A stretch of 64,000 bases of DNA from Lytechinus pictus (lineage: Eukaryota). Both the position numbers and the translations under genes were made by a program. The notes below the pieces were generated by a model. It was not told the origin of the DNA. It made no database searches and saw only the letters and a list, made by a program, of their open reading frames with translations. This document shows positions 1 through 64,000 of this stretch, in pieces; the first letter of the stretch is position 1; the number at the start of each line of letters is the position of its first letter. The stretch is from contig NC_087245.1 of assembly GCF_037042905.1 (NCBI RefSeq), positions 806,001 through 870,000 of the forward strand. The letters run 5' to 3'.

Positions 1-106
1 GGATGAGTTTCTTGCTGAAGGAAATTACGCAATGGCTGGGATTCGAACCCACGACCCTCTGTTTCAAAATCAGAAGACTAATCCACTGCATGGGCCACAA
101 CGCTCC
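1..106 (-). mobile_element. tRNA-derived SINE, 5' part (continues off window)
   Basis: Reverse complement reads GGAGCGTTGTGGCCCA..GTGGATTAGTCT..GGGTTCGAATCCCAGCCATTGCGTAATTTCCTTCAGCAAGAAACT (A and B boxes); same family as the copy at 53238-53502. Confidence 0.8.
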
Positions 107-1101
107 ACAATATTCACGATGCAGATTGGGAAACATATTTACAACAGGCATAAATATAGCATTAGTGATGAACATTGATTACTATCATGATTGTCTTATT
201 TAAATTATATGATTAAAACAATATTGCCTCTTTCTTACATCGTACCAGTCAGACAAATCGAACCCCGTTTCAATATCTCGTGTTATCATTCAAAAACAGC
301 TTTAGTAATAACAAAACATAATAATACCATAAATTTTGATGGCGAAATTTTCATTCATATTAATGCTCAATGCTGTTTGAAAGAAAGGTGAAATTAATCA
401 TAATATAATATTTGAAATTCGAACACTCCGGACAATGATTCCTAACATTATCTGCATGACCCTACTTTATATACACACGTCTGTTACCGATAGATTTTCT
501 TCCGAACTGCCCCATATTATTTTGTAACTCACCACTTCTTTGTCAAATTAATTGGATTACGTGATACCGTTAGGAAAGATTGGTTTAAATATGCTAAATC
601 AAAATACCCTCATTCGAAATAAGATATGAGGAAGGAAGTTTTGTTTTTTGCAACATTATAAAAAATGTGTAGGGTAGATCCCTAAGAGGGCTTTTAGATG
701 TTTGTTTTTTTGCAATGGATAGTGCTATCACCAGTGGCGATAAATTCATACAATTTGAGACAGATTGCAACAGGCGATCTTAAGACGTCACCACGACCAT
801 ATAGTAATCAACGATCAATCACCAGTCGGAGTATTCAATTCAAATTCAATTCAATTTAGAAGTGTGATCTATCGCCACTGGTGATTGATAACATGAATGT
901 CTTAGTAGGATCCATGATAATCGCGAGCTAAATCATTCCCATCCCCATTCCAGTCCACAGTCATCTAGATCGACATCCACTGTGAAATCATGGAAAGTGT
1001 GATAATTACTATGAAACGATTAACCAATCAGAAAAGCTTTCTTTGGTAACCTCCACCTCGACACCACCAAAGCTGATTGGACGGGCGTTGGGAGTTACTC
1101 C

Positions 1102-1265
1102 TTATGCGGGTCCAGTAGTAGTCCTTGCACATAGGAATTCCACACCATCTTCAACTGTCTCTATCTGGATAGTAGAGTGAACAACACCGAAGTGAGTCTC
1201 AAGAATATGTCTAGCTTCGCGGAGTACCTTAGGACCATCGACCGGACGACCGTCGTAAAAACGAG
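1102..1265 (-). CDS. SLC30A2/ZnT2-like zinc transporter, coding exon 7 (last)
   Basis: tatccag acceptor; ARFYDGRPVDGPKVLREARHILETHFGVVHSTIQIETVE...GPA*; HxTIQIE is the CDF C-terminal motif; stop TAA at 1104-1102. Confidence 0.9.
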
Positions 1266-1924
1266 CTGGATAAATTACATTGAAAAAGTAGAACCCCGTT
1301 AAAGCGAAATGAAATACGAGTATATTCGGGAAATTTTACAAGACAATTCTTTTAAAGAATCACAAAGAGACTAAGCGACGAATGGGAAAGTGATATATAA
1401 TGGGAAAGAAACAATAAGGGGAATGAAAAGAGAAATCCATAGGAGAGGGGAACAAAAAACAAGCAGTGAGGAAAAAAGGAAGTCAAATATTCTGAAAGAA
1501 AGGATTCATTCATTAATCAGGTACGAGTTACCAGTGTCGAAAAAAAAAACCTAACAATTTTCACATGTGTACTGCCAGGACCCTTGCAACGATCTTTTGG
1601 CTGGGGGAGCTGAAGCTGATTTGACAAGCCCCCCCCCCCCCAAAAAAAAAAAAAAAAAAAAAAATGTTTTTCATATTTTCCCATTTGCTACACCTACCAG
1701 AATTCCTGGGGGCTGCCTATGGAGAATAATACACGCAGCACCCCCTGAGAAAATCTTGAGGGTGCTTATCAGGGCCATGGTACTGTCTCGAGTTCCGTAA
1801 AACGGTTTTTTGAAAGTGAGGGAAGGGTGAGTCGAAATTGAAGTGTGCTGGTCATTCAAAAAATCACATTAAGATGATCATATGGTCAATGAATGTCGAT
1901 TCAAATAAATAATGATATCCTCAC

Positions 1925-2059
1925 CTAAAACAAGATGTACGCAAACGAGATGTACATCTGAAGTCATAGACCATATCCTGAGAGAATGGACATCCTCAAC
2001 ACCGTCTATCTCAACTAATCTTCTCTTAGCATCATCGTAATCAACACTCCTCGGTTTAC
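1925..2059 (-). CDS. ZnT-like transporter, coding exon 6
   Basis: ag/gt boundaries in phase; GKPRSVDYDDAKRRLVEIDGVEDVHSLRIWSMTSDVHLVCVHLVL matches the CDF cytosolic domain (V.D/H.L.IWS). Confidence 0.9.
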
Positions 2060-3044
2060 CTGATAAAAATTAATATCAAAATCGTTTGAAAATTATATTT
2101 CTTCTCAAACTTATATACGTTGTAATCTTGATTTGTGATGATTTGTACGTTATAAAGAATAATTGTTTGTTGCCACTTCGTTCGATGTTCCTTGAACTGT
2201 TCTTTTGTTGTGTTGTTGTCATTGATTAGACACGTAATCTGCTTCCGACTAGATCTTTCATGGGTGTCGATCGGTGTTCATGGTAGGGGGGGGGGCGTCT
2301 GACACAAATTTTGTTCTCTATGAGGGTTTTTTGGGTAGTTTTTTTTTTTTTGGGGGGGGGCAGTGGCAAAACAACTCTAATTTCTTAAGAAGGCCAGATC
2401 CCATACATGGCGTATAAAGGGCAAAATTTATAACAGCTGCGATCGAGCAAAGCGATTGAGCAAAACTTTTGATCTTTTGACCCAAAAATCTTATTTTACG
2501 ATAGATTTTGACATGATATTACTTTACCAGTTCCTTTTCCATTTAGTCATCTCTTTTTGCTACATGCACATGTCTTTATCAAGTCGTATTTGCTTTAAAA
2601 GATTCACCCTTTCCATTTAAAATAGTGTCTCATAATTTATTTTAATTTATCTTCACTAGTCTACCAAGTTATATACATGTATGTATTTATGTCGCCTTGA
2701 ATGGTTTTAACCAACGTGATTTTATTTCTTCATCTTTATCTGTGAATGCAGTTATCATGGGAATATTTTATTTTCTTCAATTTTACCCTTCTACACGGTT
2801 CTTTTGTAAAATATCAATTTTTATACATATTTTGCAATTGAATATTGACAAAACTTTTGTCACAAAACAATTCACATCAATTTAAAAAAGAATAGCAGGT
2901 CTTTAAAGTGTCAAGAATTATTTTAGCAAAATATAGTTTTAAGCACTAAGTCCAGAATAGTGCTCGGAATTAAAAACTAACCATCTTATCGTGATTTTTT
3001 TTTCTAAGGTTTGTCTTACAAACAGATCTAATTTGCACGCTCAC

Positions 3045-3150
3045 CCGCCATGAGTATATAGACGCTATCTCTGAACAATCCAGAGAGGGTTATCAATACA
3101 ATGGCACCGAAGACGATGGTTAGAATAGGGTCCAAGATTTTAAATCCAGG
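3045..3150 (-). CDS. ZnT-like transporter, coding exon 5 (TM6)
   Basis: cctttag acceptor, gtgagc donor; PGFKILDPILTIVFGAIVLITLSGLFRDSVYILMAG (DP motif of TM6). Confidence 0.9.
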
Positions 3151-3627
3151 CTAAAGGTAGGAGGAAACAAAGATGAAAAGAACTTGTTGATCCTAAATTA
3201 CAAACATTAATCAGAAATTATTATCTCTCAGAAAACTGGGTGTGATTTGGATCACTTTACCTTCATACAGCAGAAAAACCAGAACCATAAGATCTTAATG
3301 ATACAACCATTAAGATAGAAAACATTAATTTCTTGTAAATTACATAGGGCCTAATGGTTATTACATTATACTTCAATATACTGTAATTGTTAAATAATCA
3401 AATACATCTAGATAAATAAACGTCGTAGCGTCGACATCTTAGAGACTGAAACACTGCCTATCATCCGTGTTCGTGTATTCATATATCATGTATATCCTCT
3501 GAGGGAGGGCGCTATAAAATCATGATGTCACATGCAAAAGGTCAATTGGCCCTCAGCTTTGACCTTCATGCTGGTCAATCATGTATCCCACTGATGAAGG
3601 TGAGTGCAATCAATCTACAATACTTGC

Positions 3628-3871
3628 CTGATAATAGATGATTAAGGCACCAATAAGAAGCCCAAAACCGAAGAGACAGTCTCCAAATATATGAAGACAT
3701 GCGGCGCGCACATTCATATGTCTTTTGATTTCATCATCAGCGACTCCATCGCCACTACCACCGAATAGTGAGCCATGGCTGTGACCGTGGCCGACAGCCA
3801 GTAAACCCTCTTCTGCACTTCCACATTGACTGGTACAGCAACAGAATCCAAACTGGAGCTGAATGATTTGT
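3628..3871 (-). CDS. ZnT-like transporter, coding exon 4 (His loop and TM5)
   Basis: tctcag acceptor; QIIQLQFGFCCCTSQCGSAEEGLLAVGHGHSHG...HMNVRAACLHIFGDCLFGFGLLIGALIIYYQ with NVRAAxxHxxGD motif; donor is CAG|gcaagt (GC). Confidence 0.85.
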
Positions 3872-4189
3872 CTGAGATAGTATATGGGAACGGAACCAAA
3901 TAATCAAGCATATCACTGAAGGTAGTAGGGGCGGGGGTGGTGTAAAAAGAAAGAAAAAATGGGTAGGGGCAATAGGAAATTCCCTTCGGTCCCCCGTGAT
4001 CCACCCATGTTGAAAGATATACAATTATCATTTCTATCTCCAAAATATCTAGGAACCCCACTTCGATAGAATTTATTACGCTCATAATAGTGATTCAATG
4101 GCCCGTATTCTGAACTCAGGTTTAAATCAAACCCTGGTTTACAATTTGTGGTCTAAGTATGGAGAGCCAATTGGGCCCAAGTCCCTAAC

Positions 4190-4248
<59 letters not shown>

Positions 4249-4266
4249 TATTTATATATATATATG

Positions 4267-4310
<44 letters not shown>

Positions 4311-4313
<3 letters not shown>

Positions 4314-4511
4314 TTTATTGGTTGGATTGCTTAACTAAGCTAGTCGTACAGACTGTTTCACCCTAAGGCTCATCATCGCTGATGAGCCTTAGGGTGAAAC
4401 AGTCTGTACGACTAGCTTAATTAAGCAATCCAACCAATAAATTATTTATACTCAGCTCCTACACAGTCGAGCACTATTAGATATTGCAGTATATCACTAT
4501 ATACTTACCTA

Positions 4512-4513
<2 letters not shown>
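4311..4513 (+). mobile_element. Penelope-like element fragment (pseudo-LTR) with inverted duplication
   Basis: ~65-bp inverted repeat (4311-4375 vs 4380-4444, one mismatch) inserted in (TA)n and containing a hammerhead core. Confidence 0.7.
4376..4411 (+). ncRNA. Minimal type I hammerhead ribozyme
   Basis: tcg-CTGATGA-gccttagggt-GAAAC-agtct-GTA-cga: full catalytic core, short stems I and II, near-palindromic stem III, GUA cleavage triplet at 4406-4408. Confidence 0.75.
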
Positions 4514-4596
<83 letters not shown>

Positions 4597-4597
<1 letters not shown>

Positions 4598-5041
4598 CGC
4601 CTACCATTGTTCCCTTCATCCATTTCTTTCACACAATATTTAAATAAAAGAGTTGCCAAAGCTGTAGTACATGTATAACTTCACACATTTGTATACTTTC
4701 TCCCATACGTGTACTGTATCAAATCAATAGCTTTGATCCAGCTGAGGCATGGCGGCTTGTCATTGTTCAAAACCCACCTTCACCCGACAAAGGAAATTAT
4801 AATTGGTATGGTGTCGAAAATCTGTCTATCTGACGGTCAATTGGATCGGGGTCGCTCTAGCCACTAACCCGTCTCTGTGGTCTAGTGGTTAAGGCACCGG
4901 CGTTCAAAGCTGGGGGCCCGGGTTCGATTCCCGGCAGAGACATTTTTTCGGCATCACCAATTTTTCCAAAAAGGGTAGATAGCTCTGGGGAACCTTGATT
5001 TAAGCTACGCCTACCATTGTTCTCTTCATCCATTTCTTTCA

Positions 5042-5044
<3 letters not shown>
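4597..5044 (+). mobile_element. (TA)n-inserted element with 38-bp terminal direct repeats carrying a tRNA-like gene
   Basis: acgcctaccattgttc(c/t)cttcatccatttctttcacac at 4597-4634 and 5007-5044, flanked by TA repeats on both sides. Confidence 0.75.
4871..4942 (+). tRNA. tRNA-like gene with UCA anticodon (opal-suppressor-like; tRNA-Glu-like body)
   Basis: Acceptor GTCTCTG/CAGAGAC, D stem GTCT/AGGC, anticodon stem CCGGC/GCTGG with loop GTTCAAA, T arm CCGGG-TTCGATT-CCCGG, then TTTTTT at 4943-4948. Confidence 0.7.
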
Positions 5045-5097
<53 letters not shown>

Positions 5098-5942
5098 TTG
5101 TGAACACTCAGATTTGCTTGAATTTTATCCTCATGAGAGATTTCCGTTCACCCTGATGATTATCAAGATAAAGTAAATGCAAAAGATTGTATTACTGGGT
5201 ATAAAAATATCTTGTAGCAGATTTGTGTCTTATAATATTTTATATTGTGCTATGACAATGTGATTTTTGACATGCAGTTACTAGTTGAGCTTAACAGGTT
5301 GATTTGGAAGGGGGGAAATTGTATTAATCATTTTGGCTGACATAGTAAAGAAATTAAAAATTAGTACATGTTATCTTATTGAGCTTTCTTTTGTGGAGAG
5401 GAAATGATTAATAATAGTCAATCATTTGGAGAAACTTAGTATTCATTTTGGACTGAAAGTAGAGGGAGAGGGGGGATATCATATTGCTGCAGTATTAAAT
5501 GTTCATTCATTCAACCATATATCACGAGACTCAATGGTAACTCGAGTATAGGGATTATAGTTGGCTTTCGAGCCTCTGACTAAGCAACTTAAACTCATCA
5601 ATTAACAGTGTGTTAAGTGAATTAACCTTTCTGTGTAACAAGTTTAATCTAGTCTGTTGTCTACACAGGGGGTCGTTTCTATGGTAACCCCAAGTCTCTG
5701 TTGTGCTTCGTGCCACTGAGCATGCGCCGTTTGAATAATTAATCAAGTGTTTCAGTTGATGGGTTTTTTTAGAATGGAGTTAAGTTTAATTGCATGTAAA
5801 GCACTTTATCAATATTGCTTCCATAATATTCACGTGCTACACGGAAAATATGTCGATGACATAGCGCCATTGAAGATGATGAAATAACCATCCTCCCCCC
5901 CTTTTTTTTTTAATCTTTCGTTTGAGTTCATTCGTTACTCAC

Positions 5943-6096
5943 ATGATATTCCCGAAGAAGTTGATGATTCCGATGATGAGCATGACCTCACCATCGATCT
6001 CGAACTCCTGATGGACAATCCTCATGATTGCAAAATAAGAGAGGACCACTGCCAAACAAACTGATATGATGATCGAAAAAAGTGCTCCAACAACCT
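5943..6096 (-). CDS. ZnT-like transporter, coding exon 3 (TM3-4)
   Basis: ag/gtgagt boundaries; EVVGALFSIIISVCLAVVLSYFAIMRIVHQEFEIDGEVMLIIGIINFFGNII. Confidence 0.9.
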
Positions 6097-6607
6097 CTAC
6101 AAAATAATGATTATTTAATAAACAAATACGATTATCATGTACATAAATATCAATATTTATTTTATTTATTATGATTGTCTTATTTGATTTATAGATTATT
6201 ATATCATTCGGTATTTCAACAAAAGCAATTTATTCGAGAATAAACAGAAAGCAACGAACAAAGGATATTTTCAGTACACACGTTACGACTCTAGGTTGTC
6301 TGGGAAAGGAATAAGTAGAATGAATTGATACTGTCACCAATTTCGGTTCCACTCTGGTTGTTTGAAAAATATCATATAAAGCATGATATGTATTAATAAC
6401 TATCAATGAACAGTAATAATGATAATTGTGATAATGAAAATATAATAACTATGGCTGGCATACAAATATTGTAAGCTTTTGTAAGAAATTGATAACATAA
6501 TCATGATTATGATTAATGTCATGATAAAATATCAAGACGGGCGCGGTAGCGTTCTCGCGCATGCGTAAAAGGAATAATATTCTTTTGAGTCGATTTTCGG
6601 TACTTAC

Positions 6608-6754
6608 CGGCACGCAGTAACCCGAATGTAAACCTCTTGGATGGGGGTTTCTGTGCAAGCCAGATAGAAGTTAGACTAATGATGTAAGTGACTATATCGG
6701 TGATAAGATGACCTGCATCAGCCAAGATAGCTAAACTTCCCGATAAAATACTTC
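6608..6754 (-). CDS. ZnT-like transporter, coding exon 2 (TM2)
   Basis: ctccag acceptor, gtaagt donor; GSILSGSLAILADAGHLITDIVTYIISLTSIWLAQKPPSKRFTFGLLRA = CDF signature with HxxxD. Confidence 0.95.
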
Positions 6755-6839
6755 CTGGAGGGAGAGAGAGAAAAAAAGTTGATATGTCATACCGTTACAT
6801 TAATATTGATATTAAAAAAAAATATTGGCTTCAACTTCG

Positions 6840-7212
6840 TCAACATCACAGCTATCATCACCACCAACACCGTCGCCATATTCACCAGTTTCATTATCAT
6901 TCTTATCATCCTATCACCATCATCATTATCATCATCATCATCGTCAATCATGTCATCATAATCATCATCACCATCATCATCATCACCACCACCACCATTA
7001 TCATCACCATCACCATCATCATCAATCATGTCATCATAATCATCACCACCATCATCACCATCATCATCATCACCACCACCACCATTATCATCACCATCAC
7101 CATCATCATTATATCATCATCGTCATCATCATCATCATCACCACCACCATCAACACCACCACCGCCATCATCATCATCACCATCACCACCACCACCATCA
7201 TCATCAGCATCA
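6840..7212. repeat. (CAT/CAC)n trinucleotide low-complexity tract in ZnT intron
   Basis: Degenerate catcatcac repeats with an internal duplication; explains the poly-His/poly-Ile ORFs. Confidence 0.9.
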
Positions 7213-7249
7213 CTTCGTAGGGGATGGGGGCTGTATCAACATTGCTTAC

Positions 7250-7436
7250 CTACGATTTCAGCTATGACAACAAGGATACATAGCAATAGCGCGAATATGA
7301 GTCTTGTTTTAGCTCCTTTTAGTAGAACCTGTCTCTGGTGATTGATAGGGTTTTCATTCATTCCTTCGTTCGTTTCATCCTTCATGGCGCCATAAGTAGG
7401 TGTGTTTCTTTGCCTTCCTTTCTCCAAATTCTTCAT
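7250..7436 (-). CDS. ZnT-like transporter, coding exon 1
   Basis: ATG at 7436; MKNLEKGRQRNTPTYGA...AKTRLIFALLLCILVVIAEIVG; gtaag donor. An acceptor (cttgtatccttag, 7447-7448) just upstream implies a further 5' UTR exon. Confidence 0.85.
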
Positions 7437-8959
7437 GATGATACCCCTAAGGATACAAGAAAATAGTCTTGTACCGAATGCGTGGGTAGCGTCGGGTTGC
7501 GTCGAGGTGACTGGACCCCACTCTACGTTCAAAGCCTCCCACCCCCTTCGGTTTTGCCGAAAGAGTACGTTGGGTCTTTTTCCCCATGCAATATTAAAGA
7601 TGATAAAATTATGTCTAAAATATTATAAAATTTATATAACCTTCAACCAGCCATAATAGGCTGTCGTCCGGATCAATTACCACTTGGTGTATAGTCAGGT
7701 GATAGACAATTGGTCTATAAAGGAACCGAAAGTTAAAACCCCAATTATTACAAATATTGAACCTCGACCTTGGCGTGGATAAACACATAACTCTAATAAG
7801 TGATTGTTATCATCTTTATGTATGAAGATTCACTATATTTGAATCTGCTCATTAAAAGTTGAGATTCTTAATATTTTGGGGCACTAAAACAATATCTTTC
7901 CTGTCTCACTTAAAAAGTTATTATAAAACATAATATAAAAGTTAACTTTCTTTGAGAACTATGTTTGGTTATAAAAAAGGGTACAAGAAAGAATTTCGGG
8001 AACAACAGAAAGCCATAAAGTTTTAAAGTCAAGTAACTAACATAGATGGAATATCTTGATGATTGATGTGGGCCATGTGGCAACCTTGTAAAGTTGCCTC
8101 TGCGCCCATTATCGGTAGAGTTATATCGGCCATGCATCTTTGTGTCCTCTCGTGTTTGTTTTACAAATTTTCAAACATTAGTTAATGATACAGAGTTAAA
8201 CGTGTCAGAATGGTAATTAATTATTACGATATCTAGGTTGGTCACGGATAAAATTATAGACACAACTGGCTGACTTGCATCTAGGTATGTTTACTCTAGA
8301 TCAAACAATAATTACAAATTTGATACTCAATAATATTTGTAAAATGCATTACCTTTCAACGGCATCTGCAGGCAAATATTCACCCATTATTTGTTCTTTG
8401 TTGTACAGCTAAACTATATCAACTGAAGTCGAATTAATGACGCATTCATGAAAAGTGAAACAAGAGCCAGAGATAAACTGCTAAAATTGCAAATGAGATT
8501 TGAAACTAGATCTCTGTGTATTAATGAGAAATCACGATTTACCAAATGATTCTTGATCTCATCATTTTAAAGGCACCTACTGTCCTTTTCATGTTTAGCT
8601 GCACTTAGATGCACGAAGCAATATAATTATGTATAAAGTTTGTTATTCGGGATGAAAAAATAAAGACATTCTCCTTTCAAAGCATCACAAAGCGATTACA
8701 GACAAATTAGATACAAGTCAATACTTTCATCAACGCTTTCCGTAACAATTATCATGGTTTTTAAGCACGTTTTCAAGCTAAAACATAATAATATTAATGA
8801 TGTCAATCTCCATATCATTGGAACGAGAACTTAGAAAAATTTACAATATTTTTTTTACAGATAAAAGTAAAAACTCCCTGTGGTTGCACAGTATAAAATG
8901 AATTAACGATTTATTAATGATATTGTAACTATTTAATTACTTTCTTTTATTTCATTTTA

Positions 8960-9870
8960 TTATTTGATAGCATTTATTCCATTCATCATAAAAACAAAAA
9001 CAAGGCACAAACAAAGTTTACATAAATTACATGGGAAAATTGCAGATAATACAATGATAAAATCTGGGAAACAGTTGAATAAAAAAGAGTGTACATAATT
9101 TATAAATGAATGAGGAGGCAACTAGAAAGGGAAAGCCTTATTAGCGCTGCCACCTTTACAAAATCTGGAAACCGAATATATATATGATATTGTAAAATAC
9201 ATGATGTAATAAATACTGAAACCAGATATAAACATTGAACATAAAAGGGGGAAATGCAAATTATAACACAATGACAATATATATAAATATATATATCAAC
9301 GATAATTACTAAAAAAGAAGGGGAAAAAAACCTGATCATACATTATTTGAATATTTACTGAGAAGTTGGGTTTTATATCTCCTTTTAAAAACATTTAATG
9401 ATGGACTAGATTTAACAGAAAATGGTAACTTGTTCCAGATAACGGGTCATTTGTAAAAAATACAATTCTTTGCTAAAGAGGTGCGTATTTTGGGTATGTG
9501 GAAGTCTGAAGATCCTCGCGTATGATAAGAATGAACATCGGCATTGTAACAAAATATTTCTGAGATATTGTTTGGAATATAGATTTTGTAACATATATAC
9601 ATAAAAATTGCAATTTCATAATCAGAGAAATCATAAACATTCAACAAATTTAACTGACTAAACAGCGGCTTGGTATGGGCAAGAAAATTGGCATGTGTAA
9701 TGATTCCCTTCTCACTGCTCTATTTTGTAGCCGGTATAAATGTTGCATTAAATATGAATTACAGGAACTCCAGGCAATGTTACAATATCGAAAATACGGT
9801 GAAATAATGGAATTATAAATAATTTTGAGAATCTTTTTGGGGATAAACATGAAGAATATACTCAAGTATT
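8960..9870 (-). mobile_element. L2/Crack-type LINE 3' fragment, decayed
   Basis: Frameshifted RT C-terminal remnants ILKIIYNSIISPYFRYCNIAWSSC..LYRLQNRAVR and HSYHTRGSSDFHIPKIRT; boundaries approximate. Confidence 0.75.
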
Positions 9871-12529
9871 TACCTCGTTGAGTATTCTATATTCTTGAAT
9901 TTGTGTTCGAGAGAATAATTGAATCAACACTTATCATAAAAATTAAGGTTGGTTATGATAATTGTATTTTTATTTTTGTTGAGTTAAATACTATTTTTAC
10001 GATTTAATTCAATATTGTTCTCGTGCGAAAGGCTATGTACACATCAAATAACATGACTAGACCATATCTATGAAATTATATTTAAAGTAATGAACGGTCA
10101 TCCTAACCATGTTGAAACTATGGACATGGTGGACAAGGTACGTGATTCCAAGCACAAAATGTAGGAGTGATCAATTTATGTGTCACTTTCATTGTTGAGA
10201 TGATTATTATTGTGAGGGCTGATATGTCAACTTATAGCTGTCTACTATAAGAGATTATTAAATATTTTAATTAAAATTTTACCAGAATAGGAAAGGCAAA
10301 CTCCTTAGCTCTTCATCGATGCCATACGTGTACCCCTAACATACACCCATCGAGATTGATAATTCAAATTATAGCGCAAACGGGGGAGGAACCAAAACTA
10401 AAAATAGACTTCACAAAATTGTCACCGCCACACATCTTTTTTTTAGCATTACACAATCCACTTTCGACGTTCACGCATGACGTTTGAAGACTATGCGTCA
10501 TAGGGTGACATTTCTGCTCTGCAAGTTTGTTTTAATACTGCCATGAATAATTAATATCTCATCCCTTAATTGCGTGCATATACTTTGCCTGATGAGAAGA
10601 GTATATTGGTACGATGGCATCTTTTCAACTGCAATCAGCTCAAAATATGTAACGCTTCAATTGACGACTATTGTCTAGAAGTCAATAATTGTTGTTGATA
10701 TAAATATATGTCGACGAGTACTGACGATGTAGATACAGAACATTTATCTTTTAACCAGGGGGCCACTGCCAGAATCCGCGAGAAAAAAAAAACCGCGGAA
10801 GGGGGGTGTTTTAAGCGGGTGGTCGCGGAACGCATGGAACGCGAATAGAGTATCAAACACTTTAAAAAATAGGGGGAAACCTTCATTACGTTCATGAAAT
10901 GGAGTAGGCCTATGTAATTTGCAAATCTGGGACATCTTCAAAAATCTCCTTGTTTAGAGTGTGCTAATCTGATACATCATCTGCACAAAAATCCGCGTTT
11001 AGAATGTACGGCGCCTGCCCTTGAATACTCGTTTAGGGTGTTGTTTTTTCTGGCGGATGCTGTTTTTTCTGGCGGATTCTCGCGGATGCTGTCCACACTC
11101 CAATGACAGTGCTCCCCCCGGGTCCCCCCCCCCCCCCTTCGCCTGGTCTTCTATTGTAATCAATGCCCAACTCTCTGTCATAGTTATGTTTTATTGTTTT
11201 TTATTCATATTATGTACATTTTTTTTACTGTAGAACGCAATTATCATGATTATGATAATAATGTAAGGGGCGGATCTAGCTTTTCTTCAAAGGAGGGGGT
11301 TTGACCGATAAATATTTTACAAGCAAAAAAAGTAGACTATTAAATGAAGGTAATTTGGTGTTGGTTGAACTTGGTTCCAATGTGTGGGCAATTACTTTTA
11401 TTTACTTGGCAGCCCAGGGGGCGTTAACCCCCCCCCCCCCCCACGTAGATTTGCCACTGTATGTAGTCTATTGAATGTAACTCGTCTAGTGAAAATAATT
11501 TCGTAAAAAATGTTGTTTAGGTGATAAAAAAAATCTGAAAAGAATGCATCCAAATACACATTCAACTTTATTCTCCCAGTTATCAACAAAATATAAAAGT
11601 TCGATTTTGCCTCTTTGGTGATAGTTTTGGGCCACTATTGACAAAAGCACAAAACCAAACTTAACATGAAGCTACAGTACTATGATGAATCTCATATTTA
11701 TATTACTGTATACTAATTTTGTTGGATCTATGGAAGCCGTTCCCTTTTTACTTTTCAACATCATGCAAAACCATCACCGAACTGAACCAGGATAAAATAC
11801 CCATAAGGTTTCCCCCTGTGCTGGGTGAATTCCTATACAATTTTCTAAAGTGCACCAAAGCCTGTGATGCTATGTGTAATTCGCTTTTATTAATTCAATA
11901 TTTTATCCATTATCCTTCTCTCTCTCTCTCTCTCCATTATGAAATACCTCACAGTATATTGACCTCAATATACCAATGCATTTTCTAAATCAATAAAATG
12001 CGAAATATGGCCCTTTAAATCATTCACCATATCACCTTGATACTGGAGTATTGTTATATGTATTAAAACAAACATTCCACCCCCCCCCCCCCCCCCGAGT
12101 GTACCTTCCACCGTTCTCTTCATGCTATTAGCTAATTAGTATTTGACTAATAAGGCCGCATTATGACTGTCTATTATGGAAGGAAACAAAAGCATCACTG
12201 TATATGAATTGCATATCGTTTTATAGTTGTAGGATTAACAATTCTCTATCCAGCAACAATGTAATAATGACACTTTATTGTTGATGAGATTTGGAGGAAT
12301 GGAAACACTCCTTTCCTCGGAGTCATATTTTCTTTATTTGTGGCTTTGGTTATATTTTCTTTTTTATTATTATTAAATGATTTTTTCCTTTTCCAACATT
12401 AACTCAAATTTTATTGAATACCTGGCCGATTTATACACTTTCATTCTGTTCCGACTTCTCCTTATTCACTTCAAACCTCTGAGAATGAATTGGAATGGTT
12501 AAATGTGATGAATGATAACAAGACAATGA

Positions 12530-13136
12530 AAGGGGTACTCCGGGTTGAAATATTTTATATCTAAATATAGTAAAATTCACAGTGCAAAATGCTGAAATTT
12601 CATCAAAATCTGATAACAAATAACGAAGTTATTGAATTTTATAGTTTAGCAATATTTTGTGAAAACATTATATGCAAATCGTCTTGAATGTTCATTATGT
12701 GGGCAGATGATGTCACATCCCCACTTTCCCTTTTCTTATGTACCAGTTATACCATAATATCATAATTATTTCAATTTTTCATACAAGTGTGAAATATTAT
12801 GTGTCCCTTGTCAAAAAAAAGTTGCAGCAATTAATATCTAATGCATTAAATCTGTTGTCTATCCAACTTTTTTACTTCTTGGGGAAAAGTTGAATAAACA
12901 TAATTTCATTTAATAAAATACAAAAGAACAAGTGGGGATATATTACATCATCAGTTTTGCTCATTGAACTTTCATGAAGAAATGCACAGAATGATATGAC
13001 CGAAATAATGCAAATCTTTAAAATGTCATAACTTTGTTGTTCCTTGCCGATTTTGATCAAATTGTTAGTGTTTGTATGTCTGATTTTCCTTTATCTGTTC
13101 AAAATAATCTTATTGTTAGCCTTGAGTATCCCTTTA
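12530..13136. mobile_element. Non-autonomous DNA transposon (Kolobok-like)
   Basis: aaggggtactccggg ... ccttgagtatccctttaa imperfect TIRs; related decayed copies near 40400-40990 and 53610-54200. Confidence 0.55.
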
Positions 13137-16100
13137 AGAAGTCTCTATACATGTGTATTTCATCTTATACTGTTGATGAGAACATCCCGTATTCAATAAT
13201 GATTGGTTAAATGTTTCGAGTTATATAACATATAGTCTGCAAAAGTGTCGCGCTATGAATATTTTGACATGTTTTTAGTCCGGTCATTCTATTTGCAATA
13301 AAACTTGGAAGAAATGCTGAAGTCTGTGATTAAACTAATTTTTATCCGATCAAGAAGTTATTTCTATATATACCTTCGATCAGTGACGTAATCACTATAC
13401 TATCTTCTTGATGAAAAGCTTTGACGTCATCAAGTACGTTGACACCATCTGACCATTGTGTCTATTCTGATTAAGAAACTATTATACCAATTGACTAAAA
13501 GAAGACACTTTTACAAATAAAACGAAAAGCAAGGTCATACAGAAATATATCGCAAATTATATTCAAATTATTCAAATAATATTTAAGCGAAGGAACGGAG
13601 CAACCAAGTGTTGTTTTTTTTTCATTTTTATACTGAGACATGTTAAAGCATTTTAACGGCAATAAAGGATATTTTTCACGTCTTAGACGATAATATCAAT
13701 TATTAATACAACAATCACATCTTTTTTTTTCTTGTTGAGAGGTGTGTGGTGGATGAGGCATCCCTTAAAGTAGCAATGAAGAATGAAGTTTACAAGAAAC
13801 CAAAATGAATTACGCGTACAATAAAAGTATGGAACAAAATAATATGAAAACGTCGATGATTATCACCTGTAAAGACAAACACTTAAAAATGATACTAACA
13901 ACATGATTTTAGTCGTAAAACTATTTAGGTCTCCATATGCCTTACGGCTGGTTCATGCGCGATCAGATTTTGAAACAAATTGCATTTTGCTTATTTTGTA
14001 AAAAAAAATGAATGAAAAGCGATATTTTATTTGAGGTTCAAATTAACTGTAATAAGTGGCTTGTAGATGTGGGGGATGTGGCTTGCATCCCCCCCCCCCC
14101 CCGCCACCAAAAAAAATACCGACCAAGAAAAAAAAAGAGAAATGAAAGGAGAGAAGGGTAAAATTTTTTTTTTAATATTATGTCAAAATCTATCACTCAA
14201 TAAGATTTTTGTAATAAATATGTCTAAATTTTTTGCTCGCTCGCCATATTTGGCCTTCTCAAAATTTTTGGCTCATTACACAACTGACTGTCTTAATCAC
14301 AATAATGTAACAATTTTGGAAGATTACAAGCCTTTATTTCATGGTTTCATTTAACTTACCTATTTCCGCCGTTTTCTCCCATTTCGTCTGTAAAAATCAC
14401 AACCTTTTCAAATCAATACCACTTTCTGCAGGACTACAGATCAACAGGGTAGATAAGTTGAGTGGTCATCTGCTACCAGATTGGTTCTTAAAAGATTTTT
14501 CCCTTTTTCTCGTTAGACAGTGTTATAAATGTTATATTTTGTTGTTGGTCTGTCGGTGAATGGAGATGGTTTTTAATTGATATAAAAACGAACTATGCCA
14601 TTTACATGTTGATCGAGAAAGGGAGTGAATGATACCACTTGGCATGCTTGGGGTAGTAGTATCGTGCGGATAAGATGCGTGCTGACGTTTTGATTGGCTT
14701 TGATGAAAATACGACTCCTCCTCCCTCTCCTCATTTTCCTTCTACAAAAAAAACCGTGTGCAAAATAAATTGTGCGCACCTCTTCGACATACTAGTAGTC
14801 CATTACATCCTTAAACAAAGCCCTTAATTGAATATTATTAATTTTAGCCCAAATTGATTACTATCATATCATAAAACACAATTCATGAGAAAGATGCAAC
14901 TTAAAAATCCTATACCCCCCCCCCTTTCCTTATTATACGATCGAAAAGAAGGAACTTAATATGGGTAGAGAATTAATAAACCGTGAGTATCATTAAGCAT
15001 AGAGTATTGGAAACTTGATTGCTTAAAGTATGGAATACATAATATGATAACATTTTTCATAATTAATAACAATGTTTAACCCCTTCACATTTTTTACATG
15101 CTTATGAAATTGCATGAATTTTGTCGGGTAAAACGGTTCTCTCGATATTTTCCCTAAACTGCAAAGTTAATGCCCAAACCGATAATTGTATTGAGGGAGA
15201 GTGAAAATACTCTCATTTATTTCTTTCAATAATATATACATGTAAAACATACAAATAACATACATTGTTTTGAACATAAATATACAAATATAATCATGAG
15301 ACATTAAGATGATGTTTAAAAAAATAATGAAAGAAAAAGGTATTCCAAAAAGCCTCAAAGGCTAGAAAAAAGGGAAACCAATAATAAAACATAAGAATAA
15401 TTATAAAAAATGATTCTATCATCAAGTGACCAATTTGTGTAAAGAAATAGCCGCACATCTGTTTTGTTTTGTGTAGGCCTACACTGACCCAAAGCATGCC
15501 CCTAGGAAACGTTTTTAAATTCTGTTCGACACGTAAGGAAACCCTGATTTATTTTAATCAATAAATTATTTGAGCGCGAAGCGCAAGCTGATTTTTTTTT
15601 CACGAATTAAGACATGAGAACAGGACATATCAAACACTTTCCGATGCTCTGAACAAAAGACTTTCTAATTAAACAAGTAATGCAAGCGTGAAGAGCCAGC
15701 TGAATTTTGTTTTTATATACTGACCTATGAATGCAATTTATCAAGAAAATAATGTATCTCATTATACAAATCACGCGACGTGAATCTCAAGCTGAAGACT
15801 TTTGATATTCAGACCAGAAAACTCACATTTTTTATAACATTTCTAAATACTTTCCGTGTATCACTTCATAATGATAACTTGAAAATCGAAATGAAAATTC
15901 TCATACTGGCCCCAAAAGAAACATTTTAAGCACCGTTTGACATAATGCAGGAAAATTACTGAGGATAGATTAGGACCCGAAAACGGGACATTTTTTTTTA
16001 AATTTTAAACCACCTATGAAACTACAGCATGAACTCTTCCCTATTTGATCGTTTTTTTTTTCACATTTTATTTCTTTATTTTTTTTCATACATAATAAAC

Positions 16101-16614
16101 AAATCATTTTCCATGGACTATGATACAGAGTGGAGTTTATTTCTATTTCAAAATAGTTATGTGTCTTGTAACGAGAATTCAGCCTTACAAGATGCAGCCT
16201 TTTTCTTCGGCGAAAGATGTAAATAAAATATTACAAAATCGGGTAATTAGAAACTAGGAGTTTGTGACACCCATACCTACAAATAATTAATTTCAGTTGT
16301 AATTTCTGTAGGTTTCCATGGTGAAGAAGAATAGTGTAGTAGGTTTCACGGTACACCATGTATCTTGTAATTTCAGTTGCTTGTTTACGAGGCTGCAGAA
16401 AAACTTAGCACTGTAAACATGCAGGTGAAGCAGTTCCTTTAACAATAAAATACGCACTTAGAGTCAAGCCACTGGGGACATATACCGCAGATTTGTGTAA
16501 TTTATTATTTTTTGTATTTTTTGTATTTATTTATTTATTCAAAGTGTATCATGTTTCGCAGTACACCATGTATCGACGTTTCGACAAATGTGTTCTTCTC
16601 GTCTTCAGGAGAAA

Positions 16615-17140
16615 TTATTTATTTAAGTTTTCTTTATTAAAAAAGGCAGGGTAGTCCCATTCAAGCCCGGAGGCCTGCTTTACAAGGGAGCCCTGCTATC
16701 ATTCACATTTCAAACATTATACAATCACAATTATGAAATACACAATTAAATACACAACTAATACAGAAAGAATAAACAAATAACAGGCGGTAGAGCCTAT
16801 GACAAAAACAGTAGAAAATTAGCCTGCTTAGAATTTACGGACGTTTCGTTTAAAGATATTAGAAGTGAAGCAGAGCACTTAATTGTGGGTACTGGTAACA
16901 AGTTGAATAGTTTTGCTGCTGGATAGGAGAACGACTGATTTTTTTTCATAATCGGTTCTTGGTTTTGCTTTTGCGAGATACAGTTTTTGTAATGAGATTG
17001 ATCTGGTAGGAGAGTATTTGTTGGGATTTAAATGACCGAATGGGAAAATTTTCTAAATTTGAAAAGTGAAAAATGCTCTGTTTTGGAGCACTTTACACCT
17101 TGAGTAGGATGATTATGACAGAATCTTTTATAATCAGTTT
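16615..17140 (-). mobile_element. L2/CR1-type LINE 3' end, decayed
   Basis: Minus strand GCAGGGCTCCCTTGTAAAGCAG...ATGGGACTACCCTGCC followed by AATAAA and an AAAT-rich tail. Confidence 0.5.
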
Positions 17141-17959
17141 TCAAATTTGCGAATGCCCCATGCCCCCCCCCCTTGTGCTACCACTGTCACTGCGAAGCGA
17201 AGACAGTTTTTACTTTCTAAATGGTGACCTCAAATGCTTTCTATATTCCAAATGCCCCTCCCCTCCCTTTATGTTATTCAATTTTCTCTTCTTTTTCCCA
17301 CATTTCCCAATTCCCGTTTTTTATTTTCCACTTTCTTCATTTTTAATACTTTTTCCCTTATAGGAGGGCGCTGCCACCTAGTGCTCCCGGAACCTCATTA
17401 AACAAAATAAATTGTGATCCTTGAACATGATGCGCATTGCCCCCCCCCCCCCCAAGAAATAGGGCTATTTTCCCCGTTTTTTTCTTTTTCACTTTCTCAA
17501 TTTTTAATACTTTTCCCCAAGAAATAGGCATATAATGCGAGCACTATATAAGCTCGAGCTGAAGGTTATAATATATGGTTATTTGAATCTCACTAGACTA
17601 GTGGTGTAATGAGGCAAAAAGTGAGGGCCGGGGCTATATATCTTGTATCGATCAAAATCTATTAGATAGTTGCGAGCGAGCAAAAAAAAAAGATTTTTTT
17701 TTTTTATTAAATGATAATAGTAATAGGGGCTAATAGCTAGATTTATACGCTTTTGCCTGAGGATACAAAGCGACCCCGGCAGCTCGATCTGCCATCCCAC
17801 TTTCCCCCACTGATTTACGCCCAAGGGTGCCTGCATGGACAGGTCGATTATTACCCCCCCCCCCTCCTAGGCTGCAGGCACAGACTTTCGGTTTTCGCAA
17901 GTCGCATGTTACTAGTGCATATTGCAGATGCAGAGTTTGAACTTGAAGTAGGAATACCT

Positions 17960-17995
17960 CATAGAGATGTATACTAGTTAGTATACATCTCTATG
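17960..17995. mobile_element. 36-bp palindromic micro-MITE, P-element-like ends
   Basis: catagagatgtatacta-gt-tagtatacatctctatg flanked by 8-bp TSD gaatacct (17952-17959, 17996-18003). Confidence 0.75.
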
Positions 17996-18110
17996 GAATA
18001 CCTAGATCTGCAGGCTCTAGTAGACCTAGTCTGCTATGCAGACTCCTTGAATCAGCTGTGATACACACACTGCAGATGTGGGTCTACAGTTGTAGACTAG
18101 GAATACCGGG

Positions 18111-21100
18111 TATGGGTTTACTGACGGTAATTTGGTCTAATATCACTTGGTCTAATCATCATATGGGCTAACAACATTCGGGCCAAACCCACTTAGTCCA
18201 ATTTTCTTTTGGTCTAATGACCACTTGATCTAATAGCCATATGGTCTAATGACCACTTGGTCTAACAGCCCATTGGTCTAATAGCCACTTGGTCTAATGA
18301 TCACTTGGTCTAATGACCACTTGGTCTAATAGCCACTTGGTCTAATGCCTAGTTGGGCTAATCGTCACTTTGTCTAATTTTCATTTGGTCTAATTTCCAT
18401 TTCGTCTAATGTTTTTTATTGTCACTTGGTCTAATTGCATTAGGTCTAATACCAGTTGGTCTAATAGTCGGTTAATCTAATACTAGTTGGTCTAATCCTC
18501 ACTTGGTCTAATGTGCAGTTGGTCTAATATGCGGTTGGTCTAATGTGCAGTTGGTCTAATATGCAGTTGGTCTAATGTGGTCATTACACCAATTGGGTAT
18601 TAGACCAAGTGGAAATTAGACCAAACGGTCATTAGACTATGTGACAATTAGTCGAAATGAAAATTGGACCAAGTGGAAATTAGCCGAAGTGGAAATTAGA
18701 CCAAGTGGTGTTAGACTAACTGGAAATTAGACTAAATGGTTTTAGCCCAACTGCTGATTAGACGAAGTGGATATTACACGAAGTGGTCATTAGACCAAAT
18801 GAAAATTAGACCATATGGCTATTAGACCAACTGGTTATTAGACCAATTGCAGGGGCGGATCCAGCCTTCGCCAATAGGGGGGGGGGGCCCGGATTTTTTT
18901 TCAGCCATATTTTACCCGATCGGCCGCTCGAAGATGATTTTTGGTTTCATTGAAGGGGTAGTCCTATAAAAGTCACTTCTTAGCTTTATATGAATAAACA
19001 TTAATATATAATATCCTTATTTATATAATGCGAGCGCGAAGCGCGAGCTAATTTTTTTTTTGAAATCTTGTGTATTTTTTCCTAAAATCATGAACATTCT
19101 GGGCGATGTTTGCTATCCTGAAAAAGATGTGTATGCAAATGAATAACTACTACGAACGTGAAGCGCGAGCAGAAATGAATTGATGGAAAAGGTATATGTT
19201 AAAGATTGCTTGCAGTTAGCCACGAAGACGTTACATATTTTAAAAATCCAATAATGCGAGCGCAAAGCGCGAGATGAAATTTTTTGACATTTTTACCTAA
19301 GAAATAGAAATTCTAAGCACTTTTTGTAACTCAAACAGAATTGGTATATAACTAAACAGTTGATGCGAGCGCGAGATTTAGACCTACTAAACGAGACACT
19401 CTATTTACGTTTTGTGAATCATGAAAAGGATGAGTAAGTGGGGATCTTCCTTACATTAATAATGCGAGCGCAGAGCGCGAGCAGAAAATTTTTATTTACG
19501 TTTTTAACTCATTATCGAAAAGGTACCTGTTAAGGACTGCTATTGCACTTAGTCATGAAGACATTACATATTTCAACAATCAAATAATGCGAGCGCGAAC
19601 CGCGAGCTGAAAAAAAATCACATTTCTACATAAAGAATGTAAAATTTTAATCAATTTTTGTAATCGTGAACAGGATAAGTATATAACTAAACAATTTATT
19701 GATGCGAAGCGCGAGCGGGAAAAATTGAGATTTAGACCTAAAACGGGACACTCTATTCATGTTTTGTAAATCATGAAAAGAATGAGAAATTGGAAATCTT
19801 CCTACATTAATATTGCGAGCGCAAAGCGCGAGCCGAAATTTTTAATATACGTTTTGATCTAATAAAAAAATTATCTGTTAACGGCTGCTTGCAGTTTGCC
19901 CTGAAGACGTTATATATTTCAACAATCAAATAATGCGAGCGCGAAGCGCGATATGAAAATGTTGACATTTCTACCTGAAGAATGGAAATTTTAAGCACTT
20001 TTTGTAATCGTGAAAAGGATAAGTATGTAACTAAACAATCGATGCGAGCGCGAAGCGCTAGCGGAAAAAATCGAGATTTACACCTAAAAATGGGACACTC
20101 GATCTATTCATGTTTTGCAAATCATGAAAAGGATGAGTGATTGGAAATCTTCCTACGTTAATATTGCGAGCGTAAAGCGTGAGCAGAAAATTTTTGATGT
20201 TGTGATATGAAACTGGATAATGATTTAAACAGAGAACAACTTAGCTGTATATCTGAATAACATGCGCGCACGTGTTTCAGATTTAGACCTAGAATCTGAG
20301 TGTGCATTCTAAATACCTTTTTTATCATGAAAATCGATAAAGTGAGCGCAAAGCGCGAGCTTAAAATATTTGATATTCCGATCTGAAAAGGATCAATTTA
20401 AGCTCTGTATTTCAAGCACTTTGTAGGAAAATTGTTAGGTGGATATGGATCAAATTAAAAAAAGAGCTTATATGTTTCATTATTATTACTTTGAGTTTTG
20501 ACATAGGACCAGGACATTCCAAGAACATTATGTCATCATATGAAAATGATGACTATATCTTTTCATTTCTCTTCCTAAGCGCGAGATGAAACTTGTCGAT
20601 ATTCCATTATGAAAAAGGGACTTATTAATCTAATAAGCCTAATGTGAGAGCGCGAAATCTGTTAATATTATTGCCTGAAAACTGGACATTTAAAGCATTT
20701 TTGTATTTATGAATAAGATGCATGAGTTAATATATTTTCAACAATCAATGCGAACGCAAATCGCGAGCCAAAATTTTAATATTCAGACCATAAAACAAAA
20801 GATTTACAGAGCGCTTTTTAAAAATCAATTTGTAAATCATACAAAATAATGAAAGTTCGATTTCCAAGCTGAAATATGTTTTCTATGTTGACTTAAAATT
20901 TTGATATTTCAAGCTCCATATTGATATGTAAATCACCTAACAGGCAATGCGAGCGCGCAGCTCGAGCAAAAAAATTTCATAGTGACATAAAAGATTTTAA
21001 AAATTATTTTCCTAGTCTTCTCATCTTATTTTATTCACTAGTCTTCATCTAAATGTGTTTCCCCTTCTTTTTTCTCCTCTCTATTCCCTTCTTTTTCTTT

Positions 21101-21352
21101 TTTTTTCTTTCTTTCCCCTTTTTTCTTTTTTTTTTTGCTCCGCCGCGTGAATAGGGGGGGGGGGGGGGCCGGGCCCCTCGGCCCCCCCCCCCCTGGATCC
21201 GCCTATGCAATTGGATATTAGACCAAGTGGTCATTAGACCAATTGGATATTAGACGAACTGGTTGTAGACGAAATGAGTTTAGACTAAGTGAAGTTGGAC
21301 GAACTGATTAGTAGACCAAGTGGTATTAGACCATACGATAATTAACCCCGTA
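18111..21352. mobile_element. Foldback-type MITE built of TTGGTCTAA / TTAGACCAA repeats
   Basis: Left half has many ttggtctaa units, right half the inverse; ends tatgggttta.../...taaccccgta; interrupted by the element at 18851. Confidence 0.7.
18851..21206. mobile_element. Poly-G/poly-C MITE with GCGAGCGCGAAGCGCGAG internal repeats
   Basis: aggggcggatccag ... ctggatccgcctat TIRs, internal G/C runs, repeated gcgagcgcgaagcgcgag motif and a ~350-bp internal duplication. Confidence 0.75.
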
Positions 21353-23473
21353 CAGGGGGGGGGGGGGGTGAAACTCCGCTTCTGCATCCGGTCAGAATTG
21401 AAGAAAATTTTGGAGGGTCAAAAGTGCACACTGCTCCCATTTTTCGTATACAAGCCTATGGACACCGCCACTGTTTTGGTACACCAGCGAAATGAAGGCG
21501 TGGTCACGGAACGTCCTTCGCGCATAGCGTAAAAATATGTAAATTAGTATTTTGTCACTAATTAGCATAATGCGCGACCTGATTAATAATCGTTTATGGT
21601 GTCGTCTGTCAGTGATTACATCATGTCAGATCATTCGTTTTTTTCCTCCTCAGAGTTTTATTATTCATCTATTTTAATGATCTATTTGTTATTGCTTGTT
21701 ACGATTATTACTGCATCTTTGCTTTGTTTTAGCTGCAAATGGCCAGGATCTTTGCTAAAAAATATTACAGAGGAGGTTCCCAAATAAAATGTTGCCATAT
21801 ACGATGACATCTCTTTAAGTTTCTGGAGCCCTTTTTTCTTTTTATTGCAGAAAACGAAATGAACCTCTTTTCATAATATAAACAAAGATAATAACAAATC
21901 AAATTCTTTTCCATAATTGTAGTCTCCAATATAAGTCCTATTATGAATAGCAGTCCTCGGAGCACTTAATTTTAAATGGCGACTTCTATGTCAAACATCA
22001 ATAATCATGACCTAGGTATATACCATATTTTAGGGGGGAGGGGGTTCTCAAAATTAAATAGGCAAGAGAGCAAACCGATCGTAGGCTATTTCTTTTTTAT
22101 TTTCAACTGAAAATGAATTTGGTGTAATTTTCATTTGGAAAGAAAAAATACATTTTATATGCAGGTTTCAAAAATTTGGAGAAATAATTTGCCCCCCCCC
22201 CCCCGTCATGAACAGTAAGGTCTTATAATTGCTTCTTTCAAAACAAACTGAACTTTCACCCCCCCCCCATCTCTCTCTCTCAGAAACTGACATAACTATA
22301 TGCATACAAGCAAATAATCTCCTGTCATTTTACTTTCTTTCCCACTCTTATCCTTATTTTTCTTGAATAATATTTTAATTGACTGCTGTTTGATCTCATG
22401 TAACAGTGGTATCATCACATTTCAGTACAGTGCAACATCTTGTGCCATTTGTGCATAACAGCTCAGAAGCAATACATCATCACAATTAATTGATAAATGA
22501 AAATTACCAAGATCAAAAAATTCAATTCAAAATTAACATGTTTATTAAGGAATCCATTTTCTAAAACATTGACATTAACATACAAATAATAATTAGCATC
22601 TACCAAGCATTAAATTGTATTTTAAAAAATGAAGGCAATGCATAGCTAAAAAGGGCTGTTACTGGGTAAGGGTAGTATGGGGTGGGTATATAAATGTACA
22701 AAAATAGGATTAAGTACATTTTTCTACATTGTACAATGTTTGTTAAAATTTCATTCAAAGGATCTCGATGAGCCTATAGTTAATATTCCATAAAAGAGCA
22801 TAAAAACTTTTGATATTCGTTTATTTTCTTCCACAAAAGTTTATCACTCAAAAAAATTGGTAAATTCCTTTCAAATTTGCTGACAAGAAATAGTCTTCTG
22901 ATGTGAGAGCACTCCTCATAAGGGGGGGGGGGGTGGGACACAATGCCAGAATCCTAAAGAGTGCCTTCCCCAATCAATACATTAGCGAATCATTAACAAA
23001 ATTTGATTTGTCTACTGTCACTGTGCTTAGAATTAAATCTATTTTTGAAATATAGTCTATTTATATATTATTGCAGTGGTAGCCCATTTCACATTTTTTA
23101 AAAATGAAGATAACAATAAATGCAACTTAATAACCCTACACAATTTATGAAGACTTGCAGTGGCGTACCTTGGGTCACGGCATCGGGGGGGGGGGGGGGC
23201 ACCAGCAAAAATTTTGAGACCGTTTCATATCTCTTCTTGGCACTTATGTTGTGATACCAGTACTTAAACAGCTTAGGAAGTGGGAAACCTGCATGGTAAA
23301 AAAGAGAAAAGAACATAATAAGCTGTAAATTATTTTTACTCATCTAGTCCAGTTTAGTAAAAAAAAGATGTAAACTCTATTTTATATCTTCAGTGATAAA
23401 ACAAGTTTAGCACATGCAGTCACTTTCGTCCCACATCCAGATAAATTCATATATCAATATAACTATCTACAGT

Positions 23474-24087
23474 ACCGTATGGGTACTAGTATTCAACCCG
23501 GCATAATTCAAAGATTTTGACATATTCCCCAAAATATTTAGAAATAGGGAATTTATCTTAATTTCATACCTTTGTTATTTCCAGGGTAATCTGTTGTCGA
23601 TATTTTCTTTGTCAATCTGTCGACTGTATGCGCGGAGGATCGAATTATGCGGCGATGGCCTTTTGCACTGAATGGTACTAGTATTCAACCTAGTGAGGAT
23701 TGATAGCAAATCTCAAAAGGGTTTAGATTGCTAAATTAGAACTAGATCTATGCAAGTCTCTGGCTTTGATTAATTCCCTGTTTGGTCTCATCTCAAATGG
23801 TCTAGTCCATAGTCGGATGGGACAAGGGCAGATTGAGAGACAGGGCCATCTTTCATCGCTAGGTTGAATACTAGTACCGACGGGTTGAATACTAGTACCA
23901 AAATCCGTCGCCGTATAATTCGATCGCCCGCGCACACAGTCAACTGGTTGAAGAAAAAAATAACGGAAAGAGAATTACCAGCATTTGCTCTTGGAAATAA
24001 GACGGGTCTGAAATTCAGGTAAATTCTATATTTCTATATATTTGAGGAAACTCTCCAAACAGGTTGAATACTAGTGCCCTTACGGTA
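23474..24087. mobile_element. MITE with TA-flanked TIRs
   Basis: taccgtatgggtactagtattcaacc ... ggttgaatactagtgcccttacggta plus long internal inverted similarity. Confidence 0.7.
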
Positions 24088-25614
24088 TGTTTTGAAAATA
24101 AAGAGTGAAAATTAATTCAAATATTTATCAGAATTTTGTGATAACTGTTAATATCTTGGGTTTTTTATGCAAATGCATGTATAGACAGGAGATATGGATA
24201 ATTAGTATGCAGTGTTAGAAATGGAAATACTGGTGAATCTGAATTCAAACAAATATTAACTCACAATGGAACTTTAACATTACATGATATCGCATCATGT
24301 TTCAGCACAATTGGCCATAGCCCACCCCCTCCCAAAAAAGGGGAAATATTCATTTTTTTTTTTTTTTGGGGGGGGGGGGTGATGAGCTTAGATACAGCCT
24401 GTATATTATCAAAACAGTAAGCATACCTTGCAATTTTTCCATTCAGATATCCTGTTCCTCATTAGATTGTAACTAACACTTGCTGATCGGCATGGTTCTC
24501 AATTTTGTACTTCTGACTAGGTGTGAACTGCTAAGAACTTGGTCCCACTGGATCTGCAATTGACAATTTAAATTTGAGAGTTTTAGAGATAATAAAATTA
24601 CTCTTCTTAAACAATATTTTTGAAATTTCCAGCTGCCCATATCCCAGGTCTATGAATGAATATTCCAAACTAGAACAAAAAAGTTATCTGGACCCGAAAC
24701 TTCATTCTCTATCACATAGAGGCATAGGCCTACCTCACTCTGTTTATAAAAGTAAAATGATTCCAACCACATATTTCTACAGCTGTATATAGCTGAATCT
24801 GGTCTATGCTGGGCCTGTATAACTTAAGAATCACATCACATTTGAATGAAGTAAACACTAAGAACGTTTTCAAATTACCACCCCAGGCCGGACCCAGGGT
24901 ATCCTGTTCAAATAGACTTGATTTAGGTCTAGGGTAGGCTACGCCATTTCATTCAAATCTAAGACTAAGACAAGTAACACTTAACATAACAGACATTAAT
25001 GCTAAGTCAATCGTATTTCAACACTGATTATTCTGAAGTAAAGCGTTCCTGAATAAAAGAAACTGCTGAGAATTATACTTATTCATATGAAGATGAAATA
25101 GAGGGGACGGACTAGGCCTAAACTTCAACTTTCAAGCTTGAAGTTTGGGCCTAGTCCGTCCCCGCTATTTTCATACCCCATGACTACATCGACAATCTCG
25201 CTCGGCTAGCACCGGCGATATCAAAGGCCGGATCCCGCTCTGACCATATCCCTACATTGACCTAAATTTGAATAGGCCTAAAATCGACAGTTTGTCCTTA
25301 CTAAAAAAAACAGGAGGTCGGAAACAAGTCCACATCCACCCCTGATAATTGTCTAATCACAATAAAACTGAAATAAAGGTTTACTTTGGACCTACATGAA
25401 GCATTCCGATGAATGTCTAGATCTACGACAAACTATAGACCCCTAGTCCTAGATATAGTATTTTTGAGAAACTCAATGATCACACTTATTTGGAAGTCAG
25501 GCAAAAGAAATATTGAAATTGAGGTTTACATAGTGCGTAATACAGGATGAGCCCCGAACCCCGGCAAACACATTACAATTTGCAAGTGAGATCAAAACAT
25601 GAAAATGAGCGTAA

Positions 25615-25850
25615 TGTAGCGGTCGCGCCCCCAGCTTGACCACTAGGTTGATACCTGAAGCTAGAATATAAGGAATAAGTCACTAACCAGTATTTTCCTG
25701 GAGTGATGTCCTAGTTCCTGTCTATTCCGTGTGAGTTCAGCTTCAAATACGATGATCCAAGGGATCCAACGTCCTCCAGCGTCTAAAAGGGGTCCAGCGC
25801 CATCTCCCGGTGGAAGACCTATATGGGGGGTGGGGTGACTTACTACAACA
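25615..25850 (-). repeat. 3' LTR (236 bp)
   Basis: Identical by eye to 43971-44206; preceded on the minus strand by polypurine tract GAACGGGGGGGAC (25851-25863). Confidence 0.95.
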
Positions 25851-27286
25851 GTCCCCCCCGTTCTATAAAACTCGGTCCCTCGAGTTTCCAACCCAAATGG
25901 ACGCTATCCAAACCAGACACCAGGCAGAGGGAGGAAAAAATTTTCCACTCCCTAGGCACCCCAACCAGGAGACCTTATCTCCCGGCTGGGCATGAGTAAA
26001 TACAAGCCCATTTAAAAATTCCCTTTGGTCTTTTATGTACACAATGCTCCTTAAAATTTGGCAAAAAGTACTTATGCAGCATTGTTCTGTCCCAAGTCTG
26101 CATTCCCAAAATTAATTATAATTTGCTACCCGTAATCAGCCATAAACATATTCCGTTCTTTTATAAATAAAAACTCCAAAACTATCCAAAACACTTGGCA
26201 CAACTGTGCTAAAAACTTGTTCAACACTTTAAACTTTAAAAACCCGTAACATGAAAACGGTAAAAACCCATAATAACACCTAAAAACCTAGAGTTTTGAG
26301 GTTCTTTAAAAAACCCATACAAAACATATAGAACAATGGTATATATATATAAAAATATAAAACCCATACAAAAACCCATATCCCAGGAGGGTCCCCCCTT
26401 CCCAGAAAGCTCCACTTTCCCATAGCAGTGGGCTGCCGCTGGCCCTCCCCTGTCGAGGCACCATCTTACCCGGGCTGTGCAACACATAGCATTCCGGTTC
26501 GGTTGAGAGACTGGAGCACCAGTACCCAACCTAGGTCCCCCAGGTGCAGGAAGGGGGCGTCAGCGCTGCCATTATGCGAAAAGGGCCATTTAAAACACTC
26601 CCCTCCAAAGCGGACCATGAAGCATTTCCTACATGGCCTACATATACAAAAAGATAGACGAAAACATAGACAACGAACACAAAAGACACCAAGAGGAGGC
26701 GACCCAGCTGGTCTCCTCCTGTACAGAAAACGTGTAGGGTCCTAAACGCGCTAACCTAACCCCAAAAAATGCAAAGGGAATCGAAATCCCTTCGTGAAAA
26801 ATGGAGGACAGATCTCCTCCAGTCCCCTTTTTTTTCCTCACTACACCCCATAGAGTGCCAGATGGTTAATCCTAGCTCGCTCCATGAGGGTGAGAAACCT
26901 TATCTGCCGGGCCGAGGTGACAAGCCCTCACACCTCGCTAGTGAACCCAGGGTAGGATCCTTCTCCTGTTCCACCCGTACCGGGTCGATGGGCAGCTGCC
27001 CATCGGTAACGCCCACTGGCCTCACCCTGACCGACATGTACTGGACTGGCTCCACCTACACGTTGAACCATTAGCCCCAATAGTACGGCTGCTTGCCTGT
27101 ACTTTGGTAGAGGAACCGCGATCCAGGTGAACCCATATTTCAACAGGGAGCGATCCCGTCTCCCTTCCCTTCAATTTTTCAGTTTCCCCCAACACCTCAG
27201 AGCAGATTACCTTAAGGTGCCTATCAGATGGGTTCTGTTTTCCCAGCCCTGTAAACCGAACCGGGAACTAGGAGCAGTAAGCCATC

Positions 27287-28108
27287 CTAAGGGTTAAAGA
27301 TGAAATCCCCTAAACGTTGGTCTATAACGCCGGTGATCCGCTTGACTGCATTCGGAGGAACAATTACTTGCTTGTGCAAATGAACCCGGGCAATCTGCCG
27401 CCCAGGGTCATCACTATACCAAAGTGGAATCCTCTGACCTCCCAACTGCATATGCGGATCTAGGAGGTGAATCGCAGCCTTGCGCTTGCTGAGGAAATCT
27501 AATCCCAGGAGCATATGATCAGCTATAGGGGCTACATATACTTCCTCCGAGAACGTCTGGTTCCCAAGCTCTATGGAAAGGGGACCGACAATTGTCCCTC
27601 TCATCTTCATATCCCGTCCCGCTGCATGTAGGATCACTCCTCTCAGTTTAGGGGGCTGGGGGTCCAGTGACTGCAGGAGCCTATCCGAGATGATGGACAC
27701 CTCGGCTGCGGTATCGACAACTGCGCTTACTGGCTGCCCCCCTATAACAACTGAGACCTTGAGAGTAGAGCGCGACTCCAACCTACATACCACTACCTCT
27801 TCAATCTCGCTTGCACACCCAAGCCCTGTGAGAGCATCTGGAACTGATTCCAGAATGGCTTCACCCAGGTCTGATATTCGGGTGTTCGAGGGACCAACTG
27901 GATCCCCCGCCGCAGCCTCTACATAAGTAGCTATTCCGGTTACATTATTCCCTGGGACTATCAGGCGCTCCGACACGCCCTCTGTTATTCCTTCAGATGA
28001 GCCTACGGATGGCCCCTCTGAGCTGCTTGCTAGCTTGGAACCCTCTATTTGGCCTCTGGCGGTGGGGGCCGGTGGCTGGCCAGCTCCTCCGACCCGTTGG
28101 AGTTTTCC
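27287..28108 (-). CDS. Retropepsin (aspartic protease) in the -1 frame relative to gag; pol truncated
   Basis: VSAVVDTAAEVSII catalytic motif and MLLGLDFL; ORF overlaps the gag end; stop after ...RLGDFIFNP. Confidence 0.85.
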   Translation of the reverse strand, partial: GKLQRVGGAGQPPAPTARGQIEGSKLASSSEGPSVGSSEGITEGVSERLIVPGNNVTGIATYVEAAAGDPVGPSNTRISDLGEAILESVPDALTGLGCASEIEEVVVCRLESRSTLKVSVVIGGQPVSAVVDTAAEVSIISDRLLQSLDPQPPKLRGVILHAAGRDMKMRGTIVGPLSIELGNQTFSEEVYVAPIADHMLLGLDFLSKRKAAIHLLDPHMQLGGQRIPLWYSDDPGRQIARVHLHKQVIVPPNAVKRITGVIDQRLGDFIFNP

Positions 28109-29745
28109 TCCTCCTGGTCCCCTACAAAGGAAACTTGTACCTTGGCCCTGTTTTCCTGGACCGAAGGACAATTGTTCCTGTAGTGGCCAATCCCGCCGCA
28201 CTCATAGCACCGGTCCCGACCGGGTGACCTCCCGCGTTCACGCGCTGGTTGGGGCCTAGTCTGGATAGCCTCCAGGACCTTCTTGAGGTCCCGTTCCAAA
28301 CCACCCAGACGCTGCAGATCCCGCTCGATGTGGCCCAAGCGTTCATCGGTCTTGCGTTCTAGGTTCACCAACCTTTGCTCAAGGGCTGCATTGTTCCCTT
28401 GGGGTAGTTCCACCTTACGGACCTCCCCTTCATTAGCCTTAGACACTGCCTTGGGACGCCCGTACATTGCGCGGTGCACGTGTTGGTGCCACTCAATATA
28501 CTTAAGCGCCTCATTCACGGTAGATGGATTCCGCGTAAGCGCGTGGCACCCCGCCTCTCGGTTGAGGGCGCCCTGGCACAGGCGAAGGACCGCCTGTCTA
28601 TTCGGGTAGGACCCATTGACCCCTGGAAAAGCACGCGCTGCTAGCTGGAGCACCCGGTCTGCCCAGTCTGGCAGGGATTCAGTGGGTCCCTGCTTGGCTG
28701 CCACAAACTCCAGCTGAGCAGATTCAGAGAGCCCTTCCTCCCCGAACCTGTGCTGCAGCCGGGCCACTAGACCTGCATATGGCATATTTGGCTCTTGGTC
28801 CAAGACCATTAGCAAATAATCTTCAGCCTTCCCTTTCAGGCCCCAGTATAGCTGGCTTACGCGCTCCATTGCAGTCCAATTATGGTGATCAGCAAAGGCG
28901 GAGAACTTTCTGAAGAAAGCCCTCCAGTTACCCTTGCCGTTGAAAGTGAGGGACTTTGGCAGCGTGTAATATGGTAATCCACCACCAGTCCCCCTTCCTG
29001 AGGAACCACTAGAATTCGCAGGTGATGCAGCCGGGCTACTAAGCGGCGAAGATGAACTGTACTGGGCTGGGCGTGTCATACCCGCCCGCACATTCCTTGC
29101 GCTGTAATCTGGGGTAGGGGGTGGGGCCAAGGAGCCCCTTCCTTCACCTACCTTGGACCTCATGGCTACCGCTTGCTTGGTGGTGGGGTCATCGCCCCCA
29201 GACCATTCGCTTGAATCGCCACTCGCCTGCATAAATCTATTGACAGAGGCACCATTAGCCTCCTCGCCAACTAGATTCCTGAGCCTAAACCTAGGCTCTA
29301 CACCACTCCCCATATCTCCCCCTCTGGTGCTTGGGGGCTCATGCCCCCGCTCCTCCCGGAAGTGAGATGAGCTGGTGCCCCAGGACCCACTAGACTGGTT
29401 ACTTTGACTTGACCTAGGGGGCTGGTGTTGGTCATAGGGGTAAACACCCCTGGAACCTGCCACCCCATTCAGGTCAGACTCGCTACGGGTGCCCGCAGTG
29501 ATGCGCCCCCTAGGGGTAATAAAAATACTGCCCTCTACCCCCTGGGTGCCCCCCGAAAAGTCTACTCTTTGTGCTAGCTCCCTATTGCTGCATAGCGCTG
29601 GGCTGCTTTCGAAAAGCTCGGGGGTTATCTCCCCATGATCAAGTCTAATCCCCTGGATTATCCCTGCTAGAGCTGGACTTAGCCCTAGCAACCTAAACTC
29701 CTCAAAGGAGCACACATTAATGGGGATTTTCTCTTCCCCGTCCAT
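28045..29745 (-). CDS. gag: Gag polyprotein, 566 aa
   Basis: Capsid-like LPKSLTFNGKGNWRAFFRKF...KQGPTESLPDWADRV, coiled coil, CCHC knuckle CYECGGIGHYRNNC; intact ORF. Confidence 0.92.
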   Translation of the reverse strand: MDGEEKIPINVCSFEEFRLLGLSPALAGIIQGIRLDHGEITPELFESSPALCSNRELAQRVDFSGGTQGVEGSIFITPRGRITAGTRSESDLNGVAGSRGVYPYDQHQPPRSSQSNQSSGSWGTSSSHFREERGHEPPSTRGGDMGSGVEPRFRLRNLVGEEANGASVNRFMQASGDSSEWSGGDDPTTKQAVAMRSKVGEGRGSLAPPPTPDYSARNVRAGMTRPAQYSSSSPLSSPAASPANSSGSSGRGTGGGLPYYTLPKSLTFNGKGNWRAFFRKFSAFADHHNWTAMERVSQLYWGLKGKAEDYLLMVLDQEPNMPYAGLVARLQHRFGEEGLSESAQLEFVAAKQGPTESLPDWADRVLQLAARAFPGVNGSYPNRQAVLRLCQGALNREAGCHALTRNPSTVNEALKYIEWHQHVHRAMYGRPKAVSKANEGEVRKVELPQGNNAALEQRLVNLERKTDERLGHIERDLQRLGGLERDLKKVLEAIQTRPQPARERGRSPGRDRCYECGGIGHYRNNCPSVQENRAKVQVSFVGDQEEENSNGSEELASHRPPPPEAK

Positions 29746-29779
29746 GTTGTGCTTACCCTAATTGGTGTTATCCTAGCAA

Positions 29780-30540
29780 GGTTCAGTTAGGCCCAATACT
29801 GAGCCCAACCAAACCCCTGTTAAAATTATCCAAAAGTTATCCAAAAACTAGGTCTAAATGCAAACCCAATTTATTTATTAAATTCTTTCTAGTATTTTCT
29901 TTTAGCAATTAAAATTGCAAAAACCTGTAAAAAAGTCCAAAAGTATACCCTAATCAGTTTATGGTTAGGCCCAGTGATAAGCCCAACCAAAAAACCTACT
30001 AGAGTTATTCAAAAGCTATCCCAATAAATTAGGTCCAAGTGCAAACCCAAGTTATTTATTAAATTCTTCCTAGTATTTTCTTTTAGCAATTAGATTACAA
30101 AAAGATCCAAATGTATACCCCAATCAGTTTATGGTTAGGCACAATAATAAGCCCGACCAAAAACCTACTTAGATTTATCCAAAAGTGGTCCCAATAAATT
30201 CTTTTATTTTTTAGCAACTGGAATTATAAAACCGTCCAAAAATATACCTTTAACAGTCAATGGTTAGGCACAGTAATTAGCCCGACCAAAAAACCTGCTA
30301 AAGTTATCCAAAAAAGCTATCCCAAAAAATTAGGTCCAAATGCAGACCCAATTTATTTTATAACAATTCTTTTATTTTTAGCAACTAAAATTATAAAACC
30401 GGTAAAAGTCCAAAAATATACCTTTAACAGTCAATGGTTAGGCACAGCGATAAGCCCGACCAAAAACCTGCTAAAGTTATCCAAAAAAGCTATCCCAAAA
30501 AATTAGGTCCAAATGCAAACCCAATTTATGGTATAAAATT
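29780..30540. repeat. Tandem ~130-175-bp repeats (about 5 copies) in the retrotransposon leader
   Basis: Recurring ggttaggc(c/a)cagt..agccc(a/g)accaaaa..ttatccaaaa..aggtccaaatgcaaaccca near 29785, 29962, 30132, 30261, 30435. Confidence 0.8.
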
Positions 30541-32268
30541 CTAGCTTTTATTATTAATTAGATTAGTTTAGTCCGGTTGTGGCTAATAGTTTGCACTATC
30601 ACTGCCAAAAAGAATAATTGTAGCTCTAAAAATATTTATATTAACCTCTAACGTTAAGCCTAACTTGTCTTTTATTAATTTACCTAGGCTATTTATTTTA
30701 TTAATCCTCGAAGCTGGTTCTGTCCTCAATCACGCTAGTGACTAGTGCCCGCTCACACCACAGACAAATTACATGTACTTATTCACATACACAGTCACCC
30801 CACACTCTCTCAAAAATTTTTTTTTTTTTTTTCTTTTATTTATTTGGCAACGGACTCCCCGCTACAACGAGTGGGTGCCCTTACAAAAAATTCCTGTAGT
30901 ACTCTGTGATATGTACTGCAGGAAGTATCGCAGGAAAGTACTGCAGGAATTACGTGCACGTAATTTGGGACGGTACTACAGAAATGTACAACAGGAGTAC
31001 AACAGGTCCGTGTCCTGTGATACTTCCTGTGGTAATAACCGCATAAGTATGGCAGGAAGTATGACAGGACACGATCACCACAACCGCTACAACCGCTACA
31101 ACCACTACCACACTACTATTAGTACTACAGGACAGTATCACAGGATAGTATCACAGGATAGTATCACATGATAGTATGACAGGACAGTATGACAGGATAG
31201 TATGACAGGACAGTATGACAGGACAGTACTACAGGAATACCGCAGACCAGTATCACAGGGAAGTACTACAGAACAGTATCGCAGGACAGTACTACAGGAG
31301 TACCGCAGGCTTCTGGTACTGTGTCCTGTAGTACTGTCCTGTGATACTGGTCTGGTATTCCTGTAGTACTGTCCTGTGATACTGGTCTGGTATTCCTGTA
31401 GTACTGTCCTGTGATACTGGTCTGGTATTCCTGTAGTACTGTCCTGTGATACTGGTCTCGTATTCCTGTAGTACTGTCCTGTGATACTGGTCTGGTATTC
31501 CTGTAGTACTGTCCTGTGATACTATCCTGTGGTGATAAATAGTATCACAGGACAGTATGACAGGACAGTACTTTAGGAATTCCGCAGACCAGTATCACAG
31601 GAAAGTACTACAGAACAGTACTACAGGACAGTACTGCAGGAATACCAAGAGACCTTACCGCAGGACAATTCCTGCAGTACTGTCCTGTGGTATTCCTGTG
31701 ATACTGATCTTTGATATCTTCTGTGGCATTATTGGTCTCATCCTGCAGCCTTCTTGTGATACTTTACTGTGGTAAACCTGCAGGGGTATTCTTGTTGATT
31801 TCCTGTGACAATCCTATGGTATTGTCCTGTAGTAGTCTGTGCGATTTTCTCACGACACCGTCCTGCACTGGTTTGTTAGGCGTAGTAGTTTGTAAGAATT
31901 TCCTGTGATCCAGCACAACAACTTTGACATCTTGACTAATGAAAAGAGGCGTGAAAAAACCCACAAATTTGCAAAGACGTTAAAAGCATATTCACATACC
32001 TTTATTATGTATGAGCTGTACTATGCACAGTATAGAACATCTTTGATATCATAAATGACTGCTAGAATAATGCAGTAACATTTCATCTTTAGGATAAGAC
32101 ATGTACAAAGATTTATATCCATGAACATTGAGATGCCACATGAACTACTTTCACTATTCATACATTGCTGCCATTTTGAGATCACATAAAGAAAGCTAGA
32201 TTCGACCCAGAATCCTTCCCTCTAACACAACAATAAGCGATTATTATTAATACCTTGGTCACATTCCT

Positions 32269-32424
32269 TGACCGGTTGCCTTACGGCGAGACAAAATCAG
32301 CAGTTTTAGGTATTCCTGTACAAACCACCCACGTGTAGCTGGTAGTAGCTGGTACAAGGATGATTAAGACTGTTAATTTTGACTCGACGTAAGGCCACGA
32401 GCCGGCGAATGTAACCAAGGCTTA
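32269..32424. mobile_element. Small Harbinger-like MITE
   Basis: ccttggtcacattc ... gaatgtaaccaagg TIRs with internal ccttacg/cgtaagg symmetry. Confidence 0.55.
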
Positions 32425-33829
32425 ACCAGTATTATGGTTGCAAAAAAAACTGTAATAGCTGAGCAATTGCATTTTCCCCTTCTTGTCAACACCCGATTGG
32501 CTTAATACTAAAAGCAGAACATCCTTTACTCAACCATGTTATGAAACAATGGATAACCACTTCTGCATGTACAGATAATGCATGGTGCACATACAGTAAG
32601 GGATGAAATTATGATGTGTTGATCACCAGTATAAACTTAAAGTACATGAACGTAATCATAATCACTTCATTTTGCTCAGAATTCACTTAAGTCCATAAAT
32701 ACTGAAAGATATTTTTGAATGAATTTCACATGATTTAGAACGTTCACCATAGGTTAGAAAAAATATGAACATAAGATTACTTTGCCAAAACGTAGATCAA
32801 ATCTATTGAGACATTAACCTTTTTGACATTGAATAGGCATATCATTTTACACAGTCTTCTTGTCTAAGAATTGCTCCAACTACGTATTGAAGGGTTATAT
32901 ATGAATGTAAGCATGAGCCCATCATAAACACGAAATTGCGGCATGTAATTTGATTTGCTACATGTCATAATTGATAACTAAATGACGTTCAATACTTGAT
33001 GTTGCTACATAAAATAATTAAGGTCATGTGGCAATGTGAATTCATACCTACTCGAGTCATTTAGTAATTTCAATTAGTATATGACCTAATTAATTATGAC
33101 ATATAGCTCAAAATTGACTTGAATAATTATGACCAATTTGATTGACCTCAATTATTTGAAGTAGCAACATCAATTATTTAACATAAGCACTCTCAATCGA
33201 GGTGGAGTAACTCTTCTTTAGGTCATGTTACTATTCGAATTGGAACATGTCATTGTTTAGGTCATGCAGCAATTCAAATTACTTGCTCAAGTAAACAATT
33301 ACAATTGTAATATCACGCAAAATGAATTAGCTGTACATGACATAATTCTGTTCTTTGATGGGCTTATGCTTCCATATATTAAGTAAATGGCTTTAATTCT
33401 TAATGATTATCCAAAAATTCATATACATAAAATAAACCAATATGAAGAGCATCATATCCAAAGTGATCACCAGTTCACCCAATGTTACAGTACAAAAATA
33501 AAAAGCTGATTTTCTTATGTACTTTCACACATGTATGTTATACATGTGCACTGTATGTCACTTGACCCTGGCAGACAATAGAATTGACAAGCAGTGAGTC
33601 CTACATGTACATGTAGCTGCCTGGTTTGCATACTTTAATGTTATATGAATTTCAATCATGGCCATGTGCTGTTTATACACTAAATGGAGGGATCTTGTCA
33701 TAATGTTATGTCAATTAAAAACTGAATAAAATCCCAATTATCCTGAATAGCTAGACTAGCCCCCTTGCAATGGACATTGTAATCTTGTTTTCTTTTACCT
33801 TTCATTATTTTTGAAAATTTTCATACAAC

Positions 33830-34756
33830 TAGGGCTGGGACTAAAACCCGGGTACCCGAGTAGAAAAATCAATACCCGATACCCGAAAATTGCTCACCAG
33901 TATAATGTACATGTATTTGATTTGTATTGCGTAGTGTAAGACATGATTGTAACTCATTACAAAAGTACACAAGCCTCATTTTGAATTTCACCAATTACCC
34001 TCTAAATATCCATAAATATACAAGTTTTCAAGTGATGATGATGTGACCGAGATCGTTCAATCATCGCCATGTTTCTTTTGCAGCGCAGTGACGTCATCCA
34101 GCCACTGCGACGCAAACCAATTTATGAATGAAAATATAGTAAGCATGCGCATTGCAAGCCTCAGCCCCACGCAGTATTACGTCAAAACAAGTCTGCAATA
34201 CTCTGTCACCTCATACCAAAATCGACCTACGAAGCACCAGCCAATCACGTTCTTGTTACCATTTTTAGTTCATCATAAACCGAAAATGGGAACACGATCG
34301 TGATTGGCTGGCGCATTTGACGCTCTGAAACCCGGAAATCAATTGACTTTGTTCACGTAGCGATACAAACTCACGAACACGATGTAATATCGATGCTACT
34401 TCGTAAGATTTTGACGGAAAAGCAAGAATAAAAATTTGCTTACCTGTGCAGTATCGGTGAGAAAACCTTTTATAATTCATATGATATATAGGAAAGTGGA
34501 ATTCTAGGTCGATTTTGGTACGAGGTGACAGAGTATTGAAACTTGTTTCGATGGAATACTGCGTGGGGCACGGGAGGCTTGCAATGCGCATGCTTACTAT
34601 ATTTTCATTCATAAATTGGCTTGCATCGCATTGGCTTGATGACGTCACCTATGGGGTTTTTCCACCAGTCATATTTCAAGTGACATGATTTTCAGGTACC
34701 CACCCGAAAATTACCACGGGTACCCGAAGAGAAAAAACCCGAAAGTCCCAGGCCTA
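33830..34756. mobile_element. hAT-like MITE
   Basis: tagggctgggact / agtcccaggccta TIRs, perfect 8-bp TSD catacaac, tacccg subterminal repeats, internal ~140-bp inverted repeat (34088-34225 vs 34507-34648). Confidence 0.85.
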
Positions 34757-36210
34757 CATACAACTCTTTGTTTTTTTTTTATACTTTATCAAAGCTTTTA
34801 TGATTATAAATGTAATTAAATAATTTGACTTGATAAATGTATATTACTGGTATACTAATTGTGAATTTTTAGCAAGAAACAGTATTTGTGTTGGATTAAT
34901 ACATAAAAATGTTGCGAAATTTCGGAACAGCGTACCCAGGCATCACAAATTTGGTCTCAAAAGATGTGCAAGACTTGAAAGTAAAAAGGCAGCTAATGCA
35001 GCCTCCCAGTTATTAACCCTTAGTTAAATTGGACCAATTTGACCCCCCCCCCTTCCAAAAATTTTGCGACCATGCTGTCGCACAATTTTTTTAAAACATG
35101 CCTCTTTCTAGTCTTGTGCATCTTTTGAGACCAATCTTGTGTCACCCGGTACGTGGTTCTGTAATAACGTGACATTATGTAAGTACATGTCATACCAAAA
35201 ATTGCTCAAAAACGTGATTTTGTGTACAAAGTCAATGCAATAGAGGAAAAAGTATGATTTTGTATTCTAATTACGCATAAATTAGTATTATCACTTACTA
35301 ACAATTTGCGTGAAATAATTTACAATTTAATTTTGTAAATTATGCCCTAGACAACCCATGTGCCAATGTTAGACGCGATTGTGCGGTCAAGATCTCAAGG
35401 AAGGGGGGGGGGGCCCTGGAAACCCCCCCTCCCCCCGCCATATCAACTCCCAAAATACCCTGGCTTTAGTTGACTTTCTGGCTCCTCTTGAGTAGTCACC
35501 ATTCATTGGACAGCTTGTTTTTATCCAAGTCTGTATAGCACGAGGCAGCTTAATCTGTAGAAAAAAAAACACATACCATTACGATAACATGAACAACATA
35601 AAAATACAAGAAATAAGGTGTTTTGCCCCCATCTAGATCTCTTTTCACAAGTACATATCTATCGGATAATGAGGTCCTTGCGGCTATCTCTCTTAGCATA
35701 TTCTTGCTTATAAAAGCAAACTAAGCCGAAGAGTGACAAACAATTTATAATGCAAACAAATTGTCATAAGCACATATTGAAACTCTTTAATAAAACAATG
35801 AAGAATAAATCTACATCTTCTAACAAGGATTACACTGTATGCCACTGCATGAATACAATCTGCTTAATTTTGTAATTATAATATCTACTGAAGTGAATGC
35901 CTATATAATCACCTTTTATGAACTCCAACCGTGTCTTGTACAAGAACATGGCCTTTTCTGTGTACACCTGTAGTATCTTTCCCACATAATGCTGGACTTG
36001 CTGCTCGATCATCCAGAGATCCCTCTTTGAATCTTTAATGAAATGAAATGAATTTGAGTGACATAGTAAAATTTTATTTGCAGGTTAATACAAATACATG
36101 ATGTAATAAAAATACATGATAAAACTTCTTCATTTCCATATTTCAGTGTTACAATTCAGGTGCAAAGAGTCATATTCTTTAATAATATTCAACATAAAAT
36201 CAATAGAAAC

Positions 36211-37197
36211 TAGTGCTGTTGTCGATAGGCCTCATATCGACATTGATGTCGACATACGAAGGATTTTCAAAATTCCGACATGTCGACATGCACGCACCCA
36301 CATCGACATGTAAACATAAAATAAAAAGGGGTCTAGCCTACAATCACGAGTGTTAAGATTAGCTGAAAAGTTAGAAGCATTTATCCACAGTAATTGGCGC
36401 GATTAAAAGGTTTATTCAGCTTAGCAGCGCATTAAATGAAAAAAGAATATCTGCGAGCTGTGCGGCAGTAGAAATACGTCAGTGCAGGGCCGGCCTGCCC
36501 GATCGAGCCGCCCTCGATATCCCGTTATAGCGAGAGTAGCATTCACCGTACCCATCCACGGAAATATGTACCCATCGCGCGCTATTCACCGTGCTTGATA
36601 ATACGTTGCTCCTCAATGCATTACTTTTCACATAAACGTGAGCAGCAGCGAACACGTGTTTTTGTCAAAGTTGTGACTGCCGCAATTGAGCGCTTACTTC
36701 ATATCACGAAGTCACAGAAAACTTCCCTTCATTCGTTTGGAGATCGTTGCACGGATCGCCGCGGAAGTGATACTGAAATTATCGGTCGATTTTCATTACT
36801 TTTCATTGTCAAATTGAGGAGCTTGCGTTTGCAGCAATGATCACTGTTGTAATTGGTGATTCTCAAATTGGCTACGAGTGTTATTGAGCAATGCTTTCGA
36901 AACCGGATCCTGGTACAAAAACTTGATTCTCCAGAAAAAAAATGTGGATTAAATCGGTGATTTTGGAAGCTCAATTCCCGAACTGAGCCTGTATTATATA
37001 GATCTAGTGTGGGGATATCACTCGTGTCAAGGTGAATATATTTGATTGAGAGTGTTGTTCCACGATCGAATGCTTTTTTTTTATGTTAGGGAGCCCAGGC
37101 TAAATTACGGTCCCTTTTTCATGTCGACATTGTCGATGTCGGGATTAATTTTTAAGCGACATGTCGACATGGATTTTTGTTCCCGACAACAGCACTA
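36211..37197. mobile_element. hAT-like MITE
   Basis: tagtgctgttgtcg / cgacaacagcacta TIRs, degenerate 8-bp TSD atagaaac/atgaaaac, atgtcgacat subterminal repeats. Confidence 0.75.
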
Positions 37198-37237
37198 ATG
37201 AAAACATTAAAAGTAGAGGAGCATTTTAACCTTACTC

Positions 37238-37785
37238 CCCGGGGGGGCCACTTACATTGACGACTGGATACCATGCGCGACCAAAAAAACACGTAAAAAG
37301 GATGTCCTTTCCACGATAGGGCACGTTACGTACGTAACGTGATAAGGGTGTCAAAAACACAAAAATAATGAAAAGAGGGTGTCTATTTCGCTAGGAAAAT
37401 TACGTGTTTAGGGTCGAATTTGCGGGAATGATAAAACAAAATTAAAATGTTTTATAAAGGATGTCCATTTTGCCCCAACACTTCGTGTTTAGAGTCCGAT
37501 TTGCACGAGGTGTAGAAGGTGGGGTCGTACTAAACCAAATAAGGTAAAGCCGACGACCAAAGGACCCGTAACAATAAAACATTCCTGTACTTATTTAGGG
37601 GTTCATTTCAGGGAATATTTGCCAAGAGTATCGTTTTATTTCCAATTGTTAAGGGTAGGGTTTCACACGCCAATACTTGTTAAGGGGTGCCTTTTCAGAA
37701 TATGGAAATTACGTGTTTAGGGTGCTTTTCGAGACCCCATGGTCGCGCATGGTATCCACTCGTGAATGGAAGTGGCCCCCCCGGG
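37238..37785. mobile_element. MITE with CCCGGGGGGG termini
   Basis: cccgggggggccactt..ggataccatgcgcgacca / tggtcgcgcatggtatcc..aagtggcccccccggg; 8-bp TSD ccttactc. Confidence 0.85.
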
Positions 37786-40700
37786 CCTTACTCACAGTCT
37801 GTTATTGTCGCTAAAGTCTTTACAATAAGAAGATTGGGCACTTTGCCGACATCGCGTAATGCTTTGCATCGATTTACATGTATAATAGTCTTTGTGCCTA
37901 GTCTTTTCTATGTAGTGTCTTTAATATGTAGATAAAACATGCGTCCTTTAGCTAGTTAGACGAACAATTTTGGAAATTAAAGACGGATCCATATTTTATA
38001 AACCGGAAGAGAAATTAGTGCTTAAATGAAGCTATTTGAGGGATATTGATGATATTTAGGGTGAATTGACTTCACATCTTTTCGTAAGTTTGTCATGTTC
38101 ATAGAAGGCCGGACTTGATTTTATAGAAACCTCTTTTAAATTTGTGGGATTGCCTACCTCGAGTGAAGTTTGTGCAGGCTCCACTCCACTTCACTATTGC
38201 TACACTACGCTCCACCTACCCAAACTTTGAGACCGTGAACTGGATCTGTCGATCTGATATTCCGAGTGACAAAAAGTGGGATCTTATGGGGGGGGGGGGA
38301 TATCAAATTCATGCAACATCACGCTCTTTAAAAAAATTAAAACTAATATTCTTCCTGCACACAAAGTTTCAGTTCTTCTCCATGCCTCTATCCGTCTCAA
38401 AATTGATGATTTAGAGCCAACATGAAGTTTCTCACATAGATGGCGGCGTAAACATCGGGCAAGTCTCTTCCGTCTAATCATGATATTTTTCGCATTTTTT
38501 GGAATGAATTTATTCTTCAAAAATAACGACGAGAGCGTAGAAATGTTGGAAATTAAGTTTTATCCCATGTACATGATTTAGGTCTAACGTTAGGCTAGAT
38601 CTTTTAGAAGGAAAGTAGAAATCTCGGGGCCGGGGGTGAAAGTTTCAAGTTTTGGCTTCCTCTGTGTGGGTATATGAGAAAGGATCCCTGGCTTCATATG
38701 AGAGTGACCTTACGAAGTTACGTTAGTAAATGATTTTCACTCTCTAGAAGCCGCCTGGCTAGGCCTACAGCCATTCCCGATCACGATATTTTGAAAAGTG
38801 GTGGATATTATTGACTTCAAATGTGACTGAGTCTGAGAGACTTGTCATGACATTTGGGAACAAATATTGGTGATGAGGTATGCTGGTATTAATCGGCCGG
38901 TGCGAAACTGCATTAGCGCCCACCCCTGACCTGGCTACAATCATGACAATACAAACATCCTCACCGCCGCCATCAATATACTACTAACTTAGCCAGCCGT
39001 TGGCCGTCCCCGGCCGCGCACACCGCAGATCAGCCCCCACCCGATAAGCGATCGGGAACAACGGCAGTGCAGTGGCCGTACGGTAATGATTAAAAAGTCG
39101 AAGAAATTTAAGTGCTTGCCGCGCCAAACTACGAAAAATGGATCTAACTTACTGTTTAGCCTGTTGTGTGAATGTCTTAAGAAGTCGTTGTCCGAATCTG
39201 ATCCATATTCTGTTAGTTTTTGTTGAAATATTGACGGCCTTCTTCATCAAGCTTCGGGTTCAGCTGAGCAGTTACGAACGTTTTTTTTCAAATGGCGGAA
39301 CCGGAAACACGTATACGGTACAGTCCGTGCGTTTGTACGTTTGTACGGGGAGCTCGGAGGGGGGGGGGGGGGTCTTACTTTTTACTTGGAAACCAGACAA
39401 TTTGACTATTTTCGCCATCATTTATATATCATATTATTAACGTAAAGGAATTGAATAAAGTAAAATTCAAATATTTATTTCTTCTTCCTTTCTTTTTCTT
39501 TTCTATGTCTTTTAATTTTTTTCTTTCTCTTTATTCTTTTTTTTTAATATAAGGATAGGATTTAAAAACATGTCTCACAATTTTACTGAAAATATGTTAT
39601 ATAGGCCTACTAGTATGCAAGTAGGATGACAAAGAAAGCAATGAGGAAAATCACAGCTCCAATCCTATGTATTTTTAATTTTATTTCTTTTCAAAAACAC
39701 ACATTTTATCCTTTCTTGCGATCGAAGGAAAGATCCCTTTATAAGGTTCAAGTAGTAAAAGAAAATAATCTTAGATCAAGTGCCGGCAGGGTATTTTGAT
39801 AAGGGGTGGAGGAGCAAGACAAGCAAATATAAAGATACCATTTTGAAGCGAAACATAAGAAAAGATAATAACTTTGCCAACGAGGTAAAAAATAATATGA
39901 TATCGGTTGTGACACTTTAAGGATGGAAAATAGTTTGAAAATATATAGATACAAACTTCATACAAATTAGAAAAAAAGAAGCAAAATAAACTGCCATCAT
40001 ATGTGAACAGAGATACAAGATTGTTCTTGCAATTAAAAAACATATTTACAAACTATATATAGCTTCGCATCATAAAAATAGATTGAAAATATCCAAATTT
40101 ATTTGATTTAAAAAGAAATAGATATAAACCAGCCTGGCTAACATATTGCAAGGTGGCAAAGATATAAACCGGGGATATAAAGCAAAAAATAGGCCTTAAA
40201 ATGGAAATTAAATATCCTATTTTTAGTTTATCCTATTCCACCTGTAAAAAATATTGTGAATAGGAGAACAAATATTGAAGTAATTTTATTTATAATAATA
40301 TATTTGTAAGAAAATAGGTCCTTTTTACTAAAAAAAAATAAATAAAAAAATAGATGGGAAACTTGGAAAAATGTATTTTCTCGCAATAAAAACTTTAAGG
40401 GGCCAGAATCGCATTAAAACTTGGTTATGAAACGTGTAAAACAAAATCTTAGATAGCATTTAAACTGAGATTTATTTTTTAATCAACATTCAACGCTGAA
40501 CTTTCTTATGTTAATTGTTTATCAATATTTTGTGAAAACAGATAGTGTGCACATCGTCATGAATATTCATTTGGTGGGCTGATGATGTGACATTCCCATT
40601 TTTCTTTTTTAATGTTAGATATGAAATTATGATTATCTATTTTTTCAATACATGTGTAAATAATGTGTCCCCATTGTAAAGTTGCTGCATTAAATAACTA

Positions 40701-42229
40701 ATGCGGTTAATTAGTCGTCATTCCAATTGTTTAAGTTCTTGGTAGAAATATGTTGAATAAATCTAATTTCATATATTGTACAAAAGAACATGGGATATGA
40801 CATCATCAGCCCACCTAATGAATATTCATGAGACATGCCTAAATAAAACTGTTTCATGGGAATATTGCAAATCCTTAAAATTCAACTTAACTTCGTTATT
40901 TGTCATCCGATTTTGAATAAATTTTAAGCATTTTGTTTTGTGAATTTTACTCTATTTATTGATTATCTCTAGCGTTGACCTCCCCTTCAATTATTTTCTT
41001 GTATTGTTAGAAAGAGATGGATGAAGTAGAATAATACGTTCATGCTTATATTTTTATTCATTACAATATCTCTTTGAAATTCAACCCGGCTTCCTCACAA
41101 CCATTAAGCTCTAAGAGTGTTAGGTGTGTCCTGTATATTTCAACACGTACCCTTTTAAATATAGTCATTTTTTTATTATTCATCCTGTTTTTTATGAAAA
41201 ATAAGTGGCGAACAAACAAAACAAAAATGATAATTGAAATTTAAAAGAGCGCATGAAAAAGAAATAACCCTGAAAACGAACAATAGTCCTCAAAATATAA
41301 GTTGCCCATTTTGGGGTCAATAATTTTTCGCATTTTTCAGTTCGCGCTTTGCTCCTAGTTTTGATCTAGTACGTATAGTACCCTTTCTCGTAGAAATAGA
41401 AGCTATCAAACTTAAAACCTCTGAGTCTCAGTAGGCATAACCCCCCCCCCCCCTCGCTGATATAGACCTACACAATGGGACAGGGTGAAATATAATTTTG
41501 AAATAGGGCCTATATGTCACAATCTAGCTATCACAAAATTAAATTTTCATATAAAAAATTGTACTTTTTAAAATGAATGGTGCCCTTTTAAGCCATATGG
41601 CCTTCTAAAAATATAAGACTCAATACGCTACTGACCTCTCCCGAAACTGAAAAAAAAGATAAATCCCTCACTGGAAATAAAAAAATTAGTCTGTGGTACA
41701 AACAGGGCTTCCATACAAGTACTGAAGGAAACTAATTTTTTCATGTACTGTACCACAGAAAATACACCAGTAGCGTCTGTGATACAGTTTCAGTCATATT
41801 TCTGGGGTGGCTGCATGAGAAGTACCGCAGGAAATTTTGAAAGTATAGCACTGGGGTTGCCATAGAATTTTAGAAGTGCCTATATTGAGTCCTGCAGGAA
41901 ATTTCAAAATTTTCATTTACCACAGAAGTATCACAGGGTTTTCATAGAAGTGTCTTTAATAGGATCGAGTACTGCAGGAAATTTCAAAATGTTCATGTAC
42001 CACAGAAGTATCACAGGGTTTCCATAGAAGTGCTTAGTAATAGGAGTACTGCAGGAAATTTAAAAAATGTTCATATACAACAGAAGTATCGCAGGGTTGT
42101 CATAGAAGTACTGCAGGATATTTTAGAATTTTCATGTACAACAGAAGTACGACATAACTATCACAGAGTGATATTGTATACAGTTATGTACAACAGAAGT
42201 ATTACACAGGTACGACAGAGTACCATTAA

Positions 42230-42800
42230 GGTATTGCATGAAATTTTCATATTTTTATGTACCACAGAAGTAGAACTATCACAGAGTGATACCACAGGAG
42301 TCCTGTAGTAATTCCTTATACAGTTTTGTACAACAGAAGTATCACACAGGTACGACAGAGTACCATTAAGGTATTGCATGAAATTTTCATATTTTTATGT
42401 ACCACAGAAGTATGACAGAACTATCACAGAGTGATACCACAGAAGTCCTGTTGTAATTCTATATACAGTTTTGTACAACAGCAGTATCACACAGGTACGA
42501 CAGAGTACCATTAAGGTATTGCATGAAATTTTCATATTTTCCTGTACCACAGAAGTATGACAGAACTATCACAGAGTGATACCACAGAAGTCCTGTTGTA
42601 GTTCTATATACAGTTTTGTACAACAGAAGTATCACACAGGTACGACAGAGTACCATTAAGGTATTGCAGGAAATTTTCATATTTTCCTGTACCACAGAAG
42701 TATGACAGAACTATCACAGAGTGATACCACAGAAGTCCTGTGGTAATTCTGAGGTACCGTCGTGTATGACAGAAGTATCACACAGGTACAACAGAGTACC
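42230..42800. repeat. ~119-bp tandem subterminal repeats of the CACTA-like element
   Basis: Near-identical units gtattgcatgaaattttcat...cacaggtacgacagagtaccattaag repeated 4-5 times. Confidence 0.85.
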
Positions 42801-43956
42801 ACTAAAGTACTGCAGGAATTTTTTGTAAGGGTGGGTCCACACGCAACACAACACTACACACTGGCACCAAAAACCAACCTATTAGGTATGCAATACACAA
42901 CCAATGGTCGTGCACAGTTGCACTGGATCTAACGTCAAACCCGGAAATGATCGGGCGGTCTAACTGGTTAGATCTCGATAATTACCGTGAATTCTACCCA
43001 GCTTCGAGTACAAAACGTTCCCCCAAAATTTGGACAAAACACCCTAAAACACCACACAAAATTCAAAATATCCGAAATAGGCAGGCGAGAGAGGATTGGG
43101 ATAATGCCCTACCTTTGTTGGTCAGTCTGGCCTCCCGTCCTACTCGCCCAAATAATCGCCGTTGTTTACCCGTATACGTGCGATGGATTGGTCCGGCCTG
43201 ACGTCAGTTCGGATCTCAAACTAGACCCAAACGTTGAGCCGACGATGTAAAACAAGATGGCGCCGGTCGGTGGCAGAGAGAACCAATAATATCTCTCCGC
43301 CAATAGATCGCCGTGAAATCTTGGATCGGGCCGCGCGCTTTTACCTAGCCGGAACACACACACTCTTACGCACCTCTCACCCCAACAAAAATAGTTCACT
43401 CACAAATCACTCGCAAAACGACACAAAAATCATCCAAACACCCAAAATCACAAGCAAATCACACAATCACACCAACGTGAAACACAGTCCACAACTAAAA
43501 ACGGATATTAAAGCACAAAACTAAAACAAACTCACAACACAACAACACGTGTGTTCTCCCCCCCTTTCTGGAAATTTCCGTCACGGGACCGGAACTACCA
43601 TCAGTCCCCGCGACGAAAACCTTACCAAAAAAGACAGGGGACGATTGCCTAAATATGTCCCAAATCAAGATTTAACCTCTCAATTCAGGACAATCGCAAA
43701 CATGAAACAAGGGACAATATTCATAGAATATACGCAATACGACAAGGCTCTGAATCTAGCCTTATCAACTGTAATTAGCCCAATCTAAAACTGATTTCTC
43801 GTACTCGAGCGGCGACCATTTCCCCCCACGCAGCGGGGCATAGGGATTTGCTCGTCCGATGCGCAATAGGGGGCCGTTAGCTCGCCGCGAGACAATTATA
43901 CCCCAATTAATTTCAATAATTTGGCCTAAAATGCCCACAAAAGCAGGCACAGTCAG

Positions 43957-43969
43957 GCTCGCAGCGCCA
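43957..43969 (-). promoter_or_regulatory. Primer-binding site (probably tRNA-Ser)
   Basis: TGGCGCTGCGAGC 1 nt inside the 5' LTR; complementary to a ...GCUCGCAGCGCCA tRNA end. Confidence 0.8.
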
Positions 43970-43970
43970 C

Positions 43971-44206
43971 TGTAGCGGTCGCGCCCCCAGCTTGACCACT
44001 AGGTTGATACCTGAAGCTAGAATATAAGGAATAAGTCACTAACCAGTATTTTCCTGGAGTGATGTCCTAGTTCCTGTCTATTCCGTGTGAGTTCAGCTTC
44101 AAATACGATGATCCAAGGGATCCAACGTCCTCCAGCGTCTAAAAGGGGTCCAGCGCCATCTCCCGGTGGAAGACCTATATGGGGGGTGGGGTGACTTACT
44201 ACAACA
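43971..44206 (-). repeat. 5' LTR (236 bp)
   Basis: tgtagcgg...ctacaaca, identical by eye to 25615-25850. Confidence 0.95.
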
Positions 44207-44701
44207 GTAACTTACTTTTATTCCTATGGAATGTCATTAGAATAGTATTGATGTTCCCTCCAAGATTTTCCGCTCCAATGAAGTTCACTCAGAAACCATG
44301 ATTTCGAACATCAATTCTATAAACAGATAATTCTGTCTAGCTATTTCGTTTCAGAAACTTCAAATTCGCAGAGTCCAAAAGAACGACACTTCGCACAGTT
44401 ATCGTAGGGAATTGTGGGACGGAAAAAAATGTTTAATGCATGAGTACATGAATAAAACATTAGCGTTTAATCCAATCATACAAGTGCATTATGCGTATTT
44501 TGACGTCATTCTCATGAATAAAACATTGACCCTCCAAAATAATCCTTCAAATTGTCCGCCGGCAGCCATGTTGGCTATGTACAAAACCTATGGGAAATAA
44601 AAACGCGCGGAAAGAGTTCCCTCTCTAGCTCCCTTCGGGAGCTTATACGTAAGATCGTATCTCTGTGACCCCGTACCACCACCACGCCCCCAGCTGATCA
44701 C

Positions 44702-46596
44702 CAGGGGCCTGTTGCATGACGAGATGAGCGATACGTAGGAACGTCCTAGGACCATTCTTCCGAGATAGGAAGATTGGCGACAAATCAGCGCTTTCCGTTT
44801 CACGAAGGCAATTTTGTCTTCCAAGTCCGCGACATCGTTTGATATCGATAGTATCGGAAAAATATTTAGTCTTCATCGTCACCTGAACCTTTTATTTCTG
44901 AATGACGACTTTACATAAAATCCGATATTTCAATAAAAGGAGATCAAATAATGTTTTATTTATTACTGATAGTAGAATTGATGTATGGAGCTTACTTTAT
45001 GAGGTTAAAAGAGAAAAAAACTTTAAAGATTCACAAACATAACTAAATAAAATCGAAATTTTCATTATTTCCCTTATTTAGAACACGGTGTCTTTTTAGA
45101 GACACCTTTTATTGATATTTCAACGAAAGAGACCCTTGTCCGACATAAAAATTGATTTAACTAGGTAATTTCGACATTTATGAGTTCAATATTCTGTATT
45201 TTTATAGAATACTTGTATATAATGATAATTTTGCAAATTATGCGTTAATATGTTATTTGTTGAGGTAAATATAGGGTTTGAATGGAGTAAACAAAATCAA
45301 CAGTGTCTGATTGTATGAGACTAAAAAGGAAAATATGAGAGGCTGCGTGTGAAAAATCTAATTTATTTATTTTATTTGTCAGATATAACGCAAGAAATAC
45401 AAATGTGAGTGTTTAGAGTATAAACATACCTCAGTTGCATGATGAGTAACAGAAGAAAATGAAAATATGAAAATTGCTGCAAACATGTCCAAGTGGATAA
45501 AGTAGTACTTTGCAATAATAATTAAAACATAGAAAAGGGTGTGAATCACTCCGCAATGGAAAAATACTTTTACAGAAATAATGCTAAATATGACAACGAT
45601 CATAAACGCTGGTCATATTTAAAGATGATCACTTAATTTATGGAAGTTTATATAAGAATATAAGGTTTAAGAAATAACATAAAAGATTTAAAATGCGCCT
45701 CTTCGTATGGACTTTCCATAATCTTTTCTTTAATGAACTTATCTTCATTTGTAATGATTGTGATGGATTCGTAAGCTATAGGCTTAATTTGTATCTTAAA
45801 TTCAATATTAGCTGCAGGTTTTTTGTTTTGTTTCACTGTTTCAAATCCAACAATTAATTTTCATTGATTAAAATAAATCTCAGCAAAAAAAATAATTATA
45901 ATGAAAATAAAATAAAAATAAATAAATGATTTAGCATGTTTAACATCTTAGTTTTGTTTGTCTTGTTTTTTTTTTGCTGAATGTTATTGAACACGTTTTT
46001 TACCTTACATAATTTCTTTTAAAGAAATTTGTTGTTTATCTTTAATGAGAAAGCATGACTGGGGTCGGCTAAAGAGATATAGTGCCGCCCATTTCAAGTA
46101 TTTCAAGTTTATTTTTTTAATAGAAAAGGGGTGGGGATAAGACGGAGGGAGAATAGAAGAAAACATATTATTTAAAAAAAATATTTGGCCCTATACATTA
46201 CCCCCGGGAATAATACATGTACCCCGGAGAAGTTAAAATGACATCCGTTTTTGGTCGTCCTGTCGTGCAAAAAGACGACCTGAAATTGATGACAACTATA
46301 GAACCCATATAAAACATAGCTTGGCACCATCCCAGATAAAATGCATCAGAGTGCAACCAAAAAAAATGTTTAGAGGTGATATGTCAGTGTGGCTTGCCGT
46401 AAATGCATTTTCTCTCAATGCCGACGGTGGCGGGCGGTGTGCAAAGAAGATCATGCCTACGTAGGACATGTCTGGAGGTGTCTTTCCAAGGACCATTCTT
46501 CGTATCGCCCAAATCGGCTTTGTGAAACAGTTGAGCGATATCTCGTTCTTACGTAGAATGGTTCTACGAAAGACCCTTTCATGCAACAGGCCCCTG
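44702..46596. mobile_element. Harbinger-like non-autonomous element
   Basis: caggggcctgttgcatga / tcatgcaacaggcccctg TIRs; aggaccattct subterminal motif at both ends. Confidence 0.75.
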
Positions 46597-46626
46597 ATTG
46601 CTCCGAAGATGGTGAAGCCGGTATCG

Positions 46627-47711
46627 GGCCGCGCGCGTATGAGTCGCCGATTGTACCAATATTATATAGAACAATTATTTGTTATATAATCATTATTTAT
46701 TAAATAATAACTATTATTTATATATAATTTACATTTTATTTGTAAATAACTACTATTATATAAAATAACGTTTCTAATTATTTATATATAATTCCAAGTA
46801 ATACTTCATTATTTGTAAATAATAATAGTTCGACATTCCATTATTTATAAATAATGATTATTTGTTTTTCATTATTTATAAATAATGATTATTTGTTTTT
46901 CATTATTTACAAATAATGATTATTTGTTTTCATTATTTATAAATAATGATTATTTGTTTTTTATTATTTATAAATAATTATTTTCGTTTTTCATTATTTA
47001 TAAATAATGACACTACATACTTCATTATTCATAAATAATTGCAATTCGTTTTTCCACTATTTATAAATAAGTTTTCTATTATTTATAAATAATAATTATT
47101 TATTAACAATGCCAGTGCACATTTCTTTATTTATAAATAATTTGTTGAGTTTTCCATTATTTATAAATAATGATTATTTGTTAAATAATGAATACGTCTA
47201 CTTCATTATTTATAAATAATGAAAAACGAAAATCATTATTTATAAATAATAAAAAACAAATAATCATCATTTATAAATAATGAAAAACAAATAATCATTA
47301 TTTATAAATAATGAAAAACAAATAATCATTATTTGTAAATAATGAAAAACAAATAATCATTATTTGTAAATAATGAAAAACAAATAATCATTACTTGTAA
47401 ATAATGAAAAACAAATCATCATTATTTATAAATAATGAAAAACAAATAATCATTATTTATAAATAATGAAAAACAAATAATCATTATTTATAAATAATGG
47501 AATGTCGAACTATTATTATTTACAAATAATGAAGTATTACTTGGAATTATTTATAAATAATTAGAAACGTTATTTTATATAATAGTAGTTATTTACAAAT
47601 AAAATGTAAATTATATATAAATAATAGTTATTATTTGATAAATAATGATTATATAACAAATAATTGTTCTATATAATATTGGTACAATCGGCGTCTCATA
47701 CGCGCGCGGCC
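46627..47711. repeat. ~1.1-kb AT-rich palindrome / foldback element
   Basis: ggccgcgcgcgtatgag(t/a)cgccgattgtaccaatattatatag... arms inverted over several hundred bp; internal 29-bp tandem cattatttataaataatgattatttgtttt. Confidence 0.9.
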
Positions 47712-47822
47712 TATCGATATCTGGCATGCATCGATTGTGAGGCCGGTGTCGGTACGTAGGTACTGTACATAGACGTACTGTACTATTACTGGGGACTAGT
47801 ATTAGCTGGCTGATTGAGAAAA

Positions 47823-47991
47823 ATGGCGAATCTCAATGTTAGGAGTCATAAAGTGGATGCAAGATCCCCTCCAACTGTAAATATCAATCCCGATATTGCA
47901 GAAGAGAGGAGAAATGCAAAATTTGATCCAGTAGAACTTACTTATGTGATTGATGGAGGAAAAGAAAAAACAGAGAGGCGTCGATTTTTAG
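47823..47991 (+). CDS. ACOX1: Peroxisomal acyl-CoA oxidase 1-like, exon 1
   Basis: aaaATGG; MANL...INPDIAEERRNAKFDPVELTYVIDGGKEKTERRRFL matches the ACOX N-terminus; g|gtgagt donor. Confidence 0.88.
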
Positions 47992-50900
47992 GTGAGTTCA
48001 TTTTTCTTCCTGACTCAGTCTCAGTACCGTACGGTACGGTACGTACCGGTACCGTAATGCACTGGGACTCTCGTGGGAGAGAGGGACCATGGCATGTGGT
48101 AGTCTGCAGGCACAGACCCTGATTGGAACTTTGATCAATAAGTGTGCCTCCACGCAAAGACTAGCACATACAAAACTAGCTGTTGAGCGAGAGAGCCTTC
48201 AGTGCACAAGGCATGAGTAGGCTGCACATTCAGACTCTTAACTCGAGTGAAGGGTTTGCCCAGCAGACTAGGCATGGGGCGGATCGCGGGACCAGGACTG
48301 CAATTGTTGATGCAGTGGGTAGCAGTACTACCAGTAGCACTGCCTCTAACGGTTAGCAGCCCCCAAAATGAAGTTTTTGTTTGATAATTATATTCTTTTG
48401 TGCATATACCGGTATCTGTAACTGTTTGTGAGATTAAGCAAACAATTTACAATGTCATTTATATTTTCTGAGATTTATATTTAATAAAACAACAAAAACA
48501 GTAGGGCCTATTACGTATTAAGTTACTTAAATCCAAAGCCAAAGGACGTTCCACAGTTAAACCTGTCAACTCTCAGTAACCTGCCTGTCTTTCAATCCCC
48601 CTGGACTTGACATTTACCAGACTCATAGACTCAACTTTTGCAGTGATACCTGCCAATCTCCGAACAGCGGAGGAACTGAAACGAGAGAGAGAGTTAAAAT
48701 GAAGTCCATGTCATTTTCACAAAATTTTGCAGAGAGTTACTTTGGTATCTATCCATTATGAAAATGCAAAAAATGATATAGGTTCATGTGCTTATTTTTT
48801 TCTACGGGTCTTCAAAGTCGCCGTATTTCAATGATATGCAATCTTGCGCAATCAAGAGAATTATGCCTCTCTTAGACCTCACGAATTCACCAAATGAGTT
48901 TAAATCATCTTTACTCAGTGGCATCAAACTTCATCAAATTTTCAAGATATATAAAAAGTGTATACCAAAGTAAGAGTCTTTTAATTGGTAAAACTATATC
49001 TATTTGGAGTCAGCAGCACCCTCATTTGGCAAGAATGGTGCAAAAACTCGGAAAAAAACAAATCTTCAAAGACGTGAATCTACTCAAAAATTAACAAGTA
49101 TTTTGTAAGCTGCACTTTTTTCAAAATCCATGTCATTTTCATCAAATTTGGCTAAATTGTAGAGAAATGCATATCGAATGTGTAGGGAAGTTAAAATAAT
49201 GGGGTCCAGATATGCTTGTTTTTTAACTATGACAGTATAAGTGTCCAGAGTGATGAGAGTTGGCATGAAAATCACCCAAAATGCGTCCAAACTGCAAAAG
49301 TCTAATAATGCCGTCTAAAATGCGAATGGTTTCGAAGTTTTGCCCCCAAACATTCAAAATCCATGTCATTTTCATCGTACTCTCCAGATTTGTAGAAGAA
49401 TATATTTTGAAGACATTAAAATATTTAAAAAATGGGGTCCATGTGCTCGTTTTTAAACTATTGGGCCCGAATTCACAAAGGTGGTTTTTGCAGAAACCAT
49501 GGTTTCAACCGTGGGTTTTGCTGATTTTGGTATTCACAAAGGTGGTTTCAAATGAAACCATGGTTTCAACCGTGGGTTTTCGGCATGATTTTGAGTCAAC
49601 TGTTTTAGGTGGTTTCAAACCGTGGGTTTTAGAAAAACCATGGTTTTTAGGCACATTGACCAATCACAGAACAGTATTTCGGTACATTGCTGATCAAGTG
49701 GAGATAGACGACGATAAATAGATTTACACGAAAAAAAAAAGAAGCGAAGCGTCAACATCGGTATTTGCCGAGCTGTGCGAACATCGTGAGTAATTTACCA
49801 TTTTATAGTGACGATTAATATTTTTTTCTTCGTCTGTATGTATTTTTTTGTGAAGAAATATTATAATTAATGCTGTAAATGCATGCAGAGTTAGGAGCGG
49901 AACGGTGGACTTGTGACAGGAAAAGCACTATCGCACGCAAGTTATTATCCAGTCCCACGCGTGTACTTTTGTGTCCTGTCAAAAGATAATGAAGAGCTCT
50001 CCGTACAGACTCGCTCAGCTCAGCTCTATAAATAATACCCAGTCGAGTCCCAGGGTCAGGGAGCTCAGCTCAGGAGAAGCGATGCATGACAAAGCCGCCA
50101 AAGTTGTCAGAATTTCAACCACGATTGTGCAAATTCAACAAAATTATATTCTTAATTTAGGCCTAGGCCTATACCTTAGTTTCATATGATTTTTTAAGTA
50201 TAAATTAAAGTAACTGCAGTGCACAATTAACTAAAGTTACAGGCATCAATTATTAATTGGGCATGTTTGTATTGTTAATGTTAATGTTATATATTTTTCA
50301 AAATTCACTTATTCAGATCCAACTGGAGAAATGTTGGAACTAGATCTAGCCTCGACATGCTCGAGGACTCTGTCTCTGATGATATTTTTATAATTTTGAG
50401 TTGACAGTGTCTTTTCATCATGATCATGGAGCCAGAGCCCTAGCTACGTTAGACACGCGTGCCGTTAGGCATGTTATTGTTAGGCTAGCTAGGGCAGGCC
50501 TGCCTCACTCACACCATGAACCGCGTTTGGCAGTGGATTTCTAACTAGTGGGTCGCGCGTGCTGGGATCTCACTTCTGGTGTCCACAACACACGACTTCT
50601 ATGGCTTGATTTTTCTGTGCGCGGCGGCATGTAATGAACCCTTGGGTGGGCCTGCCTAGGGCTGAGTCAGTCAGTGTGTGTCGAAAAAGTTGGTATAAAT
50701 GTCAATGATGGAAATCCCCTTCAATATCCTCATCACTGCCAATTGGTTAGATACACTGAATTGAATTAATTTGAATCAATTTTTATACCTTTTTACCACC
50801 TAAACTATAAAATATTTGTTATTCATTTTATATGCTTTAGTAAAGCATATAAAATGAATAACAAATATTTTATAGGGCCTAAATAATGAAAACACAAAAA

Positions 50901-51695
50901 ATGAGATGTTTCTTACCAGACCGATCTGGTGGCCATTGCAAAATCTTCCCATCCCTTGCTCACCCTGCGTAATAATAGGCTTGACTCGGTTTGTTTATAT
51001 GATGTAGCTACAATAAGATTAGACCCAAAGCTTCGGTCTCTGTTAATGTTGGTTGTTCCACTTAACTCCGTTGGCTACACTCACCAAATACAGAGACCGA
51101 AGTTCTAGCTCGATCTGTACAGGGGACTCAATGGCCATATGTTTATGTATTAAGTTCGGATAAAACAGGGAAGTGAAGTTGTGCGACAGCTGAAGTAAAT
51201 CACTGTTTTTCCCCTTTCAAGTTTATTTTTCCCCCTTTTGGTGCATTTCAGGCCAAAACAGAATAATATTCTTTATTTTGGTACAGTTCTTTTTATATAT
51301 ATTTTTATGAAATAAAGACAAAAATCGATGAGCCCCGTAGGGGGGATTTTGCATTGTTAACCCCCTAATGGTGGCTGCACGATAGCGAGCCGTCTGTGTA
51401 CGAGGAGAAGTTTTTTTTTAAATGTTAAAAAAAAACCTCGAAACAGACGGCTACCAGCCGTCTACAAGAGGATGAGCTACATCATGAAGCGCCATTCTAT
51501 TGAACAATTCATTGAACAAATTATTTTGACAATTGATAATTATGAATTTACATTTTGGTTGGAAATAGTATACTATCATTTATCTGGCAGATTTGAAAAA
51601 TGTTGAATTATGTTTCATGTCCATTATATTTAAAAGTAATTTCATGTCGATCTACAGGTCTGTACTTTGTTTATTTCCGCAGTAAATTTTCGAAT

Positions 51696-53567
51696 GGATG
51701 AAAACATCTTACAACATGTGCGGGCTGTCCTGAAGAATGAAGGAGGATTGTTAGAGAGGTATGTTTATTTTTTTTCTATGTGGACTATTGTCTATTTTCT
51801 TTTTTTTTTCTTTGTCACCATCTAAAAAAATTAATCATAAAATTGGTTTCATGATAAAGAAGCATGTATTTTGATCAATTTCAAACTTGGTTGACGTACA
51901 CATCTGACAGTTACTGAACTAATCTTAATTCTGTGTCACATGATCAATGGTCATAGAGTACTAGACCAAAGGCTTCAGTCTCTGTATTTTGGTTGTTCCG
52001 CTGATCTGCGTAAAGGATTATAGTGAAATGTCAGAAATTGTTAAGGAAATCCCCAGAAACGACGGTTATTCCTGTCTAATAGAGTACATGCCTAAATGTC
52101 AAAAATTTTGTAGATCCAGTTGATCAATTTAAATTTATGAGAATGACAATGTGATTAGGTTGGCAAAATAAGAAATTCATAAGTCAACTGACCAAATATG
52201 CAGATTTCTCAAAAGGTAGGCCAATAAATTTCGACAATATGCAGTAAAGGTAGTTAATACATAGTTGTTGTTTATTCAATGTTGTTTAAATATTTTCTTT
52301 TGCTTCTTACTCTATTCTTACTCACTAGGAATATGCCAACCAGAACTGCAATTAGGAGTCATTGACAGGAGGAACCTTTGTGACTTGTACGAGGATGAAG
52401 CTTTCAAGCACCACACGCTACTTTATCAACATGCTTGAAGATGATCTGAGCCTGAGGAGGGACAAAGGGCCTAGTGATCGACTACCTTTGTATCTGCAAA
52501 TATCGACAATTCTGCGTTTGTATGCTGTAAGTATTTCTTTTATAAGAAAGTTATGACATAAACATCTCAAGACAAGCCTAGTGTATGCAAATATTAGTGA
52601 TGTTGCTGTAAAAAGAAATCGAACTCAAAAAGTGATAATAAATTTTGGCAACTGCCTGTTTTTAATTCACAATGAACTGAGCCTATGATTATTATTTTAT
52701 ATTTTTGAAAAAAATAGAAAATACAATCAGAAATGTAAATTAGAACTAGAAGTTTTGTCATCCATTGTCGACAGATTCTTCCAAAATCCATACTTTACAT
52801 TTAGGTTGTATAATTATCTTGGTTATTTGAAAAAAGTATTGCATCTGCTTTGCTCAATGTATGTTTGTCACACAATTGTTTATGGGGTTGGGAAAAGTTT
52901 AGCCTTTAGACCAGTAAAGTAATGTTAAACTGAGTTCTATGATATTTAAAGGATTCCATATGGGATCAAATATGATTTTTTTTTAAATCTCTAAATGTAA
53001 AGACAATGAAATAGTTATTTCTTGTTTTCTCTTTGTCATCTGAAAAAATAAAATCACAGAGTAATGTGCAACTTCTGGCAATATATCTTCATTTACAGGA
53101 TAATTTCAGGGAATACATGGTGATGAGACATCAGCTGTTGAGTGATCAAAGATGTTTCGCAAGCCATAGCAAGAAGAAAGGTTTTGTGAGAACTTCAACA
53201 ACCAGAGATGAGATTGAGGCTACCCAACAACAACTGTATGAGCGTTGTGGCCCAGTGGATTAGTCTCCCGGACCTTGAAACAGAGGGTCGTGGGTTCGAA
53301 TCCCAGCCATGGCGTAATTTCCTTCAACAAGAAACTGATCCACACGGTGCTGCACTCAGCCTAGGTGAGGTAAATGGGTACCGGTAGGAAGTAATTCCTC
53401 AAGAAGCTGTGAACGCCTAGCTTAGCCGGGTAATATAGGAGCGCCTTGAGCACCTAATAAGGTGGATATGTGCGCAATGTAAATACCCTATATTATTATT
53501 TTGAGTACCAGTACTACAGGAATTCAATAGTCATAGGTGTGATCGATGGGACCCATGTCTATATAAG
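51696..53567 (+). pseudogene. Harbinger (HARBI1-like) transposase remnants in spliced exons
   Basis: RYFINMLEDDL..LPLYLQISTILRLYA (52400-52527), RDEIEATQQQLYE, and VIGVIDGTHVYI (~53530-53565, the DDE GxIDGTH motif); stops, frameshifts and a SINE interrupt it. Confidence 0.75.
53238..53502 (+). mobile_element. tRNA-derived SINE, full length
   Basis: A box tggcccagtgg, B box ggttcgaatcc, core gctgcactca..ctaggtg..aaatgggtacc, (TAT)n tail; inserted in a transposase exon. Confidence 0.85.
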
Positions 53568-55919
53568 ATAATAAGAATTCCTGGAGGAACACAAGCTTTG
53601 TACTTTTTTGAAGGGCAAGTCCACCCCAACAAAGAGTTTCTTTGATATAATAGAGAAAAGTCCAGTGAGCATAACACTGAAACTTTCATTAAAATTTGAT
53701 GTAAAATGAGAAAGTTCTGACATTTTGAAGTTTTGCTTATAAGTTATTTTCACAAAACATCTGTGCACATCCTGGTCATTATGCAAATGAGCGACCAAGT
53801 GACGTTCTCCATTCACCGTTTCTTTTGAAATATATCATTAAATATGATTTTTTTTCGCCTCATAATGTGTAATACAGGTGTACCGGTATGCTTTGATTTC
53901 TCCCTGAAATTTGTGTAAAAAGCCATTGTGGCAACCTGAACTCAATTCAATGAAGACTTATAATTGTGAATTCTGTAAAAATTCAAGTTTTATAATATAT
54001 TTCATATCTTGATATGCAAAAGAAAGACTGTGACATAGACTTAATTGCATATCACCTGTTTTGTGCATATAAGTGATTTGTGTGAATCTTTGATATGTCA
54101 TTACTTATTTTACATCATATTTTGATGTTGTCAGTGTCATGCATGTTTTATTTTTATCTATCCATTCAAATAAACTTTTTGTTGTACAGTGGACTTGCTC
54201 TAGAACAGGTATTTTTGTATGTATTTTCTTTTAACGCTTTTTTACTGGGGGTTGAAGCAACCTCCCTTGAGATCTTGGCCAATGATCACGTAAACGCCTT
54301 GAAAATTGGTATGAAAATAGTGGGGGATGTAATGTGCAATGAAATATGGTTAATTTTTCAGAAATTGTCAGATCTTTTATATGAATTATGCTAATTTATG
54401 TGTAAATTATACTTTTATACCATTGCTATAAAATGTTAACAATCAAATATATAAAAAAAATCCTAGTTTGAAAATGAATTTCTTATGTATTTTATTGTTT
54501 AATGAATTTCCTATGTATATCTTTGTTTTTCAACCTTTTGGTTTTCTTTATTAAGAAGATGAGAAAACTCAACATTGACCTTTTACACAAAATCCCATTT
54601 TGGAGCAATTTTGGGTCTGACATGCACTTATGTAATGTTGAGTAATTTTCCAACTGCATACCAGGCATCGTAAATTTGGTCTCAAAAGATGTGCAAGACT
54701 TCAAAATAAAATGTTGGCAAGCGGCACGGTCGTATAATTTCTCACAGTGGAATGGTCGTGGAAAATGTTGAGGGTGGGGGGGTTGATTCAACCCCCCCCC
54801 CCCCCCCCCCCCCGCGGTTTTAGGGTTGAAATAGCACATGATTTTTGAGAATTTCACATGAATACAAAGGAAATTATCTAATCTATTTCTTTTTTAAGTA
54901 TTTGAAATTAACTTTTATCAGATTTAGTTTCTTTCACAGACTACATGTATCTTCAATGATTTTTAAATTTAAACAGTTTGTTAAAAAAAACATTATTTAA
55001 TCACGAAGCATCAAATGTAAATTCCTCATTTACTTTTTCATGTAAAATATTCTCACATATTTCAAATTGTATTTTTCAAATGTTTAGAACTTTGATAGCT
55101 CCCAGAAAGTTTATTGCATGCTCCAAAATATGCATATGTGTCCATGAGGATGATGAGGTCAAGGGTCATCAATTTAAATTGCTCTAATTTCTTTGTTTTT
55201 GCATTAGTTGTGTTTACATTTTGCACAGATAACCATTGGGTATTAAATACCACATGTACATGTATGTCCAAGAGGATGATAAGGTCAAAAGATCATATTG
55301 CATAGTTTATTGATCGTGATATCAGGCGAGACACGTGGTTCACCTTGTTTTTTGTTGAAATGTATTCTTTTCATGTGTCCACAGGGCAACAGCCTATCTG
55401 AGCCTTATGAATAGAGCTCGACTCGGGCAACTGGAAAAACACTAGCTTGGCCTGGCACATGCACATTTAGGGGGCATGAATGAAACGAAAGGGCAATTAA
55501 TGTATTTTCTTGGAAAAAATATAATTTCAATTGACCCCCCAAGGATAACCTGATCGTCCTGATGGCCTAGTTGAGGAAACCAGGCAGCCTAACGAGTAGA
55601 GCTTGACTCGGTCAACCAGAAAAACACCAGCTAATAATGAACACTAATGATTATTCATATAGGCCATTATTGTATTGTAATACAAGAATGTGGCAAGATA
55701 TCAAAACCTGTAATAAGTATTTATTTATTTCACAAATATTTGTAATTTTACAATATGTTATAAAATGCCAATTGAGTATTAGATTTTCAGTGTTATATTT
55801 TTATGTAATTTCCTGATGTGATTTTCCAAGGTACCAGGTGATTTCATGCAAATTAAAGATATACAGAAAAGATACAAGAGTAGTCTTAATTCTCTTTTCC
55901 TGATTTGGACGAAATAATC

Positions 55920-56420
55920 ATGAAGATGACTTTGGTGGTGATGAGGATTTTAATGGTGTTGTTGCTGCTGATGGTGTGATGATGAAGTTGGTGGTGACGA
56001 GTGGTGGTGGTGATGATGGTGGTGGTCATACATGTGATGGTAATGATGATGTTGGTGATGATGATGGGTTGGTGATGATGATGAGGTTGGTGATGACGAT
56101 AAGATGATAGCAATGGTGATGTTAGTGTTGATGGTAATGATGTTGACGATAGTAATGATCATCCCCCTTTCATCTCCATCCGCCTTTTATCTCCAGCACT
56201 CTTATCTATATATATCCCTCTCATCGACATCCCTCCTCTGATCATCTCCCTTCCTCCTAACCATCTCCATCCCTCCTCTCACCATCTCCATCCTCTGATC
56301 CCCTCCATCCCTCATCTCCACCCCCGTCTCAATCACCCTCATCACCTCCATCCCTCCCATTATCTCCATCACCATCTCTTTCCTCTCAACATCTCCATTT
56401 TTCTTATCTCCATTTGTCTC
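55920..56420. repeat. (GAT/GGT)n then CCATCT-rich low-complexity tracts
   Basis: Direct inspection. Confidence 0.8.
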
Positions 56421-58273
56421 AGGAAAATGCCTATACACAAGATAGAATTCAACAGTCAAAATACTTCATTTGAAATATAATATCCCTTAGTAAAGTGGGT
56501 TTTATTATTTACCATATAAATTTGAATAATTACATAGTAAACACTGTATACTTAACCGAATTTGCATTTTTGAAAGTGAAACTGAATTTTTTCATGCACA
56601 CTTTCAGTGGATATGAAAATTTTAAGTAAAATTAAATTATTAAAAATTCCAGGGGGGGGGGGGTAACTGCTGCGTACCAAGCCGGCCCCATGTATATTTT
56701 CCCTTAATACTCAAACAGCCACGTAATAAGCATAGAACTCATTCTAAGGCTAAGCTGTACACCAGGGGAAAAATAATATAAAAAAGCAATATATTATTCA
56801 TTAAGCTGCAAGAAAAGTTACTCAAAATAAATCAGGGGAAAACAAGGAATTGAAAGGGGCAAAATTAGATCAATTTATCCATGTTATTTTAAATTCTGTA
56901 AAAAAATGCTAAGTCCCCTATTTTTTTATTTTATTGATTGCTTCCTTTGGCCCGGCATGCCCACGCCATATTTCGGGGGCCGGGGCGAAAACGCCCCCCG
57001 CAGCCTCGGCATGCGTACGTTATTAAATATTAGTACTACATTTCATCATCATCATTGGAAGAAGGCGGTGGCCTGTAATTCCCGGTCACTCCATCTATGG
57101 TTTTAGTCTGGTGAATTTATTACTGTACGCATGCTGAGGAGTGGGGATTTAATTTTAGCCTGAATCGAACATCCACAAGTCAAAGAAATTGAAGCCTATT
57201 ATTACTTAAAACTAAGCTATACACCATTGAAAATAAATATACATAAACAAAATCATTTATTTAAAAATGTAGAAGGGCAGAGCCTACGATGTCAAATTAA
57301 GCTTCACTCAGCTCAGCTCGGCTCTTTACACGCCCACTTCCGTTGAGGATATTCGGGGCGGAAGCGCCCCGGCAGCTACGGGGACCGAGCTACGCAGTAT
57401 TGCGATGAAAAGCACCGAATCGTTCATCCGATTTTCGCTACTCACGATCAGAGAGAAAAGATGACAAACCTCAACAATCGTGCATCTACAGTGAATGTTA
57501 CTCTCTCTATGAAGAAATTGAGTTAAGGGAATACAAGAAAGTCTATCTTCTGCGACAAAAGTGAAGAAAATGAATTATGATCACAAAATTAAGTCAGTTC
57601 TTGAGCCGGGGCCGAGTCAAGTACCAATACGGTACAGCAGCTAAATAAACGCGGGCCGGCTACATGGGAATCGCGAGATAGCTAGAAGCGCATAAAATTA
57701 CACTTTGTTTTTATATTTCACCGAAAAAAGTTGTAGTAAGTGAAGAATCAGACCATATTACCAGTGCTATTTGTTGAATGTAAGTTTTCAATGAACTGAG
57801 CATGCTCAGTACACGCTAAAAAAGGGGAAATCCCTGGTTTTGAGGTAAAACCCACGGTTTAAACCATGGTTTCATTTGAGTCCACTGTTGAAACCATGGT
57901 TTCATTTGAGACCACTGTTGAAACCGTGGGTTTTAGAAACCATCGTTTGTGAATCGCAAGTTTTAGAAACCATGGTTTTTGAAAAACCATGGTTTCTAAA
58001 ACCCACGGTTTCTAAAAACCATGGTTTCAAACGAAACCACCTTTGTGAATTCGGGCCTTGGTGTCCCAAGTGTAGCAAGTTGGCTTGAAAATTGCCTAAA
58101 AAGCGCAGAAAACAAGCAAAAGTCTCTTAATACCTTCTAAAATGCGAATGGTTCCGTAGTCTTGCTCCCAAACATTGAAAATCCATGTTATTTTCATCAT
58201 ACTTTGCACATAGATACTTTAGCACCTGAATATTCCAAATATGCAAAAATTAACGTGGGTCCATGTGCTTGAT

Positions 58274-59074
58274 TTTTTGTCTCACCTGCATAGCAGAGTG
58301 AGACTATAGGCGCCGCTTTTCCGACGGCGACGGCGACGGTGGCGGCGGCGTCAACACCAAATCTTAACCTGAGGTTAAGTTTTTGAAATGACAGCATAAC
58401 TTAGAAAGTATATGGACCTAGTTCATGAAACTTGGCCATAAGGTTAATCAAGTATTACTGAACATCCTGCCTGAGTTTCATGTCACATGACCAAGGTCAA
58501 AGGTCATTTAGGGTCAATGAACTTAGACCATGTTGGGGGAATCAACATCAAAATCTTAACCTAAGGTTAAGTTTTTGAAATGTCATCATAACTTAGAAAA
58601 TATATGGACCTAGTTCATGAAACTTATACATAAGGTTAATCAAGTATTACTGAACATCCTGTGCAAGTTTCAGGTCACATGATCAAGGTCAAAGGTCATT
58701 TAGGGTCAATGAACTTTGGCCAAATTGGGGTATTTGTTGAATTACAGCCATAAATTTGAAAGTGTGTTGGTCTAGTTCATAAAACTTGGACATAATAGTA
58801 ATCAAGTATCACTGAACATCCTGTGCGAGTTTCAGGTCACATGATCAAGGTCAAAGGTCATGTAAGGTCAAAGAACTTTGGCCACGTTGGGGGTATTTGT
58901 TGAATTGCCATCATATCTCTATAAGTGTATTGGTCTAGTTCATAAAACGTGGAAATAAGAGTAACCAAGTATCACTGAACATCTTGTGCGAGTTATAGTA
59001 GTTTTCAAAATCAGCACTGCTGCTATATTGAATCGCGTGATGCAGGTGAGACGGCCAGAGGCATTCCACTTGTT
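58274..59074 (+). mobile_element. Helentron-associated (Tsp/pearl-like) non-autonomous element
   Basis: T-run flanks, subterminal IR gtctcacctgca/tgcaggtgagac, GAC/GGC microsatellite, 3-4 tandem ~170-bp cores with aggtcaaaggtca. Confidence 0.7.
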
Positions 59075-60161
59075 TGCTATAGAGCTTCAAAGTTAACCCA
59101 AAATGGATAATGTTCTTTATAAGAATTGCGCATCCAAGAATTTGACATTTTTAGACCTCACGAGATCACGAGATCACAACAATGAGTTTACAGCCCTATT
59201 ACTCAGTCAAAATCCATGAAAATTTAATCAAACTTTGCAATATGATTAATAATTGTATCCGTAAGATGGATAATCTATCTATATTGCTGTCAATTGTTTT
59301 CTCATTTAAGTCTAACAACACTCTCAGTTCTTAGAAATTGCGGGAAAGATACCCAACCTAAAAAATTTCAAATTTCAATAACAAACTTGAGAAGTAAATG
59401 AAATGCTGCACTTTATTCAAAACCCATGTAATTTTCACCAAACTTTGCAAAGTTGTAGAGGAAGGTGTACCTAAGAGGTGCAAACATTAAAAAATATGGG
59501 TTCATGTGCTTGATTTCAAACTATCAGCACTCTTATTAGAGCAAATTTGCTTCTTAAAACACCTGAAGACGCGCCAAAAGTAGTATCTATGTGAGGAAAA
59601 ATTCTGAACCACTTTTCCATTTATTCAAACTTGGGGTCATATACTCATATTCATTATACTTTGCAGCACTACAGAGAAACTATTTTGAAATTGTAGAGGA
59701 ATAAAAAAAAATGGTCCATGGAATAATTCCAGTTTATTAGCTTCATAAAATAACACATCAGATCTGCAGTTAGTGCAGATAAGGAGAAAAATCAGCTCAC
59801 ATTACCTACAGCTGATTAAATCACCAATTCATCCACTGTGACGTCAGCACGGAGATTGTAAAATATGCGCAGATAATGATGCGCACAAACATACAGTAAC
59901 TGTGGAACGTCCTTAAGCAACATGAACAAATAGCAAGCATGACAATGCCCTCTGGCTCTGTAACTAAGTCAAGTGCAGACTAATTTAGATCTACATCTTG
60001 CGGCTGAGTCAAGCCGAATTGCATAGGCCTGCCGCCTAACCCTTTACAAAAATTTACATAAAAATACATTCTGATACGATTGATTGGGGAAGAGTTACTC
60101 TTGCGACAGCCACCCAAAAGAGTGAAAGACTCTAGATCTAAATATACTGTATTGACCACAA

Positions 60162-60603
60162 TGGGGGATTTCAAGTACGGTGTTGAAATCTGGTGTTGGT
60201 GTTGTGACAAGTTCGGTGTTGGTGATTTGAAGCCCACAAACAGGGTAAAACATCCCCGTAAAATTAGATTTTTACAGTTTAAAAAAAGAGTGCAAATCAT
60301 GAGTGCTTTACACAATTTAATAGACAATGTTTACTCTTTCGGATTCTTAAGTGACTTTCGCCTTTGCATTCTGTATGATGAGATTTTACGGTAATTTTGT
60401 CCCGATTTCACTTTCGTCGTCGAGAAAGTTCTTGCGCAAAGTTGAGATGATCAGCAGCGCAGAGGCGTGACGTCATATGCTATCAATAACGCGATTGGTA
60501 TCGTTCCTCTGAACCCTTGCAGCTTGGTGTTGGAGCTTGGTTCAGCAGCCTTTTCACACTCTAGATCAACACCAACACTGAACACCAAACTTGAAATCAC
60601 CCA
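60162..60603. mobile_element. Harbinger-like MITE
   Basis: tgggggatttcaagt / acttgaaatcaccca TIRs with ggtgtt/aacacc subterminal repeats. Confidence 0.65.
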
Positions 60604-61999
60604 TTGTTGTATAAACTAGTAGACTACCCTACAAGATCTGCTGGACTTTTCCATTTACCTAGAACGAGGACATTATTATAAACAAACAAACTGTTCATAT
60701 ATTCTGGCATCAAACTTTGGAATTCACTTTCGCAAACTTTACGAAATAAGCCAACTATTCATTGCTTCAATATAGAACTTAAAAAAAATCTAACTAATAA
60801 CTATAACACTCACATCATTCATCCTACTTAGGATATATCTTGTGGATCTTCAGTTCTTCCGGATTCCCCCCCCCCCCGCCTTTATTTCGCTTCTTTTCTC
60901 GTCTCACTTTTCATTCGATCTACCTGTGCAGATTTGTTTTTTGTTTGTTCTTTTGTTTGCTTTCTTTTACTTGTTTTTTGTCCTTTGTTTTGTTGTTGTT
61001 TTTATTTCAATTTGTCTGTCCTTATACTATTTTGTTTGTCTTGTTTTTGTATAACTTTTTGTCATGCCTTGTTCTTGTACCGTTCTGTCACATCCTGTTT
61101 TGTAACATTTTGTTTTGTGTGTCCTTTTTACTTTTTCTTCATATCTTGTAATATAATCCAGCCTTGTTTATCTTTTACTTGGGAGAATAAAAAATATATT
61201 AAGCAAAGATTTACATGTAATTTCTACAAGAAAGATATGATTTGTTTATTTTATATATATATATTGAACTTTGTATTTTGCATTAGTATGTCTTATTTAT
61301 TGAAGGAAACCTTCAAAAATAAGCTTTGCTTTTCAGAAGGTTTCTATTTCATTTCATAATGTTATATTATATTTTGCTTTACTTTGTAACCTTGTTGAAA
61401 TTTTGGAATGAAATAAATTTGTTTTCAATCAATCAATCAATACCGTAATTTAGAAGTTTTTATAGTGTATAAAAACAATCATAATATAGTGAAAAGAGTG
61501 TTTATCATATGCTACAATGCTGGTTTATTCATTTCAACCACATGTTTTTCTTGATTCTTGGTGGAGCTACAGTACACAACTTGTAGCCATTGTGGGACCA
61601 CACTATAAACATATCTAGGCATTTTCTGATCATCATTTGCTCATTAATCTGTAATTATTTATACATTTTCAAAATCATTTGGCAGTTATGATTATCACAG
61701 TTTATGAATTATATTGTTCACAAATTCTGTTTTAAGTTTTGATTGATTCTATGATTTTATAGTTTTTTCTTGCTACCCTATCTGTAAGCTTGTTTGATTT
61801 TTCTTTTTTTATTTAAATGACATTTTTGTTAGGGTAGGCTTGCCTCTAATTCAATGTTGCTGTATTCTAGATCAATATGCTCATCCATAACTATGTAGAA
61901 ATGTGTCTTGTAAGTGATACACAATGTTCAGGCAAGACTGAATTAGTGGAAAATGGAATTAGTGGCATTTATTCAGTTGTTTGTATTTTTTTGGTTTAG

Positions 62000-62162
62000 A
62001 GTCTGAAGCCTTAAATGACCCGGCCTTTGACGACCCCATGGATATCTCTTTTATGACTGATGAACAACGGCACTCCAATTCTGTAAGGAAAGCTATTCAG
62101 GTGGTCCGAAGAACGCAAGAGCTAGAAATCAGCAATCCTATGGAACTCATTTGGTTTAGAGG
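62000..62162 (+). CDS. ACOX1: ACOX1-like, exon 2
   Basis: tttag acceptor in phase with exon 1; ESEALNDPAFDDPMDISFMTDEQRHSNSVRKA...ELIWFRG; gtaagt donor. Confidence 0.85.
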
Positions 62163-63544
62163 GTAAGTGTGCTTGTGCTTACAGAGAGTGCAACCCAGCT
62201 AGGAAAAAGAATGAAACCAAGAAAATGTTATTATATTGACACATATTTGTCAGACTTGGATCCTCTATCATTTTATAATCTAAATGTTGCCAATAGACTA
62301 ATATTCCACTGGACGTCACATAAAAAACAACCAACCCGTAAACCCTTTACCCCCTTCCCCCCTTTTAAACTTTTTTGTTTTCCAATCCATACTGATTGTT
62401 TAAAGTCAAGTGCTGGTGTTTTTCAAAAAATCTCTGTTTACTAACTAGTGTCCCAATTGGTACATGTAATTGGTCTAGAAATTGATTTGTATGGATAACC
62501 CTTTTTTAAAAATCCTAGCCATGGTATGTTTTTCCTCACCAAGAAATATACCAGGTGAAGCGAATGGGTATCAGGCTGGCTAATACTGAACATTCAATAT
62601 ACTGAGCATTGGAAGTGGTAGCTACATGTAAGTAAGGGTGATAGGAATAGATTATATCTAGATACATGTACATGTAGATGGCAATATTTGTATGAATACT
62701 GTACCTACTAAAACATGACAAATTTTTAATTCACCTCCATGAGTCTCATTTCATAAAGAATTAACACAACAAATTAATAATTCCAATTAAACATGAGTAC
62801 TATTAGCCAATCAAATTGAATTGGCTTTAAACTTTTATTGCAAATTCGTTAAAACAACAAGTTTAATGACAAAGGGCCCCTGATCTTCTTGGCTCAGAAG
62901 TATGATAGTGCTGAGGTACATGTAAAGTATTGTACCAAAAGTCAGCTACCCCCTAATAAGTGCTTTGTGTACATGTATTGATCAAAATTATTCTCAAACA
63001 ACTCTATGATATGTACATGCATCAGTCAATGAAAATCTAACTAATTTGCACCTGTAGATGTCCAGTAGTGTAGTCGTCTGGGTTCAGTAACAGAAAACAT
63101 TGTGCAACATGAGATATTTGATCGGTCTAGAACTCTGTGTACATGTGGCCAGGCGACTAACAATGTCTTCTGCCTCTTCACATCACTTTTTTATGCTTCT
63201 AAAGTTCTAGTCCCAAACTTATAGGATGTTTCTCCAGGAAGTGCTAAAATTTGACCCTTCAAGGCTTCAACCCTACAATGTTGATGGTATACTACACTGT
63301 ATGCTGAATTTGTGCCCCTGGTAGTGTTTAAATCGTGTCCTTTCATAGTTTTTATTCAATTGATTTCATTCAGGTTACTTGAGTTTTTCTTCCTTGAAAA
63401 TGAAATCACTTTTAGCACTCGCTGCATGTGGTACCAGCAGCATGTGTATCTTGCCCCCCCCCCCCTCCCTCCTTTGATACTCCACTCTGAACTTAAATTT
63501 ACTAAGCTTTGTGTGAATAAGATTTTGTTGTTTTTCCAATGAAG

Positions 63545-63705
63545 GGCTACAAACCCATTAGAGGTTCCATCACTGAGCCTCCATACATCTATGTTCATGA
63601 CCACCATTATCAACCAGATGACTCTAGAACAGAGGTCACAATGGGAATCTGCAGCCAAGAAATTTGAATTGATTGGGACATACGCTCAGACTGAGCTGGG
63701 ACATG
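63545..63705 (+). CDS. ACOX1: ACOX1-like, exon 3 (gene continues beyond window)
   Basis: ATNPLEVPSLSLHTSMFMTTIINQMTLEQRSQW...ELIGTYAQTELGHG, the conserved ACOX motif. Confidence 0.92.
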
Positions 63706-64000
63706 GTACATATCAGAATAACAAGATTATCTCTAGACGTTCATGCAGAAAACTGATATTTCATAAGCAGGGGCGGATCCAGGGTTTACCTAGGGGGAAG
63801 CAATTTGAAAAATATGACAAGCAAAATATAAAAAAGAGAAGGTTATCGACAGTCATGGAGGACATTTCCCCCATGTAAAATATTTTGACAAGGCCGCCAA
63901 AATGGGTCACCCCCCCCCCTTGCCCCGTGCCTTGGATCCGTGCCTGGTGATTAGCAAGCATGTATCTATAGAACATTGTTATTTATCATGCCTGTAGACT

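Follow-up and report, generated by a model that had tools for sequence, protein, structure and literature searches.

A complete tRNA-like gene within an abundant tandem repeat of TA microsatellites in Lytechinus pictus, with a putative role in making RNA rather than in decoding UGA

A complete tRNA gene with anticodon UCA, which would read the stop codon UGA, lies inside a short repeat in a TA microsatellite of Lytechinus pictus, and the locus raises the question of whether such a gene decodes UGA, is a passenger of a mobile repeat, or helps to make the repeat's own RNA. The window, that is, the whole 64,000-nt stretch analysed (contig NC_087245.1, positions 806,001 to 870,000, forward strand), contains a single tRNA gene identified by ARAGORN, at 4871-4942 on the plus strand (window coordinates), with anticodon tca; the 'SeC' label given by ARAGORN reflects the anticodon only. 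The tRNA-like cloverleaf is 72 nt long, forms 21 of 21 stem pairs, has a 7-bp acceptor, a 4-nt variable loop and discriminator A73, and does not encode CCA. It contains a Pol III A box (4878-4889, plus strand, by the usual definition of the box), a B box coinciding with the T loop (4922-4932, plus strand), and an anticodon loop (4902-4908, plus strand) with G32 at 4902, U33, and TCA at 4904-4906, the last being replaced by TCC in some old copies of the repeat and by ATC in an outside relative. A run of six T (4943-4948) follows the discriminator and a run of five T lies at 4961-4965; apart from these two runs, together spanning 4943-4965 on the plus strand, the repeat monomer has no run of at least four T in its sense strand. 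An earlier note, made from the sequence alone, had listed the length, pairing, anticodon, G32, A and B boxes, T6 and (TA)n setting of this cloverleaf, and all are as it described. With Rfam RF00005 the window tRNA scores 60.9 bits (E 9.8e-11), which is within the range of host Glu (62.2 and 59.5 bits) and Gly(TCC) (63.6 bits) genes; host Lys scores 75 bits. RNAfold on its own forms the acceptor, anticodon and T arms, with the D arm absent (z -2.38). The module is not a tRNA-Sec, as the note had also held: the acceptor is 7 bp, the variable loop is 4 nt, and there are no extended acceptor or T stems.

The cloverleaf sits in a 448-nt stretch between (TA)n target tracts at 4514-4597 and 5045-5096. 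The first 38 nt of the stretch (4597-4634) agree with the last 38 (5007-5044) at 37 positions, and a C at 4613 is private to the window copy (T in 70 of 71 aligned pieces). The 38-bp direct repeats said to bound a mobile unit are therefore real as a match but are not termini: they are the overlap of a copy 1.09 monomers long. This copy comprises one 410-bp monomer of a non-coding tandem family, 5'-truncated at TA microhomology (4597-5006, plus strand), the first 38 bp of which (4597-4634, plus strand) are the monomer start and no true terminal repeat, and the start of the next monomer up to a first fixed 3' end (5007-5044, plus strand), 102 nt past the tRNA. Since the copy is 1.09 monomers cut at TA microhomology, the 38-bp repeat reflects the point at which copying happened to stop, and the length of the overlap varies from copy to copy. 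A second fixed 3'-end site, at which about half of all arms stop, corresponds to 4675-4687 (plus strand), about 53 nt past the first. Elsewhere in the window, a GC-rich block on the minus strand at 27287-29757, with a Gag-like frame bearing a zinc knuckle (570 aa) and an aspartyl-protease frame (304 aa), is part of an LTR retrotransposon, and minisatellite or tandem-repeat blocks, some of them in inverted pairs, occupy 18209-18846, 21208-21333, 41887-42823, 46805-47533 and 58351-58994.

The feature in the window is one copy of an abundant non-coding tandem repeat of 406-412 bp with about 2,000 genome-wide matches in TA microsatellites. A pattern covering the anticodon arm and T arm has 1,732 exact matches in the genome, an upstream 27-mer has 1,853 matches at up to two mismatches, and a 3'-end 27-mer has 2,170 matches, with 0 matches for each reversed-pattern control; these are counts of monomers, not of insertions. 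Of 1,544 candidates from a genome-wide search with the unit, 40 were scored and yielded 137 matches, in which full-length matches were 96-100% identical and often spaced 408-412 nt apart. No family copy examined reaches an ORF, and matches to PLE proteins (Penelope-like elements) are absent from the window and from 10 kb upstream; the linked RT/GIY-YIG ORF that the note had hoped to reach by extending copies did not turn up among the copies examined.

The anatomy of the insertions is informative as to how the repeat moves. We aligned 226 arms from dispersed loci, which are not fully independent and include a few segmental duplicates, to a multimer reference. Two narrow 3' bins, one where the 38-nt repeat finishes and one about 53 nt beyond it, take in the ends of 179 of the 226 arms. 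(TA)4+ follows 186 of 226 arms overall, and 166 of the 169 that are at least 90% identical and stop at a canonical end. The 5' ends are spread around the whole monomer, with arm lengths from less than 100 to more than 1,700 nt; head-to-tail multimers are present, and head-to-head two-arm insertions are common, with a proper 3' end on each arm. In 14 of 15 multimer arms the monomers agree at common polymorphic sites, and in 7 of 15 private variants are present in every monomer, an agreement that fits repeated copying of one template and also fits a homogeneous source array. From 5' ends placed at random, 3' ends fixed at two sites in (TA)n, multimers and inverted arms we infer PLE-type mobilisation. 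The results thus bear out the earlier proposal of a mobile, retroelement-like family that carries its own tRNA-like gene and combines Penelope-type insertion anatomy with (TA)n targeting.

Two further features of the family concern its later history in the genome. An array in which a 406-bp monomer is repeated about 43 times, with very few variants (26 of the 38 full units read are identical) and a normal 3' end in (TA)n, lies at G000:C2:8866017-8883730 (L116, L260, L120) and is a satellite that arose from one insertion. Four separate copies (L191, L222, L246, L197) carry DNA-transposon insertions at one site in the anticodon stem (target equivalent to window 4898-4902). These insertions, about 1.2 kb long in L191 and L222, have ends that start CACAGTG and a 5-bp GC-rich duplication, and footprint-like extra bases are present at the equivalent site in L159, L160, L185 and L198. 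Judged by their termini, they are presumably Transib/RAG-like, and the shared site is probably the usual target preference of that DNA transposon.

In the parts of PMC8557442 consulted, EN+ PLEs are described as showing 5' truncation, partial tandems, an inverted 5' copy, tail extension and a (TA)n bias, and Neptune, Naiad and Chlamys/MRC1 resemble the unit in insertion anatomy, alternative tail end and (TA)n targeting, differing in that the unit is without an ORF and has an internal tRNA gene. The genome contains autonomous PLEs with open frames encoding RT and GIY-YIG, and these likewise end in (TA)n. One such frame, of 954 aa, has RT followed by a C-terminal GIY-YIG domain and appears to be Neptune-type from its domain order and cysteine motif, rather than from a tree. 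RT candidates were 606 in number, 150 of which were scored, with queries that did not target Naiads as such; 20 RT loci were then chosen across identity classes. These 20 loci and 16 GIY-YIG loci share no sequence with the unit, which occurs in them only as nested scraps in (TA)n. In the autonomous families sampled, 3' homology to the unit is limited to a short end motif, 6 nt long and common to the unit and two PLE families; other PLE families end differently, so that this sharing is weak. One autonomous PLE (L034/L036/L041) has an internal duplication of about 560 bp in its 3' UTR and alternative 3' ends at two sites separated by about 55 nt, one of them finishing in the 6-nt motif of the unit, a two-ended layout like that of the unit.

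None of nine long autonomous PLE frames (896-1026 aa) contains an internal TGA; among the 20 longest frames TGA is the stop of 5, and no internal TGA recurs. Besides not carrying the unit, the 20 autonomous PLE loci have no need of UGA read-through. The link that the note had drawn to Naiad elements with in-frame UGA codons is accordingly not supported: the family copies examined have no ORF, and the consulted parts of PMC8557442 place the Naiad UGAs at conserved cysteines and attribute them to selenocysteine, with SECIS elements.

Of the 20 autonomous PLE loci, 8 contain a hammerhead core, placed 73-201 nt ahead of the TA end. In the unit, neither a scan of both strands for a hammerhead core nor a search of a 4-mer of the unit with Rfam ribozyme models, at E up to 10, gave a match. 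A candidate relic hammerhead at 4742-4825, with half-cores that resemble PLE ones by eye, was dropped: against a matrix from 10 PLE hammerheads it scores 14.2, compared with 24-37 for real ones (both half-cores, p 0.08; right half alone, p 0.12). A near-perfect fold-back of about 140 bp with a minimal hammerhead core, which lies at 4313-4513 of the window in the adjoining (TA)n, is the inverted 3' end of a different PLE and is absent from the other loci examined.

The closest known counterparts of the unit are animal non-LTR retrozymes. As far as they are described in the consulted parts of PMC7229834 and bioRxiv 10.64898/2026.07.22.740005, these are, like the unit, non-coding tandem monomers (170-400 bp), and they share with it dimers to large multimers, low GC and, as proposed for them, mobilisation by PLEs (PMC7229834). 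They differ in having a type I hammerhead in each monomer, where the unit has none and instead carries a tRNA-like gene with Pol III boxes and a terminator, and in that no sequence link to a PLE pLTR was found for the unit. The word tRNA does not occur in bioRxiv 10.64898/2026.07.22.740005, and the literature searched, which excludes supplements, Repbase and Dfam, where the family may be catalogued, does not describe a tRNA-bearing PLE parasite.

Other systems share single features with the unit. In tRNA-derived SINEs, a tRNA-related module with A and B boxes is part of a short, high-copy, non-autonomous retroelement. The unit is likewise short, high-copy and non-autonomous and has such a module, but its module is internal, fully paired and followed by T6, and the unit forms multimers and inverted arms. 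Only 9 of 169 arms begin within 6 nt of tRNA +1, so the copies are not 5'-coterminal with the tRNA and the note's contention that the tRNA is internal, and not a SINE-like 5' head, is upheld. In mascRNA and menRNA, a tRNA fold within a longer RNA is a processing signal for RNases P and Z; the match of RF01684 to the unit is 28.9 bits, below the gathering score of 42.5, and the unit differs in having a full D arm and sitting in a mobile repeat, its own cleavage being putative. With tRNA-Sec and opal suppressors the unit has the UCA anticodon in common; it differs in its 7-bp acceptor, short variable arm, G32 and inconstant anticodon. We conclude that the unit resembles an animal non-LTR retrozyme, yet lacks the hammerhead that defines one, and that it is not a SINE, a tRNA-Sec or a Naiad.

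Comparison with host tRNAs shows no clear donor. The element tRNA matches host Gly(TCC) at 49 of 72 positions and host Glu at 48 and 44 of 72, with Lys and Asn lower; the resemblance to tRNA-Glu that the note had seen in its body is therefore no closer than that to Gly(TCC). The anticodon loop agrees with that of Gly(TCC) at 5 of 7 positions, and at 6 of 7 in TCC copies. Relative to host Gly and Glu, 7-8 stem pairs are changed on both sides and all remain paired, acceptor pairs 2, 3, 5 and 6 being unlike both; such double changes could stem from another donor tRNA or from a SINE head. For Arg(TCT) as donor, a motif search gave 0 matches. Host tRNA clusters lie at G000:C4:9.70-9.74 Mb, C13:22.08-22.16 Mb and C16:2.59 Mb, and comprise Lys genes in tandem at a spacing of about 480 bp (mixed TTT and CTT, with some decayed copies having a TTA anticodon), Gly(TCC) with Asn, and Glu(TTC) in tandem.

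The anticodon varies within the family. TCA is present in 56 of 56 top-scoring monomers and in 98 of the first 100 pattern matches, a set to which one array contributes 39. The corresponding TCC pattern has 47 genome matches, of which 21 are element copies and 26 are host Gly(TCC) genes. In a midpoint-rooted tree of 83 copies, from which the anticodon loop was left out, 9 of 10 TCC copies are at most 93% identical and sit on long basal branches; the tenth is a point mutant inside a young clade. Among copies not chosen for TCC, the old ones have TCA in 6 of 8 and TCC in 2 of 8, and the younger ones have TCA in 67 of 67 and TCC in 0 of 67. Two marine RNA runs contain relatives of the unit, each a single low-depth contig that may be DNA: in run X16 a 153-nt contig at depth 3, covering 4836-4971, has anticodon ATC, the remaining tRNA changes listed for it all falling outside the pairs, and in run X18 a contig at depth 2 has anticodon TCC. 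Searches for relatives in metagenome_contigs and viral_contigs gave 0 matches. Runs from organisms B, C and D, possibly close relatives, also contain the unit, and in organism B TCT accounts for about 9% of depth in run X10. That runs X10, X11 and X14 are RNA is a guess; the depth of about 150,000 in run X14 fits genomic copies, and a genomic tandem would give the same loop-back contig as is seen in run X13. Runs X17, X19 and X20 (share 0.07) are left out of these comparisons. G32 is present in nearly all copies, and U33A is present in all four monomers of one insertion and in a second, separate insertion. TCA is likely a tolerated point change that became fixed in the source lineage of recent bursts, and its identity as a stop-codon anticodon is most likely incidental.

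Conservation of the tRNA above its flanks is modest. In 23 copies selected by the upstream anchor, with anchor columns omitted, mismatches number 28 in 1,645 cells for the tRNA versus 126 in 3,248 for the upstream part, the cells not being independent, and the 100 nt downstream come close to the tRNA in conservation (51 in 2,273). Between old (at most 93.5% identity) and young copies, frequency shifts of at least 30% occur at 6 of 174 upstream columns and, inside the tRNA, at anticodon position 36 only, where the choice of 7 of the 15 old copies for their TCC inflates the shift. Variants shared by four or more copies occur in 3 of 72 columns in the tRNA versus 14 of 175 upstream (Fisher p 0.41), and singleton rates are equal (0.0074 in the tRNA, 0.0071 upstream). 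All pairs are intact in 17 of the 23 copies; of the stem changes in this set, 8 break a pair, 5 keep it and 1 compensates. C5A, which breaks an acceptor pair, is present in three old insertions. Equal singletons, pair-breaking changes and the conserved downstream 100 nt together suggest that inserted copies decay neutrally and that source lineages are modestly constrained over the whole 3' half. The expectation that anticodon and stem pairing would prove conserved thus holds in part: TCA is constant in the young copies and TTC is not the consensus, yet individual copies undergo neutral decay and the family shows hardly any compensatory change.

The insertion anatomy makes it very probable that the unit is a ribozyme-free, retrozyme-like PLE parasite mobilised in trans. 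The tRNA fold may, at an even chance, be a cis-acting Pol III promoter combined with an RNase P site that gives unit-length RNA; promoter and RNase P/Z processing signal were among the roles that the note had offered, and they are still the leading candidates. A PLE-mobilised repeat with a tRNA fold that makes or cuts RNA, rather than decoding UGA, is the best explanation of the whole, although we would put it no higher than evenly balanced. According to this proposal, the A and B boxes in one monomer would direct Pol III to initiate at the tRNA, transcription would occasionally read through T6 and T5 and on through the rest of the monomer, which has no further T run, and host RNase P would cut ahead of the next tRNA, releasing unit-length RNA; the endonuclease of a host PLE would nick (TA)n, and its reverse transcriptase would prime at either end site and copy multimeric or circular RNA. 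The RNA-cutting job so proposed for the tRNA is that of the hammerhead in retrozymes, at a comparable distance from the 3' ends: the end of the tRNA lies 102 and 155 nt before the two 3' ends of the unit.

The proposal has weak points, which concern termination, RNase Z, ligation and the 5' ends. T6 followed by T5 should halt Pol III directly behind the tRNA, RNase Z would also cut and so drop the tRNA, and the ends left by RNase P do not suit the RtcB ligase route of retrozymes. In that route, according to the consulted part of PMC7229834, RtcB ligates ribozyme-made ends. A pile-up of 5' ends at tRNA +1 is unclear in the 169 arms (9 observed versus 5.0 expected, p 0.049 uncorrected, scan p 0.23). 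Three other signatures were considered and set aside: reverse-transcriptase stops at a modified A58 (5 ends versus 1.5 expected, p 0.017 uncorrected, scan p 0.23), a pile-up of ends after the discriminator (4 versus 5.2 expected), and precise loss of the tRNA, of which there is none among the joints listed. That a tRNA mimic has replaced the hammerhead in a class of Penelope parasites, the putative sizing of the RNA falling to host Pol III and RNases P and Z, is put forward tentatively, at slightly under even confidence.

Two alternatives dispute how the repeat moves. Rolling-circle elements have one fixed end, a variable opposite end and tandem arrays. If the repeat spread as DNA in this way, as a Helitron-like element or as a recombining satellite, these features of its copies would fit equally, as would the array of about 43 near-identical monomers, and the likeness to PLEs would be a coincidence. 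This is very improbable in view of two 3' ends about 50 nt apart, inverted arms with proper 3' ends and strict (TA)n targeting (the PLE pattern; PMC8557442), and in view of an autonomous PLE (L034/L036/L041) with the same two-ended layout. An ordinary tRNA-derived SINE, with a Pol III transcript running from the tRNA to the 3' tail and preceded by a chance duplication, would account for the order of tRNA head, 100-nt body and TA-rich end, and for the slight excess of 5' ends near tRNA +1; it is nevertheless very unlikely, given that 160 of 169 arms start more than 6 nt from tRNA +1, that the 274 nt upstream and additional complete monomers form part of the arms, and that a terminator lies directly behind the head. 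The 5'-end distribution largely refutes a plain SINE.

The other two alternatives accept a mobile repeat and dispute what its tRNA does. The repeat may be a PLE parasite in which the tRNA is a passenger, a captured SINE head or tRNA copy that is intact because the family is young, with the 3' half conserved for recognition by reverse transcriptase and the RNA supplied by Pol II read-through of arrays. A non-significant shared-variant test, equal singleton decay, a downstream part about as conserved as the tRNA, the spread of the C5A and U33A variants, the absent 5'-end signature and the terminators directly behind the tRNA all favour a passenger; the restriction of the old/young shift to anticodon position 36 within the tRNA, against 6 of 174 columns upstream, the confinement of the listed tRNA changes in the X16 relative to unpaired positions, and an Rfam score equal to that of host genes speak against it, and we consider it possible but rather unlikely. 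Alternatively, the module could be a working opal-suppressor tRNA gene that lets a partner retroelement or the host read UGA, as the earlier note had suggested. Constant TCA in the 67 younger copies and near-constant TCA among the first 100 pattern matches, intact boxes and terminator, and the host-like Rfam score would fit such a gene. Against it stand the TCC, ATC and TCT variants in the family and its relatives, the nearly universal G32, the spreading U33A variant, PLE frames in which TGA serves as a stop and does not recur internally (0 of 9 long frames), the departure of four acceptor pairs from host Gly and Glu, the attribution of Naiad UGAs to Sec and SECIS (in the part of PMC8557442 consulted), and the lack of a CCA-bearing form among the loose ends listed, which derive from contigs. 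Since the anticodon drifts while the fold persists, a suppressor role is very unlikely. A mixed case, in which a tRNA-mimic parasite releases charged UCA tRNA from some of its approximately 1,700 intact-looking copies as a by-product and so raises UGA read-through, is improbable.

The tRNA annotation of the genome is flooded by about 1,700 false 'SeC/suppressor' genes that score like real tRNAs. For the question of how PLEs without hammerheads make a defined RNA template, the unit is a minimal, directly testable substrate; PMC8557442 notes the absence of hammerheads from Naiads and the need for an in vitro system to work out the mechanism. What deserves testing is the tRNA that takes the place of the ribozyme of retrozymes: if the proposal is true, the host tRNA machinery would be a route to unit-length or circular RNA.

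Follow-up and report, generated by a model that had tools for sequence, protein, structure and literature searches.

The Gag protein of a Ty3/gypsy retrotransposon of the sea urchin Lytechinus pictus begins with a ComEA-type helix-hairpin-helix (HhH, HHH_3) domain, which profile comparison and structural modelling confirm for residues 5-64. With confidence that is about evenly balanced, we propose that in this branch the conserved domain, held outside the capsid on a flexible linker of 190 residues, serves in protein docking rather than in DNA binding. The element lies in a window of 64,000 nucleotides (contig NC_087245.1, positions 806,001 to 870,000), to which the coordinates in Table 1 refer.

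The Gag open reading frame (566 aa) extends on the minus strand from a Met codon at 29745 to the end of the stop codon at 28045 and lies in a GC-rich island within an animal genome that is otherwise AT-rich; the N-terminal peptide quoted in the initial annotation is found at this Met. The product is a Ty3/gypsy Gag, in which a folded N-terminal domain, a linker, the capsid, a long helix and a CCHC knuckle follow one another, and an 87%-identical member of the family is named "uncharacterised protein" of L. pictus by NCBI. In Foldseek the capsid matches PNMA2 (E 8.7e-6), dArc1 (E 7.8e-4) and Ty3 (E 0.03), with Arc also matched, and in Pfam it matches PNMA (E 0.001). Ty3/gypsy membership is seen in the capsid fold and CCHC knuckle of Gag and in the TG...CA LTRs, the polypurine tract and the short (4-bp) target-site duplications. 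The Ser/Gly-rich linker that had been noticed between the N-terminus and the capsid is borne out by the model, in which residues 67-258 have pLDDT <50 and are flanked by the folded N-terminal domain (blocks of pLDDT 86-90) and the capsid. The domain itself had been placed at 29610..29745, a span that covers residues 1-45 and stops short of its end at residue 64 (29554).

Table 1. Features of the HhH-Gag element in the window.
Feature	Coordinates	Strand	Basis
HHH_3/ComEA-type helix-hairpin-helix domain, Gag residues 1-64 (fold 5-64)	29554..29745	-	profiles, model, alignment
Disordered Ser/Gly-rich linker, residues 65-258	28972..29553	-	pLDDT<50; dN/dS 0.25-0.44, indels among copies
Ty3/PNMA/Arc-type capsid domain, residues about 263-430	28456..28959	-	Foldseek, PNMA match
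Long helix, likely coiled coil, residues 452-496	28258..28392	-	structure model
CCHC zinc knuckle (nucleocapsid)	28162..28212	-	zf-CCHC E 0.00085; zf-CCHC_6 at cut-off
Candidate -1 frameshift heptamer GGAAAAC	28102..28108	-	inferred; GGGAAAC at the aligned place in related Gags
Protease ORF, 304 aa, stops soon after the aspartyl protease	27287..28201	-	gag-asp_proteas E 1.4e-10
5' LTR, 236 bp	43971..44206	-	0/236 differences from the 3' LTR
5' leader, first part	42832..43970	-	LTR-element comparison
Unrelated 11,954-bp insertion nested in the leader	30878..42831	.	terminal inverted repeats from CCCTTAC, 2-bp duplication
5' leader, second part, tandem copies of a 130-175-bp unit	29746..30877	-	repeat analysis
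About 100-bp pol remnant between two internal deletions (about 1.7 and 4.1 kb)	26931..27033	-	comparison with full-length L113
3' LTR, 236 bp, TG...CA, polypurine tract just before	25615..25850	-	LTR comparison

Taken alone, the window Gag sequence gives no HhH match in Pfam or NCBIfam at E<=10, reaches no match at the gathering score of HHH_3 and finds no match in the PDB by sequence. A six-frame HHH_3 search of the genome yields 61 matches, from all of which the window family is absent; among the best 30 of these 61, 24 are the N-terminal ends of related Gags and six lie in other genes. Relatives do exceed the HHH_3 cut-off of 27 bits (L070, 33.8; L069, 30.2; P0154, 28.1 bits), and P0154, an unnamed protein that is the closest relative outside the genome (50% identical over 64 aa), bridges the gap to HHH_3. 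The Pfam check suggested in the initial annotation is negative for the window sequence itself and positive for relatives. Seventeen Gag N-termini align across 64 residues with Cys12 and Gly21 invariant, and ten of them match HHH_3 at E<=0.05. A profile of 14 other Gag N-termini, from which the window family was left out, scores the window segment at 44.3 bits, and a profile of eight canonical Gags scores it at 32.9 bits; none of 2000 shuffled sequences scores as high (shuffle maxima of 7.0 and 8.4 bits), and no other stretch of Gag comes near this score. Against the PDB, the 17-row profile ranks EEPD1 (5e-12) and ComEA (5e-8 and 6e-7) first, and all seven matches of a 7-row profile restricted to eroded and divergent members are HhH proteins (best E 0.0034).

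The structural model, for which the alignment included canonical members, agrees with this assignment. It has a pLDDT of 82, with helices at residues 14-19, 24-37, 42-47, 49-52 and 55-60, and shows two helix-hairpin-helix units in the ComEA arrangement. ComEA ranks first in Foldseek, at a modest score (E 1.1, TM 0.58), and also in VIA (8dss, Z 6.9, rmsd 2.7 over 64 aa), followed by Tex (6.4) and 2duy (5.4); Z values below 8 are common among small helical domains, and it is the ranking that is consistent. In an atlas search, the top feature matches are all HHH_3, at 0.89 or less, which is taken as a lead only; an atlas query with the whole Gag showed no HhH-Gag cluster, and a region search with the L066 domain gave no match.

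Seventeen copies in the genome have an open, full-length Gag (86-100% identity). Comparison of four pairs among them gives the domain a dN/dS of 0.07-0.11, close to the capsid value of 0.08-0.15 and below the 0.25-0.44 of the linker, which indicates purifying selection on the domain as strong as that on the capsid. As autonomous ancestors may have accumulated much of the divergence, dN/dS cannot be read as selection within deleted copies. Three further pairs of the eroded branch give 0.08-0.13 for the domain, one near saturation; one canonical pair gives 0.43 at low divergence, and two pairs are saturated. Some pairs of gag genes of L001-L017 differ along their length, with a dS of about 0.4-0.7 in the 5' portion that falls almost to 0 in the 3' portion, and these genes are likely mosaics produced by template switching between subfamilies. 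It is hardly credible that the N-terminal segment resembles an HhH domain by chance or persists as a decaying relic. The missing direct Pfam or PDB match and the loss of the domain in one lineage would fit such an origin, but the shuffle control, the domain dN/dS of about 0.1 at a dS of 0.4-0.7 and the absence of domain indels among the 17 copies largely refute it.

In a tree of the domain, 21 Gag domains fall on one side of a branch with support of 100/100, opposite 28 other HhH units (three host and 25 other; 67 columns, rough bootstrap). An eroded group of ten rows is nested inside the Gag domains (96/85) and is recovered, with nine rows and an SH-aLRT of 90, in a capsid tree built without the HhH columns, from which P0006, P0007 and P0154 were dropped. 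A grouping of the window family with the canonical L066/L069 was rejected by the capsid tree (p-AU 0.0017). Together, the two phylogenies show a single origin of the HhH domain and its inheritance with the capsid. As for a donor, none of the three host and 25 other HhH units groups with the Gag domains.

The domain marks a Ty3/gypsy clade with members in sea urchin, sea star and crayfish; in the full-length members of this clade, the integrase bears a PHD finger and ORF3 is a TatD nuclease. Outside this genome, the HhH-Gag layout is present in the sea star Patiria miniata (an N-terminal fragment), in the crayfish Procambarus clarkii, whose record carries precomputed PF12836 and PF03732, and in several unnamed ENA proteins; the pairing of HHH_3 with a Gag domain is hence already visible in automatic annotation. 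This range is a lower bound, because the representative search was dominated by multi-repeat HhH proteins and a single N-terminal match was seen in eight of the best 150 rows. In one gag-only lineage (L097-L101 and L104), the HhH profile scores 0 bits in all six loci and a different N-terminus is present instead. This lineage groups with the HhH-bearing L062 (95/89, in a tree without outgroup), which suggests that the domain was lost there; the domain is thus dispensable for some Gags of the clade.

The element is young, and its copy in the window is a non-autonomous gag and protease derivative, produced by internal deletion and flanked by identical LTRs. Its 5' LTR is followed by a TGG-starting sequence that resembles a primer-binding site, and the target-site duplication is GTAA. 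Identity with Troyka was rejected, as CG-type termini are expected for those elements (PMC12440569, available text) and those found are TG...CA. Relative to L113, a full-length member of the same LTR family in which the order PR-RT-RH-IN is present, two internal deletions took the reverse transcriptase, RNase H, integrase-PHD and almost the whole TatD ORF3. Twelve of the 17 copies, including that in the window, share this pattern, four show another and one is full-length; in 12 of 16 fetched copies, the LTR pair is identical across the aligned part. The protease frame is -1 relative to Gag, and the heptamer at the Gag tail is likely a -1 frameshift site. The tail motif E-G-N is encoded by GGGAAAC in five of 11 Gags, with similar heptamers in three more. 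The insertion nested in the leader has long subterminal tandem repeats and no ORF of 150 aa, and we take it to resemble a non-autonomous CACTA/EnSpm-like DNA transposon; the LTR element that hosts it still has identical LTRs. Foldback or minisatellite elements with inverted arrays, at 18130-21350, 4150-5130 and 46630-47710, bear no relation to the HhH-Gag.

Two full-length copies encode PR-RT-RH-IN-PHD with one break each, in addition to an 894-aa frame that ends in TatD, and the three-part layout of HhH-Gag, integrase-PHD and TatD ORF3 recurs in four further families of the L. pictus genome. The ORF3 start codon immediately follows a pyrimidine-rich tract and CAG (L113:5236-7917, L066:7968-9290), and in one contig set the depth changes stepwise at this start and a loose end lies there, consistent with a spliced ORF3 message. 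RNA reads are too few to bear on expression: a sample of about 6% of three RNA runs gave 4, 0 and 3 on the element, and the full-length copy received 8 and 12. In another lineage (L058-L061 and L063-L065), the HhH-Gag is followed by an ORF of 260-313 aa, which had no Pfam match in the two that were scanned; none of the seven loci examined gave a pol or TatD match.

The DNA binding of the window-branch domain is doubtful, because neither the second glycine nor the basic residues required by ComEA for DNA remain in its hairpin. According to the available text of the two studies, K62/K63 are required for DNA binding by V. cholerae ComEA, in which R71 is thought to be structural and G60A (second hairpin Gly to Ala) is harmless (PMC3879209), and the K166A variant of G. 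stearothermophilus ComEA does not bind DNA (PMC9747964). The first hairpin of the window domain (G21-L22-S23) reads G-L-S-P-A-L in place of G-I-G-x-x-K, with a one-residue deletion; no Lys or Arg is present in G+3..G+9, the second hairpin lacks GhG, and residues 1-64 carry a net charge of -6. Neither the GhG hairpin nor the DNA-contact lysine of ComEA-type domains is therefore present. In the eroded branch, nine of ten rows lack the second Gly and are also free of Lys/Arg across G+3..G+9 (L091 and L093 scored by eye), with core residues retained, including the structural Arg34 of the window domain, which matches V. cholerae R71. The same state occurs in ten of 298 non-Gag units, of which only 21% have Lys/Arg at G+5 and 19% are as acidic as -5; this set of uncharacterised units was retrieved with the Gag profile and is hence biased. 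The case against DNA binding is also limited by the harmless G60A and by the part that backbone amides play when HhH motifs hold DNA. Of the initial proposal of a DNA-binding module fused to Gag, the fold, the fusion and the conservation hold, and the DNA binding is what the eroded hairpin and the acidity call into question.

A distinct, if lesser, possibility is that the domain still binds DNA or RNA non-specifically, with weak binding by each copy adding up to strong binding by the hundreds in a particle, and tethers either the particle or the integration complex to chromatin. The fold and the first Gly are retained, ten of the 11 rows of the canonical branch keep the second Gly and ten keep a basic residue, the integrase of full-length relatives bears a PHD finger, and the second Gly position tolerates small residues (PMC3879209, available text). 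Such a tether has to be reconciled with a first-hairpin helix devoid of basic residues, a second hairpin without GhG, the net charge of -6 and the absence of Lys at the K63 position (G+5) from all 21 Gag domains, a Lys that the Thermus ComEA-like 2duy and EEPD1 also lack.

The position of the domain in the particle is predicted by analogy. In PNMA2 and dArc, residues N-terminal to the capsid form outer spikes (bioRxiv 10.1101/2023.02.09.527862 and 10.1101/697193, available text), and the HhH domain is predicted to sit outside likewise. As sequence N-terminal to a Ty3-type capsid is mostly outward, cDNA binding becomes the weaker of the two roles first suggested, the other being chromatin tethering. 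We consider it improbable that the domain acts inside the particle, either as a reverse transcriptase accessory that binds the genome or newly made cDNA or by giving the TatD nuclease processivity, as in HhH nuclease fusions. HhH-Gag, integrase-PHD and TatD do occur together in five of five elements with the ORF3 end covered, and the linker is long enough for inward threading, as the available text suggests for some dArc N-termini (bioRxiv 10.1101/697193). However, the CCHC knuckle already serves RNA binding, and the domain is still constrained in the L058-L061 and L063-L065 lineage, with no pol or TatD match. An HhH-TatD fusion by splicing is unsupported: 13 Gags show no conserved in-frame splice donor after the domain, and in the contig that enters ORF3 from elsewhere the loose letters match nothing in gag.

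Under the docking reading, Gag, and Gag-Pol produced by -1 frameshifting, would assemble into a virus-like particle in which the HhH domain would occupy the place of the matrix or spike sequences of related Gags, and many copies on long tethers would provide avidity. The ancestral form, with GhG and a basic residue, probably bound nucleic acid without sequence preference and may have helped to keep the particle on chromatin, beside the integrase-PHD. The eroded form would keep docking through protein contacts, with itself, with Pol or ORF3 products or with a host factor. The window copy, immobile alone, would depend for reverse transcriptase and integrase on full-length relatives that share its LTRs. 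One point against docking from the outside is that the protease could cut the HhH domain off.

PsbU, GspK and Tex/Spt6, which turn up among the profile and structural matches, contain HhH-fold domains whose main known role is not DNA binding. They resemble the Gag domain in having the fold with degenerate hairpins and offer a precedent for its reuse as a protein-contact module, with no sign of closer kinship. With the ComEA domain (HHH_3, PF12836; 8dss, 2duy; PMC3879209 and PMC9747964, available text) and the human EEPD1 units (9yi2), the Gag domain shares the fold of two helix pairs with a loop between them, the pattern I-N-x-x-x-x-E, the Gly hairpin and A-x-x-I-x-x-x-R-x-x-x-G. Unlike them, the Gag form is fused to a capsid protein, has an invariant Cys12, a D-F end and a second hairpin without GhG, and in the window branch has an eroded first hairpin in an acidic domain. 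The capsid fold, the CCHC knuckle, the TG...CA LTRs and, in full-length relatives, the order PR-RT-RH-IN are those of Ty3/gypsy elements (Metaviridae), whereas the folded N-terminal HhH domain, the integrase that ends in a PHD finger and the TatD nuclease as ORF3 in place of env are not.

Other LTR elements have captured domains, namely the chromodomain of chromoviruses (PMC12440569), the MBD of CopiaMBD (PMC6673714) and the non-env nuclease or esterase ORF3s of bdelloid elements (PMC5408684). As here, a captured module is kept by selection and proposed to steer integration or host contact; the available text of these three papers names no HhH domain on Gag. Full-text literature searches, which took in the available text of PMC2836005, brought up neither an HhH-Gag nor a gypsy clade with PHD and TatD, although subscription papers, Repbase reports and supplements may describe one. 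With regard to the named gypsy clades (Mag, CsRN1, Cigr-1 and MolGy1-16), the available main text of PMC6238403 mentions neither PHD nor TatD. In the one paper from these searches that combines helix-hairpin-helix, gag and retrotransposon, the term denotes a helical part of Cer1 CERV and not of Gag (PMC10309623, available text).

In its widest form the proposal is tentative and, on balance, rather doubtful: an old and so far undescribed gypsy clade, present in marine and aquatic invertebrates, would have captured three modules (HhH on Gag, PHD on the integrase and TatD as ORF3), with the ComEA-type domain on the capsid exterior as a matrix substitute that began as a DNA grip, holding the whole particle on chromatin or on outside DNA, and later became a protein-docking spike in one branch. 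The role of the region that precedes the capsid is largely open in gypsy elements without matrix or env, and here this region is a folded, selected and recognisable domain. The presence of intact and eroded hairpins in one genome allows a comparison of whether a retrotransposon capsid itself holds DNA and of how such a module changes jobs. Additionally, the HhH domain provides a marker for a clade whose Gags are listed in public databases as uncharacterised host proteins.
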